A DNA stretch of 64,000 nt from a virus: positions 1 through 64,000 of the IMG/VR virus record IMGVR_UViG_3300005264_000040; one strand, given 5' to 3'. The position numbers and the translations under genes were made by a program. Numbering within the stretch: the stretch's first letter is position 1; every line of letters begins with the position of its first letter. Of the stretch, positions 1 to 64,000 are shown one piece after another. The notes beneath the pieces were generated by a model, which saw only the letters and a program-made list of their open reading frames with translations, made no database searches and had not been told where the DNA came from.

Positions 1-1
1 T

Positions 2-295
2 GATCCGGAATTTTTAAATTCCAGAATAAAAGAAGTAAAAGGATATCTAACAGAAAAAGGAGCTAAAAAACTTGACTTTGATTTTATAGATGATACAATG
101 ATAATAGAATTCTATAAAAAGAAGCAAAAGGAAGAATTGAAATTAATAACAACTCCAGTACTAAATAATTGGGAAGGAGAGGAACTAATACACGAAGTCG
201 GCGGCATAACTATAGATGAAGCTTTAAAAATAACAAGCTATACTTTAATGGATTACTTAGTAGAAAAATATGTGAAAGGGGAGGATGAAGAATGA
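2..295 (+). CDS. Hypothetical protein, 5'-truncated by the window edge
   Basis: Frame of ORF 98..295 is open back to base 2 (DPEFLNSRIKEVKG...); stop overlaps the next start. Confidence 0.7.
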   Translation, partial: DPEFLNSRIKEVKGYLTEKGAKKLDFDFIDDTMIIEFYKKKQKEELKLITTPVLNNWEGEELIHEVGGITIDEALKITSYTLMDYLVEKYVKGEDEE

Positions 296-1228
296 GGACC
301 GAAGAATTAAAAAAAGTATTACCAACATTAATGGAAATAGGAGAAGTACCAAACTTAATAGGACATGCTGGGGTAGGAAAAACCCAGATGCTTGAACAAA
401 TAGCGAAAGATACTGGAAGAGATTTATATTATGTAAATCTCGACCAGTTAGAACCGGGAGACTTTTATGGTCTCCCTATGATGAAAGATGGAAGGACTTA
501 TGAATCCTGCCACAGATGATTATGAAGTTAATGAAGTTGTAGATTCAGCATTCAATGATAGACTTGTTCATATAGTTGTAGTGAATCACTTTGAAGATTT
601 CAAAAGTTTTATGATGAGAAAATATGATGCTGACACAAGAATAGATGAATTTATAGCATCATTGGAAAATGTTAGAAAAACTTCTGGGGATCATGTATTC
701 CAAAAAGACGACATTATAGAATTACCAGAATTAACTCCAACTCCAAGGTCTTGGGAAAGATTATATAAAATATATAGACATGTAGATGATAAATTCTTCA
801 ATGAATATTTCTTAGAAATTGCAAGAGGAATAGTAGGAAAGGAAGCACCAATGTTTTATAGTGTCCTTGATAAAATGAGAAAAGAAGCATTCGCTTTAAG
901 TCCAGATGATCTCTGGAGAAAATCAGTGAGAAAACTTCAAAAGACCGAGCCAGCGTTAAGGATTGCTGTTTTAGATCAATTAAAGGAAGAAAACATTGCA
1001 ACCAGAGATGACGAAGAACTCTACAATTTCTTCGAGAATTTGGAAAAAGGTTATAAAACCGAAGAATTAAACATTCTTATGAGAATGGTTGTAGAAGATA
1101 AAGAACTCGCTGAGAAAATGGAAGAAATTAAATCAAGAGACAAAAAGCTCAGACGAGCCTATTTGAAACTAAAAGCAGGTAGTGACGACATCACTAACTT
1201 GCTTGACAATGTAGATAAATATTATTAA
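292..1228 (+). pseudogene. MoxR-type AAA+ ATPase, split into two ORFs (292..519, 488..1228) with the Walker B region missing
   Basis: Walker A GHAGVGKT and 'NLDQLEPGDFYGLP' in ORF1; 'MNPATDDYEV..DSAFNDRLVH' and 'PTPRSWERL' in ORF2; no hhhhDE motif in either; VWA partner downstream. Confidence 0.7.
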
Positions 1229-1236
1229 GGAGGGAT

Positions 1237-1644
1237 GTGCATATGATTATGGTTTTAGATAGATTAAAAAGTTTTGTTGGGAGGCTTCAATGGACTAATC
1301 ATGCCTCCCACCAATTAAGGCAAAGATTGAATTCAAAGTATAGAGATGGAGGCATATTTAATCCATATAAACTTGGAGAATGGAAAGGTGTTATGCCAGT
1401 ATTCGACCCTGAAGACAATAAAAAAAATGCATATTATAAAAAACAATGGAACTTAGAAGACTACAAAGGTCAGAAGTTCCATATTTTTTTTTGGATTCAT
1501 TCTAACAGAGTAGTAGAATTGATTATTGACTGGCGAGAAGAAGAACCAAAAGTTGTAACAGCAATAGTTATAATGGGAAAAACCATAAGAAAAAAAGTAA
1601 ATACTTTTTATCCACAATACAAATTGATTAAGGAGGGGTCTTGA
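1237..1644 (+). CDS. Hypothetical protein, possibly DUF4258/RelE-BrnT-like fold
   Basis: 'WTNHASHQLRQR ... KVVTAIV' resembles the DUF4258 pattern; motif resemblance only. Confidence 0.35.
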   Translation: MHMIMVLDRLKSFVGRLQWTNHASHQLRQRLNSKYRDGGIFNPYKLGEWKGVMPVFDPEDNKKNAYYKKQWNLEDYKGQKFHIFFWIHSNRVVELIIDWREEEPKVVTAIVIMGKTIRKKVNTFYPQYKLIKEGS

Positions 1645-1645
1645 A

Positions 1646-3274
1646 ATGGACCAGGAAGGAAGGCAACGCCTAATAAAAAAATTATCTTCTGCTATAAAAA
1701 AAGCAAAAGGACTTGGAGTTATAGGATTGAAATATAGTCCTCAAAATAAGCAAGACGCCTTTTACAATATATGGTTACAAAAGATGCAGTTTGCAATATC
1801 CGCAAAGTTAAAAGCACCTGCAGCTATCACTTTTAATCATCATAAAAATAAATTTGTACTCTTTATTAATCCTTTAATGGCCTGGGCTTTCATACAAGCA
1901 GCATGGGAATATAAAGGAAACAGTGGAGAACCTGATGAAGAATTCACAGCATCTATTTTCAGAGGTTTTATTAAACATGAAATTCTTCATGGAGCATTAA
2001 AACATGTTTTTCTTTCTAAAAGAAGGACAAATCATGAACTGTCTAACATATGTCAAGATGCAATAATTAACCTAATGGTTGAAGAAATGGATAAACATGT
2101 ACCAAATGATTCAATAGAGGCGCACCTTGGTTTGGCACCATTTGAAATAGAGGCTCTTATTAAAGGTGTAAAAGGTTGGAAACTTTATGCTGAAAAGAAG
2201 GATCCAGCTTGGGAGGATTTATATGATTTTTATATAGAAAGAATGCCACCTCAACCTGAATCAAATGATGAAGAAGATGAAAATCAAGGTGGTGGCAGTG
2301 GTGAAGGTCAAGAAGGGACAGGACAAAACGGAGACCATGAAGGAAAAAGTAAAGGTAAAGGGCAAAGTTCTAAAAATGATGAAGGTGGCGATCAAGATAA
2401 AAAAGAAGATTCTGGAGGAGGTCAAGGGAATGATAAAGAGGGACAACCCACGCCCGAAGATGTAGAAGAAATAACAGATGAAATAAGAAAACAACTTCAA
2501 GAATTCGGAGAATTAGATGAAGAAGATGTAAGCGCAGATATAGAAGAACAAGCAGTTAAAGGTCAAGGAGTAAGACCAGATGCTGAAAGTGCTGCACAAG
2601 AAAAAATGAATGAAATGAATAAAGAAGCTATAAACGAACTACAACATGGAAAACTTAAAGGGGATAAACATTTTGATTGGCTTCTTAAAATATTGATAAA
2701 AGTTACCAAGAAAAGAATAAATTGGAGAAAATTATTAAAGAAAGCTGTGGTTAAATGGTTTGGAGAGTATTCCGATAAAAGATATTCTTACAAACGACCT
2801 AATCGAAGAATACCACAATTCATGGGTGTTAAACAAAAACCTTCCGCAGTAAAAATGTTAGTTCTCATAGATACTTCAGGTTCTGTGTCTGATAAACTAT
2901 TAAAAATATTTTTAGAAGAAACTATAAATCTTATAAGAATAAATAATATAGATGCAAAAATCTTCTCATATGACGTGACAACAAATGAAATACCAATGAG
3001 AGCAGCTAAAGCTGGGAGAATCACCATAACCGGAAGAGGCGGTACTTCTGTAGAAGCAGCTTTAAAAGAAGTACAACAAAAATATCCGAAATTATTCAAT
3101 AAAAAAAATATGCTGTTGATATTTACAGACACATATGATGATTTTCCAGACGAAAAATATCACAGCATATTTAAACATAAAATTTTAGTAAGTACAGAAG
3201 TGGTAGATAATGTGTTTGTATCAAAAGCTAAAAGTCATGGTTTCAAACATATTATTATTTCCGAAAAAGAGTAA
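1646..3274 (+). CDS. DUF2201-like putative metallopeptidase + VWA domain protein (AAA partner)
   Basis: HEILH (HExxH), acidic Gly-rich linker, MIDAS DTSGS, GRGGT, IFTD. Confidence 0.85.
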   Translation: MDQEGRQRLIKKLSSAIKKAKGLGVIGLKYSPQNKQDAFYNIWLQKMQFAISAKLKAPAAITFNHHKNKFVLFINPLMAWAFIQAAWEYKGNSGEPDEEFTASIFRGFIKHEILHGALKHVFLSKRRTNHELSNICQDAIINLMVEEMDKHVPNDSIEAHLGLAPFEIEALIKGVKGWKLYAEKKDPAWEDLYDFYIERMPPQPESNDEEDENQGGGSGEGQEGTGQNGDHEGKSKGKGQSSKNDEGGDQDKKEDSGGGQGNDKEGQPTPEDVEEITDEIRKQLQEFGELDEEDVSADIEEQAVKGQGVRPDAESAAQEKMNEMNKEAINELQHGKLKGDKHFDWLLKILIKVTKKRINWRKLLKKAVVKWFGEYSDKRYSYKRPNRRIPQFMGVKQKPSAVKMLVLIDTSGSVSDKLLKIFLEETINLIRINNIDAKIFSYDVTTNEIPMRAAKAGRITITGRGGTSVEAALKEVQQKYPKLFNKKNMLLIFTDTYDDFPDEKYHSIFKHKILVSTEVVDNVFVSKAKSHGFKHIIISEKE

Positions 3275-3369
3275 AACGTCGCAAACCCACTATTCAAAGG
3301 GGTGCATTTGACGTTCAACGGTCCTATTATATATATATAATAGAGTCGTTACCCGTCATTTGCACCCCT
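3273..3369. repeat. Nested palindromic element, copy 1 of 3
   Basis: GGGGTGCA..TGACG..CTATTATATATATATAATAG (3324-3343)..CGTCA..TGCACCCC; near-identical copies at 43468 and 62225. Confidence 0.95.
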
Positions 3370-3510
3370 AACGTTTCAGCTCTATAAGCGAGTTTTAGAA
3401 AATTCAAAACGTCTGAAATGAAGTACAATTTTACTAGAAAGGAGGTTTTACATTATGAAATAGAACAATAGAAATGCTCCAAACATCGCTATAAAGAGGA
3501 TTAGAGATAT

Positions 3511-3545
3511 AATATGTATGCCATATTATGCTTAAGTTACATGTT
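3511..3545 (+). repeat. 35-bp conserved block, copy 1 of 2
   Basis: AATATGTATGCCATATTATGCTTAAGTTACATGTT; 33/35 identical to 43711..43745. Confidence 0.9.
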
Positions 3546-3609
3546 ATATTTAAAATGTTAAATATTAAGCCACATCCATCTTTACACCACACACAAATCA
3601 AAGAAAAGG

Positions 3610-4035
3610 ATGTGGTCAAAGATGAATAAGTTTTTTAAAATTGTTATGGAAGTATTAGAGGATGAAAAAATTGCACCATTATTAGTAGGAGGGTTAGCAT
3701 ATGCAGCTATGCGTTTTGCTACAGTATCAGATCATAAAATACCTTTAGCCAACAATTCATATTCTCAACCGAAAAAACAATCATTTAATCATGAAAAAGT
3801 TTATGATTGGCTGAAAATTATAATAACAGATATGATAAGGACAGGAGAATTACCAAAAATGAATTTCTATGATGTTGTAAGAATCGCAAAAGATGCTGGT
3901 GCAACATTTAGAGATTGGCAAACTGTATATGAACAAGTGAATTTTAAAAACAAAAAGCATGACAGAGTGTATAAAAAAGCAGTAGAACATTTCTATAAGA
4001 GAAGGATAAGTAATGGAAGGTACGAACTTGAATAA
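3610..4035 (+). CDS. Hypothetical protein with short N-terminal hydrophobic segment (alternative start 3622)
   Basis: 141-aa ORF; start region lies inside hairpin CCACATCC(3570-77)/GGATGTGG(3608-15). Confidence 0.75.
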   Translation: MWSKMNKFFKIVMEVLEDEKIAPLLVGGLAYAAMRFATVSDHKIPLANNSYSQPKKQSFNHEKVYDWLKIIITDMIRTGELPKMNFYDVVRIAKDAGATFRDWQTVYEQVNFKNKKHDRVYKKAVEHFYKRRISNGRYELE

Positions 4036-4097
4036 AAAAACCCGACCGGGTGCAGTCGGGTGGGGGTTCTATACAGGGCAAAAGAGGGGTGTCTCCA
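4034..4097 (-). ncRNA. Putative ~65-nt C-rich small RNA
   Basis: Minus-strand TTAGCA-N18-(TG)TATACT promoter (4132-4103), no ORF, CCCGAC/GTCGGG hairpin followed by T7. Confidence 0.5.
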
Positions 4098-4176
4098 CAA
4101 TTAGTATAACATAGTTTTTCTAAGCTTGCTAAACCCTTTTTTTGTCCCGTGTAACCCTTATTTGGCAAAAAGGAAT

Positions 4177-4206
4177 TTGACTTCGTGTCACAGAATGTGA
4201 TATAAT
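4177..4206 (+). promoter_or_regulatory. Sigma70-type promoter with extended -10
   Basis: TTGACT-N18-TATAAT with TG; flanked by imperfect IR CTTCGTGTCAC/GTGACAGAAG. Confidence 0.7.
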
Positions 4207-4249
4207 GAAAGTGACAGAAGCGGAAAAACCGCATAGGAGGGGAAGAAAA

Positions 4250-4669
4250 ATGCTTAAGAATTTCAAGTTTAAAATTTGTACAAGAGAAGATGCAATAAAA
4301 GTAGCAAATATATTTTTACCGTTTATAAAATCCAAACCTGTGACGGAAGATTATAAAAAATATGTGGAATTTTTGAAGAATGGGATAGAAGATGAAGGTT
4401 TAATTTCTTCAACGTTATACTTTTTAAGAAACAAGACTTATGAAGAAGCACCTTTAGCCTATTTACTCTTTAATAAAATGTTGTATGACAAAATAATTGA
4501 AATACAAGAATTAGACCCTAATGATTTATCAATAAAAGCAATTGTAGCATTGGGATGGTTTAACTATATGAGTTTATCAGAACTTCAAAAAGAAGCGGAC
4601 TACTATTCTAAAGAAGTTGCTGGTGAAATTCAAAGAATATTATTAGAAAATAAGGAAGGAGATGAATAA
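4250..4669 (+). CDS. Hypothetical protein
   Basis: ORF 4205..4669; GGAGG SD supports ATG 4250. Confidence 0.75.
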   Translation: MLKNFKFKICTREDAIKVANIFLPFIKSKPVTEDYKKYVEFLKNGIEDEGLISSTLYFLRNKTYEEAPLAYLLFNKMLYDKIIEIQELDPNDLSIKAIVALGWFNYMSLSELQKEADYYSKEVAGEIQRILLENKEGDE

Positions 4670-5105
4670 TATGGATAGAATTTTAGAAGCTATAATGAAA
4701 TGCAAATCAATGGATTTGAATTTTTTAGATGAAGTTTTGTTAAACATAGAATATGCAACAGATGAAAGCGTAGAAGATTTAGTAGGTGGTGAATGTGAAT
4801 TTCATGCTGTTTTGTCGCATGCTTTTGAGGTTTTGATTCAAGATTTTAAAGATAGACTGTTTGATATGCTTTATGATGAATTCTATGAAGAATATTCTCA
4901 GGAATATATTGAAGAATGGATAGATGGGAAGGTGAAAGATGGATATTACTTAAATTATATAGATTCTCATCTCGAAGAACCAGCATTAGAAGAAGTAATT
5001 AAAGCAGATTACACAGAAGATATTGATGAAATATACAAAAGAACATTAAAAGAATATAAGAAACTTTTCTGTGATGAGAATAAGTTAGAATGCGGTAAAG
5101 AATAA
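4662..5105 (+). CDS. Hypothetical acidic protein
   Basis: SD, overlaps previous stop. Confidence 0.75.
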   Translation: MNNMDRILEAIMKCKSMDLNFLDEVLLNIEYATDESVEDLVGGECEFHAVLSHAFEVLIQDFKDRLFDMLYDEFYEEYSQEYIEEWIDGKVKDGYYLNYIDSHLEEPALEEVIKADYTEDIDEIYKRTLKEYKKLFCDENKLECGKE

Positions 5106-5128
5106 TATTGTAGAAAGGAGATGCCAGT

Positions 5129-6349
5129 ATGGATATTAATGAATTTTTAAAGAGAATAAAGTCGGAAGAGGAAAATCCTCTTCCCGACATTCTCGAAGAG
5201 ATAAAAAGGGAAGAGCCTATTAAAATAAAAAAAGAGCCTCTTCTTTTAGATGATGAAAAACCAGAAACTGAAGAAATAGATTTTATAGTAAAAGAAAATA
5301 AGATTCTCAATAAGCAAGAGCATGAGGTGGAATTCAGAAAACACGCAGTATATCCTGCAGTTAATCCAACTAAAATATTATTGCCAGATTATTATAAGAA
5401 AAACGGTTGGATTTCAATAGGAATAGAAGTTGCGACATTAAATGATCCTGAGGATAGATTTTCTCCTAGGACCAAGGTAAAAGCGGAAGCAATGCTTCAT
5501 ATTCCGCAAACTAATACTTCACCAGAAGAAATAAAACAAGCATTGCTAAATTTAGGAAGTACAGTTGAAGAAGCAGCATTAAAACAATTAGAACATACTT
5601 TAAGCAAACAACAAGAAAGGAGCGATATTATAATGATAGCAAAGATTAATATATGGGACAAAGTTTCGGAGGTAATTGATACATTAACCACAGATAATCC
5701 ACATCACGTATTCATGGTGATAAAGAAACAATTATATGTATTCTTTAGGGATAATTTAACTTTAAAGATTAGAAAGAACTTAATGGAACAATATCAATGG
5801 AAGAATGATGTAAAAAAATACATCAGTTTTAATGTTTCATCAGAAACTTCAGTTAAAACAGTAAAAGAAACAGATACATTCTATACGATAGAATTCGAAC
5901 TTGGTTCTGTAAGAGAAGTTGTTGATGCAGCAATTATGGAAATGGTAAATACAACTGAAATTGACAAAGAATTAGAAATAGAATTTAAAGAAAAGAAAAA
6001 GAAGAAGAGAAGAAACGCAAATAAGGAAATGACAGCAAAAGTTGTACAAGAAAAGCCAAAAGAAAAGAAACCAAAAAAGAAAAAAGAAGAAAAAGTTAAA
6101 ATGGATAATTTTTTAGATATGGCCAAACTTAATGAAATAAAGAAAGAAATACAGTCTAAAAAGAAAAGAACTACAAAGAAATCAATAAAAGCCAACGTTG
6201 CAAAAACAGAAGGTTCATGGATGACAGTAAAAGAGGCTGCAGAAAAATTAGGAATATCTACTAGAACAGTTTATAGAAGAATAAAATCTGGGGAATTTCT
6301 AATGAAAGAAGAAGGAAAGACCAAATATGTATTGATTAGGGGGAAATAA
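5129..6349 (+). CDS. Protein with C-terminal excisionase-like HTH (HTH_17)
   Basis: WMTVKEAAEKLGISTRTVYRRIKSGE at C-terminus. Confidence 0.75.
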   Translation: MDINEFLKRIKSEEENPLPDILEEIKREEPIKIKKEPLLLDDEKPETEEIDFIVKENKILNKQEHEVEFRKHAVYPAVNPTKILLPDYYKKNGWISIGIEVATLNDPEDRFSPRTKVKAEAMLHIPQTNTSPEEIKQALLNLGSTVEEAALKQLEHTLSKQQERSDIIMIAKINIWDKVSEVIDTLTTDNPHHVFMVIKKQLYVFFRDNLTLKIRKNLMEQYQWKNDVKKYISFNVSSETSVKTVKETDTFYTIEFELGSVREVVDAAIMEMVNTTEIDKELEIEFKEKKKKKRRNANKEMTAKVVQEKPKEKKPKKKKEEKVKMDNFLDMAKLNEIKKEIQSKKKRTTKKSIKANVAKTEGSWMTVKEAAEKLGISTRTVYRRIKSGEFLMKEEGKTKYVLIRGK

Positions 6350-6351
6350 AG

Positions 6352-7038
6352 ATGAGGCCAAGGAAAATTATAGATAAAACAGATGAAGATATTGCAACAT
6401 CTTTTTATTTTGAATTAAGACAAAAAGTATTGGAAGTAGAAAAAGAAATTATACAAAAATATGGAATAGGAAATACACAATTAATAGATTATGTGCTTCC
6501 AATAAACAATATGCCTATTTCAGCAGCATATAGATATGACAATCCAATAATCAAAGCATCTCTTGAATATATAGAAAATGAGTTTTTTAATAGTTGGGAA
6601 CATGCGGATAAAACAATAGAAATTCATATTGCTGTAGAAAAAAAATCTTTTAATAAATATATGAAAACACACGGAGGTTGGTTTGTAAGGGCCAATCTCC
6701 CTTTAAATTATTTTATATATGAACCAGTGATGCTATTTATGATTGCATATGCCTTTAGAAAAAAGGAAAATAAGTGGAAAGGACTTGCAAGTGGAAAAAG
6801 CGCGAAAAAAGTTTTAAATGCAGCTGGAGTTAAAAATGATTATATTATAGAAAATTTAAAAAAAGTAGTATATAAAAATGCTGATACTAATGAGAAAAGT
6901 TTCTATGTAGAAGAATTCATTCCTAGCAAGAAAATAAATTATAATTATGCTTTGTCTGGACTATTGACATTGAATTTACTTGGATTAATAAATCTTCCAC
7001 AATTGGAAGAAGCATTTAGAAATTACTCAAATTTATGA
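6352..7038 (+). CDS. Hypothetical protein
   Basis: 228-aa ORF, packed operon. Confidence 0.75.
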   Translation: MRPRKIIDKTDEDIATSFYFELRQKVLEVEKEIIQKYGIGNTQLIDYVLPINNMPISAAYRYDNPIIKASLEYIENEFFNSWEHADKTIEIHIAVEKKSFNKYMKTHGGWFVRANLPLNYFIYEPVMLFMIAYAFRKKENKWKGLASGKSAKKVLNAAGVKNDYIIENLKKVVYKNADTNEKSFYVEEFIPSKKINYNYALSGLLTLNLLGLINLPQLEEAFRNYSNL

Positions 7039-7057
7039 GAAAGGAGTTGGATTACTA

Positions 7058-7684
7058 ATGATTATTTCTATCAAGGAACAGATAAAAGAAAGGATAGAAA
7101 AGATAGATACAGCAATAAGAAAGTATTTCGAAATAGACGATTTATTTGAACATTCATATGATAAAATTGTATTTACAGAGGAAGAAGCATCTGACGAATA
7201 CTATATTTATACAGCTGTTAATATTTTAAACGATAATGCTGAACTATGTTATGCTATCGGGCAACAAGAAAAAATAGAACAAATGATTATTGAAGGGATC
7301 GAAGATGGATTTTATCCAAAAGCTGCAACTGATTATGAATATTTTATTGCACATGAAATTATGCATTTAATAGAATGGAGAATCATCCTACATTATTTTC
7401 CAGAAATGAGATTTTCATATTTTGATGAAGCATTTTTGAGTAGAAAAATTCTAAATAAAATGAAAAATAAGTATTCTGAAAAAAGAATCATAGAAGAATT
7501 AGGAAAACATATTTTAGAAGATGAAGAAATAGAACCAAAAGAATTTACTGCAGCAATAGTAGGAGCTTATTTTAACACAAGATTGTTACCGAATGGTTTT
7601 TTGAATGACGGTATTTCTTTGATTGGTGCAGCAATCCAAGATATAAGGGGGAATTTTGATGGAAATCTTACAACAATGGCGTGA
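7058..7684 (+). CDS. Putative HExxH zinc-metallopeptidase-fold protein
   Basis: FIAHEIMHLIE motif. Confidence 0.5.
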   Translation: MIISIKEQIKERIEKIDTAIRKYFEIDDLFEHSYDKIVFTEEEASDEYYIYTAVNILNDNAELCYAIGQQEKIEQMIIEGIEDGFYPKAATDYEYFIAHEIMHLIEWRIILHYFPEMRFSYFDEAFLSRKILNKMKNKYSEKRIIEELGKHILEDEEIEPKEFTAAIVGAYFNTRLLPNGFLNDGISLIGAAIQDIRGNFDGNLTTMA

Positions 7685-7907
7685 TTATGTAATTCGAAAT
7701 AGAGAATTTGAAGAAAGATTAAAAAAAGCAATTCTGTATTCTCCAGAAGATTTCAATAAAACTTTCAAGAACAAAAAGATGGAAATGATTGATAAAGTTG
7801 AAAGTGAAATTGAAAGGATAAAAGCTTATGTTATGGATGAATATCTTGTAATTGAACATACAATATTTTTGCCAAAAAAGATTACTTTATTTTATGTTTA
7901 TTACTAA
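7656..7907 (+). CDS. Hypothetical protein
   Basis: 83-aa ORF, coupled to neighbours. Confidence 0.65.
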   Translation: MMEILQQWRDYVIRNREFEERLKKAILYSPEDFNKTFKNKKMEMIDKVESEIERIKAYVMDEYLVIEHTIFLPKKITLFYVYY

Positions 7908-9648
7908 TAAGGGGATGAAAAAAATGAAACTAACAGAAGAACAAAAAACTATAGTAGAAGCAAGCAAAGGAGACTTTGATATACTTCGAATAAATGCATA
8001 TGCAGGAACTGGAAAAACAACTACTTTAGTAGAAATTGCAAAAGCTAATCCGCATAAAAGGTTCCTGTATTTAGCTTTTAATAGATCTATTGCTGAGGAA
8101 GCAAGACAGAAATTTCCTTCAAATGTAATTGCTTACACAACACATTCTTTTGCTTTACGTCAATTGAAGAAAAACGGTTTCAAAGCTAAGTTAAAAGATG
8201 ATTTAAGAAAAGAAATGAAAGAATTTGTGATAAGCACATCTAATTTCAGCCAACTTTCTGAAGAAAACAAAAGTGTTATAATAGAATTGATGAGCACAAC
8301 TATTTCTAAAATATGTAATTCTGATTTATCACCATTTATATTTGCAAATCATAATTCTGTAGAAGAAATGCTATATGATACTCAAGATTTTGAAGATGTA
8401 TATCAAAAGGTTGGCAAATACATGTCAATTAATTCTTTCATTACATCTATTGCGTTATTTTTAGAAACATATTTGCCGAGTGATATAGAAACTTTAACTG
8501 AAACTACGCATGACTTATATTTAAAATTGTTTCATATTCAACTTGGATTAGAAAACATAACAACAGATGAATATGATGTAGTTTTATTAGATGAAGCTCA
8601 AGATACTAATCCAGTTACTTATGAAATTTTTAATTTATTGAAAGGACAAAAAATCATAGTTGGAGATAATCTCCAGAAGATTTATGGGTTTAGGGGTTCT
8701 ATAAATATATTAGAAAAATACGATTATTCATTAACAACAAGTTTTAGATATACGCAAGATATTGCAGATAGAATAAAAGAATTTACATCGGTTTTGATGA
8801 ATCACAACATTGATCTTAAAGGAATACAAAAACAAAATACTATAAGGACGCAAGCAGAACTTGTGCGTTCTAATTTTGAACTATATCAAACTATAGAAAA
8901 AAGATCTGGCAAAGTTATTTCGTTAAGAAATCCATATGCAATTTTTCAACCAATTTTTGATATAATTTATTTTGAGAGAAATAGTTCGCCGTTTAATAAA
9001 ATTTTTAAAACAAAAGAAGAATTCAAAGAATTCGTAGAACTCACAAACAAATATTCTTATATTGCAGCATTTCGTATTTTAGAACGTACTTATAACAAAA
9101 GTAAAATATTTGCTTTGTACAATAAAGTAAAAGAAACCACAGCTAATAAGAATGCAGATGTATATGTAAGCACGGTACATTCCGCAAAAGGGCTAGAATG
9201 GGATAAAGTAATAGTAAATGTAAATATATTACATATTTTAGTAGAAAAACTAGCTTATATGGTAGCAAAAGGAGATTTGCCAGCAAATTACGATGAGTTT
9301 ATAGAAAACAAAGAAGTTTCTGAAGAATTAAATTTGTACTATGTAGCTTTATCAAGAGGTAAATATGAAGTAATAGAGAAACACAACGAACATAGTTATA
9401 GTGAAATACGAGATATAATGGAAGATATGATAACAGAAGCAACTGATTTTTATTTGGAATCTGAATTTTATAAAGATAATCCAAAGTTTAAAAGCATTCT
9501 TCTTCAAAGGCTTAAGAAAAAATTGAAAAAATACGAAAAATATCAGTCATTTGATGAAGATTACAAAGTAGAAGTAAATGAAGATGAAGAAATTTCAGAA
9601 AAAATGAAGCAGATTATCAAAGAGATTTTTAATATAAAAGAAGGTTGA
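7852..9648 (+). CDS. UvrD/Rep-like superfamily 1 helicase (start probably 7914-7924)
   Basis: AYAGTGKT, DEAQD, GDNLQKIYGFRG, STVHSAKGLEWD, YVALSRGK. Confidence 0.92.
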   Translation: MNIQYFCQKRLLYFMFITNKGMKKMKLTEEQKTIVEASKGDFDILRINAYAGTGKTTTLVEIAKANPHKRFLYLAFNRSIAEEARQKFPSNVIAYTTHSFALRQLKKNGFKAKLKDDLRKEMKEFVISTSNFSQLSEENKSVIIELMSTTISKICNSDLSPFIFANHNSVEEMLYDTQDFEDVYQKVGKYMSINSFITSIALFLETYLPSDIETLTETTHDLYLKLFHIQLGLENITTDEYDVVLLDEAQDTNPVTYEIFNLLKGQKIIVGDNLQKIYGFRGSINILEKYDYSLTTSFRYTQDIADRIKEFTSVLMNHNIDLKGIQKQNTIRTQAELVRSNFELYQTIEKRSGKVISLRNPYAIFQPIFDIIYFERNSSPFNKIFKTKEEFKEFVELTNKYSYIAAFRILERTYNKSKIFALYNKVKETTANKNADVYVSTVHSAKGLEWDKVIVNVNILHILVEKLAYMVAKGDLPANYDEFIENKEVSEELNLYYVALSRGKYEVIEKHNEHSYSEIRDIMEDMITEATDFYLESEFYKDNPKFKSILLQRLKKKLKKYEKYQSFDEDYKVEVNEDEEISEKMKQIIKEIFNIKEG

Positions 9649-9652
9649 TAAT

Positions 9653-10309
9653 ATGCGAAAAGCGCCTGAAAAGTTTATAAAAGAAGTACAACTTGCAAAT
9701 TTGAATCTTTTGAAAGCATTCAATTTACAAAATCGAATTGAAACAGTTTATGATAGAATATCAATAGATAACTTTGCTTTAATAATCCCAGATTTTTATA
9801 TCATGTCAGCTTTTGAAGAAAAGAAGCCAAATATATATATAGGCGAAATTATTTATAATACTATGTCGAAAAACATTGAGCACATCAACGTTGAATTAGA
9901 AAAATTAGTAGAAGACGGTTTTTTGCCAGATTTTAAACTTGACTATAGATATCTCATTTATAAAAGATTATTTAGGTTATTAATGGCGAAAATTATGGCA
10001 ATGTTTAAAGTTCATAATCCCACTAATCCAGATAACAATTTTGTCATAAACAAAACTTACAAATGGATATTGGATGTTTTTGATAAAGAATATATAATAG
10101 AATTGTTAGGTAATAATATATTAGATGGCGGATTAGACGATACTGGTATTTGGATATTAGAAGCAGATTTAATAGAACCTTTTAATCTTTGCGAAAATAT
10201 AGTAGCATTATATCTAACGCAAGAAAAACCTCTTCCAGATTTAATTGAAGAAGGCTTTTGGAAAATAGATTTTGAAATTCAAAATGCAAAAGAGAAAATG
10301 CTAGTATAA
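9653..10309 (+). CDS. Hypothetical protein
   Basis: 218-aa ORF with SD. Confidence 0.75.
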   Translation: MRKAPEKFIKEVQLANLNLLKAFNLQNRIETVYDRISIDNFALIIPDFYIMSAFEEKKPNIYIGEIIYNTMSKNIEHINVELEKLVEDGFLPDFKLDYRYLIYKRLFRLLMAKIMAMFKVHNPTNPDNNFVINKTYKWILDVFDKEYIIELLGNNILDGGLDDTGIWILEADLIEPFNLCENIVALYLTQEKPLPDLIEEGFWKIDFEIQNAKEKMLV

Positions 10310-10326
10310 GAAAGGAGAATACCAAA

Positions 10327-11109
10327 GTGAATGCAAAAGAAGCAGCCAAGGATTTTAGAGAAAAATTTTACACAGAGGTAGTAGCTGGTATTTTTGAAAA
10401 ATGGTACAATGAATATAGATTTTTAGAACTAGAAGGCGAACTTATACAAGTTGCAGGAATGATTATTCCACCAAAACTAAGAGGGAATAAACATGTAAGA
10501 GTTGTAGAGGAAATGATACATGTTGATTTCAAAGTATCAAAAAAAGACTTAGAAGATATAGATGATTTTGAAGAATTCAAAGAACAACTTTTTCCTAAGT
10601 ACCAGATAATTTATGAAACTGAAGAGTATTATATATTTCGTGCAAGGGAAAATCTTAGAATGTTTTATTTGCCACAATTGCCAGATGATTTAAGAAATCT
10701 CAATCCTATAAGAGAATATATGCGTGAGCATTTGAAAAAACTAAAAGTAGAAAAATACGATATAGAAGACATACTTTATTATAATCAAGGAATATTAATG
10801 TCTATACATGATATAATAATGGATGTGCCACCTGATCTTAGAGTGGTTAATTATACAAATGAAGAAATTTATGAAAGGTTAAAAAAAGAAGGACATTATT
10901 ATAATTTTAAATTATACAAAACAACTAATGATTACGTACATAAAAAATATTTTAGTGAATTAGATAAAAGACTTTTTAAAAAGGTAATACCTTATTTTGA
11001 TGAATTCAAATTTATGAATCATGTAAAGAAAAGCGGGAAATTTTATCCTTTTTTTCTGCATGATGGCAGAGTATTAGAAATGATAATAAAAAAACCGAGA
11101 CGAAAATAA
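10327..11109 (+). CDS. Hypothetical protein
   Basis: 260-aa ORF, GTG start with AAGGAG; followed by AACCGAGAC/GTCTCGGTT terminator hairpin. Confidence 0.75.
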   Translation: MNAKEAAKDFREKFYTEVVAGIFEKWYNEYRFLELEGELIQVAGMIIPPKLRGNKHVRVVEEMIHVDFKVSKKDLEDIDDFEEFKEQLFPKYQIIYETEEYYIFRARENLRMFYLPQLPDDLRNLNPIREYMREHLKKLKVEKYDIEDILYYNQGILMSIHDIIMDVPPDLRVVNYTNEEIYERLKKEGHYYNFKLYKTTNDYVHKKYFSELDKRLFKKVIPYFDEFKFMNHVKKSGKFYPFFLHDGRVLEMIIKKPRRK

Positions 11110-11165
11110 GTCTCGGTTATTTTTTTGTAAGGGAATAAAAAACATTAATTGAAAGAGGTGAAATT

Positions 11166-11594
11166 ATGGTTGATTACGGAAAGAGGTATTTTTTTGATGC
11201 TTCAGTTAAAAATAAAGATGAAGAAAAATTAAGAATGTTAGATGTTTTATTAAATTATAGTGATTATCTTATTGAATACAAAGATGATGAAGCGTATAAC
11301 TTTTCTCTAATGTTAGAAAATCTGTTAAGTCATGAATATGATCATTTCTTGTATTTGTATCGCATTAGTTTAGATAAAAAGATTGGAAATGTAAAAGAAA
11401 GGTATAAATGTTATTGGTTTAAAGAAGGACTATTAAAAATGTTAGAAAACAAAGAAAAGTTAGAAAGCATGGAAGACGAAGATAAAAAGCATTATGAATA
11501 TCTTGTGTATTTCTATGATTGTTTTAAAGAATTGGATGATAAAACAAAACTACAAATTATTAAGTATTACGAAGAAACAAACGAAGATATTTAA
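11166..11594 (+). CDS. Hypothetical protein
   Basis: SD GAGGTG. Confidence 0.75.
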   Translation: MVDYGKRYFFDASVKNKDEEKLRMLDVLLNYSDYLIEYKDDEAYNFSLMLENLLSHEYDHFLYLYRISLDKKIGNVKERYKCYWFKEGLLKMLENKEKLESMEDEDKKHYEYLVYFYDCFKELDDKTKLQIIKYYEETNEDI

Positions 11595-11646
11595 TACGCT
11601 AAAATGAGCATATGTCAATAGTAAAATTTATAAGGAGGTATAAAAT

Positions 11647-12126
11647 ATGGGTTTATTCAAATTCGAATTAGAAAGATGGTTACATAAATATATAGCAAAT
11701 GAAAGTGTAATAAATTTTGTGGAAAATTGGATTTTTGAAGAATACAAGAAAGAAGAATTTGATTTTGAGCACTTTTATCAATTACATAGATTTTTAAGCA
11801 AAAACAAAGGGGAAGTGCAATATCTTGTGGTTTGGAAAAAACTAAAAGAAATTTCTGGTTTAAGAAACCTAAGCGATAATTTTGATATCTATTATTTCAA
11901 AACAAAAAAAGAAGTAATTGAAAGTAGGATTTTTAGCCGTGTTTTCAAAAAACATGAAGAAGTTATTTATTTGTTTGCACCTGACAAAGCTGTTGAAGAA
12001 TTTATTCAAATACTGAAAAAAGAATATAGGTCACATGCTTCTAATTTATATCCATTCATATTAGAAGACGGAAGCTATTTAATTACAGCAGATGGAAGTA
12101 GAAATATTAAAACGGAGGAGGACTGA
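11647..12126 (+). CDS. Hypothetical protein
   Basis: SD AAGGAGG. Confidence 0.75.
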   Translation: MGLFKFELERWLHKYIANESVINFVENWIFEEYKKEEFDFEHFYQLHRFLSKNKGEVQYLVVWKKLKEISGLRNLSDNFDIYYFKTKKEVIESRIFSRVFKKHEEVIYLFAPDKAVEEFIQILKKEYRSHASNLYPFILEDGSYLITADGSRNIKTEED

Positions 12127-12130
12127 GACA

Positions 12131-12934
12131 ATGCCAAATTGGTGTTATATTCACGCAAATATTACTGGGAATGAAAATGATATATATGAATTCGCAAAAA
12201 AATATCTTAGAGTGGATCCGTGGCGAAAAGAACCTATCTTAGATTTTGGACAAGTAATTCCAAAACCTGACTTTGTTTTGGATTTAACTGAAAAATCAAT
12301 GCAGGATTTGAAAGAAGAGTTATTTATCTTCAATAAGCTTGTAGAATCAGAAGAAAATTATAAGAAAATCCTTAAGGTGTTTAAAAATTATCAAAAATAT
12401 GAAAATAGCGAAGACGAAATAGAAAGGGCTGCATGGTATCTACTGCAGCCTGATGCTTTAAAAAAATATAAAAAATATTTAAATAAATTTAGGAAGGAAG
12501 AAATAACACCTGAAGAACACCAAAGGATAAAACAAATAGCAGATGAATATGATTGGAATATTGAAAATTGGGGGGTGAAATGGGATAGTCTAACTTCTAA
12601 GATATATATTGGAAAGGATGACGATGGTTCGTTGGGATGGATAGAAATTTATATGACAACACCATGGGATTTTCCAAGTCCAGTTTTCGAAAAATTACAC
12701 GAACAAAATCCACATTTAGATATTGAAGCATATTATGGGATAGAAGGGGGTTTTGAAAAAGGAAAATTTGAAAATGGAAAATATACAATAGTAGATAATG
12801 ATTTAGACGAAATAGATTGGACAAATTATGATTTTGGAGCAGATAACGAACCTATGATAGTATATGAAGGGAAAAAATCTGAACGTTGGGAAAAAATAAT
12901 AAAAGAACTTTTAAAGGAGGTTGATAAAAAATGA
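12131..12934 (+). CDS. YubB/Api92-like (DUF1281-related) ferredoxin-like domain protein
   Basis: MPNWCY start, LDFGQVIPKP, YDWNIENWGVKWD, TPWDFPSPVFEKL. Confidence 0.7.
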   Translation: MPNWCYIHANITGNENDIYEFAKKYLRVDPWRKEPILDFGQVIPKPDFVLDLTEKSMQDLKEELFIFNKLVESEENYKKILKVFKNYQKYENSEDEIERAAWYLLQPDALKKYKKYLNKFRKEEITPEEHQRIKQIADEYDWNIENWGVKWDSLTSKIYIGKDDDGSLGWIEIYMTTPWDFPSPVFEKLHEQNPHLDIEAYYGIEGGFEKGKFENGKYTIVDNDLDEIDWTNYDFGADNEPMIVYEGKKSERWEKIIKELLKEVDKK

Positions 12935-13194
12935 CTCATATTATAGTAATACAAGAAACTAAAGATGGCCCTAAAGTTACTAGATATGAGGATGTTAGAT
13001 TGTATTATATATATGATAAAGAAGTACTGGAAGAAGATATAATGGATGTCATTGGAGAAGATAAGTATGAAAAGCTTACTAAAGAACAGAAGGAAAGATT
13101 GATAGACGTGGCAGAAAGTACTACAAGACAAGAGATGGATATTAGTTTTGGATATATTGCAGAAGCAATTCAAGATGAATACTATTCTTTATAA
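12931..13194 (+). CDS. Hypothetical protein
   Basis: SD AAGGAGG. Confidence 0.7.
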   Translation: MTHIIVIQETKDGPKVTRYEDVRLYYIYDKEVLEEDIMDVIGEDKYEKLTKEQKERLIDVAESTTRQEMDISFGYIAEAIQDEYYSL

Positions 13195-13207
13195 GGAGGG
13201 ATTTGGT

Positions 13208-13558
13208 ATGGGAAAATTTGAAGAAAGAGTAGAAAAGGCAAAGAAATTGGCAGACAAACACGTATTATGGAATCAGAGTATGGTGGTAGAAGATATGTTA
13301 AAGGCAGGATTGTTGGATTTGGAAGAAGATTCAAATTATTTAGAAGTATTATCAAAAGAGGGAGAAGAATACGAAGATGCAATATTAGAAATATTTGAAT
13401 GGTATCTAGTAACTCCATGGTTAGCAAACAGATTAAAAGAAAAAGGTGAAGTTGTATTGGATAGTGGCAGTATGGATTTTTGGTGGGGGAGAACTACAAC
13501 CGGCCAATCAGTTATAGTTGATGAAGTAATACAAGAAATTGCAGAAGAGAACCTCTGA
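13208..13558 (+). CDS. Hypothetical phage protein
   Basis: ORF 13148..13558, SD supports ATG 13208; Trp-rich EWYLVTPWLA..WWGRTTTGQS. Confidence 0.7.
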   Translation: MGKFEERVEKAKKLADKHVLWNQSMVVEDMLKAGLLDLEEDSNYLEVLSKEGEEYEDAILEIFEWYLVTPWLANRLKEKGEVVLDSGSMDFWWGRTTTGQSVIVDEVIQEIAEENL

Positions 13559-13572
13559 TTTCCGGCCAGAAA

Positions 13573-13601
13573 TAGACAAAATCAAAAAAATATGATATAA
13601 T
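13573..13601 (+). promoter_or_regulatory. Sigma70-type promoter
   Basis: TAGACA-N17-TATAAT with TG. Confidence 0.7.
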
Positions 13602-13613
13602 ATTTGAAAGGAG

Positions 13614-13940
13614 ATGGAAGATATGAATAAAAAATTATTAAAAGAGTTAAAAGAAGTAGTGGATGAAATGTTTGAAAATTCAGAAACAACATTTTATACA
13701 GATTTAAAAGATTTACCAGAAGAAGAAAAAACTACAGATATTATAGAGTTGATAGAAACTTTTGATAAAGATGATGAAGTGTTTTATAAATATTTTAAAG
13801 AGAAATATTTCCCTAAATTATCAAATGAAGAATATTGGAATACAATGATGGAATATTTATCCAAACTTTGTGACAGAGTTTCAGATGAAGGGGATACCAT
13901 TGAATTAACGAGAGTTTTGAAATTATTTGAGGAGGATTGA
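13614..13940 (+). CDS. Hypothetical acidic protein
   Basis: 108-aa ORF. Confidence 0.7.
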   Translation: MEDMNKKLLKELKEVVDEMFENSETTFYTDLKDLPEEEKTTDIIELIETFDKDDEVFYKYFKEKYFPKLSNEEYWNTMMEYLSKLCDRVSDEGDTIELTRVLKLFEED

Positions 13941-13944
13941 AAAC

Positions 13945-14091
13945 ATGGAAGATATTACTCAAGAAGAAGTTGTTGCTTCTTTCTATGAGTACCAGGAGTG
14001 GGGTATTGATCCTATACAAGCAATGGCCGAAGATTACGATTTATCCTATGAAGAAGCAAAAGAGCTATTGCGAAAATATAATTTGATATAA
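13945..14091 (+). CDS. Small hypothetical protein (48 aa, not in ORF track)
   Basis: GAGGAGG SD; MEDITQEEVVASFYEYQEWGIDPIQAMAEDYDLSYEEAKELLRKYNLI. Confidence 0.65.
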   Translation: MEDITQEEVVASFYEYQEWGIDPIQAMAEDYDLSYEEAKELLRKYNLI

Positions 14092-14112
14092 TATTCTAAA
14101 GGGGGTTATACA

Positions 14113-14562
14113 GTGGCAGAAGAGGTTTTAGCTGAAGATAAGATAGTAGAATTTTACGTAGAAAGCAAAGAGGTTGTACCTTACAAAAAACACAAAGGTG
14201 ATGCAGGATGGGACCTAAGAAGCAAAGATCATTATACTATCTTACCAGATGAAACGATGAAGATTCCAACTGGAGTAAGGGCTGTAATTCCGGAAGGATA
14301 CGTTGGGATAGTTAAACCAAGAAGTTCTTGGGGAATAGAAGGATTTGATGTTACAGCAGGGGTAATAGATTCAACATATAGAGGGGAAATCCATGTTGTA
14401 CTTCAAAACCATTCTAATAGGGCAAAATACATAGGAAAAGGCGAAAGGATAGCACAACTTATAGTAGTACCTATCCTTATGAAAGCGAAAGCAAAATTGG
14501 GGAAACCACCAATAGATACTGACCGTGGAGAAAAAGGGTTTGGTTCTACAGGAAAAGAATAA
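14113..14562 (+). CDS. dut: Trimeric dUTPase
   Basis: DAGWDL, PRSSWG, AGVIDSTYRGEI, ERIAQLIV, RGEKGFGSTG. Confidence 0.95.
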   Translation: MAEEVLAEDKIVEFYVESKEVVPYKKHKGDAGWDLRSKDHYTILPDETMKIPTGVRAVIPEGYVGIVKPRSSWGIEGFDVTAGVIDSTYRGEIHVVLQNHSNRAKYIGKGERIAQLIVVPILMKAKAKLGKPPIDTDRGEKGFGSTGKE

Positions 14563-14567
14563 TACAG

Positions 14568-14590
14568 GGTGCTCGCAAGGGCACCTTTAT
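14568..14590 (+). terminator. Intrinsic terminator
   Basis: GGTGCTC-GCAA-GGGCACC then TTTAT. Confidence 0.65.
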
Positions 14591-14591
14591 T

Positions 14592-15311
14592 TTGATGATA
14601 AGGAGGGAAAAAATGCCAAGAGCACTATTAACAGATGCTGGTTCTATCAAAATATCATATTTTCAACCTGCTTTTAATATTGCGGAAGTAAAAATCACAG
14701 CTCCTTTACTAGTATTAGATTTTAAAAGTATACTTATGAAATATATAATAAACACAACAGATATGTTTTATGTGCCAGATTTAGTTACAGAAGAACTAAT
14801 GAATGCTTTTGAAGATAAAGATGAAAAGAAAAAATTCGAAGAAGAATTTGAAGTAGCTGGTGAAGTTTTAAGAACTACAATGAGGAGAATCAAAGAAGTA
14901 GAGGGGAAAGCACTGTATGCAGACATGCTTTCTTCTAAGTTTTTCTATGTAAATGCTGTAATATTATTGGATGTTGATAAACTCAAATTAGAAAAACCAT
15001 TATATCATGCACAAAAGTTTTTCAAAGATTGGATTTTAAAAGTCTTGGAACATCCTAAGAAAAACATAAATGTATTTGAAGAAAATGCATTACAAACAGG
15101 TGTTGTAGAATATGTTTTAAAAACACCTTTCTTCTTAAAAATTCAAGATTCACCCATAATATTTTCTAAAACAGATTATGCACAGATATTTAATAGAAAT
15201 TTTGTATTAAGAATAAATGGGGAAAAACAAGATTGGGAAATAGGAGATATTCTAAGAGTAGATTATATAAATAAAACATTAAAATTAAAAAAAACGGAGG
15301 TGTCTAAATGA
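14592..15311 (+). CDS. Hypothetical protein
   Basis: 239-aa ORF. Confidence 0.75.
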   Translation: MMIRREKMPRALLTDAGSIKISYFQPAFNIAEVKITAPLLVLDFKSILMKYIINTTDMFYVPDLVTEELMNAFEDKDEKKKFEEEFEVAGEVLRTTMRRIKEVEGKALYADMLSSKFFYVNAVILLDVDKLKLEKPLYHAQKFFKDWILKVLEHPKKNINVFEENALQTGVVEYVLKTPFFLKIQDSPIIFSKTDYAQIFNRNFVLRINGEKQDWEIGDILRVDYINKTLKLKKTEVSK

Positions 15312-15892
15312 AAAAAATAGCAGTTATACTTTTAGTTCTAATAAGCGTGGTGAGTTTTGCTTCTTACAAGATACATTATACGGCTATGGATTACACAAGA
15401 GACTTACTGGTTATGAAATTAGGAGTAAATGTAGGAGAAAAGATGTTCCAATCTATTAAAGAAGAATTAGAACTTCTAAACAACCCTCAACTTGATCCTT
15501 TTTTGATCTTAGCTATTATGCAAACTGAATCTTCGTTTCGAAATATTGAGGGAGACCATGGCAAAGCTATTGGCTTTTTTCAATTACACAAAGTTACAAT
15601 AGAATATGTTATTCAGTTTTATCCGGATTTAAAAGAGAAATATGCTATAATAACCGCAGGATGGAACCACGATTTCAAAGATATAAAGAAATACCCTATT
15701 TTCCAAAGCAAAGTAGCAATAAGATATCTACATTTAATATTACAATATTGGGCTAATGGAGACCTAAATAAAGCGTTATCTTTTTATAACGGTAGAGGAG
15801 GAACACAACCTTATAATGAATATGTGGTAAAAATTTTGAATTATAAAGTATTATTCATGGAGGATTACTTATCAACTATAAAAGGGATGTGA
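15308..15892 (+). CDS. SLT-family lytic transglycosylase with signal peptide
   Basis: MKK+hydrophobic leader; AIMQTESSF, IGFFQL, ALSFYNG. Confidence 0.85.
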   Translation: MKKIAVILLVLISVVSFASYKIHYTAMDYTRDLLVMKLGVNVGEKMFQSIKEELELLNNPQLDPFLILAIMQTESSFRNIEGDHGKAIGFFQLHKVTIEYVIQFYPDLKEKYAIITAGWNHDFKDIKKYPIFQSKVAIRYLHLILQYWANGDLNKALSFYNGRGGTQPYNEYVVKILNYKVLFMEDYLSTIKGM

Positions 15893-15898
15893 TAAAAA

Positions 15899-16543
15899 AT
15901 GCTTTTAAATTTATATTTTATAAGTATAATAGTAAATTTGACTTATGTTATTTACTACAAAATAGAGTTTGAACGGTACAAAGAGCTTGCGGATTATCCG
16001 TGTTGTGCCAAACATTTTCCCCAGGCTAAAGTTTCTTCTTTTTTGTTTTTCTTTGTTCCTATTTTAGGAATGGTCAAATTTCGACAAAGACATATCAAAC
16101 TTTTTAATTTGCTTAAAATAAGAAAAGATGAGAATTATGATATCGATTTTTTAAAAAAAATAAGAGGTTTAATAAGGAAAATAAACGAAGAAAGTGATGT
16201 CAAAGAAGTATTAGTACAAAGATTGCTTGATAATTTATTAGAAAATATAATATTTAAAGATTCTTATCCTTTAGGATATTATTATTTCGAAAAATTAATA
16301 TTGAATGAAATAACACCGTATGAAATTAAAGACGATTTATGTATTCTATCTTTAATATTTGGTGACATAAACAAATTGTATTCGATTTTTACTGACCATG
16401 ATAGATATGAATTATTACGAAAATATGGAAAATATTCTGTTAAAGAAGCTAACGAAAAAAAAGCAAATAGAACAGAATATATTTTTGCCTTTTTGAAATA
16501 TTTAAGGAAAAGATATATTACGGAATTTTCGGTGATAGATTAA
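15899..16543 (+). CDS. Hypothetical membrane-anchored protein
   Basis: Two N-terminal hydrophobic segments. Confidence 0.65.
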   Translation: MLLNLYFISIIVNLTYVIYYKIEFERYKELADYPCCAKHFPQAKVSSFLFFFVPILGMVKFRQRHIKLFNLLKIRKDENYDIDFLKKIRGLIRKINEESDVKEVLVQRLLDNLLENIIFKDSYPLGYYYFEKLILNEITPYEIKDDLCILSLIFGDINKLYSIFTDHDRYELLRKYGKYSVKEANEKKANRTEYIFAFLKYLRKRYITEFSVID

Positions 16544-16556
16544 AGGAGGGAATAAA

Positions 16557-16796
16557 ATGTTTAGAGTATTATTAATAGGATGGATATTAAACTTAGTAGT
16601 AGCAGCATTACATTGGAAAGTGTTTTTGTATAATTTTAAAGAGAATTTCTATGGAAAAACGGATTATAACAAAATTGTATTAGTAAGTGTTGTTGTTGTT
16701 CCTTATACGATTACATTGATTGCAATTTCCAAAGTTGTTGCGGATTTAATCGTGTTTCTCAAACGCAAGGGTGTTGCTTTCTTCAAGAAAATATGA
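16557..16796 (+). CDS. Small membrane protein
   Basis: Two hydrophobic helices, SD AAGGAGG. Confidence 0.65.
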   Translation: MFRVLLIGWILNLVVAALHWKVFLYNFKENFYGKTDYNKIVLVSVVVVPYTITLIAISKVVADLIVFLKRKGVAFFKKI

Positions 16797-16802
16797 TATA
16801 AT
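16774..16802 (+). promoter_or_regulatory. Sigma70-type promoter
   Basis: TTGCTT-N17-TATAAT with TG. Confidence 0.6.
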
Positions 16803-16830
16803 TAAAGTATCATAACTCACTAGAAAGGAG

Positions 16831-17673
16831 ATGGAAGAGATGTTACTGATTAAAGGATTTGATGCCACAAGGGGAGCGCAACTCGGCTTCATAAAAATAG
16901 GTGGAAAAGGGCAGGAAAGAGTTTCAGCAAAAGGGTACAAGTATAGGATGCCAGTAAAATTTGCAGGATTCCTTATTACTTCTATGGTTAAAGATAAAAC
17001 AGACAATTATACTCCGCATCCTTTATATTCGAAAATGTTAGAAAATTATGGTGTGCAGATTGGTGATAATAAGTTTTTGAGGAGTTTTCCAGTAACTTTT
17101 GCATCTGACGACATAGAAGAAATAGTATATACATACAAAGGAGTTTTTACTGCTTCAGAAACAGTATGTATTTCTAAAGACGGAGAAATAGGATTCAATT
17201 ATCAAAAACAAGAAAATGTAGCATGTGAGACTTGTCCTATGAAAAAAGATTGTAAATTGCACGGAATCGTAAAAGTGTTGTTGAGGCATCCTGAAAATCC
17301 TCAAAAAGTTTTAACAGGTGGAAGTTTCTTATTTAAAACAGTGTCTTACAATTCATTAAGAGCAATAGTAGATTCTTTAGTTCAATTAAAAAAAATACAT
17401 GGAAAATTAACTGGGATTCCAGCATTTATGACGTGGGATGAAACGATGGTAAAAAGACAAACAGAACAGGGTACCGTAATGCAAACTGTTCCTATTGTAT
17501 ATTTTACATCCCAGTTAGATATAGAAGATATGCAAGAAAGACATACGGAAATCACTGTTAGTGACCCATTAGCACATCTTGCAGATGAAGATGTTGATGT
17601 GGATGAAGTTGTTGAAGCAGTAATTGATTCAGGTAGCAGCGAATTTGATGATTATTTAGAAACCAAAGAATAA
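16831..17673 (+). CDS. Recombination directionality factor-like (mycobacteriophage Gp3-like) protein
   Basis: GFIKIGGKG..YRMPVKF N-terminus, C..CP..C cluster, acidic tail; family call from motif memory. Confidence 0.55.
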   Translation: MEEMLLIKGFDATRGAQLGFIKIGGKGQERVSAKGYKYRMPVKFAGFLITSMVKDKTDNYTPHPLYSKMLENYGVQIGDNKFLRSFPVTFASDDIEEIVYTYKGVFTASETVCISKDGEIGFNYQKQENVACETCPMKKDCKLHGIVKVLLRHPENPQKVLTGGSFLFKTVSYNSLRAIVDSLVQLKKIHGKLTGIPAFMTWDETMVKRQTEQGTVMQTVPIVYFTSQLDIEDMQERHTEITVSDPLAHLADEDVDVDEVVEAVIDSGSSEFDDYLETKE

Positions 17674-17677
17674 AAAA

Positions 17678-17705
17678 AAGCGCCTTTGAGAAGGCGCTTA
17701 ATTTT
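17678..17705. terminator. Intrinsic terminator
   Basis: AAGCGCCT/AGGCGCTT stem flanked by A and T tracts. Confidence 0.7.
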
Positions 17706-17721
17706 ATAAGGAGGGATAAAA

Positions 17722-18132
17722 ATGGCAGAAATGACAATTAAACAATTGGTAGATAAAATAGCAGAAATAAAACAATTGGAAAATGATATGAGAAAATATA
17801 GAAAAGAATTAGAAGAACAATTGACAAATTATGTAAAAGAAACTACAAACGATAAAACTGTTTATTTGGAAGGAGAAAAAGCTAAAATAAAAGTATCTAG
17901 GACATCTTCATTAAAAATTGACCAAAAAGCAGCAAGAAAATTTGCAGAAACACATCCGGACATTTCACCAAAAATATTCACAATAAGTTATAAACCAAAG
18001 AAAACAGGTTTTACTATTTTACATGAACTTGTGAAGAAAGATAAATCACAAAAAGAAGTTTTAGAAGAATTTCAAAGTTTAGTAACCGAAGAAGAATCAA
18101 TTAGGATTACTGTCGAAGAAAAAGAAGAATAA
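17722..18132 (+). CDS. Hypothetical coiled-coil protein
   Basis: SD AAGGAGG; N-terminal coiled coil. Confidence 0.7.
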   Translation: MAEMTIKQLVDKIAEIKQLENDMRKYRKELEEQLTNYVKETTNDKTVYLEGEKAKIKVSRTSSLKIDQKAARKFAETHPDISPKIFTISYKPKKTGFTILHELVKKDKSQKEVLEEFQSLVTEEESIRITVEEKEE

Positions 18133-18136
18133 TGTA

Positions 18137-18250
18137 TTGACAAAATAAAAAAAATATTGTATAATAAATTAAAGCGGTGTTTCCCAGCCATAAATGGGAG
18201 CCAAACATTGTAATTTTAGTTACAGGGCTCGCAGACGTGCGAGCCCTTTT
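18137..18250 (+). ncRNA. Consensus promoter driving a ~80-nt putative small RNA
   Basis: TTGACA-N17-TATAAT (18137-18165); hairpins TCCCA/TGGGA and TGTAA/TTACA; terminator GGGCTCGCA/TGCGAGCCC+TTTT; no SD-led ORF. Confidence 0.6.
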
Positions 18251-18291
18251 GTATTAAATAAGTTATAAACTACAATAAAAAAAGGGGGAAG

Positions 18292-19137
18292 ATGAGTATG
18301 AAAAAAAGTATTATAATGGTAATTGTAGTATTAATGGTAGTTTTAAGTTTTGGTAGTAAATACAATCAAAGAACAATGGATGTAAGCAGATTAATCAAAC
18401 AAGGATATGTTATCGATCCAGAATATGTCTTTTTTGAAGATTATATGAGGGATACTTTTACCCTTACTCAAGTAAATGCTATTAATAATTATATGACTTT
18501 AATGATTTTACAATACGTAGAAGAACTCAAAGACGGGAAAAAACCAGCATACGCTTTAGATGAAGTAATGGGTTGGGGTTTTGGCTCTTTGGAAGGAACA
18601 AATTATGATGTTGGACTTGGAAAGAAATTTTTAGAGAATTATTATAGCACAGATCCTAATGACGTAGAATTCAATTTTCATATATCTGTTTTACTTGATT
18701 ATCTGGAGTACAGATTATCCCAAGAATTTTTAGATAAAAGCAACGTACCTTATGATGATAATTGGGAAACAAACAGTAAAATTAGTTCAGATCATTTGAA
18801 TTTAATAAAACTATTTTTAATTGACAATGGGGATCTTCAAGTTGATACCCCTATTTATACTTTTTATATTTCAAATGTATCCGAAATTGAAGAATTAGAA
18901 AATCATAAAAAGAAATTTGGGAATGTGTCGAAATTATTAACAACTGTTCATGATACTGAATCACATGAAAAATTTCAAGAAGAGGTAATCGAATTAATTG
19001 ATCTTTCAACTACAACCTATATGTTTTTTGCAAGAGTACATGCTTTGCCAATTGCATATGATTTGCTAGCGTTTTTAGATGAAGACTTACATGTATTATA
19101 TATAATGGTTACAACATTAACTGTCGAATCTTTATAA
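18292..19137 (+). CDS. Secreted or membrane-anchored hypothetical protein
   Basis: MKK+hydrophobic signal peptide. Confidence 0.7.
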   Translation: MSMKKSIIMVIVVLMVVLSFGSKYNQRTMDVSRLIKQGYVIDPEYVFFEDYMRDTFTLTQVNAINNYMTLMILQYVEELKDGKKPAYALDEVMGWGFGSLEGTNYDVGLGKKFLENYYSTDPNDVEFNFHISVLLDYLEYRLSQEFLDKSNVPYDDNWETNSKISSDHLNLIKLFLIDNGDLQVDTPIYTFYISNVSEIEELENHKKKFGNVSKLLTTVHDTESHEKFQEEVIELIDLSTTTYMFFARVHALPIAYDLLAFLDEDLHVLYIMVTTLTVESL

Positions 19138-19149
19138 TAAACAATAGTG

Positions 19150-19176
19150 AGGCCTGCAAATATGCAGGCCTTTTTT
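19150..19176 (+). terminator. Intrinsic terminator
   Basis: AGGCCTGCA-AATA-TGCAGGCCT+T5. Confidence 0.8.
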
Positions 19177-19209
19177 AGTCAAATTATTATTTTAAGGGTG
19201 TATTCCTTA

Positions 19210-19239
19210 TTAGCAATTCATAATAAAATATGTTATAAT
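19210..19239 (+). promoter_or_regulatory. TTAGCA-class promoter
   Basis: TTAGCA-N18-TATAAT with TG; same geometry at 62447 and 4132(-). Confidence 0.55.
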
Positions 19240-19270
19240 ATTTATAGTTTTATAAAAGAGAGGTGAAAGT

Positions 19271-19579
19271 ATGGATTTAATACCGCAACAAAACAAACCT
19301 CAATTTCATATAAAGAAAGCTGCAATCAGTCATGGTCTTCGAAGTATGGTTGCTCCTAAATTATTTTCTGTAGGACGCAAAGTTAATAAATTAGGTGATA
19401 GAGCCGCTTATTCTTTTGGCACGAAAGTTTTAGGGTTTAAACCTGTGACAATGAAATTACCAGAAGCAAGAAATTCTGTAAAAGGCGCATTGGCTGCAGG
19501 AGCAATTGGTACTGCAGGGTTAATGGGGTACGCTAATGGAAAAAGAAAAAACAATACACAACAAAATAGATATTATTAA
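19271..19579 (+). CDS. Basic KxA-motif protein with C-terminal Gly/Ala hydrophobic helix
   Basis: IKKAA; GALAAGAIGTAGLMGY followed by KRK. Confidence 0.7.
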   Translation: MDLIPQQNKPQFHIKKAAISHGLRSMVAPKLFSVGRKVNKLGDRAAYSFGTKVLGFKPVTMKLPEARNSVKGALAAGAIGTAGLMGYANGKRKNNTQQNRYY

Positions 19580-19596
19580 GAGGAGGTTGGATATTT

Positions 19597-19806
19597 ATGA
19601 AAAGAGAGGTTATAAAAAATGCAGTATTTGGACAGTTGGTTAAGAAAGCTGCATTAGTAAAAACAAAAGAAGAGAATGGTGTAGATACATTAGTCAAAAG
19701 AGCATCCTTAAAAAGAGAACAAACTACAGAGGGAAGGGAATTAATTAAAAATGCAACTTTTGGAGCATTAATAAAGGTAGCGATGAATAAAGCTAAAGGG
19801 GAGTGA
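19597..19806 (+). CDS. Small KxA-motif protein with internal repeat
   Basis: REVIKNAVFGQLVKKAA / RELIKNATFGALIKVA. Confidence 0.7.
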   Translation: MKREVIKNAVFGQLVKKAALVKTKEENGVDTLVKRASLKREQTTEGRELIKNATFGALIKVAMNKAKGE

Positions 19807-21146
19807 AATTTATGCAAGATGAAATAATAGTAGCGTTACAAAAAATAGCTGCAAGCGATCCTCGTGGTGAATGGACAAAAGAAAAAAAAATAAAAAAAAG
19901 TGATGTTGAACTCCCAAAGGAATCTAAAGTGGTAAGTTTTTTTAAAAATTTATTCACTCCTAAAAAACAAGAACCACAGCAAAAAGTAATAAATAAAGCT
20001 ACTGCTCCTTCAAAAACATCTGCAAGTTTAACTGCAGGGAACCTCGGCTATAACAAATTGACAAATTCTCAAAAAAAAGAATTCAACTATAAAAGCGAAT
20101 TAAGAAATTTAAAAAATCAATTAAATGATGGAGATATAAGTAGAGCAGAATACGCTAACAAAATAAGATCTTTAGAAACACAACATTCGAATTATTTAAA
20201 AGAACAAAATAAAATATTAAAAGAACAGAAAATAGAAAGGAAGCAAAAAGCATTAAAAAGTCCGGAATACAGAGCAAGTCATACTAATAATGCAAAAAAT
20301 CTAACAGCACTAACAGCAGGTGCTGGAGCCAAACCTTTAACGAAAGGTCAAGAATTAAAAGCTAAAGCAAACGAAATTACACCTATTAAGTTTAATTATA
20401 TAACAGGAGATAAAAATAAAGTAAAAAAAGCTTTGAACAAAATAAAAGAAAAGGATAAAATAGACAGAGTAAAATCTAGAAATAAAGAATATTGGAAACA
20501 ATATGAAAATTACTGGAAGAAAAAGACAGTAAGTGGGACTTCAAACAAAAATCTAGCTACAGGATTATCAGTAGGGAATTTAACAGGGAAAAAACCTAAT
20601 ATTGACAAAATAAATAAAGTAAATAGAATAGCTGCAAACAAAGATTATAAAGAAAAATTCAAAGCAAAGAAACCAGCAGGTACCTCTAATTCTAACATTG
20701 CAGCTGCATTTACCGCTGGTACAGGAACAACTTCAACGAAACCTCATGCAAAAATAAAAAAAGAAATGCAAATTCAAGGATTGAAAAATAGAATAAAAGA
20801 AATACCATCTAAATTAAAAGAAATAGGAAAAACTACAATAAATAAAACAAAAGAAACATCTCAAAAAGCAATTAACTATGCAAAAGAACATCCTAAAGAA
20901 ACTGCTGCTGCAGGAGCAGGTGCTGCAGGTTTAGCTGCATTAGGTACAGCAAGCGCAATTGCTTCAAAAAGAAGAAAAGCTCGAGAAGCAGCAAGATTAG
21001 CTCAGTTAGCAAAAAAGAAAAAAATGATCAGAAGAGGAGGAATAGCAGGAGCCGCATTAGCAGGTGGAGCTGCTTTGACTTCTTATATTTTAAAGAAAAG
21101 GAAGAATAATGAAAGGAAAAAGGAGGAGGCAAAAAATAATGCATAA
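19803..21146 (+). CDS. Basic KxA-motif protein, putative virion internal protein
   Basis: LQKIAAS; C-terminal KKKKMIRRGGIAGAALAGG module. Confidence 0.7.
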   Translation: MKFMQDEIIVALQKIAASDPRGEWTKEKKIKKSDVELPKESKVVSFFKNLFTPKKQEPQQKVINKATAPSKTSASLTAGNLGYNKLTNSQKKEFNYKSELRNLKNQLNDGDISRAEYANKIRSLETQHSNYLKEQNKILKEQKIERKQKALKSPEYRASHTNNAKNLTALTAGAGAKPLTKGQELKAKANEITPIKFNYITGDKNKVKKALNKIKEKDKIDRVKSRNKEYWKQYENYWKKKTVSGTSNKNLATGLSVGNLTGKKPNIDKINKVNRIAANKDYKEKFKAKKPAGTSNSNIAAAFTAGTGTTSTKPHAKIKKEMQIQGLKNRIKEIPSKLKEIGKTTINKTKETSQKAINYAKEHPKETAAAGAGAAGLAALGTASAIASKRRKAREAARLAQLAKKKKMIRRGGIAGAALAGGAALTSYILKKRKNNERKKEEAKNNA

Positions 21147-21636
21147 AAACATTTTGCTTAAATTAGCTAGCGGACCTATATATCCTCCAGGAACTACTGA
21201 AGAACAAAAAAAGAAAATTAATGATTATTACGCAAAATCATATTTACTCTTAAATAAAAAAGATATTGCTAAACCAGAAAGGTTACCAGATATACGAGAA
21301 AAAAAACCAGAAGTTGAACTAATTACTAAAATAAAAGAAAATACTAATAAACTATTAAGCGGAGTAAAAAATAAAATAAATAATATGTCTGATAACGATA
21401 AAAAGAAAGCAGCAATAACTTCTGCAGGAGTTGGCGCAATAGGAATAGGAAGTTTAGCTGCAGCAAAACACAAAGCCAAGAAAAAAGCTAAAGCTGCTGA
21501 ACTAGCTAAACTTACCAAGAAGAAAAAACTTCTAAAAGGAGGAATAGCAGGGGCTGCTTTAGCAGGTGGTAGTGCATTAGCAGCTTATGCTTTGAACAAA
21601 AAAAAGAAGAAAGAGGAGGCAAAAAATAATGTATAA
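21139..21636 (+). CDS. Basic KxA-motif protein (true start 21139, MHKNILLKLAS)
   Basis: GAGGAGG SD before ATG 21139; same C-terminal module. Confidence 0.7.
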   Translation: MHKNILLKLASGPIYPPGTTEEQKKKINDYYAKSYLLLNKKDIAKPERLPDIREKKPEVELITKIKENTNKLLSGVKNKINNMSDNDKKKAAITSAGVGAIGIGSLAAAKHKAKKKAKAAELAKLTKKKKLLKGGIAGAALAGGSALAAYALNKKKKKEEAKNNV

Positions 21637-22825
21637 GAACAATATAATTAAGTTAGCAGATATAGGAGGCTCAGCATTATATAACACCAAAAAAGTTCCA
21701 GCTATTCAAAGAAAACTAGATGAAGCCGAATACGAAATGGAAGATAATCTATCTAGGAAATTACATAAAATAAAAAAATTTGTTTCTAAAAATATGCAAA
21801 AAGCAAAAGAAAAATTAATTGAAGAACCAAAAAGAAATGCTAAAAATTTACAAATATCTAATTCAAGTGTAGCTGCTTTAAAGCACAAAACTAAAGGCCC
21901 TTCAAAAACAGTCAGTGATTTTAAAAGAAAAGTAGATGAAGCTGCTTATAAAGCAAAAGATTTTGCTTCTAAAAATAAGGATAAAGCTGCAGTTGCTGGT
22001 GCAGGAATAGCAGGTATAGCAGGTCTTTCTATGCTTAGTAAAAAAAATAAAGCAAAAAAAGCTGCTGAATTAGCTGCTTTAGCAAAAAAGAAAAAAATGA
22101 TCAGAAGAGGAGGAATAGCAGGAGCTGCTTTAGCAGGCGGTAGTGCATTAGCAGCTTATGCTTTGAAAAAGAAAAAATCTAAAAAAAAACAAGAAAAAAC
22201 AGCTAGTTACGTAATACCAGCTATAAAAGGAGCTCTCGTAGTAGGAGGACTTGCAGCAGCTCACGTTGCTGATAAAAAGAATCAAGCCAAAGCTATGAAA
22301 TTAGTAAATGATATATTCGAAGAAGGTGTAAGAACAGGAAGAAAAAAAGGTTTTAGAAATGGAGTATTAGCAGGAACAGGTGCTGGTGTTGGAACCACTT
22401 TAACTGCTTTAGGTATTTCTAAAACAAGAAATAAAAAAGGAAACAATAAGAAAAAGAAGGAATTGCAACAAAAAAAGAATACATCATTAAAGAAGTCAGC
22501 CGCAGCTACCTTAACAAATGATGAATTACAAAAATTATTAAATGTAAAAAAAGAAAACATGGAAAGAATGCAAAAAACTGTAAAAGAAATAGCACCAAAT
22601 GGTGCTGCTCCGGTAGCAGGATTAGGATTAGGTCTTAGAGGCGGAGCAGGATTAGGATTAGGCAATATAGGAAGACCTAGAAGAGGTAGAGGTTTAGCTG
22701 TTGGTTTAGGTGCTGGTGCTGGTGCAGGTACAGGATTAGGCGCTTTAGCATTGTACAATTTAAGCAAAAAAGAAGAAGAAGATAAATCCAATAAAAAGGA
22801 AGACAAAAAAACCTCAAAAAAGTGA
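21629..22825 (+). CDS. Basic KxA-motif protein with several Gly/Ala hydrophobic helices
   Basis: IIKLAD, QEKTASY, LKKSAAA; shared module. Confidence 0.7.
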   Translation: MYKNNIIKLADIGGSALYNTKKVPAIQRKLDEAEYEMEDNLSRKLHKIKKFVSKNMQKAKEKLIEEPKRNAKNLQISNSSVAALKHKTKGPSKTVSDFKRKVDEAAYKAKDFASKNKDKAAVAGAGIAGIAGLSMLSKKNKAKKAAELAALAKKKKMIRRGGIAGAALAGGSALAAYALKKKKSKKKQEKTASYVIPAIKGALVVGGLAAAHVADKKNQAKAMKLVNDIFEEGVRTGRKKGFRNGVLAGTGAGVGTTLTALGISKTRNKKGNNKKKKELQQKKNTSLKKSAAATLTNDELQKLLNVKKENMERMQKTVKEIAPNGAAPVAGLGLGLRGGAGLGLGNIGRPRRGRGLAVGLGAGAGAGTGLGALALYNLSKKEEEDKSNKKEDKKTSKK

Positions 22826-22836
22826 GGATGATATAA

Positions 22837-23475
22837 ATGGAAACTATTTTGGATAAAATTTTAAGTCAGAAAATGAATGAAGGATACATTCTAAAAAACG
22901 AAATGAAAAAGGAAGCCGGGATTTTCGGCTCTCTGAAAAATGTTGCAAAAGGTGTAAGGCGATGGACAAAAGCACCTTACACTAAATTTAATCCTCAAAG
23001 AGCTTCAACTTATGAATTTGCAAATTCAATAAAAATGAATAAATATAAACAAAGATTACTTAGAAAGAAAAATAGATTAGATGCGCAAAAAACACGTAAA
23101 TTATCACAACAATTTTATTTGGACCCAGCAAAAGTTGATAAATATCAAAAAACACAAATGAAAAAAAAGATATTAGGACCTTATTATAAACCTAAAAATA
23201 CAACAACTACACCAAAAAACAATATTCCAACGCCACCAAAAAATCCCACAGCAACACCACCACCAAATGCACAAGCTGGTAATACCAACGTGGGACATTC
23301 CGCAATACAAAGTGCTTTAAATACGATTAAAAAAAGACCAGCTGTATCTGCAAGTGCTTTATTGACAGCTGGCACATTAGCAGGACAAGCATACGGTTCT
23401 TATAAAGAAAGACAAATACAAAAAGAAATGCAAAAGTATCAAAATCCTACCGGAAGAAGAATACTTATAGTTTGA
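22837..23475 (+). CDS. Basic KxA-motif protein
   Basis: MKKEAGIFG; Pro/Thr linker; C-terminal hydrophobic helix. Confidence 0.7.
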   Translation: METILDKILSQKMNEGYILKNEMKKEAGIFGSLKNVAKGVRRWTKAPYTKFNPQRASTYEFANSIKMNKYKQRLLRKKNRLDAQKTRKLSQQFYLDPAKVDKYQKTQMKKKILGPYYKPKNTTTTPKNNIPTPPKNPTATPPPNAQAGNTNVGHSAIQSALNTIKKRPAVSASALLTAGTLAGQAYGSYKERQIQKEMQKYQNPTGRRILIV

Positions 23476-23486
23476 AAACAATGTTA

Positions 23487-23513
23487 AAAGACCCTTTTAG
23501 AGGGTCTTTTTTT
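23487..23513 (+). terminator. Intrinsic terminator
   Basis: AAAGACCC/GGGTCTTT + T tract. Confidence 0.75.
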
Positions 23514-23572
23514 ATATAAATAAATCAAGATTTATTGGTATATATATAGTAATTTATTATAAAACACAGGAG

Positions 23573-24250
23573 GTGTTTAACATGGATAATACTTTTTTTG
23601 AAGAAAATATAGTTGGGATTCTCATTGAGGATCCCAAAATTTTTAGAAAGGAGGTGAAAAAGAACGGAATGATAGACCAAGAGTTTGTGGCACAACTAGC
23701 TAAGTATATTGTCACCCAACTCCAAAAAGATGAACCTATTTTTATAAAAGGGGAGGACGACTATTATGTTGATTACGAATACTATCGTCCTTCAACTTTA
23801 TTGCATTTGAAAAACCCAAAAGCGTTTAATTCGATGTTGGAAAAAATGATTAATTATGCAAGAAAGAGACTCCCGAGGATTGAAAGAGACTTTATTGTAG
23901 ATTTAATTGTAAAAGTACAAAGAGATTTTATAAGCCCATATAATTTCTTGATTGGTATTGATAATTATTTATCCGCAAACTACGATTATGAATCGTTCTA
24001 TACTGACGAAGAATTCGAAAGATTAGAAAATAGTATTTTAGAAAAAGAATCTGAAATTATAAGAACTAACAACAAAGAAGATTTCCTAAATTGGACTGAT
24101 AAAGGAGAGTTTATACCAGCATGGTATATCAACGATCGAATCGACGGTTTCTTTTATAAGTTCTTCAAAGATGTATATGATTACGACTATGACAATTCTA
24201 ATTTTGACTTCTGGGACTTTTTAGAAAGAAGAAGAATTTGGTATTCATAA
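23573..24250 (+). CDS. Hypothetical protein
   Basis: 225-aa ORF, GGAGG SD, GTG start. Confidence 0.7.
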   Translation: MFNMDNTFFEENIVGILIEDPKIFRKEVKKNGMIDQEFVAQLAKYIVTQLQKDEPIFIKGEDDYYVDYEYYRPSTLLHLKNPKAFNSMLEKMINYARKRLPRIERDFIVDLIVKVQRDFISPYNFLIGIDNYLSANYDYESFYTDEEFERLENSILEKESEIIRTNNKEDFLNWTDKGEFIPAWYINDRIDGFFYKFFKDVYDYDYDNSNFDFWDFLERRRIWYS

Positions 24251-24281
24251 GTATGTTTATAAATAAAAAAGGAGGTGAAAA

Positions 24282-24326
24282 ATGGAGAGTATTTTTACTC
24301 TCAGTTTCCATGGGTTGAGAGTATGA
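24282..24326 (+). CDS. Micro-ORF unit 1 (MESIFTLSFHGLRV)
   Basis: Perfect SD plus ATG; translation unproven. Confidence 0.35.
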   Translation: MESIFTLSFHGLRV

Positions 24327-24405
24327 TTCTCATAAGCTTTTTTAAAAAGGTAGCTTAATCAAAGCGGGTTCCGCTTTATTATTTTATAAATAAGGAGGTG
24401 TCCTT

Positions 24406-24447
24406 TTGAAAAGAAACGCAATGTTGCTTTCGCAACATATCTCATAA
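24406..24447 (+). CDS. Micro-ORF unit 2 (MKRNAMLLSQHIS, TTG start)
   Basis: Perfect SD plus TTG; translation unproven. Confidence 0.3.
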   Translation: MKRNAMLLSQHIS

Positions 24448-24555
24448 AGCATCCGGTCATTCTTTGTGTGGTGTAAAAGATGGATGGTTGGATGCGAATA
24501 AAAAAATCCGCGAGCGGTTTCCGCTCTTTTTTATTATATAATAAAGGAGGTAGAT

Positions 24556-24615
24556 ATGAAGAATTTGATTAAAAGTTCAGCTCTTGAACTTTTAAACTTG
24601 ATAAGTACTTTTTAG
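24556..24615 (+). CDS. Micro-ORF unit 3 (MKNLIKSSALELLNLISTF)
   Basis: Perfect SD plus ATG; translation unproven. Confidence 0.4.
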   Translation: MKNLIKSSALELLNLISTF

Positions 24616-24672
24616 TAGTAAAGTTTTGGGAGTGGTTTCCACTCCTTTTATTATATAACAAAGGAGGGAGAT

Positions 24673-24708
24673 ATGAGTAGATTGCTCAAAAGTTCCTACA
24701 ATCTGTGA
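24673..24708 (+). CDS. Micro-ORF unit 4 (MSRLLKSSYNL)
   Basis: Perfect SD plus ATG; translation unproven. Confidence 0.35.
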   Translation: MSRLLKSSYNL

Positions 24709-24799
24709 GAGAACTTTTGTCTAATAAGTACTACTTTAGTAGTAAGTAGAAACGTGCGGATTCCGCATATTATTTATAAAAAAAGGAGGATGATAAAAG

Positions 24800-25357
24800 A
24801 TGGCAAAATTAAAGGTATTACCAGCAGGAGAAGCAAGTTATATAAGGAAAGACAAGCAAAACTATTATGTAGAGAATTGCTTGTTGAATTGGGCATACAG
24901 TTTAAACCCTAAAACAATAGGAATAACAAGAGTAGAAGGTACAGATGTATATGCTTTAGTGATAGATGGATATGTAATCAGGCCAACAGAGCATCCAATG
25001 TTCTATGAGGTTTTAGAGGAAAAATGTGATGATGCAATAATCATAGAACAAAACAAAGAAAACGAACCTGTCAAAATCAATTCTAAAATCCTTTTGAGAT
25101 CAGAAGGTATTCCGGAGGTTAATGTTGTAAAACATATTAATACTATGTTCGTTACTGTAGATTATGGCAAAAAAGAAGATACTATATTAGTACCTATTAC
25201 AACAAAAAGAATTGTTCTCGGTGCTGCAAGTATTAGAGGTGTATATTATTATTACGAAATAAAAGATGATATTATAAGCACAAAAATAATTCCAGCATCA
25301 GCAGATCTAAATTTGGAAGATATAAAATTATTATTAGAAGAAAAAGGAAATCTTTAA
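24800..25357 (+). CDS. Hypothetical protein
   Basis: SD AAGGAGG. Confidence 0.75.
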   Translation: MAKLKVLPAGEASYIRKDKQNYYVENCLLNWAYSLNPKTIGITRVEGTDVYALVIDGYVIRPTEHPMFYEVLEEKCDDAIIIEQNKENEPVKINSKILLRSEGIPEVNVVKHINTMFVTVDYGKKEDTILVPITTKRIVLGAASIRGVYYYYEIKDDIISTKIIPASADLNLEDIKLLLEEKGNL

Positions 25358-25380
25358 AACAAAAAAGGAGATGGTGAGGT

Positions 25381-26019
25381 ATGATGAAAAATAGTATAAT
25401 TAACCAAATGATAGGAGATGTAATAAAAGTTTATGAAGGAAAAGAATATTTTTATGAGGTTGTAGAAGCAGAATGGGTAGAAAATCCAAGGCAATATGCA
25501 GATGCTTCGTATTTTTATATGAGCCATAGGAACTATGATTTTGGAGATAACATATCTCTAGATACTTCTGATTGTTCCTCTTGGGAAGATGTAAAAGAAA
25601 TAATTGAAAAAGAGTATAACGTGTTTGCTATTTTACCTGTTTATATGTATGATCATTCAGGAATTACAATAAATACAACAGGATATTCTTGCGGTTGGGA
25701 TAGCGGACAAATAGGTTGGATCTGGATGACTAAAGAACAAGCAATGGAATATGGATATAAAACGAAAAAAGAAGCAGAATTATTTTTAGAAACCGAGATT
25801 GCTACACTTGACAAGTATCTCACAGGAGATGTATATGAAATAAGAATGAGAAGCAAAAAAGACCCAACGGAAACTGATACATATATAGGATACATTTATG
25901 GTTGGGAAGAAACTTTAGCTGAGATACCAAAAACCGCAAAAGAAATAAAGAAAAGTGATTATAAAGACAAATTTGAAGTTGAGGTGAAAATAGTATATGT
26001 AGATGAAGAGGAGGAATAA
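25381..26019 (+). CDS. Hypothetical phage protein
   Basis: YMYDHSGITI..SCGWDSGQIGWIW motif, a pattern I recall from uncharacterised phage proteins. Confidence 0.7.
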   Translation: MMKNSIINQMIGDVIKVYEGKEYFYEVVEAEWVENPRQYADASYFYMSHRNYDFGDNISLDTSDCSSWEDVKEIIEKEYNVFAILPVYMYDHSGITINTTGYSCGWDSGQIGWIWMTKEQAMEYGYKTKKEAELFLETEIATLDKYLTGDVYEIRMRSKKDPTETDTYIGYIYGWEETLAEIPKTAKEIKKSDYKDKFEVEVKIVYVDEEEE

Positions 26020-26022
26020 TAA

Positions 26023-27027
26023 ATGAGAAGAATAATGGAATATGCCGGACGTATAGCTTATACGTCCGGCTATACTTTTATATTTGATGATATGAAATTT
26101 AAACTTTCTAAAAGAGTTACATCTTTTTATATAGATAAGTTTCATTCCTTTGTATTTTTGAATTCTAAAGATGAAACTTTGATATTAAATTTATCAACAG
26201 GAAAAATAGAAGGTACCTTGCCTCCAGCAACTAAAATAAGAACCTCTCCAACAAAGATTTATCTAATGCAAGGAAAAGAGGTTGTAAATGTTTATGACAA
26301 GTTTTTGTTAAACAGAATATATCAATATTCAATGTCAAAAAATAAATTATTCAAAGATTTTGATATATCTATAAGGTATATCGCGAGCCCAGATGAAGCG
26401 TTATTTATATATGATGGAGATAAAGTCTTGTATTGGAAAGATTATTTGACTTATCCATTAGAAGCAGACACAGCACCATATCCTGCTCAAGCTTCAGAAA
26501 TGTTTTCGGCAGGAGAATCTGTTAATATTTTGGATAAGAAACACGCAAAAATAGATTGTTATTCTTCGCTGTCACATCAAAAAGATACAAGTTATTCTAT
26601 TTCTTATTTTGAACATGAAATTGTTGATGCAAAGTTTGTTGAAGGTTATTTGAAAAATAGATTATTAGGATTAGTTATTGAAAGAAGATATCTTGTGTTG
26701 TATTTTAATGCAGACCCAATAGGTTCTGTAAATTTTCATATAAAACCTTATTATTCTTCTGATTTTCCCATTGCATTAGCGAACTTTGAACATTTAAAAA
26801 TATTAGATATACAGTATAATTTTTACAATGGATTTGTTGTAGCGTTATTACATGAAACAGATGAAGATGAATATTTCTTTTTTATAGCTCACAAAAACGA
26901 ATTCTTTAACTATAAAAAAATAATAGCAGCTAATAAATTAGATGGTAGATACGCCATAGACTTAAAAGAGATTGTAGTATGGCGAGGAGGGAAAATAAAA
27001 CGTATTCCATTAAAGGAAGGTGATTAA
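26023..27027 (+). CDS. Aromatic-rich hypothetical protein (possible beta-propeller-like)
   Basis: 334 aa, short beta-strand-like segments. Confidence 0.65.
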   Translation: MRRIMEYAGRIAYTSGYTFIFDDMKFKLSKRVTSFYIDKFHSFVFLNSKDETLILNLSTGKIEGTLPPATKIRTSPTKIYLMQGKEVVNVYDKFLLNRIYQYSMSKNKLFKDFDISIRYIASPDEALFIYDGDKVLYWKDYLTYPLEADTAPYPAQASEMFSAGESVNILDKKHAKIDCYSSLSHQKDTSYSISYFEHEIVDAKFVEGYLKNRLLGLVIERRYLVLYFNADPIGSVNFHIKPYYSSDFPIALANFEHLKILDIQYNFYNGFVVALLHETDEDEYFFFIAHKNEFFNYKKIIAANKLDGRYAIDLKEIVVWRGGKIKRIPLKEGD

Positions 27028-27030
27028 AAT

Positions 27031-27609
27031 ATGGTAAGAGTTCTTGAAGATCTTGCATGGATGGTGAGTGTTATATACGAAGGTGAAGAATCACTAATAT
27101 TTGATGAAAGTTTTGCAAGGTTCATTCGTGAAGAAAATGGTCGTTATGGGAATTATTTTAAATTGATAAAAGATAAAATAGGTTCGCAGAAAAAGTTTGG
27201 AATAGATGATTATTACTTTGAAATACCAAATCTTATTTTGAATGGAATAATAGTAAGTTATAATCCTGGAATAAATTACGAAAAAAAAGTAGCGTTAAAT
27301 GGCAATCCGCAGATTTTTGATCCTTTAATATTAGGGACAAAAACTTTTTATTTATTAAAGCTTAAGGGGGAATTTGAAGTTGTTGAAGGAAATAATGTTG
27401 TAGCTGCAACTTATAGCAAAGACGATATGTACAAAGTTTATAAATTCGATGTTCCATATATTATTGTAATAGAAGGAGATCATTTGTTTTATGTAGATTT
27501 TATATCAAAAACGTCAAGGTACTTAAAACAAATGCCGGGTTTTAGTCCTGGAGATTATTTATTGTTGCACGAAGAAGGAGGTTTTGATAAATGGAAGAAC
27601 TTAAATTAA
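27031..27609 (+). CDS. Hypothetical protein
   Basis: 192-aa ORF. Confidence 0.7.
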   Translation: MVRVLEDLAWMVSVIYEGEESLIFDESFARFIREENGRYGNYFKLIKDKIGSQKKFGIDDYYFEIPNLILNGIIVSYNPGINYEKKVALNGNPQIFDPLILGTKTFYLLKLKGEFEVVEGNNVVAATYSKDDMYKVYKFDVPYIIVIEGDHLFYVDFISKTSRYLKQMPGFSPGDYLLLHEEGGFDKWKNLN

Positions 27610-28682
27610 TTCAAGCAATAGAACCAAGGCCTACTTTAGGATTCTTTGATTATCATTTCCCGTTTTATCTACAAAACAACAAATTATATCTGATTACAAA
27701 TGTTCCTATAACTAATGTTATGGGTTTTATAATAGATATTGATACTTTAGACTTTTCATATTTAAAAATTCCTGAAGTAGATTATATTGTTTCAATTTCA
27801 GAAATAGCCAGAAACCCATATGATAATATGTTATATGCAATATTGAATCCTAATGAAAACATTGATGACAATGAAATTACTTATTATACACAAAAGATTA
27901 TCAATATCGAAAGTGGATTCTGTTATGAAACCAAAATGACATTAAATGAAGAACTAATGTTTTCACGTATAGTTAAGTATGACATTCCAGGCTACAAGTT
28001 TATGTGGGGCTTTTTTAAAAACAAAGCTAAGAAAATAGCACAACTTTATGATTTATTTGGAAGGCCTCTGTCACCTGTTTTGCAACTTCCTTTAAAAGAT
28101 GTTGCAAGCAATGGATTATACATAAAAAATAATAAGATTTACGATTTGTTTCAACAAAAGTTTGTATCTCCCGAATTAAAATATATGACAGGGAAGAATA
28201 AAATGAAAAATATAGAAATAGTCAGAGTAAATACAGGTTATTATGTAATAGGGACTATAAAATATAGTGGAAAACGAATTCCTATAGTCCAATATACTGA
28301 CGGAGAATATATTTCTACTAAACTAATAGACGATATTGAATTTGAAAAAATAAAAGTATATCGAATAGGACATGACGCAATTTGGGTTGGACTGGATAAT
28401 CAAAAATATGGATATATTTTCAAACCAAATATATTTGGAAAACCCATGAGATTCCCAGGGAGTATAAGTTTCTTAGGATTAGATAAAAAAGGAAGATTTC
28501 TTGCTTATAGAGTTATAAATGGAACGCTTGAACTTTATATAGAAGATAAATGGTATTATTATGATTTAGGTTCATATCAATACATTTTTGATGAAAAATA
28601 TAAAATTTTCTTGTATAAAAAAAATGTATATCTTTTCCTTGGAAATACAGATGAAATGGTAACACTCAAATTGTCAAAATGA
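27591..28682 (+). CDS. Aromatic-rich hypothetical protein
   Basis: 363-aa ORF. Confidence 0.7.
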   Translation: MEELKLIQAIEPRPTLGFFDYHFPFYLQNNKLYLITNVPITNVMGFIIDIDTLDFSYLKIPEVDYIVSISEIARNPYDNMLYAILNPNENIDDNEITYYTQKIINIESGFCYETKMTLNEELMFSRIVKYDIPGYKFMWGFFKNKAKKIAQLYDLFGRPLSPVLQLPLKDVASNGLYIKNNKIYDLFQQKFVSPELKYMTGKNKMKNIEIVRVNTGYYVIGTIKYSGKRIPIVQYTDGEYISTKLIDDIEFEKIKVYRIGHDAIWVGLDNQKYGYIFKPNIFGKPMRFPGSISFLGLDKKGRFLAYRVINGTLELYIEDKWYYYDLGSYQYIFDEKYKIFLYKKNVYLFLGNTDEMVTLKLSK

Positions 28683-28696
28683 AGGAGGCATAAAAA

Positions 28697-29761
28697 ATGA
28701 TATTACCATCTGTTAAACCTCTTACGTCAATTGAAGCGGGTAAGCTATTTTATTATGGTGAAACAAAAGACTACCTGCTTTTTAACTCGTTTCCTTATTA
28801 TAATTTATCGAAAGTATATATAATGAACAAAGAAACATATGATTTCAGAATAATAGCTGAATCTGTAATTGCAGCACGAATAGACACATATCATGGCAAC
28901 GCTCTTTTTTATGTTCAAATTAGAGAAGGGATACCACACATGATATGGCATGATTTGCTTACTGATAAAAGCATTGTTCTTGGCAAAGAAACTAAACTTC
29001 CTTACGACATCAACAATTGTTATATGATAACAAATGAGAATATTGTAGTGCATCATCAATCAATATCTACAAATTCACTATTGCATTTTGATTATAATTT
29101 TGAATATAAAGGTTCTGAAGATTTTGAAAAGCTATCAACAGTATCTCCTTCATATTACATGGGAGGAGAATTTGTTTATAGAGATAAAACTAAAGCATAT
29201 TATAAAGGTTATACTGTAGAACTTGGAACTACGTATTTTCTTGGAGAAGTCTTTGAACGAGGAAATTATATTATTATAAAAGCAACACCTAAAAATATGT
29301 TTTCTGTTTTTAAATATAGAATATTCTTTATAAATAAGCTTACACAAGAAATAACAATCAGAGATGTAATTTCAACTGATTGGATTTTTAAAGTAGAAGA
29401 ACGCATATCTGAATCAAACTATATTGCTGCAAATGTAAAAAAAACAAAAAACGATCTTGAAGTAGTATTGTTCAAAATTGATGATTTGATAAAAGGAAAC
29501 TATATTTATGAAAAATTCGAACCAAAATTTGCAAAAGCATGTTATAAAAATGACGTTTATGGATACGAAATGAAGGACCCACTTAAATCAAATCTTTTAA
29601 CTATATATGAAAATCAAAAACCATATGTCAAAATAAGCTTAGATCCACTTGTTGCAAAACAACACATGCATACACAAATTCAAACATTTTCCACTCCAAT
29701 AGGACTATTGTTATATTATCATGGTGAAAATTACGGAACATTCTATATTATTGATAAATAA
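28697..29761 (+). CDS. Aromatic-rich hypothetical protein
   Basis: 354-aa ORF. Confidence 0.7.
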   Translation: MILPSVKPLTSIEAGKLFYYGETKDYLLFNSFPYYNLSKVYIMNKETYDFRIIAESVIAARIDTYHGNALFYVQIREGIPHMIWHDLLTDKSIVLGKETKLPYDINNCYMITNENIVVHHQSISTNSLLHFDYNFEYKGSEDFEKLSTVSPSYYMGGEFVYRDKTKAYYKGYTVELGTTYFLGEVFERGNYIIIKATPKNMFSVFKYRIFFINKLTQEITIRDVISTDWIFKVEERISESNYIAANVKKTKNDLEVVLFKIDDLIKGNYIYEKFEPKFAKACYKNDVYGYEMKDPLKSNLLTIYENQKPYVKISLDPLVAKQHMHTQIQTFSTPIGLLLYYHGENYGTFYIIDK

Positions 29762-29767
29762 TTATGA

Positions 29768-29905
29768 TATAATAAAAGAAAGGGAGGTGGAAATTCTATA
29801 GGTTAATACCTTCAGGCATAGCGTTATAAGCTCTCTCGTAGAGGTTGAAAAAAAAATCTTAGCTGCGGATACCGCAGCTTTTTTTATTTTAAAAAAAAAG
29901 GAGGG
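29768..29905 (+). ncRNA. Dispersed fifth copy of the array-type structured unit
   Basis: TG-TATAAT, GGAGG, AGGT/ACCT hairpin, ATAAG (29826), CTCT/AGAG hairpin, AGCTGCGG-ATA-CCGCAGCT+T tract, next SD. Confidence 0.5.
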
Positions 29906-29911
29906 AATATT

Positions 29912-30127
29912 ATGGCAAATGATTGGAGATGGTACAAAGACCAATGTTATAACATAGTAGAGATAATGCAAAGGAATAAAAAATTTGAAAAAATTGAAAT
30001 TGGGGTAGTACCAATAACTAAAACTAAATTTTTAACAATTGATAACAAAACATTATTTGCAAATAGTTGGGAAAATTTATATGCTATTTTAGATATGTTA
30101 GGGTATTATCGTCATCATGGCAGATAA
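29912..30127 (+). CDS. Small hypothetical protein, paralog of 31061..31261
   Basis: MANDW vs MANNW start, similar length. Confidence 0.65.
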   Translation: MANDWRWYKDQCYNIVEIMQRNKKFEKIEIGVVPITKTKFLTIDNKTLFANSWENLYAILDMLGYYRHHGR

Positions 30128-30146
30128 AAAAGAGAGGTGAAGTGTA

Positions 30147-31037
30147 ATGTTATTTGATATTGATCTCAAGTTTAATGTTAAATATAAAACCGATATTGAA
30201 AATGTTTCTATTGTAGAAAAAAGTAATAGAATTTTAGTTTTTGTACAGCTTGAAAATAAAGTAGAAATATTTGAAATTTTAAAAGGAATACAAAAAGGAC
30301 TAACATGGACTATTAATTATGCACCAGATAATTTGTTCATTGCTGATAGAGGGTTTGATTTAATGTTAAATGAACCATTTTTAGTAAATTCTGATATCTT
30401 AGCAACACCCCATATTATAAAAGAATTTAAAGAAAATGTGCTTTACTACATGATAAATAATTCTCCATATTATTTATATCATGATCCCAAAAACAAAGAA
30501 CAAGTATTTCTTTCTTATTATGATTCAAAAATAAAAAAAATAGAAGTAAAAGACCAGTACTATGCATATAACAGTTATTTATATAATAGTTTTTCCGTTT
30601 TTGATAAGAATGATATTTTGTATTTTTATGATACAACAGGCAACCTCTTAAAAAAGATAGATCTAGAAATATTACCTGATAGAATTCGCAATTTATTTAA
30701 AACTCGAGATTTAAATGATATTCAATTGTTAATACCAGAAAAAGACGCTTTTATTTATTCAGTTATAGGTAATGAAAACGTTTTTTATATAAAAGATCAC
30801 CAAATAATAGCAGATATTCCTATAGCTTTTGATGATTGTAGCGAAGAAGGAGTTAGGGGTTCAAAAGCATTTTCTCTCCATTCTTTTACTGCTAAAAAAA
30901 TGTATGTTTTAAATTTCAAATACAAAGATCCTTTTATATATCCAATAGAAAATTTAAATTATAAAAGAAACAACATTTCATCTTTTCCTATAAGTGAAGA
31001 TTTATTTCTTATATTGGAAACAAATGCGACAAAGTAG
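30147..31037 (+). CDS. Aromatic-rich hypothetical protein
   Basis: 296-aa ORF. Confidence 0.7.
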   Translation: MLFDIDLKFNVKYKTDIENVSIVEKSNRILVFVQLENKVEIFEILKGIQKGLTWTINYAPDNLFIADRGFDLMLNEPFLVNSDILATPHIIKEFKENVLYYMINNSPYYLYHDPKNKEQVFLSYYDSKIKKIEVKDQYYAYNSYLYNSFSVFDKNDILYFYDTTGNLLKKIDLEILPDRIRNLFKTRDLNDIQLLIPEKDAFIYSVIGNENVFYIKDHQIIADIPIAFDDCSEEGVRGSKAFSLHSFTAKKMYVLNFKYKDPFIYPIENLNYKRNNISSFPISEDLFLILETNATK

Positions 31038-31060
31038 CTTGTGATATTCCTTTTGTAGCA

Positions 31061-31261
31061 ATGGCCAATAATTGGTTTACAATGAGAAATACCGATAAGA
31101 AAACATTTGGTTTTTTTATAAGAAATCTCTGGGAAAAAAATGCTTTTGTCAATGTTTCGTTTTTTGATAATCAAATAGAAATATACAATATCAAAATTAA
31201 CAAAGCAGAATTAATAAAATATTTGAAACCGTTACCTACCTTACCTTTTAGGAGGGATTGA
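31061..31261 (+). CDS. Small hypothetical protein, paralog of 29912..30127
   Basis: MANNWF start. Confidence 0.6.
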   Translation: MANNWFTMRNTDKKTFGFFIRNLWEKNAFVNVSFFDNQIEIYNIKINKAELIKYLKPLPTLPFRRD

Positions 31262-32400
31262 AAATGAAAAGTTTTTGGAAACAACACGACATTAAATATA
31301 TTGATGAAAATGAAAGAAATAGATATGTAACAGCATTTGATACAGATAATTTTGTTTTTGTTGTAGATTATACTTATAAAGACATTCCGATGTTTAAAGC
31401 TACTGTTAGAAGAATTCACAAATATACAACAGAAAAAACTATATGGAATTTCAATATTCCTATTTCAAACTTAAAGATTGCCTACATTAATTTTGGATAT
31501 GATAAATATAAGGATCTGCCTTTTGTATTGATAAATGGGAATATTTGGTTTTTCCCTGGAGGGAATAAAATTCGTGGAAACAAAGACTTTCTTATAACAG
31601 GTTCTTCACCATTCAATCATCATATTCAAAATAAAACTTTAACTTTGGCATATTATAACAAAATCATTAAACAGTACGAACTAGAAGACGGCGATATAAG
31701 ATATCATTTTGATACAGAAAAGGATTATATTGCTATCTTTAACGAGAAAAACTACAAAATCAAAATATATTCTCCCGAAAAAGAGCCTATAATGTTTCAA
31801 ACTCCTTTTTCAAAAGGTACAGTGAATGATTTTAAAATAGTGAAGCCAGAAAAAGATTCAATTTATACATGTAGTATATCCACAAAAGAACAAGGCTCTA
31901 TACACTATGAACCTACTGGCGCTAATATGAAAACTTATATATGCAGAGGGAATAAAATATTATCTGAATTAGATTATTGTTCTACAACAATATCAGAAAG
32001 ATATGTAATTGCCGAATATAAGAAATTTGTAAAAGATGAAGACGCTGTCAGAAATGTAGAAAAAGTTGAAGAAACTATTTATAATGTTTATGATATAGGG
32101 AACAACAAATTGCGAAAAATAAAAAGCGATTCTACCTCAACTAATTACACATATTTCAAAATAATGAAAGATTATGCGGTAGAAGTTTCAAAAACAAAAG
32201 GATATTTTAATGGATATAAATTCACCGTAATTAATCCTAGCAATTTTCAGAGAAACCAAATATTACAGGAAATTTCTAATATTAGAATGACAGAAGGGTA
32301 TTTTATATTTCCTATAAAAAATACAAATGATTTTTTTGTAGTACTTGATGTACTTCAAACAATTGTAATAGACAAATACACAGAAAGGAGTGAGTATTGA
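31258..32400 (+). CDS. Aromatic-rich hypothetical protein
   Basis: 380-aa ORF. Confidence 0.7.
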   Translation: MKMKSFWKQHDIKYIDENERNRYVTAFDTDNFVFVVDYTYKDIPMFKATVRRIHKYTTEKTIWNFNIPISNLKIAYINFGYDKYKDLPFVLINGNIWFFPGGNKIRGNKDFLITGSSPFNHHIQNKTLTLAYYNKIIKQYELEDGDIRYHFDTEKDYIAIFNEKNYKIKIYSPEKEPIMFQTPFSKGTVNDFKIVKPEKDSIYTCSISTKEQGSIHYEPTGANMKTYICRGNKILSELDYCSTTISERYVIAEYKKFVKDEDAVRNVEKVEETIYNVYDIGNNKLRKIKSDSTSTNYTYFKIMKDYAVEVSKTKGYFNGYKFTVINPSNFQRNQILQEISNIRMTEGYFIFPIKNTNDFFVVLDVLQTIVIDKYTERSEY

Positions 32401-33142
32401 TATGAAAACAGTAAATAAATATAAATTAGAGGTGGCAAAGAAATTAATGAGTTTAATCAAAAAGTATGTGGTGACTAACAAGTTTGCTACAATAGAAGAT
32501 TTAGTAAAATTATCACCAGATGCGCTCGGAACAGAAGAATTCTATTTCAAATATAACAATTTAGTAATTTGGGATGGAGTTTCAGAAGAATTTATAAATG
32601 CAGTGATATCTTTGTTAAGTGCAGGAGATATGGTTGCATTAGTAGCTCACCCAAGACTATATGATAGAAAATTAAAATATAAAGCTGTCAAAATAATGGA
32701 AAGTGCAAAAGGTACAAAACATAAAGTATGGGCTCCTTTGTTATTAACTGTTGATAAAACTTTAATTGATTACATTAAAGAAAGGAACCTAGAAGCAGCT
32801 ACTAACCATATCCCACCTAAAGCTTTAGTTTTAAAGAAAAATTATGCTAGAAGAGTAAAAGACATGAAATCCCTTTATAGAATGATTAATTTATATGGTG
32901 AATATAAATTTTTAACAGAAACAATGAATATCAATCCAAGTTGGATTAAAGTTTTCGTAGAGATACATCATGACAAAATGACAGATATAGTAGGAGTTGC
33001 TATAGTGCATAAACGACAATTTAATATGGGAGCATTAAGACAAACAGTAAAAGATTATCTTGAAGATGGTAGAGATTTTCATTATAAAGGATTTAGATTT
33101 GAAAAGGATAAATTAATTGTCACATATGAAGTGGAGGGATGA
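32390..33142 (+). CDS. Hypothetical protein
   Basis: 250-aa ORF. Confidence 0.7.
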   Translation: MSIDMKTVNKYKLEVAKKLMSLIKKYVVTNKFATIEDLVKLSPDALGTEEFYFKYNNLVIWDGVSEEFINAVISLLSAGDMVALVAHPRLYDRKLKYKAVKIMESAKGTKHKVWAPLLLTVDKTLIDYIKERNLEAATNHIPPKALVLKKNYARRVKDMKSLYRMINLYGEYKFLTETMNINPSWIKVFVEIHHDKMTDIVGVAIVHKRQFNMGALRQTVKDYLEDGRDFHYKGFRFEKDKLIVTYEVEG

Positions 33143-33459
33143 CTATGTACGTTGTTGCGTGGATAGGAGACGATGCTACTGAAGAAGAGATAAAAAAAGC
33201 TCAATATGTGTTGAAGTTAGCTGGTATAAAATATGTAGATCTTGTAAGATTTATTTCGTATCGAAAAGACTCAGAAATTAAAGAAGCATTAGAAGAAGCT
33301 AAAAAGAAACATAATTGGAGCAAATCAGCAGATGAACTTTTTGAAGAATTTTATGACTTTTGGATGCAGTGGGATGTTTCTGATTCTATTGAAGAATGTT
33401 TTGAATCTTTTGTACAAGTAATAGATGCTGAAGAAAAGGAGGAATTAAAATGGAATTGA
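33139..33459 (+). CDS. Hypothetical protein, paralog of 33450..33794
   Basis: Shared F..(F/Y)W..(W/Y)..DS..EC...FV..I pattern. Confidence 0.7.
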   Translation: MTMYVVAWIGDDATEEEIKKAQYVLKLAGIKYVDLVRFISYRKDSEIKEALEEAKKKHNWSKSADELFEEFYDFWMQWDVSDSIEECFESFVQVIDAEEKEELKWN

Positions 33460-33794
33460 ATTTATTGATTGTATATACTTCTGATAAAGAAGAAAAAAAG
33501 AAAGTAAAAGAAATGCTTAAATATGTTGGAATCGACGCATCAAACATCGAAGAACCTATGATAATTCAATCGTGGAATAAAGAAGATTTACTATTACTTT
33601 TATCGAGGTATTATGATGATGAAGAATTTGAAATGTTTAATCATGAAAGACTACTAAATGATTTTAAACATTACTGGTACGGGCAATATGAAGGAGATTC
33701 GATGGATGAGTGTGCTGATATGTTTGTGGATTATATAAAAAAAGAAGAATATTTACAAGGAAGAAATTCAAAAAAAGAAAGGAGTGAATATTAA
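33450..33794 (+). CDS. Hypothetical protein, paralog of 33139..33459
   Basis: Same pattern as 33139..33459. Confidence 0.7.
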   Translation: MELNLLIVYTSDKEEKKKVKEMLKYVGIDASNIEEPMIIQSWNKEDLLLLLSRYYDDEEFEMFNHERLLNDFKHYWYGQYEGDSMDECADMFVDYIKKEEYLQGRNSKKERSEY

Positions 33795-34106
33795 ATGGAA
33801 AAAGAAAGAAAAATTAGAAGAATCAACATAGGTTATTGGCTTAAAGGTGGAGGTTTTTCCCCTGATAATAAAGTTGTAGTAAAAACAGCAGAACATTTAT
33901 GGACTTTATGGAAATTATATGTATTTGTAGAAAATGGTGATGTTTCAGAAATGATGTATAAAGCTGAAATGTTAAATATTTGTCCTGAAGATGTAGAAAA
34001 AACGCATAACGGATTACCTGTTTTTCGAACAAAAGAAGAAGCAAATAAAGCATATGAAGATGTTTTAAAAAAAATAGACAAAACTATAAAAAGATGGAAA
34101 TGGTAA
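33795..34106 (+). CDS. Hypothetical protein
   Basis: 103-aa ORF; terminator AACTGCC/GGCAGTT at 34120-34140. Confidence 0.7.
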   Translation: MEKERKIRRINIGYWLKGGGFSPDNKVVVKTAEHLWTLWKLYVFVENGDVSEMMYKAEMLNICPEDVEKTHNGLPVFRTKEEANKAYEDVLKKIDKTIKRWKW

Positions 34107-34166
34107 TTAAAAAATATACAACTGCCTATAATGGGCAGTTGATTTTTTAAAAAAAGGGGTGAAAAT

Positions 34167-35462
34167 ATGAGTAAAGAACTTATTATGTATGGAACAAATA
34201 TAAGTAAATTGTTTGATGAGTTAGTAGAAGCATTTAAAGAAAAGGATGAAGAAAGATTTGCCGAAACATATAGAAAGATTTATGACGTACAATTTAGGTG
34301 CGAGAATAGTCGTGAAAGAGCAAATATGCCAGAAGAAATAAAAGATATTGATAGAACATTGATTAAGAAGTTAGCATATTTCTTTCCAGTTATATCAAAG
34401 AAAGATTTTGCTAATTCAAATATAAGTTTCTTGTTAGCAAAAAAATATAAAGATGTTAAAAATATACAAGAAAATATACATAGAAGTGTATTCGAAAAGA
34501 ATAATAAATATATGATTAGACAGTGGGAAACATTAAACCCTTGCACTGGTTGCTTTGAAAAAATACGTAACTTACTATGGCATACAATATTATTAGAGAA
34601 TCTTAAATTAGAAAGATTAAATATCGAATACGAATACTTAGTTATACACAACGGATTTAAAACGTACGAAGATGCTTTAAAGGCAGAATTTTATTATCAT
34701 AAAAATATACATTGGTTAGATATCATGAAGAAGTTTAATTTAGCAGAAAATAACGTATTTATTATAGTTGAAAATTATGACGAAGGCATGAGAAAGTTAA
34801 AGTTAGAAAACGTCGAAAAAATAGAAATGGAATACTTTACTATAACAAATCATTTTTGGAAAAAAATAGATCAATGGATTTATTATTATAAGAAAAATTA
34901 TTTGAATAAAGATAAATTAAAAATGATAAAAAATGATAGTATAGACAATACTATAAGAATATTCTTAGACGAAAAAAAAGATAAAGTATATTATGTTGAA
35001 GATAATTTAATAGATTATGTTGATTTAGTACTAACATTATGGGATGAAAATGAAGAAATACGCAAATTTATATATAATTATTTTGAAAAAGATTACACAA
35101 ATTTTCTATTACATATAGAAGAATCAAATTACGAAGATTACTTAAAGAATGTTGTATTAAAGGATTATTATCCAACAAAAGAAACATTGAGAAATTTTTT
35201 GATTGAAATTGCAGAAAAAGAACTATTTTATATAATAGATTTAAATGATAGTATTATTAAACCATTGGTAGATTATGTTTATGACTTTTGGGAATACACA
35301 TATCCAGATTTTTTTGAATATGATTTAAATTTCTCCAACGAGGAATATACTATATTAGCTCTAATGCACGGCAAAGAATTTGCTGAATGGGTAGAATTTG
35401 ATTGTCCGTTCCCTTTGAACGAAGATGGCAAAGAGGGAAAAACGATTGTTTTTATTGAATAA
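34167..35462 (+). CDS. Hypothetical protein
   Basis: 431-aa ORF. Confidence 0.75.
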   Translation: MSKELIMYGTNISKLFDELVEAFKEKDEERFAETYRKIYDVQFRCENSRERANMPEEIKDIDRTLIKKLAYFFPVISKKDFANSNISFLLAKKYKDVKNIQENIHRSVFEKNNKYMIRQWETLNPCTGCFEKIRNLLWHTILLENLKLERLNIEYEYLVIHNGFKTYEDALKAEFYYHKNIHWLDIMKKFNLAENNVFIIVENYDEGMRKLKLENVEKIEMEYFTITNHFWKKIDQWIYYYKKNYLNKDKLKMIKNDSIDNTIRIFLDEKKDKVYYVEDNLIDYVDLVLTLWDENEEIRKFIYNYFEKDYTNFLLHIEESNYEDYLKNVVLKDYYPTKETLRNFLIEIAEKELFYIIDLNDSIIKPLVDYVYDFWEYTYPDFFEYDLNFSNEEYTILALMHGKEFAEWVEFDCPFPLNEDGKEGKTIVFIE

Positions 35463-35505
35463 CAACAGTTTATTAGATTATTTCTAATAAAAAGGAGGGA
35501 TTAGT

Positions 35506-35751
35506 ATGTTTTATGTATATGGCATAAAAGGTGAAAAGAATGTAAAGGTAAAATGCAGAACTGTAGAATGGGCTGCATTTTGGAGGGCAAAATTACAAGA
35601 ATATGGTTACAGAGAAGTTGTTATTTCCGAAACAGAATTAACAGATGGAATTACTTATGAATGGTCAGGATATGATTTGCCAAAAAATCTCAAAGAAGTA
35701 TTTGATGCAGAACAATTTGTTCTTTTTAAAAGACCAAGTTATAATAATTAA
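35506..35751 (+). CDS. Hypothetical protein
   Basis: SD AAGGAGG. Confidence 0.7.
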   Translation: MFYVYGIKGEKNVKVKCRTVEWAAFWRAKLQEYGYREVVISETELTDGITYEWSGYDLPKNLKEVFDAEQFVLFKRPSYNN

Positions 35752-35760
35752 TATTATAAT

Positions 35761-35793
35761 ATCGGGTGACTTTTATACTGTCACCCGATTTTC
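35761..35793 (+). terminator. 10-bp hairpin, terminator-like, upstream of the RT operon
   Basis: ATCGGGTGAC-N9-GTCACCCGAT then TTT. Confidence 0.55.
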
Positions 35794-35837
35794 AAAAAGA
35801 GACCAGCGAAAATATCCTAGAAAGGAGATGATGCGAT

Positions 35838-36638
35838 ATGATGAGAACCAAATTTGATTATAAAATAATGAGGAAAAGGAATCGTGATGGGATCTTACCT
35901 CTTTATGATGAAACAAAATTATCTAAAAGTTATATTGATATATTCGATAAATTATCTACTAACTTTTTCAACGACACTACAATATCTTTAGTATCTTATA
36001 AAAGAACTATTTTAAAATTGAACTATGGGCACATAGTTGCTGTAGTGCAAATTGATACATTTAGAAACCCAATCAAAATAAAATTCTATGTAACTATGGT
36101 AAATATCGTAAAAAGAAAAGTTGTATATAAATCTGTGCAAGAAATTAATTCTGAAAATGAGTATGAAATATTTGGGCCTTTGTATCGACACATAGCAGGA
36201 GTTTTCAGCGCAGCATATAACCTTAATAATCCAAAATATTCTAACTGCAAATTGATTATACCACAAAACAATGCTTTTGTGCAAGTGCTTTACTCAAAAA
36301 ATAGAATAAAATCTTTAAAATTAATGGGAACTTATGAAGAAAAAGGTACAAAAGAAAGTACAATCATGAAAGATGCAGATACTATCCTAATCACAAGTAA
36401 GAAAAACGGCTTGTTAATTTTAAAGAAAGGTGATATAGTAAAAAACGTTAAAGAAAAAATAAGTAATTTTACTGATGAACATTTAGTGTGGGTAAAAGAA
36501 AATAACGGATTTTTATCAGTAGTATATTGGGATGCAAAAACTTATAATAAAGGAAAATATAGTCTCAAATTTAAACCTACTGAACTTACTGTAGAAGATT
36601 TAATTCTTGCACAAAAAGGAGATGAGGATATTGGTTGA
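35838..36638 (+). CDS. Hypothetical protein immediately upstream of, and overlapping, the RT
   Basis: 266-aa ORF. Confidence 0.75.
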   Translation: MMRTKFDYKIMRKRNRDGILPLYDETKLSKSYIDIFDKLSTNFFNDTTISLVSYKRTILKLNYGHIVAVVQIDTFRNPIKIKFYVTMVNIVKRKVVYKSVQEINSENEYEIFGPLYRHIAGVFSAAYNLNNPKYSNCKLIIPQNNAFVQVLYSKNRIKSLKLMGTYEEKGTKESTIMKDADTILITSKKNGLLILKKGDIVKNVKEKISNFTDEHLVWVKENNGFLSVVYWDAKTYNKGKYSLKFKPTELTVEDLILAQKGDEDIG

Positions 36639-37626
36639 AACTAAAGAAAAGATGATATATGGAATTCAAACCATACCACAATTTGCGGGGTTCCTGCAAG
36701 AGTATCCACAAACTGTTACTTGGATTGAAAAAGTAAAACCCAGGTTATATAATGAGTTTAAAATTCCAAAACACAAAGGTGGATTTAGAAGCATCTCTAC
36801 ACTTGTAAAAAAGGACAATGAAGTTATTGTTCTTAAAAGAATCCAAAGAAAAATAAAGGAAAAAATAATTGACAATATAATATTTCCTGATTCTGTACAT
36901 GGATTTGTAAAAGGTAAAGATATTTATACTTGCGCAAAAGTTCATTCAGGCCATCATATTGTTGTATCTTTAGATATAAAAGATTTTTTTGATAGTATAA
37001 AAGCTGGAAGATTAATTCCGTTGTTCCAGAATTTGTTCAATATGGAATGGCAACCAGCTTGGCTATTTGCTCAACTCGTAACTTTTAAAGGAAGATTGCC
37101 CCAGGGTACTTATACTAGCCCTGGAATTTCTAATTTATATATGTATTATTTTGATTTGTATATGGACGAAACATTTAAAGAATCTGGTATGACCTATACC
37201 AGATATGCTGATGATATTACTTTCTCTGGTGATTTTTCCAAGGAGGAAGCAAAAGAATATATTAAATTCATAAAAGCAGAACTGCAGAAATTAGGTTTAA
37301 AACTTAATAAAAAGAAGACTAAAATATATGAGAAACCAGCAAAGCAAATTGTATTAGGGATGGTTGTAAATGATCATCCAAATATTTCAAGAGAAGAAAG
37401 GTTTTTACTAAAAGCTATGATTTATAATTTTGTTCATAAACACATTATAAATATAGATTATACAACAGATCCCAAAAAATATAAAAGAATACTTATGGGT
37501 AAAATAAATCATGTGCTTCATGCAAATCCAAATTTAGCTACTTTCATCAGATATAAAGAAGAGTTAAGGAAGTTAGATCCAAATAAAATTAAAGACTGGA
37601 ATTTGATGACTTATAAGGAGGGTTGA
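36607..37626 (+). CDS. Retron-type reverse transcriptase (start probably TTG near 36631 or ATG near 36652)
   Basis: FKIPKHKGGFRSI, HGFVKGK..CAKVH (region X), LDIKDFFDSI, LPQGTYTSPGISN, YTRYADDITFSG, VLGMVVN (region Y variant), GKINHV. Confidence 0.92.
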   Translation: MHKKEMRILVETKEKMIYGIQTIPQFAGFLQEYPQTVTWIEKVKPRLYNEFKIPKHKGGFRSISTLVKKDNEVIVLKRIQRKIKEKIIDNIIFPDSVHGFVKGKDIYTCAKVHSGHHIVVSLDIKDFFDSIKAGRLIPLFQNLFNMEWQPAWLFAQLVTFKGRLPQGTYTSPGISNLYMYYFDLYMDETFKESGMTYTRYADDITFSGDFSKEEAKEYIKFIKAELQKLGLKLNKKKTKIYEKPAKQIVLGMVVNDHPNISREERFLLKAMIYNFVHKHIINIDYTTDPKKYKRILMGKINHVLHANPNLATFIRYKEELRKLDPNKIKDWNLMTYKEG

Positions 37627-37630
37627 AATT

Positions 37631-38686
37631 ATGGAGGTAGTTTTATATACATCAAAGGAATATCCTTTACTTTCATTAAGAGGAAAATTCCCAAATGGTA
37701 AAAATTTTGAAAGAATTGTTCTTAAAAATTATTATGTAATAGAAGAATTGATCGCAAATTTAAAAAAGCAATTTCCTTTCCAAGAAAAAAGTATATATGA
37801 ACAGATGACAATGTCTAATTTTCATTATACTAAAACTCCTAGACTTCTTTTTGAAGAGTTTGGATATGTCCAATATGAATATGGCACCACAAAAAAGTTT
37901 GTCACAGATGGTTTTTATAATTTTGGATTTATTGATTTATCATATAAAAACTTCATAAAAGATTTAAAGAAACATCAAATATATACAGAATATAATTATC
38001 TGCCTTTTGCGCTTAGTAGAATGGTTGCTTTTAGATACTTTTATACTGACGAAAACAATAATGTTGTAGCTTTTGATTTAGGAGAAGATTTTGATGTGAT
38101 TACTAAAATAAAATATGTAGGTTCTACTATCAATAGAGCACCTATTTTCTACAATATTCCAAAAGAGGATTTTGATTTTGATAAGTATAAAAGAAATCCT
38201 TTGGGAATAAATTCAGATGTGTTTTCAAATTCGTACAGAAATCCTGCAGATCTAGAGGAAGAACACCCTTTACTTCAAAAGAATGTAGTTCTAATTCAAA
38301 CCGAATATAAGTATGAACAAAATGGAATTATATGGCATATTATGTCTAAAAACAACTCCTCACAACATTTCAAAATTGCTGATATGCCTTTCCGTGCATT
38401 GTATCAACACGAAAAAACATTTTTTGAAGCAGTTAGTTTTAATGGTTATCAGATAAAAAATGGAGAATTAATATTAGATAAATTAAGAACTTTCAAAATG
38501 TTAATATCCATGGTATATGGTAACAAGAAAAATTATATGAAAGATGAATATTTTAGTAGAAAAGTACCTATGTTACACATTCCAGGACAAACAGGTGATA
38601 TTCCTGATGAAGGTTTGAAATTTATTGTGTTTCCGGATTTACCGGAAGAAGTTTTAGAAAACATTTGGGATGTAAAAAATTTTTAA
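37631..38686 (+). CDS. Hypothetical protein directly downstream of the RT (candidate partner)
   Basis: 351-aa ORF, 4 nt after RT stop, SD inside RT 3' end. Confidence 0.75.
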   Translation: MEVVLYTSKEYPLLSLRGKFPNGKNFERIVLKNYYVIEELIANLKKQFPFQEKSIYEQMTMSNFHYTKTPRLLFEEFGYVQYEYGTTKKFVTDGFYNFGFIDLSYKNFIKDLKKHQIYTEYNYLPFALSRMVAFRYFYTDENNNVVAFDLGEDFDVITKIKYVGSTINRAPIFYNIPKEDFDFDKYKRNPLGINSDVFSNSYRNPADLEEEHPLLQKNVVLIQTEYKYEQNGIIWHIMSKNNSSQHFKIADMPFRALYQHEKTFFEAVSFNGYQIKNGELILDKLRTFKMLISMVYGNKKNYMKDEYFSRKVPMLHIPGQTGDIPDEGLKFIVFPDLPEEVLENIWDVKNF

Positions 38687-38698
38687 GGAGGGAAAGTT

Positions 38699-38995
38699 AT
38701 GACTACAGAAAGAATGTTAGAAAAATTAGAAGATTTATTGGAATGGTGGGAAAGTGATTTAGATATTGAGGCAGAATTTAAAAAGAAGGAAGATGGAGTA
38801 ACAAGAACAATACTTGTAACTATTTATTCGGAGACTTACTATTATAATGGTGAGAGACATTATAAACCTTTAAGAGATGTGGAAATTGTTGATGAAGACG
38901 AAGATGAATTAATCGAATCAAGAAGGTTTATAGATAAAGAAGAAGCTTCACAAATATTCGAAAATTTAATTGAAGATGGTTGGAAATTAATATAA
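38699..38995 (+). CDS. Hypothetical acidic protein
   Basis: SD AAGGAGG. Confidence 0.7.
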   Translation: MTTERMLEKLEDLLEWWESDLDIEAEFKKKEDGVTRTILVTIYSETYYYNGERHYKPLRDVEIVDEDEDELIESRRFIDKEEASQIFENLIEDGWKLI

Positions 38996-39007
38996 GGAGG
39001 GGTTTTT

Positions 39008-39628
39008 ATGTTATTTGATAAAATATATAATATATTATTACTAAGAAACCATGATTATACATTTGTTGATAAATTCGTGCATCCTTCAAAATACAAAGAT
39101 ATAAAAGTAACAAAAGAAAAAGAAATTTTTACTGTGTTTGTTCAAGATTCTAACAAAGATCCATTATACAGTAGAACACATAAATTATACGAATATGAAA
39201 ACGGAGATATTGTTGTAGGAACGCATTTCTCAAATTATTCTCCTGATATGCATTGGGAAGATGTTTATTTCTTAATTAAAGATGTAATTGAAGAGCCTGA
39301 AGAAAAATCAAAGAAAAATCTATATCATGAACTAAAACGAATATATTCATGGAATTCTAAAGAAAGGTTAAAAAAAACAGCAAACTTTTTATTTTCTAAT
39401 GGAATAAATCATTTGAATTTTGATGAAAAATGCATGTATATTTATTTTAGTAAAGATGATTTTGTGAGCTTTAGATTATTTGATGAACCAGCTGAAGAAT
39501 ATTGGCAAGCTTTGGGATTTATCGATTATAAAAAGTTTTTTGACCATTATTCTCAAAACAGAGCTATTTTAGAATTTTCAGATAATTCACTTGTAGTTTA
39601 TGAATGTCCAAGATATTATAGGGAGTGA
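39008..39628 (+). CDS. Hypothetical protein
   Basis: SD AAGGAGG. Confidence 0.7.
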   Translation: MLFDKIYNILLLRNHDYTFVDKFVHPSKYKDIKVTKEKEIFTVFVQDSNKDPLYSRTHKLYEYENGDIVVGTHFSNYSPDMHWEDVYFLIKDVIEEPEEKSKKNLYHELKRIYSWNSKERLKKTANFLFSNGINHLNFDEKCMYIYFSKDDFVSFRLFDEPAEEYWQALGFIDYKKFFDHYSQNRAILEFSDNSLVVYECPRYYRE

Positions 39629-40307
39629 TAAAATGACAAAACTTATAGTTCAGAAATATAAAGATGATGAAGTAGGGATTAAATTCCCTACTTCTTTTAG
39701 AAAATCCAGAACTATAAAATCAAAGAATATTTATGCGAAATATTTTCTCAATACTAATCCGTTTTTTGTAGATTTAGCATCTGATATTTCTTTTACACAT
39801 ATTTTAGTACCTAATATCAAAAAAAAGAATAAAAGTATTTGGGGTTTTTATAATGATTATTACAATATAGTATTATCCCCTATATTTATAGAAAAAATTC
39901 CTGTATTAATTTCATTTAAAAAACAATCATTCGATGCTTTTTTTTCTGGAACACACTTTTTTGATTATCCCATCAGACACACTGGACAATATTGTATTGA
40001 CAAACCCTATAAAATTATATATAGAAATAAAAATTTAGACGGTACAGGATATCCTGCTATTTACAATGCACCAATTTATTTTAAAGAAGAACAAATACAT
40101 ATTGATTATGCTGAAAATTTTATAGTCTTAAGTGATTATAACCCACAAAATAAAACTATAAAAACATCTGGTTTTTTTATAAGAGAAGCAAATAAATTAT
40201 ACATAAAACTTAGTACAATTGTACCTAAAGAAGTTATTCCGCATTCATGGTATAATAGTATATTGTTTTATGAATCAATACCTCAAAAACTATTAGAAAA
40301 ATATTAA
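39600..40307 (+). CDS. Hypothetical protein
   Basis: 235-aa ORF. Confidence 0.7.
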   Translation: MNVQDIIGSDKMTKLIVQKYKDDEVGIKFPTSFRKSRTIKSKNIYAKYFLNTNPFFVDLASDISFTHILVPNIKKKNKSIWGFYNDYYNIVLSPIFIEKIPVLISFKKQSFDAFFSGTHFFDYPIRHTGQYCIDKPYKIIYRNKNLDGTGYPAIYNAPIYFKEEQIHIDYAENFIVLSDYNPQNKTIKTSGFFIREANKLYIKLSTIVPKEVIPHSWYNSILFYESIPQKLLEKY

Positions 40308-40313
40308 AAGGAG

Positions 40314-40694
40314 ATGGTAAAAATGGTGACAGAAACTTTAGATTTAGATTTTCTTTTAGAGACACATGATTTGCTATTTTGGGAAGATGTATTTTTACCA
40401 GAAGAACTAAAATTGTTTAAAAAGATAGATAATGCTGCTGAAAATTTCTTCTTTAAAAACAAAACACAAAAAACTGTATCTTTCGAATTGTTAAAAAAAG
40501 AAGATTCGGTTTCTTATTGGTTGATAAAATATAAGGATTATCTTTTCATAGCCGAACATGCTTTGGAAGAAGTATCGAATGTGCATATGACAGAAAAAGA
40601 ACTTATGCAAACTTATATAATTTATCAACTTACAGATAAAAAAGAAAAAGAAGAAAGAGAAAGTTTATCATTTTGGAAATATGGCTCCTGTTAA
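40314..40694 (+). CDS. Hypothetical protein
   Basis: 126-aa ORF. Confidence 0.7.
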   Translation: MVKMVTETLDLDFLLETHDLLFWEDVFLPEELKLFKKIDNAAENFFFKNKTQKTVSFELLKKEDSVSYWLIKYKDYLFIAEHALEEVSNVHMTEKELMQTYIIYQLTDKKEKEERESLSFWKYGSC

Positions 40695-40723
40695 TGGGGC
40701 CTTTTGTTTAAAGGAGGGATAAA

Positions 40724-41575
40724 ATGTTAGATCTATTATCTTTTATGGAAAATAAAAAATATACACCAATCTTTAAGTTAATAACAAGTTTAAATGCTGA
40801 TGGAACATCTATAGGAGACACTTTAAGTTACGAATATTATAAAACCAAAGAATATAAAAACATCAAGCTAGAGCTCAGCGAAACTGTTTTAAAATTTATA
40901 AAAAAAATAATAAAAGATTATTCTTTTAAAAAACTAACCCTCGAATTTCAACCTAATCAAACTTTGACTATATTTGAAGAAGATCCTAAAATGTTTGGTA
41001 CAAATCAAATAATAAAAAGAGCTATAGGTATTATAGCACATGAATCATTTCATAGAATTATTATTGATGATTATTATTCATATGTATCTGCTGGAAAAGC
41101 TTCTGATGTTTTGCCTTTTGTTTTGTTAAATAAAGAACATAACGAAAATGAAAACGAAGAAAAAATTTGTGTTCAGCAAAAAGGAGCTAAATATACTATT
41201 AAACTACTTGATAAAGGAAAAATAGTTGTACAAAATAACAATAACACAGTTCCTGCATTTCATCCTAAAAAGAAAATATGGTTGTATTTACCTCAACATT
41301 TTTGCAATATGGATCCTTATTTTATGGTTCCAACAAAAGATGTAATAGATACTAAAGATAATAGTAAGATTTTTTATGAACCGCAAAATGATAATATTAT
41401 TCTACTAAGTTATATGGAAAATTATATTTCATATTTAATTGCAAAAAATATTCATACTGATAGTTTTACCAAAGGAACAATAGAAAGATTTATAAAAATA
41501 GATCAAACAGGGCTTTCACCAACTGATTATATGGAGCTGCTAAAAGAAAAAGGAGGTTTTCGTAATGAAGATTAA
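40724..41575 (+). CDS. Hypothetical protein, paralog of 41565..42395
   Basis: VLPF, F(H/N)PK...WLY(L/I)P and TGLS..DY.ELL shared. Confidence 0.75.
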   Translation: MLDLLSFMENKKYTPIFKLITSLNADGTSIGDTLSYEYYKTKEYKNIKLELSETVLKFIKKIIKDYSFKKLTLEFQPNQTLTIFEEDPKMFGTNQIIKRAIGIIAHESFHRIIIDDYYSYVSAGKASDVLPFVLLNKEHNENENEEKICVQQKGAKYTIKLLDKGKIVVQNNNNTVPAFHPKKKIWLYLPQHFCNMDPYFMVPTKDVIDTKDNSKIFYEPQNDNIILLSYMENYISYLIAKNIHTDSFTKGTIERFIKIDQTGLSPTDYMELLKEKGGFRNED

Positions 41576-42395
41576 AAATTTTCCTTCTTTGTTTGAAGGA
41601 AAAGAAAAAGGATCTAACTTAAAATTTGGATTTGTAAGTGATAACTTTATATATGTAACAGCAAATACCACATTTCCTGAAAATCTATTTTATATGGTTG
41701 AAGATTCCGATAGAAAACCTGTTAATTTTTCATTTCAAATTTCCGATACTATGTTTGATTTCTTTGAAAAAATAATAAATGATTTTAGGTTCAATAAAAT
41801 AGTAATAAGTTTTTTAATGGCAAAATCTTACAGTGATTCCATAACAAAAAATCATGTTTCAGTTTATGGGATTTCAAATATATTCATAGATAATTATAAA
41901 GTATTTTTATATCCAACTTTATCTGCTGAAGTTTTGCCTTTTATAGAATTTACACACCTTAAAAAGAAACCAACATCACAATATGCTAATCCTATTTATG
42001 AAGAAGAATTTGAAAATTTTACTTATAAATTATTTCCAGATAGATTTGAAATAGAACGTAAAAAAAGAACTCGATATTTTAATCCCAAAATCCAAAGATG
42101 GTTATACATTCCAGAATGGAGAGATAAAGATAAGAAACATGTGTTTGTTTTTGAACACTCAGCTTTATTACACGCAAAAAAAGAATTCTACATTCCGCCA
42201 GATAATAATTATATTTTAGTTGTAACTGAAGGAGAAAAAGTATCTTATTTATATTCAAGAGATATGTTAGACGGAACTGTAGAATTTGAACAGAAATCTT
42301 TTGTGAGCCTTAAGAAAACAGGATTGAGTGGAGAGGATTATGCAGAACTTTTAATAATGAAGATTTTGAGAACTTGGCGAGATGCAATTTTGTGA
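41565..42395 (+). CDS. Hypothetical protein, paralog of 40724..41575
   Basis: Same shared motifs as 40724..41575. Confidence 0.75.
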   Translation: MKIKNFPSLFEGKEKGSNLKFGFVSDNFIYVTANTTFPENLFYMVEDSDRKPVNFSFQISDTMFDFFEKIINDFRFNKIVISFLMAKSYSDSITKNHVSVYGISNIFIDNYKVFLYPTLSAEVLPFIEFTHLKKKPTSQYANPIYEEEFENFTYKLFPDRFEIERKKRTRYFNPKIQRWLYIPEWRDKDKKHVFVFEHSALLHAKKEFYIPPDNNYILVVTEGEKVSYLYSRDMLDGTVEFEQKSFVSLKKTGLSGEDYAELLIMKILRTWRDAIL

Positions 42396-42421
42396 TGTGA
42401 GAGTATAGAAAAAAAGTGAGA

Positions 42422-42608
42422 GCTACCCACCTGACCTGTATAATAAGAAGAGCAGGCAGGTGTGGTAGCAAGAGAGAATGAGAATGAGAGAATGAGAGAG
42501 AATGAGAGAGAATGAGAGAATGAGAGAGAATGAGTGTCATAAATAGGGAGGTAGGAGTAGCAGAGGAGCGGCTTCGGCTGCTCTTCTGGTACTCCGCCTC
42601 CTTTTTTT
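42422..42608 (+). ncRNA. GC-rich structured element: hairpin, (GA)nAT tract, 24-bp UUCG hairpin, T7
   Basis: GCTACC-CACCTG-CCTG/CAGG-CAGGTG-GGTAGC (42422-69); stem 42547-42601 with cTTCGg loop. Confidence 0.65.
42472..42531 (+). repeat. Irregular microsatellite (GA)nAT x7, n=3,2,3,4,4,3,4
   Basis: Read directly from the sequence. Confidence 0.95.
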
Positions 42609-42609
42609 A

Positions 42610-43068
42610 TTGAGAGGAGTGAAAGAAATGAAAGATGCAAAATATTTATTTCCAAGAGGGTTAGCTTTAGATGTAATTATTGAATATAGTGACCAAACCT
42701 ATCCAAAACAAGTACAACATTTTACTGTATGGAGAAAAACTTATTACGATCTTTATTTGGTAGTATTCAGTTATTTATCACTAACTGGACCATCTATTGC
42801 TATAGAAAAATATGCAACAATTTTTGATGATGATTTAGTAAAAGATTATTTTAATAGATTAAAAGACATACCAACAGGAGATGGCATTACTCAACCTATA
42901 AAAGATGTAACTGTGAGTTTTATAAAATATTCTTTTCCAAATAAAATATTAGAAACAAAAGTTTATGAGCCAACTGAATTTGTATTTGATATAGTATCAG
43001 AAGATTGGGTACGAAACAAATTAATAAAATTAGACCAATTATATGAAACGGAGGTTGGGAAAACATGA
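42610..43068 (+). CDS. Hypothetical protein (start probably ATG near 42628)
   Basis: GAGGAG SD. Confidence 0.7.
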   Translation: MRGVKEMKDAKYLFPRGLALDVIIEYSDQTYPKQVQHFTVWRKTYYDLYLVVFSYLSLTGPSIAIEKYATIFDDDLVKDYFNRLKDIPTGDGITQPIKDVTVSFIKYSFPNKILETKVYEPTEFVFDIVSEDWVRNKLIKLDQLYETEVGKT

Positions 43069-43463
43069 TTAAAATCAGTAAAGGAAAATATATAAATTTT
43101 GCATTTGAAGATTTTTTTACTAACGAAGCATATGGATTAATAGTACATCAACCTGAAATTTCTATGCCAACATTCTATTTAATTATTTATCAAAAAAACG
43201 TATCTAATAATGATTCTATTTTTTATATTGAGGATATAACGCATTATCAAAACGTCACTCCACAGTTAATAGAATATATATACGACTATCTAACAGAGCA
43301 AGACAACTTAATAGACGAAGAAACCCCTTATGGACTAAACACATATGTAGCAAAATATGAAGATGGTTTATTGGAATTTAAAGAACCAGATTTTCTATCT
43401 GGAGGTTATGAAATATCTAAAGAATTAGTAGAAAAATTGTTGTTAGAATTAGTACGTTTATAA
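43065..43463 (+). CDS. Hypothetical protein
   Basis: ATGA-coupled to previous gene. Confidence 0.7.
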   Translation: MIKISKGKYINFAFEDFFTNEAYGLIVHQPEISMPTFYLIIYQKNVSNNDSIFYIEDITHYQNVTPQLIEYIYDYLTEQDNLIDEETPYGLNTYVAKYEDGLLEFKEPDFLSGGYEISKELVEKLLLELVRL

Positions 43464-43467
43464 CGAT

Positions 43468-43570
43468 CGTCGCAAATCCACTGTTCAAAGGGGTGCAAAT
43501 GACGGGCAACGACTCTATTATATATATATAATAGGACCGTTAAACGTCAAACGCACCCCTATGAATAGCG
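43468..43570. repeat. Nested palindromic element, copy 2 of 3
   Basis: Core 43515-43534. Confidence 0.95.
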
Positions 43571-43710
43571 ACTTTGAGGTACTTTTTGGGTACTGTAATG
43601 CACCTCGAAATTACCATTTTTTCCAAAAATAACTCCAACAGAGAAAAATCTTTAAAATTACGATGGCTGTAATAGGCATAGAAAGTATCTTACAGAAGAA
43701 CAATATATCA

Positions 43711-43745
43711 AATATGTATGCCATATTATGCTCAAGTAACATGTT
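43711..43745 (+). repeat. 35-bp conserved block, copy 2 of 2
   Basis: AATATGTATGCCATATTATGCTCAAGTAACATGTT. Confidence 0.9.
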
Positions 43746-43789
43746 TATTAAATACTTAAAAGGGATTTTGTAACAAAAAATGCTTGAAT

Positions 43790-43818
43790 TTGACAACCTA
43801 TGCTTAAAATGTTATAAT
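43790..43818 (+). promoter_or_regulatory. Consensus sigma70 promoter
   Basis: TTGACA-N17-TATAAT with TG. Confidence 0.85.
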
Positions 43819-43834
43819 TATAAGGGGTGATAGA

Positions 43835-44146
43835 ATGAAAGAAATCGCAGATAAATTAGAAAATATTGTTGATTTTCACATTAGAATTGAAACAGATAAA
43901 AAGTTAAGAGAAGTTGAAAAATTAATACTAAAACTTTCTAAAGAAGAAAAAATAGAATTATTTGCAGAAATATTCAAAAGAAAGATAAAACATATTCCAG
44001 TAATTTATTTTGCTAAGTATGAAAAAGATTATGATACTGGTTTTATAGATGTTGCTTTACAAAGAGAAGAGACCATTTTAGGAAGGATATTAGATATTCT
44101 AGATGAGGAGGATGATGATATTGTTTTACCTGAAGATTCCATATGA
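43835..44146 (+). CDS. Hypothetical protein
   Basis: 103-aa ORF. Confidence 0.7.
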   Translation: MKEIADKLENIVDFHIRIETDKKLREVEKLILKLSKEEKIELFAEIFKRKIKHIPVIYFAKYEKDYDTGFIDVALQREETILGRILDILDEEDDDIVLPEDSI

Positions 44147-45884
44147 TCCGGAAAAGATTCAAATTTTAAAGGACCATGGGTTTAGGTGGGATCCTGACAA
44201 GAAACAATGGTATGGAGAACCTACACCATGGAATGTAAAAGCGTTAGAAATCGAAGATTATTTTAACCCGGTTCCAAAAAGAATTGAATTGTTTTCAGAT
44301 TATTTAAACAACAGAAAACCTTTACCTGATTATTTATACGGGTATCAAAAAGAATTTGTGCTTTGGGCTTTAGAAAGATATGTGAAAAAGTATAAAGGTT
44401 TATTACTTGCAGATGATATGGGAATAGGGAAAACTGTACAAGCTATTGCGTTTTTTTCTCTTCTTATGAAAACATACTACAAAGAAAGAAGGATGCAAAC
44501 TGCAACTGTATATGTAACCACGAAAAGTGTTAAACAACAATACAGAGATGAAGTAGTTAGATTCGAACCAGAAATCCTTGCATATGAAAAGATAACAGAA
44601 GTACCAAAAAATGTTCCTTTTGCATTAGTTTTACATTATGAACAAATAAAAACGTTTTTTGAGCATAAAACCAAAAACAAACTTACTGAAGAAGAAAAGA
44701 TTTTAGATTCTATTCTGAAAAAATTTCAAGAAGGTGAAATTCCATATTTTGTAGTTTATGATGAAATTAGTAAAAAGATGAAAAACAAACAAACCGGAAA
44801 TACAAAATCTTTAAGAAAAGCATTTCCAAATCCTATACTAACATTAGCTACAACAGGAACTCCTATGGAATTGAATCTGAAAGAATTTTATACAATTGTT
44901 GATATTATTTGGCCAGGGTATTTCCCTTATAAAGTATTTGAAAGAGACCATGTAGTAAAAAAAGAAATATTTAATAGACACACAAGAAGAAGGCAAGAAA
45001 TAATTTCACATTATAAAAATCAAAAATTATTTTATGAAAGAGTAAAAGATATTATGTTGCGAAGATTAAAAGAAGATCAAAAGAAAAATGGCACTATGCA
45101 ACTTGGAGAAAAGCATATGATGTTTTGGGAAGTCCCATTAGATAAAACTCAAGAAACATTTATAAATATTCTTATCAAACAAATTGAAGCGCAAGTTGAA
45201 GATAAATCCCAAATACCGTTTAAAGCTTCTCCATTTTTAAGACAAATATTTAATCATCCTGCAGGAATGTTAATGTCAGATACAGAAGTTATTGATATGC
45301 AAGATTTCCCGAATATACCAGAAGATTACGTTCCTCCTAAATTTAAAAAAATAAAAGAGAAAACAGAAGAATTATTATCAGAAGGAAAGCAATTAATTAT
45401 ATTCACTTATTACACAAGGACTGCGAAATTGTTGGAAAAGTATTTAAAGACAGAAATTCCAAGTATAGGAATAAAAGTATTATCAGGTGAAGTTCCACAA
45501 AAAAGAGTAACTGCAGCTATAAAAGAATTCAAAGATAAAGCATATAATGCTATTATAGCTACTGATACAATTGCATATGGTGTGAATTTACAATTTGTCG
45601 ATCACATGATTATGGTAGAAACACCTTACAATCCAGCAGTATTCCTCCAAAGAACAGATAGAATTTATAGAAGCGGTTCAACTACAGATAAATTTATTTA
45701 TGTATTATACTCAAAAGCAGAAGAAAAAATCATTAAAAGATTAATAAAGAGGATGGAAGATGCAACAGAAGCTGTAGAAGGACGTAGAAAAAAAGCAAAT
45801 GTAGCTTTCGTTAAAGAGTTAGATATGATGTTATATGATGATTTGGTAGGGTTGAAAAGAAACAAAAGGAGGCTTTTAAAATGA
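44103..45884 (+). CDS. SNF2-family helicase with N-terminal DUF5710-like domain
   Basis: GFRWDPDKKQWY; ADDMGIGKT, YDEIS, TTGTPMELN, GVNLQFVDHMI, QRTDRIYRSG. Confidence 0.85.
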   Translation: MRRMMILFYLKIPYDPEKIQILKDHGFRWDPDKKQWYGEPTPWNVKALEIEDYFNPVPKRIELFSDYLNNRKPLPDYLYGYQKEFVLWALERYVKKYKGLLLADDMGIGKTVQAIAFFSLLMKTYYKERRMQTATVYVTTKSVKQQYRDEVVRFEPEILAYEKITEVPKNVPFALVLHYEQIKTFFEHKTKNKLTEEEKILDSILKKFQEGEIPYFVVYDEISKKMKNKQTGNTKSLRKAFPNPILTLATTGTPMELNLKEFYTIVDIIWPGYFPYKVFERDHVVKKEIFNRHTRRRQEIISHYKNQKLFYERVKDIMLRRLKEDQKKNGTMQLGEKHMMFWEVPLDKTQETFINILIKQIEAQVEDKSQIPFKASPFLRQIFNHPAGMLMSDTEVIDMQDFPNIPEDYVPPKFKKIKEKTEELLSEGKQLIIFTYYTRTAKLLEKYLKTEIPSIGIKVLSGEVPQKRVTAAIKEFKDKAYNAIIATDTIAYGVNLQFVDHMIMVETPYNPAVFLQRTDRIYRSGSTTDKFIYVLYSKAEEKIIKRLIKRMEDATEAVEGRRKKANVAFVKELDMMLYDDLVGLKRNKRRLLK

Positions 45885-46081
45885 AGAAAATTTTGATATT
45901 ACGAACCTTATTTATAATTTTGTTTTGGATAGTATGGATAGTAGCATTTAGCTATTTACCAAAAGAAATTATAGTATATATTACTTCATTTATAATATGG
46001 TTCTTTTTAGGAATTTCATTAAATATGTCCTTGCATAAAAGTATAAAAAAAAGAATAAACAAAGAGAAGCGTGAAAACTAA
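45881..46081 (+). CDS. Small membrane protein
   Basis: Two TM segments and basic tail. Confidence 0.65.
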   Translation: MKKILILRTLFIILFWIVWIVAFSYLPKEIIVYITSFIIWFFLGISLNMSLHKSIKKRINKEKREN

Positions 46082-46491
46082 TGGAAAAAAGTAGTATTAT
46101 ATTTTACATGATAGGATTAGGTATAATATCTACAATGATATTATTATTTAACGAAGTATTTCATTATAAAATTATTTTATTTGCAAAAAAGAAAAAACTA
46201 TTTGTTTATAGGTTAGAACAGGAAGAGATGGATGAAATTGAAACAGAAAATAGAACTTTGTTTGTAATAGAACTAGCTGTAATATTTTTTATAGGATTAT
46301 TTGTATTTTTAAATTATTATATAGTAACAATAATTTCATTAGTTGTATTTGTGGGTTTAATAACTTACCATTTGCTTTTTGCAAAAAAACTTTTTTTTAT
46401 ATTTGAAATTTTTAAAATAAGGGAAGGAGATAAACAGCATGAAAGAAATCTTAGAAAAATTAATGCAAATATCATACGAAAAAGAAAATGA
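46081..46491 (+). CDS. Membrane protein
   Basis: Three hydrophobic segments. Confidence 0.65.
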   Translation: MEKSSIIFYMIGLGIISTMILLFNEVFHYKIILFAKKKKLFVYRLEQEEMDEIETENRTLFVIELAVIFFIGLFVFLNYYIVTIISLVVFVGLITYHLLFAKKLFFIFEIFKIREGDKQHERNLRKINANIIRKRK

Positions 46492-46753
46492 AATCCCAAA
46501 TAGGTTTATGAAACTTATAGAAGAAGTAGGAGAAGCAAGTCAAATGGCATTAGCTTTTCAAAGAAATATAAGTGCTTCTGAGAGTAAAAAGGCTATAGCA
46601 ACAAGAGAAAATGTGTTAGAAGAATTAGTTGATGTTTTAATAGTTGCTTTTGATATATATATACAGATGTCTGATGCTGAAGATTGGATTTCTGAATTAG
46701 AAGAAATTATGAATAAAAAATTGGAAAAGTGGCAAAGAAAAGCCACCTCCTAA
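46439..46753 (+). CDS. MazG-like nucleotide pyrophosphohydrolase
   Basis: KLIEEVGEA...EELVDVLI. Confidence 0.8.
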   Translation: MKEILEKLMQISYEKENEIPNRFMKLIEEVGEASQMALAFQRNISASESKKAIATRENVLEELVDVLIVAFDIYIQMSDAEDWISELEEIMNKKLEKWQRKATS

Positions 46754-46826
46754 TTACTACTTTTGCTCGGGGCAGGGCAAACGGGGTGCTCTCCTCGAGA
46801 CTTTTTAAAATAAAAAGGGGGTATGA

Positions 46827-47084
46827 TTGTTGAAAACAGTGGTTTATAAACACTATAAAGGCAAAGAATACATGATTCTTTTAGATAATGCCTTTATAGA
46901 AAAAAACTTAGAAAGAGCAGTAGTTTATAAAAGCATTGACGATGGAAAAGTTTGGATTAGACCGTATGATGAGTTTTTTGGTGAGGTGGAAATAAATGGA
47001 AAGAAAATTCCAAGATTCCAAAAAAGATTAAAAGAGGATACCTTGCAAGAATATTATTCTAGGAAAACAAGTTTAGAAAAATAA
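46827..47084 (+). CDS. DUF1653 domain protein
   Basis: YKHYKGKEY...VVYKS..GKVWIRPYDEFFGEV..PRF. Confidence 0.85.
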   Translation: MLKTVVYKHYKGKEYMILLDNAFIEKNLERAVVYKSIDDGKVWIRPYDEFFGEVEINGKKIPRFQKRLKEDTLQEYYSRKTSLEK

Positions 47085-47107
47085 AATCAAGAAAGGGGAT
47101 GTAATGC

Positions 47108-48358
47108 ATGAATGTTATTTTGGAAAATTACAAAATGCTTCAAGAAGAAATAAAAAATGAAAAAATAAAAAAAGGAAAGCAACTTATGCAAGATGGACAT
47201 ATTGCAGAAGGGTTGAAAATTTTATTAAAAGAAAAAGTTCTTGTACCAGGAGCAACTGAATATTTAAAACATCCAGATGCCAAAGTAAGGATTGCAGCTA
47301 TGCAATATTTAATTAAAGCAAAAAATGAAGAGGATTTTTTAGAAGATATGGTTCATGATGAAAATCCACAAGTCAGAATCAAAGCTATTGAATTATACTT
47401 TGATTATGTACCCGCATCAAATGTCAGCAAATTCTTGGAATTTTTATTAGATGAAGATTATAAAGTTAAAATAAAAGCTTTTATATTGTTATTAGAAAGT
47501 GGTTTTTTTGAAGATACAAAGAAGTTTGTAGAAGAACATAATATAATCGAATTTAAAGATATATTTACAGGAGATTCAATTGATATATTAAAAGATGAAT
47601 CTGTGCCTAAGAAAATAAAAGTTACTCTTTTAAACTACATAGTTATGAATATGCCTATGTCAGAATTTGATGAAAAATATTTTGATTTATATAAACAATT
47701 AAATAATGATTTGAAAAAACAACTTTTAATTTGGATAAGTAAAGCGCCAGAAACTGAAAAAAGATTAGAGAAACTTTGGAAAATAGAAGGTAATGACGAA
47801 TTAAAAGCTATAATGCTTGGAATGGCAAGAAGTAAAATTGTCGAAGAAGCTGAATTAATAGATTTAATAAATGAAACAAAATCAGTTAAACTAAAAAAAG
47901 CAATATTGAATTATGCAAGAAGAATAGATAGCCTTAATTTTATAGATGAAGCGAGAAGACTAATAAATAATGATGAACTTGCAGAAGAAGCTGCAGCTTA
48001 CGCCATATCTATGTTAGATTATGAAGCATTAAACATTAATAGAATTACAGAATGGTTAGAATCAAAATCTCTGGGAAAAATCAGAAAAGCTTTGGCAGGA
48101 ATAAAAAAATTAAAATATGAAGAAATGGCTCCTGTTATTTATAATAAAATAATTGAAAATAAAAAATATCCAACAAATATAAGGACTGCTGCAATCAATA
48201 CCATTAAAATGCTGAAATTGCCAGAATACGCAAATGATTTCATGAAATTAACAAATGACATAGAAGAAGATTTAGCAGTCAGAGAAACTGCGTTGAAAGC
48301 AGTTGCAAGACTAGACCCAAGTCTTTTAGAAAATTTACACAATACCCCAAGCGTATAA
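47108..48358 (+). CDS. HEAT-repeat protein
   Basis: HPDAKVRIAA, DENPQVRIKA, DEDYKVKIKA, NIRTAA, AVRETA. Confidence 0.8.
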   Translation: MNVILENYKMLQEEIKNEKIKKGKQLMQDGHIAEGLKILLKEKVLVPGATEYLKHPDAKVRIAAMQYLIKAKNEEDFLEDMVHDENPQVRIKAIELYFDYVPASNVSKFLEFLLDEDYKVKIKAFILLLESGFFEDTKKFVEEHNIIEFKDIFTGDSIDILKDESVPKKIKVTLLNYIVMNMPMSEFDEKYFDLYKQLNNDLKKQLLIWISKAPETEKRLEKLWKIEGNDELKAIMLGMARSKIVEEAELIDLINETKSVKLKKAILNYARRIDSLNFIDEARRLINNDELAEEAAAYAISMLDYEALNINRITEWLESKSLGKIRKALAGIKKLKYEEMAPVIYNKIIENKKYPTNIRTAAINTIKMLKLPEYANDFMKLTNDIEEDLAVRETALKAVARLDPSLLENLHNTPSV

Positions 48359-48361
48359 CGC

Positions 48362-48715
48362 TTGGGTTATTTAAGAAAGGAGATGATGCTTGTGGATATG
48401 GATATGGAAATGTTATGGTTTAAAGCGTTTTTGGTTTCTGCAGAATACATTTTAATTAAAGAAGAAGATGAACAAATTTTTGAAGAACAGGTAGAAGAAC
48501 TTTCTTTTATTTTGTATGATTCATTAGAAAATAAAGAAGATATTGATAGAGACGAATTAACAAGAGAAATAAGAAATACATTGAGAGCATTTGTGAATAA
48601 ATTAAAAACATTGAGGAACACCGAAGAAAATACAGTTAAAACTAATGAAAGATTTGAAGGTTTTTTCATATCTTTGGAAAAGGCTTTTACAGCTAATTTA
48701 ACATCTTTAAACTAG
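48362..48715 (+). CDS. Hypothetical protein
   Basis: 117-aa ORF; real start probably downstream of AAGGAG. Confidence 0.65.
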   Translation: MGYLRKEMMLVDMDMEMLWFKAFLVSAEYILIKEEDEQIFEEQVEELSFILYDSLENKEDIDRDELTREIRNTLRAFVNKLKTLRNTEENTVKTNERFEGFFISLEKAFTANLTSLN

Positions 48716-48724
48716 AGAAAGGAG

Positions 48725-49351
48725 TTGAACAATGTGAAAATAAATTATCCAACAAGAACAATGATTATAGGAGAAAAAAAATATTTAGAAGGGGTAATAA
48801 GAGCTTTAGATTATGAGAAAGAAAACATCGCTGCATCATTAGAATTACAAGTTTCAAAACGTACTCAATTTTCAAAAGAAGGAAAATCATATTTTACGAT
48901 TGTAACATATAGTCCTGATGTTAATCCTACAGAATTAATGGAAACCATAATAGAAATAAAAAATAAACACATAGAACCAGTAGTATTATATGCAACACAA
49001 ACTAAGAATGGTTTAAAATTAGAAAATTTAGAACTAAGAAGTTTTGACGCAGTATATGCTGATTTCAAAAAGGTAATTGAAGACACAAAAGTTGAAACCA
49101 TAAATACTATAATTAATACAATAAAATATGGAACTTATATAGAAGTGCAGATAGACGAAGACCAACTACAAGAAATAAAAGCTTTAGCAAAGAACATTTT
49201 AAGTCCTTCTGAATTTAAAAACGCTATAATGGATGTATTTGAAATTTTGCTGGATCGTAATATCGTAAAATTCAAAATTTTTGATCAAAAGAAAGAAAAA
49301 AAACTTTTAACTTTTGATAGTTTATTGGAGGTGTTGGGCATTGAAAAATGA
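48725..49351 (+). CDS. Hypothetical protein
   Basis: 208-aa ORF. Confidence 0.7.
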   Translation: MNNVKINYPTRTMIIGEKKYLEGVIRALDYEKENIAASLELQVSKRTQFSKEGKSYFTIVTYSPDVNPTELMETIIEIKNKHIEPVVLYATQTKNGLKLENLELRSFDAVYADFKKVIEDTKVETINTIINTIKYGTYIEVQIDEDQLQEIKALAKNILSPSEFKNAIMDVFEILLDRNIVKFKIFDQKKEKKLLTFDSLLEVLGIEK

Positions 49352-50303
49352 ATTACTTTACTACACTTTTAAAGATTTGTTTAAGGCTCTTTATAGCAGA
49401 TATAGATATCCGCAGGAAATTATTTCACAATATTTGGATTATGCTGATGCTATCTATTATTATGAACATACACACGACAAGCTAATGAATTTATATGAAA
49501 AACTTTTTCCTTTAAGATGTATGGGAGAATTAATAGCAAAAACATACACTAACGATAACGCCAGAATGTTCTCCGTACCTTATTTTGATAACAATTTTCA
49601 AAAACATATGTATACTTGCATAGCAATTCCTGAATATAGTGAAAAAAACTTTATTGTATATATGAATAATATTAGATTTACATTTGAAGAACTGAAAGAT
49701 TTAGAAAGAATAGTCGAAACGTTTTTAAGAGATTCTTTTGAAGATGTAAATAAAATAGAGTTCAGAAGACTTCTTGTAAATAAAGCTGAATTAAATCCTT
49801 TTTATTCAAACGAAGCTATATTAAAAGATGATAACGAAACTATAATTAATAAGGTTTATTTGTTTTATGAAGAAGTAAATCCGGAGTATGCAAAAAAAAT
49901 CAAGAAAAGAATTACTTATATGAAAAATCTTTATTTAGAGTTATTTGGTGAAGAAAAGGAACACGAGTTTTATAAAAAATTGATAGATTATGTAAGCAGA
50001 CAATCTGCAGATTTTTCTGGGTTTATCAAAGAATTTATTAGAAGTTATTTAGAAACAAAGCTAATAGAAAAAACAATAGCAGAGTATGCAAATTTTAAAG
50101 TACAAAAAATTCATTTCGGTTCAGAAATTGCAGAAGTTGAAGATGTTGTTAGACAAACGTTATATAATTTAAGAGTTTATAAAGGAACAAATATTATAGA
50201 AATTTATATGGGGAAAGAAAAACTTTTAAATGTAGATTTAAAATATACCTCAGAATACGCCTTTGCGGTAAAACTAAAAACTTTATTTAAAGGGGGTAAT
50301 TAA
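49314..50303 (+). CDS. Hypothetical protein
   Basis: 329-aa ORF. Confidence 0.7.
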   Translation: MIVYWRCWALKNELLYYTFKDLFKALYSRYRYPQEIISQYLDYADAIYYYEHTHDKLMNLYEKLFPLRCMGELIAKTYTNDNARMFSVPYFDNNFQKHMYTCIAIPEYSEKNFIVYMNNIRFTFEELKDLERIVETFLRDSFEDVNKIEFRRLLVNKAELNPFYSNEAILKDDNETIINKVYLFYEEVNPEYAKKIKKRITYMKNLYLELFGEEKEHEFYKKLIDYVSRQSADFSGFIKEFIRSYLETKLIEKTIAEYANFKVQKIHFGSEIAEVEDVVRQTLYNLRVYKGTNIIEIYMGKEKLLNVDLKYTSEYAFAVKLKTLFKGGN

Positions 50304-50304
50304 A

Positions 50305-50547
50305 ATGGAAGGACCATCAGGATGGTTATGGTTTCTATGGGCAGGACTAGCAGTTTGGGTTTTTTTAGACGCATATTATAAAAAAAATAAAACTGAATTA
50401 GTCTCTTTCTTATGGGGGTTAATAACATTCCTTTTTGGAATTTTTGGAGCTCTGGCTTATTTTTTTATTACATTTGCAGAAAGAAGAAATATGCAACTGA
50501 GGAAGGAGGAAGAAGATGAAGAAAGAAATTCTAGAGAAGATAACTAA
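50305..50547 (+). CDS. Small two-TM membrane protein
   Basis: WVFLDAY..W....F.FGIFGAL.Y pattern. Confidence 0.7.
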   Translation: MEGPSGWLWFLWAGLAVWVFLDAYYKKNKTELVSFLWGLITFLFGIFGALAYFFITFAERRNMQLRKEEEDEERNSREDN

Positions 50548-50992
50548 AAAAATAATAGAAGAAAAAAATAATCAACCACATGAAGAATATATAGAATTAA
50601 TTGATGAAAATACAAGGTTAGATCTTGAAGCATTTGCAGAAGAAATTCAAGAATATCCAAAAGAAAAAGTTGAAGAACTAATAAGCCATACATACGTAAA
50701 ACTTTTAAATATTGCAACATTCGGACTTTCTACACCAAATGAAGGAATTACTTTGAAAGGATATGTTCATATGATGTTGAACACTATTTTGAAATTAAAA
50801 CTTCTTATGGAATTGTATCCTGGATATAACGAGTCATTAATAAACATGCATAGCAACGTGGTTTCTGGAAAATACACAGGAAGTAATGCTGATGGAAATG
50901 TTCATATTTATTTTAAAGCCAAAACAAATTCAGCTCTTGCTGATAAAATGTTTAAAATTTTGAAGAATATTGAAGAATTCATGAGGCCTTGA
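50516..50992 (+). CDS. Hypothetical protein
   Basis: SD GGAGG. Confidence 0.7.
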   Translation: MKKEILEKITKKIIEEKNNQPHEEYIELIDENTRLDLEAFAEEIQEYPKEKVEELISHTYVKLLNIATFGLSTPNEGITLKGYVHMMLNTILKLKLLMELYPGYNESLINMHSNVVSGKYTGSNADGNVHIYFKAKTNSALADKMFKILKNIEEFMRP

Positions 50993-51429
50993 GGGGGGAA
51001 AAAATGAAAGATATAATTATTTATAGAACATCAGAAAGGAATATATTAGTAAGGATAGAAAAACTATTGCGTTTATTAAAATATAAAAATTTGATAGAAG
51101 GATACGTAAGAGAAGAAGAAGGATACGATTATATTTTTTATTTGGACGTAGTGAAAAAAGAATATTTTATAATGGATTATCATCAGTTATATACTTCTAT
51201 TACTTTAGGGATTCCTTTGGAATTGGATGTTTCAAAGTGGAGAAGAAGAAGCGTTTCTACTTTCTTTGAATTAGAAACATTTATAAAGGAAAATATTATA
51301 GACCAGCTTACAGAAGAAAATTTAAATAATATTTTGAAATATTATATTTATGAAAAAACTTTTGAAACTTCAAATCCGCACATTCTAAAAAAAACTAATA
51401 TAAAGATAAGAGAATGGCAACACAAATAA
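50989..51429 (+). CDS. Hypothetical protein
   Basis: 146-aa ORF. Confidence 0.65.
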   Translation: MRGEKMKDIIIYRTSERNILVRIEKLLRLLKYKNLIEGYVREEEGYDYIFYLDVVKKEYFIMDYHQLYTSITLGIPLELDVSKWRRRSVSTFFELETFIKENIIDQLTEENLNNILKYYIYEKTFETSNPHILKKTNIKIREWQHK

Positions 51430-51434
51430 ATGAT

Positions 51435-51463
51435 TTGACAAAAATCGCATAATATGGTAGAAT
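51435..51463 (+). promoter_or_regulatory. Sigma70-type promoter
   Basis: TTGACA-N17-TAGAAT with TG. Confidence 0.8.
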
Positions 51464-51498
51464 AGAATAGCAATAACTTCTAGGAAGGGAGTAAAAAG

Positions 51499-51864
51499 AT
51501 GAGTGCATTAACTGATAAAATGGCTATAGTAAAGTCTGTATTTATTCAGAATTTTGTGCAGGAATTTGCGCATTTTGAAGTTAAAAAAGGGACACAAGAA
51601 ATGAAGTTTATAGAATTTAAAAACAAGGGGAACTTTGCGGAAATCTTTGCAAAAAAAGTTATATTTTACGAATTCATGTTATTAGATGAAGAAATGAAAA
51701 AATACAGAGAAGAATTTAAAGAATACGAACCAAAATTTATTCAAGAATTGCTTGATTACACTCAAAATATTTTAGAAGGACAATTTGAACAAAAACCTGA
51801 AGATTTTACTCTTCCTACAGTGGATGAAATAATGGAAGAAATAAAGAAAAACAGGAATTACTAG
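51499..51864 (+). CDS. Hypothetical protein
   Basis: 121-aa ORF. Confidence 0.7.
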   Translation: MSALTDKMAIVKSVFIQNFVQEFAHFEVKKGTQEMKFIEFKNKGNFAEIFAKKVIFYEFMLLDEEMKKYREEFKEYEPKFIQELLDYTQNILEGQFEQKPEDFTLPTVDEIMEEIKKNRNY

Positions 51865-51880
51865 AAAGGAGTGGTTAGGT

Positions 51881-52345
51881 ATGATGAGAGTGACGATACC
51901 ATTGGGGTATGTTGGGAAGTTTTATGATTCATTTCAGTATCAAAATGGGACGATAGTAAAAAGGTTTAATTTTAGTACAAGAAAAGGATATCAAGGAAAG
52001 AACGATCCAGAAAAATATATGTATTTCACTTTAAAAGTTATAGGGAAACCGGATCATTTTAAATGGCCACACTTAGTTGAAAATGCAAAAATAGCGATTT
52101 TAAATGGTTCTTATAATGTAGAAACTTATGTAGATCAAAATCAACAGAAACAAAGGAAACATGTAATAGAAGCGCATATTTCAGATATAGAATTTGTGCA
52201 AACTTTTGAAAAACAAAACGTACAGCAACCAGTAACACAGCAACCAACTCCACAACCAGTTCCACAACCAGTTCCACCTGTGCAGCAGACTGTACAACAA
52301 CCTTTACCACAACAAACTTATTACAATCCACCAGTTCAACCGTAA
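51881..52345 (+). CDS. ssb: Single-stranded DNA-binding protein (OB fold) with Q/P-rich tail
   Basis: GYVGK...FNFST.....YF.L......L..GS..VETY.DQ.QQK....I.A..IEF pattern. Confidence 0.65.
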   Translation: MMRVTIPLGYVGKFYDSFQYQNGTIVKRFNFSTRKGYQGKNDPEKYMYFTLKVIGKPDHFKWPHLVENAKIAILNGSYNVETYVDQNQQKQRKHVIEAHISDIEFVQTFEKQNVQQPVTQQPTPQPVPQPVPPVQQTVQQPLPQQTYYNPPVQP

Positions 52346-52360
52346 TAAGGGGTTGATTAA

Positions 52361-52561
52361 ATGTTATTTGATAATGTGAAAAAATTTTTACAAGAATTAG
52401 ATAAAGTTTCGTCAGAAAAAGGTGAATTAGAGGATAAAGATATGTATGACGCTTTTTCAACAGCATTCAAAGATGAAGCTGGAAGAATAAAAAGAAAATA
52501 TAAAAAACAAAGTGTATTAAAAGAAATGGAAGAAATATTCAATAAAGGAGGAGAAAAATAA
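52361..52561 (+). CDS. Small hypothetical protein
   Basis: 66-aa ORF. Confidence 0.65.
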   Translation: MLFDNVKKFLQELDKVSSEKGELEDKDMYDAFSTAFKDEAGRIKRKYKKQSVLKEMEEIFNKGGEK

Positions 52562-53019
52562 TGGATATAAACGATTTTTTGAAAGCAGGGCCAAGCGACG
52601 CAAACGCAAATGCAAACCCAAACTTATCATTAGAAATAGCAACAATGAAACAACAATTACAAATGGTATTACACGATTTAGCAGCAACAACACAAATATT
52701 GCAGACTATGTCGAATATGACAATATTACCTCTTTACAAGATTTTATATGATAACGGCCTTATCAAAACAAAAGAAGATTTAATTGAAGCTATGAAAAGT
52801 AACGTAGATTTTGTATATGAAGCAGTAAAAGATGTACCAGAAATTGCAAGAGGTTTTGAACAAATGAAAAATGCAGTAGAAGTAAAAGCAGATGAAATTT
52901 GGTATTGGTTGCAAAACGATGATTCTCAATTAAAAGAAATTGTTGCTCAAGAAAAACAAAGAATAGAGGAAATTAAAGCTAAACAGGCATCTAATATTAT
53001 TAATCCATTTGGTGGATGA
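52561..53019 (+). CDS. Hypothetical protein
   Basis: 152-aa ORF; terminator CCGCAGTC/GACTGCGG+T5 follows. Confidence 0.7.
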   Translation: MDINDFLKAGPSDANANANPNLSLEIATMKQQLQMVLHDLAATTQILQTMSNMTILPLYKILYDNGLIKTKEDLIEAMKSNVDFVYEAVKDVPEIARGFEQMKNAVEVKADEIWYWLQNDDSQLKEIVAQEKQRIEEIKAKQASNIINPFGG

Positions 53020-53083
53020 GAAATTGCATGAATTGCCGCAGTCTTTATGACTGCGGTTTTTATTTTATAAAGGAGGGATTAAT

Positions 53084-53251
53084 ATGTTAATATATTCAAT
53101 TATATGGTTCGATAGAGAAGGAAATTTTTCTTTGTTTGAAGAACATAGTTATGTAGATCCAGAAAAAGTAGAAGAGATAATTTCTATTAAGCAATTCACA
53201 GATGAAAACCATGCTTCATATAAAATTCTAACCACTGATATTATTAAATAA
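53084..53251 (+). CDS. Small hypothetical protein (55 aa, not in ORF track)
   Basis: AAGGAGG SD; MLIYSIIWFDREGNFSLFEEHSYVDP... Confidence 0.6.
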   Translation: MLIYSIIWFDREGNFSLFEEHSYVDPEKVEEIISIKQFTDENHASYKILTTDIIK

Positions 53252-53322
53252 GTCATTAGCATTTCAAATAAGAATATAGTAGAATATAAATTGGAATAAA
53301 AATCACATTCATTCCAGAAAGG

Positions 53323-53589
53323 GTGATAAAATTGAAATTAATATTCGGGCCAGATTCTTATGAAGTAACGGAAATTATTCCTAAAATGGTTTTCAACAAG
53401 AACGTTATTGCTCTAGATGATTTAATTCAAGAATACAAGAAGATTTTGAAAACGGATAAAAAATTAAGGTTGTCATTTATTAAAAAGAACGAAAAGGACT
53501 GGATCCTTATTTTACGAGTTTTAGAATTAGAACCTTGTACATATGCAACTGTATATTTAGAAAAAACAAAAGAGTTTGCAATTTCCTGA
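53323..53589 (+). CDS. Hypothetical protein
   Basis: 88-aa ORF. Confidence 0.55.
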   Translation: MIKLKLIFGPDSYEVTEIIPKMVFNKNVIALDDLIQEYKKILKTDKKLRLSFIKKNEKDWILILRVLELEPCTYATVYLEKTKEFAIS

Positions 53590-53597
53590 TTTAATCC

Positions 53598-53658
53598 TTG
53601 CAATTATATATTTTTTTTAGTATAATATATATATAAAACATAGCGTGACTACGCTATG
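53598..53658 (+). promoter_or_regulatory. Promoter plus 5' leader hairpin
   Basis: TTGCAA-N17-TATAAT; CATAGCGT-GACT-ACGCTATG. Confidence 0.65.
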
Positions 53659-53690
53659 TTCATTTAATTCCGAAAGAAAGGAGATTTAAT

Positions 53691-54812
53691 ATGCGTTATT
53701 CGTATTCATCAATTTCTACTGCAAAAACTTGTCTTTATAAATGGTATTGGGAATATGTAAAAAGAGAAAGGATACCTTCAGGAAAAGCAGCGCAGGTAGG
53801 AAGTTCAATGCATGCAATTTTAGAAACATATTATAAAACTATACCTGGAAACAGTCATGACAAAAACCATTTATTAGAACTAGCAAAAGAAATGACAGTT
53901 GGTGCTGGCCATTCTCATAGAGAGGAAGTAATTTCTACTTTAAAAAAATTTGATTTAACTTTATTGCCCGAACCTATGTTTAGAAAATACATAGCTACAG
54001 AATTACAAATCAAATTAAATGAAAATTATGAGGTAGATGAAAATGCTGATTTCTTTATAGGAATAATTGATTTATTATATTATGATCCAACAACAAAGAA
54101 ACTTTGGGTTATTGATTATAAAAGCAATAAAAGGCCAAATGCCGACACACAACAATTAAAACTCTATAGTTATTTAGCTTATAAAGCTTTTAAAGGAAAG
54201 CTTGATATAAAGTCAATAACTACAAAATATGTTTATTTGAGATTAAACCAAACAATAGAAGATACACCAAATTTAGAGACATTAGAAGAAGATTTGGAAA
54301 CTTATTTAAAAGAAAACATAAATCATCTAAATTTCTTAGTAGAAAAAATTCCAGAAGAACCTACACCAGAACAGATAGCTGAAGTATTCAAACCAACGCC
54401 TAGCTGGTTATGCTCATGGTGTGGAGCAAGAGCAGCTTGTCCTTTATATCAGCACGGAATGCATGTTGCAAGAACTATAATAAAGAAAGAAAACACTGAA
54501 TATTCAATAGAGGAAATGGCTGCCTTTTTGATTATGCAAAAAACAATAGCAAAAGATATTGAACAGGCTTTAGCAGACAAACTTTCAGCTCAAAATCTTT
54601 TTGAATACAAATTTAATGGTAAAGAATTAATAGTTGAATATGAATACGATTTAGATTTTGAAAGCTTTGAAGATATAATCGTAAAAAATCATCCGGACAA
54701 AATATCATGGATTGAGAATCCTCCTTCTTACAATGAGCTAAGAAGAGTGCTAACATTCGAAGAATTCGAATCGTGCGTTATTTCAAAACCCAAGGGAGTA
54801 AAAGTCCGATAA
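53691..54812 (+). CDS. PD-(D/E)XK nuclease (RecB/AddB/Cas4-like)
   Basis: SYSSIST..TC, GSSMHAILE, GIIDLL, VIDYKS, QLKLY, CSWCGARAACP. Confidence 0.88.
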   Translation: MRYSYSSISTAKTCLYKWYWEYVKRERIPSGKAAQVGSSMHAILETYYKTIPGNSHDKNHLLELAKEMTVGAGHSHREEVISTLKKFDLTLLPEPMFRKYIATELQIKLNENYEVDENADFFIGIIDLLYYDPTTKKLWVIDYKSNKRPNADTQQLKLYSYLAYKAFKGKLDIKSITTKYVYLRLNQTIEDTPNLETLEEDLETYLKENINHLNFLVEKIPEEPTPEQIAEVFKPTPSWLCSWCGARAACPLYQHGMHVARTIIKKENTEYSIEEMAAFLIMQKTIAKDIEQALADKLSAQNLFEYKFNGKELIVEYEYDLDFESFEDIIVKNHPDKISWIENPPSYNELRRVLTFEEFESCVISKPKGVKVR

Positions 54813-54909
54813 ATTGCATAAAAAGATACTCCAGAAATAGCAACAAAGATGTAACATTCCATAAAAAATAGAGGAAATGCGGAGTTCGTGAATTTCTACT
54901 AAATGTAAC

Positions 54910-54951
54910 AAAATTGCGCCCTTTACAAGGCGCAATTTTTTGTGATATAAT
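54910..54951 (+). terminator. Terminator overlapping the next promoter
   Basis: AAAATTGCGCC/GGCGCAATTTT; TTACAA-N17-TATAAT (54923-54951). Confidence 0.65.
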
Positions 54952-55039
54952 ATATAGCGAACTAAAAAATAAGGGGAGTAAAAATAAAACCCCGAGCCCA
55001 AAAAGGAACCCGGGGACCCCAATCTAATAAAGAAAGGAG

Positions 55040-58000
55040 TTGAACAATATGAAATACAATAAAATAAAAATCCAAAAAGAAAGAAAAATTGACCCTAGAC
55101 TCAAATGGATTCCGGCAACAGCCATTGTAGCGGAATTCCGTGTATGCCCAAAATGCGGCGATGCAAAAGGACATTGTGGATACTACGAATTTGAAGATGG
55201 ATCAATAAGAGAATACTGTGTAAAATGCGAACATAAACACATATTCAAAACATCTTCAAAAAAATTATATCATGATGATGTTAAGGTTGTTTCACAAGAT
55301 TATTACAATATGATAAACAAGATAGAGAATATATATCCTTATTCTATCCGAACAGAGGATGAACTCGCATTTTTCGAATGGGCTAAGTCTAGAGGGTTTA
55401 ATGACGAGTTCTCTGAATATCTGTTCGGGCGTCGTTATTTTTATATGCAATCTCCATTATTTAATTCTGCATTGAAAAATTCTCCTGTTATTTCTATTCC
55501 TGTATATGACATTAGTGAAAGAATTGTCGGTGTTAGGTACAGAATGATTAATCCTGGCAAACACGGCAAATATTTATGGGATAGAAACTACAAAACCAAA
55601 CCAACTCCTTTCTATACTTTCGTTAGAGGTTCCAAACCTAAAATAGAAACTATTTATATTGTTGAAGGTGAATTTAAAGCTGAATTCATTTCATGGACTT
55701 CTGGTCAAGCAGCTTTAGGTATCATCGGGTTGGGGAATCTTAAGAATAAAAAAATAGCAGCAATACTTGAAAAATTCAAAGATTTAAAACAAGTTATCTA
55801 TGTACCAGATAGAGATGTATTTACTCAATGGCATAAATATGAAATGATAATGAAGGAAATGTTCTACCTTCAAAAACGTATTTATGGATTGAATGTAGAT
55901 GTTTTATATTGGCCGTTTTATGAAATTGAAAAGAATGGTTTTGATGATTATCTCCTTTCTTTGCAAAAAGGAGAAAAGCCTTTAACGTCTAAATTTAATA
56001 TAGAAGAGTTAGCAACTCCTTTAAAAGAAGAAGTAGAAAAACAGGTTGATATACTTCTTAAAAAAGATGATACTTTTAAATTTATTAAAAACAAAGAAGG
56101 TACTTCTTTGTTCGAAGTTATAAAACCTGAAATATCTACTTCTAGTACTTATACAGGAGAATCAAGAATTGAACTTTGGAGACAAGCTTTGTTAAAAAGG
56201 AAATTTGTATTGGATGTTTCAGGTACTGGTTCTGGTAAATCTCATACTACAGCTATCGATTTGAAAAAAGTTGTAGAAAAAGGCGGTTTTAAAGTTATTC
56301 CTAAAAAAATGACTAGAGAGGACGGTACTGAAGTAGAATATTTATCTACTCCGTTCAAAATTTTCTATGTTAGTCAATCTCCTATAAATCCTACTATTGA
56401 TAAATTTGATGAATGGTTCTTATACAGAGGGAGAACTCCTAACGGTCATTGGTATTCTGAAACATTAGAAAAATGGGAAGAAGCTCCTTCTCCTGATAAA
56501 GCTCATGAAGATTATCCACCAACATGTTTAAATCCGGATTTATATACTATTAGAGAAGATACTAATTCAAACTTATTTACTAATAACTATTGTGATTTAT
56601 TCTGTCCTATGAAAGAAAATTGTAATTATATTGCTCAAAAAAGAGAAATGATGGACAGAGAAACAAAATTTGTTAGAATTTCTTATAAATCATTGCCTTT
56701 AATGGATGAAACTTTGGTAATTATAGATGAATCTATAATTTTCTCACATCTTGAACATATTGAAATAAATCTTAATCATTTAGCTCAATTGAATTATGCT
56801 GCACATAGTGCAAAAGAATTATTAAGGCATGTTATTGTTTTAAACAATTCACACATGTTCGATGAAGAATTAAATAAAACATTATTAGAAGAAGAAGTAG
56901 AATCTACTGTTAAATTTTTCGAATTATTCTCTTTGTTTTTAAATTCAGCAAACTTTGGAAAATTGCAAGCTAAAAAGAACGCTACCTTTAAAGAAGTGCA
57001 TGATGCTTTTGCTGATTTCTTAGTAGAAAATGAATTAACTCCTCTTGAAAAATTAATAAATCCTTATTTCGATTTTGATTTTGAAAAAATGGAAAAACTT
57101 CTTGAATCACTTTTTATTTTAGGTAATGCAATAAAACAAAACAAAAACGGAAAATTACCAAGAGAAGCAAGAAAAGCAAAAAGATGGTTAGAAAAGAATA
57201 ACGTTAATTATTATGGCGTCTTAAACAATGTAGAAAATTATCATGAATTATTAAGGATAATGTACGCAATTAAAAGCATGGGACGCAACGGTTCTGTTTA
57301 TGTTGCAAATAAAAAATTGTTTGTTGTAGTACCAGATTTGAAAACATTGTCTTTATTGCAAAAAGTAAAAGACGGAAAAATCTATTTAATTATTTTAGAA
57401 GCTACTCCTAATAACCCTACAATTGAATATATTACTAAATTCCTGAACCCTGTTACTGTTGGGGATTATACTATTCCCAAAAACTTAACCCTGATTAAAA
57501 CAAAAGGTTTAGGTAAAATGACTTTTAAACCTACAAAGAAAAAATCAGAGAAGAGATTGGAATATATTAAAGAATTCCATGAAAAACGTTTTGGTGATAA
57601 AAAGAAAGGTATTATTACTTCACAAAAAGAAATTATATTAATGCATGATGAATTCAAGAAAGAATTCGTAAAATATGGATACTGGTTTAAAGATGATAGA
57701 GGAAGTAATAAATTCCAGGATGTAGAAGTATTATATCTGCAAACTCCTCCTATAAGAAACCTTGCTACGGTTTCTGGTGAAATAATTGCTTCAAACTATT
57801 CCCTTGAAGGGGAAAGTACTTTCATATTAAACCAAGTTGAAAAAGAACTTTCTAATACATATGTTCAGGCTGTTGGTAGATTAAGAGCTCATAGAAGAGC
57901 TAATAAAGATTTATATGTAGTTTTTACTGATGATATTCCTTTACCTTTTAGCGTAGATGAGGAAATTGAAATTGGTGATTATGTTGATAAATTGAAAAAA

Positions 58001-59269
58001 GGAAACAATGTTATTGAGAGATTGAATAAAGAAAAGCATAAACAAGCCTTACTCAGAATAGGTGAATTATATCGTTTCTTTGATTTTGTGTATAGACGTT
58101 TTATTCCTACAAAAACAATTGTTAAGTTTGCTGCTAAAAAATTCGAAATGAAAGAAGATTATGTACAACGAGTTTGGAGTGAATATTTAAAGAAAGTACA
58201 GCCAGTACCAAAAATTACAAATGAAGAGGAAATAGAAGCATTCAGAAAAGATTTTCAGCACATCCCAATTACAACTTCAAGTTTGGGATTTGCTAAAACT
58301 TTCTTATTATCAAAATTATTGTTAGATAATTTTATGGATAGTCCTGACAAAGGCAAATTCTGGCAGAGGTTAGGATTAAATCCTAAAAAATCAGATTATA
58401 ATAAGGGGGTAATTAGGCGCATGTTAAAACATTTTAATTTTGAGGAAGAAGATCCAGATGCTATTTTAAAAAGCATCGAAAAATCATTTGGCAGTGAAAT
58501 TATTGAACATATCGATAAATTAACGGAAGAATATGAAAAAACTTTAAACATGATAGAAGAGCACAAAGAAAATATGCAAATTGATAGATTTAAGTTGTTA
58601 AAGAAAGAAATGCCTAAATTAGAAAAATGGTTCTCAGATGACAAAATGCCAGATGCAAGTTTCAAAACAACTGGTCCGGATGGAAAACCAGTTTATATAG
58701 TTAGGAATCCAACTGATATGTACAGAGTAATGAATTTCATTTTAAGATTCGTAAATTCAGGAAAAAGATTAAAAATGATGGTTGATAAATTCTACAAAGA
58801 AGCACCAAAGGAAAAAGGTGTAAAACCTTTCTCATGGAAAGACAGACAAATTCTACATATGTATATTGATGTAGAAACTTATAAACCGAATGACGGTAAA
58901 TTTAGCAAACCAAAAGTATTTATGACAGAAGAAGAAATAGAAGCATTGCCTACAGATGATGTTATGGTTAGAACTATTACTTTAAGAATTCCGTTCTTGG
59001 ATAATGCAACATTCGTTTTTGATATAGAAAAAAGTGATCCTATAGCTAATGGTGCATTAGATACATATTACCACCCTATGAATTCTACAGATGTAAGATT
59101 CCATTTGCAACATTACGATGAATACAAAGCAAACAAAGAATTCTTAATGTCTAAAAGAGCAGAGTATTTAAAAGAAAGAACAGAACTTTTAGAAAAAATA
59201 AAAAGACAAGGTGTTCCTTTTCAAAGATTAAAAGAATTAGATGAAAAATATAATGGCAAGGATACATAA
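55040..59269 (+). CDS. Zn-finger/TOPRIM primase fused to an SF2-like helicase, ending in the first part of a 3'-5' exonuclease
   Basis: CPKCG..C..C..C; IVEGEFKA, PDRD, GFDDYL; SGTGSGKS, IIDES, QAVGRLR; C-terminal MYIDVETY. Confidence 0.75.
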   Translation: MNNMKYNKIKIQKERKIDPRLKWIPATAIVAEFRVCPKCGDAKGHCGYYEFEDGSIREYCVKCEHKHIFKTSSKKLYHDDVKVVSQDYYNMINKIENIYPYSIRTEDELAFFEWAKSRGFNDEFSEYLFGRRYFYMQSPLFNSALKNSPVISIPVYDISERIVGVRYRMINPGKHGKYLWDRNYKTKPTPFYTFVRGSKPKIETIYIVEGEFKAEFISWTSGQAALGIIGLGNLKNKKIAAILEKFKDLKQVIYVPDRDVFTQWHKYEMIMKEMFYLQKRIYGLNVDVLYWPFYEIEKNGFDDYLLSLQKGEKPLTSKFNIEELATPLKEEVEKQVDILLKKDDTFKFIKNKEGTSLFEVIKPEISTSSTYTGESRIELWRQALLKRKFVLDVSGTGSGKSHTTAIDLKKVVEKGGFKVIPKKMTREDGTEVEYLSTPFKIFYVSQSPINPTIDKFDEWFLYRGRTPNGHWYSETLEKWEEAPSPDKAHEDYPPTCLNPDLYTIREDTNSNLFTNNYCDLFCPMKENCNYIAQKREMMDRETKFVRISYKSLPLMDETLVIIDESIIFSHLEHIEINLNHLAQLNYAAHSAKELLRHVIVLNNSHMFDEELNKTLLEEEVESTVKFFELFSLFLNSANFGKLQAKKNATFKEVHDAFADFLVENELTPLEKLINPYFDFDFEKMEKLLESLFILGNAIKQNKNGKLPREARKAKRWLEKNNVNYYGVLNNVENYHELLRIMYAIKSMGRNGSVYVANKKLFVVVPDLKTLSLLQKVKDGKIYLIILEATPNNPTIEYITKFLNPVTVGDYTIPKNLTLIKTKGLGKMTFKPTKKKSEKRLEYIKEFHEKRFGDKKKGIITSQKEIILMHDEFKKEFVKYGYWFKDDRGSNKFQDVEVLYLQTPPIRNLATVSGEIIASNYSLEGESTFILNQVEKELSNTYVQAVGRLRAHRRANKDLYVVFTDDIPLPFSVDEEIEIGDYVDKLKKGNNVIERLNKEKHKQALLRIGELYRFFDFVYRRFIPTKTIVKFAAKKFEMKEDYVQRVWSEYLKKVQPVPKITNEEEIEAFRKDFQHIPITTSSLGFAKTFLLSKLLLDNFMDSPDKGKFWQRLGLNPKKSDYNKGVIRRMLKHFNFEEEDPDAILKSIEKSFGSEIIEHIDKLTEEYEKTLNMIEEHKENMQIDRFKLLKKEMPKLEKWFSDDKMPDASFKTTGPDGKPVYIVRNPTDMYRVMNFILRFVNSGKRLKMMVDKFYKEAPKEKGVKPFSWKDRQILHMYIDVETYKPNDGKFSKPKVFMTEEEIEALPTDDVMVRTITLRIPFLDNATFVFDIEKSDPIANGALDTYYHPMNSTDVRFHLQHYDEYKANKEFLMSKRAEYLKERTELLEKIKRQGVPFQRLKELDEKYNGKDT

Positions 59270-60939
59270 TGATATCAGATACTTTGAATTGGTTTAAATA
59301 TATTGCTACCAAAGAAACCAGTGTAAGAGACTTTATAGGAATTTTTGACCAAAGAAAACCTATAAAACTTATAGACTTTATCAGAAAATATGATGATACT
59401 TTTATTCCGGAATTTGAACAGTCATGGTGGCAACAGAATAGAATGACCAAAGAACATTATAAACATGCTTATGTTTCAATTTTCTATTTAGATAGAGTTA
59501 CAAGAATGGGAAGACAGGTTATGAGATACGTTCATACTGATATTGGTATTATAGATTACAGAGGAGAAGATGTAGAAGCATTCATCAGATTCCAGGAAAG
59601 ACTAGGAAATAGAACTTATATCGCATATGATAGAATGGTAAAAGTCTCAACGGATATAACAAGGAACGGTTTTGCTGTAGATGTACATGCATTGAATGTC
59701 GCTGAAAACGGATTAAAACTCATGTTCAATCGAATAAAAGCAGTATTGCACAACCAATATAATTTAACATCTTTATCCAAACCACATTTATTAGCAAAAC
59801 ATATAAAAGAAAGATTAGAGCTTAAAGATGAACAATATGCTGAATATGCAATGGAAGCTACAGGAAACGAAACATCTTTAACAGCAAAAGAAACTCTCGA
59901 GACATTGATTTATTATTATCCAGACCATGAAGAATATCTTAAGTCTATACTACATTACAAAGATATATATGCAAAACTCAATGTAGTAAAACAAATCAGA
60001 AAACACATGAAATATCATCCGGATGAAGATATTTATAGAATCCATTCTATATTTAGACATAATACTTCAGCAACAGGACGTTTCATTTCATCTAATCCGA
60101 ATATACAGAATTTCCCAAAAGACAAAGATATAAGAAATATTTTAGGATTCCCTTATGGTTCAGATAAAGTATTAGTAAGTGCTGACTATCCACAAATTGA
60201 GTTAAGAGTGTTTGCTGATTTAAGGGCTGATTTCCATATCACATATGATTTGATAAAAGCATTCCAAGAAAATAAAGATTTACATAGAATTGCAGCATCG
60301 GCTATTTATAATAAACCATATGAAGAAATTACAGATGAAGAAAGACGCGTAGGTAAAGTATTAAACTTCGGTATATTATACGGTATGTCCCCTCAAGGAC
60401 TTAAGAGGTTATTATGGACGCAATTAAAAATGGATGTAACTGTTGAGGAAGCAAAACGATTCATAGACTTATATTTGAGTAAAAACGAATTTGTTGCCAT
60501 TAAACATTGGCACGAAGATATGTGGCCATACGTTTCAAATCGTGTTGATTCCAGAAATGGAAGAATAAGACACGACAATGAATTAAGGATTTTAATAGCA
60601 GACCATGCATTCTTATTAATACCATTCCATAAAGGTGAAAGAATAGAAACTACATTTAGAAGAATATTAAACTATCAGATACAGGCATCAGCAGCTAACT
60701 TAATAAAATATGCATTATCTTTATTAGATAAGAGATTAATTTCTGAAGGATTAGATGAAAAGATTAAGATAGTTAATGTAATCCACGATGAAATTATATT
60801 AGAAACAGAAAAGAAATATGCAAACAAAGCTGCAGAAATATTGAAATGGGCTATGGATACAGCAGCTAATACTTACTTAAGAAAAGTTTCAGCTGATGTA
60901 GAAGTCAATGTGAATCAAAAATGGGGTAATCTTAAGTAA
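59269..60939 (+). CDS. polA: Family A DNA polymerase
   Basis: TGRFISSNPNIQNFP, ADYPQIELRVFA, RRVGKVLNFGILYGM, NYQIQASAA, VIHDEIILE. Confidence 0.93.
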   Translation: MISDTLNWFKYIATKETSVRDFIGIFDQRKPIKLIDFIRKYDDTFIPEFEQSWWQQNRMTKEHYKHAYVSIFYLDRVTRMGRQVMRYVHTDIGIIDYRGEDVEAFIRFQERLGNRTYIAYDRMVKVSTDITRNGFAVDVHALNVAENGLKLMFNRIKAVLHNQYNLTSLSKPHLLAKHIKERLELKDEQYAEYAMEATGNETSLTAKETLETLIYYYPDHEEYLKSILHYKDIYAKLNVVKQIRKHMKYHPDEDIYRIHSIFRHNTSATGRFISSNPNIQNFPKDKDIRNILGFPYGSDKVLVSADYPQIELRVFADLRADFHITYDLIKAFQENKDLHRIAASAIYNKPYEEITDEERRVGKVLNFGILYGMSPQGLKRLLWTQLKMDVTVEEAKRFIDLYLSKNEFVAIKHWHEDMWPYVSNRVDSRNGRIRHDNELRILIADHAFLLIPFHKGERIETTFRRILNYQIQASAANLIKYALSLLDKRLISEGLDEKIKIVNVIHDEIILETEKKYANKAAEILKWAMDTAANTYLRKVSADVEVNVNQKWGNLK

Positions 60940-60954
60940 TAATATAAATAAGTC

Positions 60955-60979
60955 AGCGCCTTTAAAAGGCGCTTTTTGT
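60955..60979 (+). terminator. Intrinsic terminator
   Basis: AGCGCC/GGCGCT+TTTT. Confidence 0.7.
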
Positions 60980-61043
60980 GTTTTGTTTAAGATATTTTAT
61001 ATGTTATAATTAGATAGAATTAAATCTATAAGGAGGGGAAACC

Positions 61044-61403
61044 GTGAAAATTGATTTAGAAATTGTAACTCCAGATTCAAAAATAGTGGATAGTATGCAG
61101 GTTATTTCTCAAGTGCGATTGTTGTTGCAATCAGTTTATATCCTTACTATGAATACTGTCGAAGAGGATATAAAAAAAATAGGACAAATTAATAAACTTA
61201 AACATGACCCTAAATTACTTACGGAATTAAATGCAAAATTAAAAACAGTTCAAAACAGGTTCAATGTAATGCCTCCTATTGACGCTGTTATTTCTAATTT
61301 GAATATTGAATATAAAGAAGAAAAAGATGCAGTGACGGCTATTATGAATATTGAAATAAAAACGAATAACGGCACTACCCTCAAGTATCAACAAAACTTA
61401 TAA
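61044..61403 (+). CDS. Hypothetical protein
   Basis: GTG start, SD AAGGAGG. Confidence 0.7.
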   Translation: MKIDLEIVTPDSKIVDSMQVISQVRLLLQSVYILTMNTVEEDIKKIGQINKLKHDPKLLTELNAKLKTVQNRFNVMPPIDAVISNLNIEYKEEKDAVTAIMNIEIKTNNGTTLKYQQNL

Positions 61404-61416
61404 GGCGGGATTTCTT

Positions 61417-61737
61417 ATGGGTACTTTAACAAAACAAATTAAAAGATATGAAAAAATAGTTTTAGAAGATGAAGAACAAAAAAAACACTATATAATATAT
61501 GATCCCATAATGCATTATATGTATTGTGAGACTTGCAATGAAAAAATTATCGTCTCTATGGCCTCCAGGAACGTCTCAGAAGTCCGATTTAATGTTTCTG
61601 ATACCATTTACTTAGAAATAGATAAAAACGTTGAAATAAAGGCTGATTTTTTTTCTTTTGAATGTAAATGTTCTAAATATAAAATAAATGCTCAATCTTT
61701 AAAAACACAATTAGACGAAGCAAAAAAAGGGTGGTAG
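61417..61737 (+). CDS. Hypothetical Cys-containing (possible Zn-binding) protein
   Basis: CETC ... CKC. Confidence 0.6.
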   Translation: MGTLTKQIKRYEKIVLEDEEQKKHYIIYDPIMHYMYCETCNEKIIVSMASRNVSEVRFNVSDTIYLEIDKNVEIKADFFSFECKCSKYKINAQSLKTQLDEAKKGW

Positions 61738-61738
61738 T

Positions 61739-62167
61739 ATGTATGCGCAAATATATTTAAGCGGTAATTCCGCTTTATCTGAAATGCTAAAAACTAACGC
61801 TTCTTACGTTATATTAGCCCAACCTTCTACAGAAGTATTTTTTACTTCTCCAGCAAATATCTTAATTTCAACGGATCCGGAAGATGCGATAGCAGTATCT
61901 GCTCCTTTGAGTTCTATAAACGAATTGAATTATTATTTAAAATTATTACAAGATAAGTTTAATTTTCCTTCTACCATAAAGCATGATTTGAAGAAAAATA
62001 GCTTGTTAAGCATTGATAAAGATGTTTCACAGTATAAAAAAAGTTTTTTAAACTTTTGTTTTGTAGAACATCTTAGAATGTTATACTTGCCAAATTTCTT
62101 TACTTACACGCTTACTATTCCTTACGAGGAAGGTAAAAAACTCCTTCAGACTATGTATTACTTTTAG
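61739..62167 (+). CDS. Hypothetical protein
   Basis: 142-aa ORF; terminator AGTCCC/GGGACT+T8 follows. Confidence 0.7.
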   Translation: MYAQIYLSGNSALSEMLKTNASYVILAQPSTEVFFTSPANILISTDPEDAIAVSAPLSSINELNYYLKLLQDKFNFPSTIKHDLKKNSLLSIDKDVSQYKKSFLNFCFVEHLRMLYLPNFFTYTLTIPYEEGKKLLQTMYYF

Positions 62168-62224
62168 TCCCTTGTGGGACTTTTTTTTTACCATGTGCAC
62201 TAAAAATATAGGAACGTCTGTAAC

Positions 62225-62332
62225 CCGCTATTCATAGGGGTGCGTTTGAGGGGCAACGACTCTATTATATATATATAATAGGATCGTTAAACGTCATTTG
62301 CACCCCTTTGAATAGTGGATTTGCGACGTTTT
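62225..62332. repeat. Nested palindromic element, copy 3 of 3 (outer flanks inverted relative to copies 1 and 2)
   Basis: Core 62262-62281. Confidence 0.95.
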
Positions 62333-62446
62333 GGAACGCAAATATGCTAATCTATTGCGTTTTGAATATCATAAAAAATATGGTAAAATAAATTAAAGTT
62401 TCAAAATAAGCAATGAAAGCATAAGATGTCATAAGATAAACGTTAG

Positions 62447-62476
62447 TTAGCAGAAATAAAAGACTTATGGTATAAT
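62447..62476 (+). promoter_or_regulatory. TTAGCA-class promoter
   Basis: TTAGCA-N18-TATAAT with TG. Confidence 0.55.
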
Positions 62477-62508
62477 AATATCGAAAAAGAAGAAATGGAG
62501 GGTGCATT

Positions 62509-63612
62509 ATGGATGACAATGCAGTAGTATATCAAAGATATGCTCAAGAAGCAGCTGAAAAATTTCTTAATCAAAATATACCCCTTAACGATACAATTGC
62601 TAAAATAGCAAAAGAAAATAGACTTGCCGAAGAAGAAATCCGACGTATAGTTGGATATGCAAATAAAATAGTCTTCTTAAAACTTTATGCTTCAACAGAA
62701 GAAAAAGATAAAATAAACTTTCCTTTAGCAGATGCAGATGAAATATTTTCAATGATTCCAGAATTAGAAAAAGCTCAAGAAAGAGCAAATGCAGCGTCAA
62801 ATGAAAATTTAACGAACGAAGAAAAAAGAAGTGGAACTGTAGCTGAGCAAGAAAAAACTGCTTCAGCTATAGATTCTTCATTATTTGATCTTACTGATGA
62901 AGAATTAAAAGAAATAGAGAATATGAATCCTTATGAAACAAAGGTAGAAGCATTTAGAAAAAAAGCTAGTATGGATTCATATTATGTAGATGAAGATATG
63001 TTTATAGATGTTACACGTCCTCTTACTGAAGAAGAACAAATGTATTTTGATATGATGAAAGAAAAAGAAGAAATAAAAAAAAGTTATGAGCAAAGTAATG
63101 AAATAGCAAAAAAATATGCATCTTTAGACGGTAATAGACTTGTTTTAAACAATGAAAAAATAAATAAATTATATATAAACTTCAAAGAAGCACACACAAA
63201 ATATGCAAGCTATAGAACACAAAGCGTACATTTGAGAAATGCTTTGGAAAAAGAAATATTAAGGTTGAGCAAAAATGAAGGATTACTACCTACCGATATA
63301 GTAAAAATTGCAAGGAATTTTGCTAAAAAAGACGGGACAGAATTTGATGCAAATGATATTTATTTATTAAAAGGTGTAGCAGAAGAAATAGTAGAAACAC
63401 ATCCGGAAATAATTCAATTCGTAAAAAAAGCAAATTTGGATTACAACTCAACAGTAAAAGAATCGTTAGAAAAAATAATGGATACTACTAAAGCTTTACT
63501 TACTAGTATAATAGAAACATCTTATTATAAAAACACATATCAAGAAAAAGAGGAAGAACTAAGGAAAGTAGCAAGGGCGTTTCCAGAAATATATTCAATG
63601 TATAAAATATAG
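62509..63612 (+). CDS. KxA-motif protein, putative virion/structural
   Basis: EKTAS, RKKAS, KKYAS, TKYAS, VKKAN. Confidence 0.65.
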   Translation: MDDNAVVYQRYAQEAAEKFLNQNIPLNDTIAKIAKENRLAEEEIRRIVGYANKIVFLKLYASTEEKDKINFPLADADEIFSMIPELEKAQERANAASNENLTNEEKRSGTVAEQEKTASAIDSSLFDLTDEELKEIENMNPYETKVEAFRKKASMDSYYVDEDMFIDVTRPLTEEEQMYFDMMKEKEEIKKSYEQSNEIAKKYASLDGNRLVLNNEKINKLYINFKEAHTKYASYRTQSVHLRNALEKEILRLSKNEGLLPTDIVKIARNFAKKDGTEFDANDIYLLKGVAEEIVETHPEIIQFVKKANLDYNSTVKESLEKIMDTTKALLTSIIETSYYKNTYQEKEEELRKVARAFPEIYSMYKI

Positions 63613-63683
63613 GGTTCTATATAAAAAAATGCAAAAGAGGAGGTGAAAAGTTCCGGGGTTAATAAAACCTGGAACGAATTAAT

Positions 63684-64000
63684 ATGGAAAAATGGAGAAC
63701 ATTATTAATGAAATTAGCTGAAAAGGGTGCAGAAACACAGAATACCAAAGAACAGGAAACACAACCAGTAGAAACACCTGAAACCGAAACAGAAGACAAA
63801 CCAGTTTTATCTTTGGACGAACTTACGGAATTGGATGCTTTAGCAGAAAAAGCTACCGATATGATAGAAGAAGGTAAAAATCCAGAAGAAGTTTTAGGGA
63901 AAGCAGAAGAAATTGTTGAAGAATATTTTGAAGAAAAACAGTTAGTAGATAAAGAAATATTAACAGAAGAAGATGTAGCTAAGGCTTTAGATTATTTGGT
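63684..64000 (+). CDS. Acidic protein, 3'-truncated by the window edge (possible scaffold)
   Basis: MEKWRTLLMKLAEKGAETQ...; open to the window end. Confidence 0.65.
   Translation, partial: MEKWRTLLMKLAEKGAETQNTKEQETQPVETPETETEDKPVLSLDELTELDALAEKATDMIEEGKNPEEVLGKAEEIVEEYFEEKQLVDKEILTEEDVAKALDYL

Follow-up and report, generated by a model that had tools for sequence, protein, structure and literature searches.

A phage-private family of structured mini-cistron cassettes with ribosome sites and predicted terminators, four of them in a tandem array

Introduction

In Bacillus-type bacteria, a ribosome that initiates at a strong SD can stop RNase J1, which leaves an unusually stable RNA, as described for hbs (PMC5737220). 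The yrzI small-peptide operon also gives rise to ribosome-protected stable species, and these depend in addition on a structured 3' end (PMC12067863). Stabilisers that consist of an SD only have been catalogued as well; those listed in PMC3997798 include STAB-SD of cryIIIA and the polypurine element of phage SP82.

In T4-type phages, the PeSL elements, in which a terminator stem-loop is combined with AT-rich promoter-like sequence, are repeated, bound small cassettes and can recombine with each other (PMC2839356, PMC4122927). PeSLs are short junction motifs that occur in dozens of scattered copies around real ORFs, mark the limits of indels between related phages and contain a functional early promoter.

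Tandem paralogous sRNA genes are exemplified by LhrC1-4 of Listeria and Qrr1-5 of Vibrio. These are diverged paralogues of about 100 nt arranged head-to-tail, each with a promoter and an intrinsic terminator of its own, and they pair with ribosome sites through C-rich or seed loops. In phage lambda, the PR'-6S RNA-tR' segment produces short structured transcripts that end at terminators in front of a promoter-less gene block.

Here we describe a tandem array of four structured units in a virus record that consists of a single contig of 177,768 bp with 29.5% G+C, the first 64 kb of which (64,000 nt) form the window analysed in this work. By analogy, the nearest functional counterparts of the array appear to be the ribosome-protected stable RNAs of Bacillus. 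Like the array, hbs, yrzI/spyTA, STAB-SD of cryIIIA and SP82 combine a very strong SD on the 5' side, which may or may not have a start codon, with a structured 3' end and a frame that is short or irrelevant. Whereas those RNAs are single leaders or operons in bacteria, the array belongs to a five-member phage family, four members of which are in tandem, with internal hairpins and an AUAAG element.

The nearest architectural analogues are the PeSL cassettes, the tandem sRNA paralogues and the terminator checkpoints of phages. The array resembles PeSLs in its repeated combination of terminator stem-loop and AT-rich sequence, but it comprises 4 + 1 copies, its cargo is itself a conserved structured unit and only the linker before unit 3 is promoter-like. 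With LhrC and Qrr it shares size, divergence, head-to-tail order and a terminator for each copy; in contrast to them, its units carry a ribosome site and start codon and mostly lack promoters. The lambda layout recurs exactly in the solitary fifth unit and in a module at 18.1 kb of the same phage; however, neither a factor nor a site resembling Q, N or put was identified in this phage, and the four ribosome-site repeats have no counterpart in lambda.

Results and discussion

Four units of one layout within a long intergenic gap

Near the array, all real genes are located on the plus strand. On a crude map of ORFs of at least 60 aa across the 177,768 bp, positions 24251-24799 contain no frame of at least 60 aa and constitute the longest intergenic gap of the genome, and no long frame was found to span this gap under the alternative codes TGA=W and TAG=Q. 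Four units are arranged head-to-tail between 24269 and 24782 (Table 1), and the linker of unit 4 runs into the SD of gene 24800, the first of six orphan genes directly downstream. Pfam and PHROGs profiles gave no useful match among ten neighbouring proteins, and a scan for tRNA and tmRNA genes found none. A replication origin at the array was considered and rejected, as there is no cumulative GC-skew feature at 24 kb.

Table 1. Coordinates of the array units, the fifth unit and associated features.
Feature	Position	Strand	Ribosome site, start, frame or promoter elements	Hairpins and 3' part
Nearest canonical promoter upstream	19231..19239	+	TTAGCA, 18 nt, TGTTATAAT	
Unit 1	24269..24391	+	SD 24269-75; ATG 24282, 14 codons, stop 24324-26	Hairpins 24285-24302, 24316-24332, 24333-24355; ATAAG 24332-36; predicted terminator 24361-24377; AT linker
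Unit 2	24392..24543	+	SD 24392-98; TTG 24406, 13 codons, stop 24445-47	Hairpin 24421-24438; ATAAAG 24444-49; long hairpin 24449-24495; predicted terminator 24512-24526; palindromic linker
Unit 3	24544..24660	+	SD 24544-50; ATG 24556, 19 codons, stops TAG TAG TAA from 24613	11-bp hairpin 24569-24595; ATAAG 24601-05; small hairpin 24606-24617; predicted terminator 24628-24646
Unit 4	24661..24782	+	SD 24661-67; ATG 24673, 11 codons, stop 24706-08	Hairpin 24688-24718; ATAAG 24724-28; hairpin 24729-24744; weak predicted terminator 24754-24768
Six orphan genes	24800..29761	+		
Unit 5 (solitary)	29761..29886	+	Extended -10 TGATATAAT 29765-73; AGGGAGG 29780-86, no start codon	Hairpin; ATAAG 29826-30; hairpin; strong predicted terminator 29861-29879; then SD and gene 29912
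Retron-class reverse transcriptase (operon 35838-38686)	36607-37626			

The array units share a common layout, in which AAGGAGG, the standard ribosome site of this genome, is followed 5-7 nt on by a start codon, a frame of 11-19 codons, one or more internal hairpins and an ATAAG spacer, of which unit 2 carries a variant. The 3' part consists of a second hairpin after this spacer, a terminator hairpin with a GG-NTT-CC cap, that is, a three-base loop on a GC-rich stem, a T-rich tail and an AT linker of approximately 15 nt, and the linker TTATTATATAATAA is a perfect palindrome. These observations bear out the original prediction of four units with one layout: all of its elements were found in place, the micro-ORF lengths (14, 13, 19 and 11) and terminal stem sequences it gave were correct, and the AT linker is palindromic as it had claimed.

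In a sequence scan, the features of an intrinsic terminator (GC-rich stem, short loop and T-run) were present in 4/4 array units. The predicted terminators of units 2 and 3 are good, with stems of 6-8 bp that include 5 GC pairs and are followed by TTTTTT and TTTTATT, and that of unit 2 is flanked by an A-run and a T-run. Those of units 1 and 4 are weak, with stems of 5-7 bp and broken T-runs. Unit 1, the only unit for which alternative pairings were seen, has a further predicted fold through pairing of its GAGAGTA and TACTCTC repeats, in which its terminator is not involved.

The array departs from chance expectation

A 3-kb scan returned 11 terminator-like sites against 1.2 expected, and four of the roughly 20 plus-strand hairpins with a GC stem and T-tail found in 178 kb lie within 410 nt in the array. 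The combination of AAGGAGG, a start codon and a frame of at most 30 codons is similarly concentrated, with 4/7 of its occurrences in the genome falling in the array, and the finding of a start codon at SD spacing in 4/4 units has a p of about 1e-3 to 3e-3. Compared with shuffled sequences, the folding of whole units gave z-scores of -1.7 to -3.6, which is modest for any single unit, and the bodies of units 1-4 without their terminators gave -2.45, -1.99, -0.87 and -1.89. In a genome-wide sliding fold, the windows of the array consistently exceeded the degree of structure given by the G+C trend, by 1-3.3 sd, and other regions were far more extreme.

The units are related to one another and to a fifth copy

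All pairs of units align better than shuffled sequence (z 2.3-10.3), with units 3 and 4 forming the closest pair. The 50-nt junctions before these two units are 84% identical and represent the sole repeat family in the array. The exclusion of a CRISPR array in the original prediction was thus upheld, as the units differ throughout and near-identical repeats are absent.

A covariance model, R1, was built from units 1-4 and run over the whole genome, where it identified one further full-length match (35.5 bits, E 3.6e-4) and, besides this and units 1-4, nothing significant. This fifth unit, located 5 kb from the array, has a terminator apex, GCGG-ATA-CCGC, that is related to the apex of the array. 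It differs from the array units in that an extended -10 promoter motif stands in front of it and no start or frame follows its SD-like box, and in the R1 alignment the array linker TTATTATATAAT is placed opposite the TTATGATATAAT of the unit-5 promoter. Taking all members together, an SD or SD-like box is present in 5/5 units, a start codon in 4/5 and a 3' hairpin in 5/5. The array units are best explained as old, diverged duplicates of what would have been a single RNA cassette of about 120 nt. All conclusions presented here rest on five paralogues in one genome.

Duplication could alternatively have left non-functional scars, with unequal recombination at the terminator-linker-SD junctions, in the manner of PeSLs, generating empty or decayed gene cassettes. 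The similarity of the junctions before units 3 and 4 would fit such a history. So would the recurrence of the same order, a terminator hairpin, about 15 nt of AT and an SD, in front of ordinary genes near 17.7, 29.9 and 53.1 kb, and the start of gene 23582, which carries a similar module of SD, hairpin and AAAGGAGGTGAAAAA in frame. Units 1 and 2, however, stand far apart from the other two in sequence, and still all four units have kept the SD, start, hairpins, ATAAG and terminator apex. As neutral decay should have erased these features, we consider an origin as scars quite improbable.

No relatives of the phage or of the units were identified in any of the collections searched. A nucleotide search of the region against phage records gave no match, and none of the IMG/VR viral contigs was recovered as a relative through both flanking proteins and PolA. 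The 185-aa flanking protein retrieved only itself in a homologue search of the protein collection, and a tblastn search of PolA against phages gave identities of 30% or less. Exact and gapped DNA patterns of the units had 0 matches in viral contigs and 11 in metagenome contigs, all attributable to chance and one of them an unrelated CRISPR locus. The 30 matches in species genome contigs correspond roughly to chance expectation, and R1 gave no score at any of 21 loci scanned. Within phage records and the IMG/VR, metagenome, species-genome and protein collections, the phage is therefore an orphan, and the array belongs to a genuine and non-random family of structured mini-cistron cassettes that is private to this phage.

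Conservation points to RNA structure and translation initiation

The comparison of units 3 and 4 and that of the terminators, anchored on their invariant apex, are the only alignments that are independent of structure, and hence the only ones that can reveal true covariation. Units 3 and 4 have in common a conserved 3' arm of hairpin 1, ATAAG and hairpin 2 despite a change of frame: their loops differ by 8 nt and unit 4 has an early TGA, such that the shared segments lie in another frame and past the stop. The eight alignable N-terminal codons of these units differ by three replacements and one silent change. In hairpin 1, we confirmed the compensatory pair that had been predicted, a change from T-A to C-G, and the terminators show compensatory variation at three pairs. 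Relative to units 3 and 4, units 1 and 2 have hairpins of unrelated sequence at similar positions, which represents shared architecture and not strict covariation. The original claim that sequence diverges while pairing is kept thus holds for units 3 and 4 and for the terminator apex; it does not extend to units 1 and 2, whose hairpins are different ones. In the long hairpin of unit 2, three consecutive G-U pairs would be mismatches on the opposite strand or in DNA.

Because conservation is independent of frame, stems change in a compensatory manner, G-U pairs are present and unit 5 lacks an ORF, the data appear to favour selection on plus-strand RNA structure and translation initiation over selection on peptides. 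Selection at the RNA level, which had been proposed on the grounds that micro-ORF lengths and stops vary, is therefore supported in part: frame-independent conservation and compensatory changes agree with it, while the SD-spaced starts are non-random and the frames, whose mean of 14 codons compares with a random expectation of 11.8, are all at least 11 codons long, a slightly unexpected outcome (p about 0.03).

If the units were instead true genes for four micro-peptides of 11-19 aa, each translated from a separate ribosome site, this would account for these last two features, the perfect spacing of SD and start in 4/4 units and the length of the frames, and a functional small Firmicutes peptide is known in S1025 of the yrzI operon (PMC12067863). 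The predicted peptides are nevertheless similar only in L-[IL]-K-S-S of units 3 and 4, a stretch that coincides with a stem arm, and conservation continues past the stop codon and across the frame change. In addition, the frame lengths lie near the random mean, unit 5 has no frame, a terminator behind every gene of 11-19 codons would be unusual and, unlike type I toxins, the peptides are not hydrophobic. The micro-peptide alternative put forward in the original prediction is weakened by the lack of a shared peptide and by conservation beyond the stop, and we consider it improbable. A type I toxin-antitoxin system similar to Ibs/Sib was rejected, given peptides of 11-19 aa that are not hydrophobic and a SIB_RNA hit that, at 14.4 bits (E 5.8), stayed below the gathering score of 56.

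Promoters and the transcription of the array

The promoter consensus of the phage, TTAGCA-N17-TATGnTATAAT, was found at 31 clear sites beside gene starts on both strands, and a promoter matrix was built from 31 of the phage's own promoters. On the plus strand, no canonical phage promoter was detected between 19234 and 29768, the next after the one at 19.2 kb being the unit-5 promoter at 29765. Since no canonical promoter lies in this interval, the array is probably co-transcribed with the genes upstream of it. The six genes downstream of the array have no evident promoter of their own.

Among the linkers, only the one before unit 3 is promoter-like, with a matrix score of 12.2 that ranks 40th genome-wide. 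It contains a perfect TATAAT, but TATG is replaced by TATT, a -35 is absent and the predicted start site would land inside the SD. The linkers before units 2 and 4 each scored 0.7 and the one before gene 24800 scored -4.4, and no window ending before unit 1 scored above -7. The -10-like hexamers of these other linkers read TATAAA, TATAAC and TATAAA, with no -35 or TG element. The linker was also considered as a genome-wide promoter motif and rejected, since in intergenic DNA it is present within the array only. Modules in which a promoter is followed by a short structured RNA, a strong terminator and a gene occur at least twice in the phage, at 18137-18250 and 29765-29879.

These data bear on the possibility that the units are four independent sRNA genes, each with a weak linker promoter and a terminator, whose products act by base-pairing in trans, for instance that of unit 2 by opening the hairpin over the start region of gene 3610. 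Tandem paralogous sRNAs have a precedent in Listeria LhrC1-4, the extended -10 of unit 5 is placed such that its RNA would begin at the SD-like box, and an array linker aligns with this very promoter. The rank of the unit-3 linker and the complementarity of the unit-2 loop to the leader of gene 3610 point in the same direction. When judged by the own promoter that tandem sRNA genes possess, however, an extended -10 is found in unit 5 only, the unit-3 linker is marginal and the others are poor: those scores, including the one before gene 24800, are below 1, their hexamers lack the final T, and initiation from the unit-3 TATAAT would leave the SD truncated. Many shuffled arrays match the complementarity of unit 2, and no other unit has a comparable target. 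Independent sRNA genes are thus a possible but unlikely explanation.

The match of unit 2 involves its hairpin loop and 3' arm (24465-24486), which are complementary to 3573-3593 at 21/22 positions with one bulge. The latter segment provides the 5' arm and the loop of a hairpin that is significant (z -3.55) and encloses the start region of gene 3610, an arrangement as would be suitable for an antisense RNA that acts as an activator. Antisense matches of the same quality were obtained for 337/400 dinucleotide-shuffled arrays anywhere in the transcriptome and for 51/400 in translation-initiation zones, such that this pairing may serve as a lead and is not above chance. When the start regions were ranked with RNAduplex by their pairing with unit 2, the outcome was dominated by the GC content of the targets and hence uninformative. 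A 19/20 match between unit 1 and a site at 142.9 kb was rejected, as it reflects same-sense similarity within a minus-strand gene block and not complementarity to a transcript.

A proposed terminator barrier that may also yield stable RNAs

We tentatively favour an interpretation of the array as a barrier of successive terminators from which small RNAs also arise, with their 5' ends protected by ribosomes and their 3' ends by hairpins. The four array units would sit in a long plus-strand operon and most likely act as RNA, and the promoter at 19.2 kb is the likely source of the transcripts that enter the array. These transcripts would meet four intrinsic terminators in series, a stepwise barrier that could lower or gate the expression of the six downstream genes, to which transcription would extend only if it passed each of the four hairpins. 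Cuts within the AU-rich linkers would release several stable RNAs of about 110-150 nt, in which a ribosome initiating at the SD and start codon would block the 5' exonuclease RNase J1 and the 3' hairpin would block 3' exonucleases, the hairpin-AUAAG-hairpin body being the putative working part. We infer co-transcription, partial termination, processing, ribosome capping and any function in trans. The release of several small RNAs from one cassette, as put forward in the original prediction, is thus plausible; its suggestion of decoy RNAs is purely speculative. The presence of RNase J1 is an assumption, as the host appears to be of low-GC Gram-positive type when judged by sequence signals alone.

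The ribosome-block precedent from Bacillus would explain why SD and start have been preserved but the peptide has not, why unit 5 retains an SD-like box in the absence of a start and why the linkers are AU-rich. Several observations sit less comfortably with this combination of barrier and stabiliser. A barrier could do without SD, start and internal hairpins, and a stabiliser could dispense with the start codon; since neither half needs all parts of the unit, the two are joined by inference. Terminators 1 and 4 are weak. The length of the frames, at least 11 codons in every unit, is a weak hint of kept coding length and speaks against a view of the units as RNA only.

The array could instead function purely in cis, as a tandem series of terminators or attenuators under regulation, which would let transcription pass only through the action of a phage antiterminator or a translation-dependent switch and so time the six-gene block, in the manner of lambda tR'/6S or of a leader-peptide attenuator. 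Such a role would agree with the promoter-less state of the downstream genes and with the promoter-leader-terminator modules found elsewhere in the same phage, and two details of the units could be read as switches: the alternative pairings among the GAGAGTA/TACTCTC segments of unit 1, and the position of the stops of unit 3 (24613-21), where a halted ribosome would adjoin the terminator stem at 24628. On inspection, however, none of the four terminators was seen to face a competing alternative pairing. The distance from stop to terminator varies from 12 to 65 nt and is not conserved, the frames contain no obvious run of regulatory codons and no antiterminator gene was identified. Processive antitermination, moreover, would need no repeated hairpin module before each terminator. 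We therefore regard an exclusively cis-acting array as rather unlikely.

A more far-reaching version of the barrier and stabiliser interpretation, which we think improbable, is that the units constitute a private family of ribosome-capped, terminator-sealed small RNAs made from a promoter-less tandem array, with bodies that act in trans during infection. Their role might be to titrate initiating ribosomes or an RNA-binding factor of host or phage, or to serve as activating antisense RNAs, with unit 2 opening the leader of gene 3610. If true, such trans-acting capped RNAs would be phage regulatory RNAs of a new class.

Should the units be stable RNAs, this phage would be using the ribosome as a 5' cap to obtain long-lived small RNAs from a polycistronic transcript, and the units would form a further structured RNA family, one that lacks an Rfam match and has no homologues in the collections searched. 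If the array is mainly a four-step barrier, it would be a regulatory checkpoint before six orphan genes and, together with the modules at 18.1 and 29.8 kb, would suggest that termination control is a main timing device of this phage lineage.

The retron-type reverse transcriptase

The genome encodes a reverse transcriptase of the retron class (RVT_1, 7e-27; PADLOC RT_III-A, 1.7e-69) that scores below the cut-offs of the NCBIfam retron models. It belongs to its own tight three-gene cluster, 11.8 kb downstream of the array and separated from it by more than a dozen ORFs. Only 86 nt lie between the preceding gene and the first ORF of this cluster, and no obvious ncRNA is present beside the reverse transcriptase.

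According to the original prediction, the units could be templates or primers for this enzyme, equivalent to a retron msr-msd. The array and msr-msd are alike in being structured non-coding RNAs of about 100-200 nt in a genome with a retron-type reverse transcriptase, no obvious ncRNA adjoins the enzyme, and the palindromic linkers could in principle pair as a1/a2 repeats do. A retron msr-msd has flanking a1/a2 inverted repeats and a branching G and is encoded beside its reverse transcriptase or the operon of the latter, as a rule immediately upstream. Distance and intervening ORFs argue against the proposal, and the inverted repeats that flank the units are AT-only, in contrast to a1/a2 repeats that contain GC. 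Each unit also opens with a ribosome site and start codon and closes with a terminator, which is not the anatomy of a retron ncRNA. Comparison with Rfam 15, which we take to hold retron msr, gave no family at its gathering score across the whole window, and for the array, even at E up to 10, there was no recognised retron msr and no match other than sub-threshold noise, the best being SpR08 on the minus strand (32.6 bits against a gathering score of 80). The link between array and reverse transcriptase thus found no support, and we judge it highly improbable. Other structured non-coding elements, such as the one at 42396-42608, lie nearer to the reverse transcriptase than the array does.

Unit-like sequences and other RNA elements

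The start of gene 23582-24250 resembles a unit of the four-unit array fused in frame, and it was scored with model R1, the covariance model built from units 1-4 (see table). Here AGGAGG and ATG are followed by a terminator-like hairpin of 11 bp (23613-23637), then by a T-run and finally by AAAGGAGGTGAAAAA, which matches the head of unit 1 exactly. The region may represent the origin of the units, or else the start of gene 23582 may have been mis-assigned.

At 18.1 kb, a perfect TTGACA-17-TATAAT promoter precedes a predicted structured RNA of ~80 nt without a frame, which is closed by a strong terminator (18224-18247), with gene 18292 directly after. This layout of promoter, short RNA, terminator and gene is common to the 18.1-kb module and unit 5, the solitary copy of the unit, and the unit model gave no match to the module.

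The GGATG start region of gene 3610/3622 is covered by the 3' arm of a significant hairpin identified by folding (3569-3616; z -3.55). The complementarity to the loop of unit 2 resides in the C/A-rich loop of this hairpin.

Features in the window with their model results
Feature	Window position	Model result
Promoter, short structured RNA and terminator module	18137-18250	
Unit-like gene start	23553-23669	R1, 23.2 bits
RT cluster	35838-38686	RT_III-A (best PADLOC model for RT)

RT cluster and basic proteins

An orphan ORF lies on each side of the retron-class RT (266 and 351 aa), and no defence-system or NCBIfam model matched either of them. The gap ahead of the cluster is only 86 nt and contains a hairpin (35758-35792).

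Directly upstream of the array, 19803-23475 encodes several very basic, Lys/Ala/Gly-rich proteins, for which Pfam and PHROG returned no match. A module of ~89 nt that codes for a hydrophobic Gly/Ala-rich segment is repeated among these genes (21015, 21517 and 22088).

Promoters, repeats and genome end

Across both strands of the whole genome, 31 sites adjoining gene starts share the phage's own promoter consensus, TTAGCA-N17-TATGnTATAAT. Such a sequence is typical of the low-GC Gram-positive sigma-A extended -10 promoter and thereby gives a hint of the type of host.

A ~100-bp palindromic element is found at 3274-3385, 43465-43576 and 62212-62323, with one copy adjoining a two-codon minigene (3439-3463; AAGGAGG, a gap of 8-9 nt, ATG AAA TAG) that resembles the lambda bar minigenes. 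The genome's right end (175,100-177,700), which lies outside the window, is by far its most structured, G+C-rich stretch, with a G+C content of 40-51% and folding that exceeds the genome trend by 4-6.7 sd.
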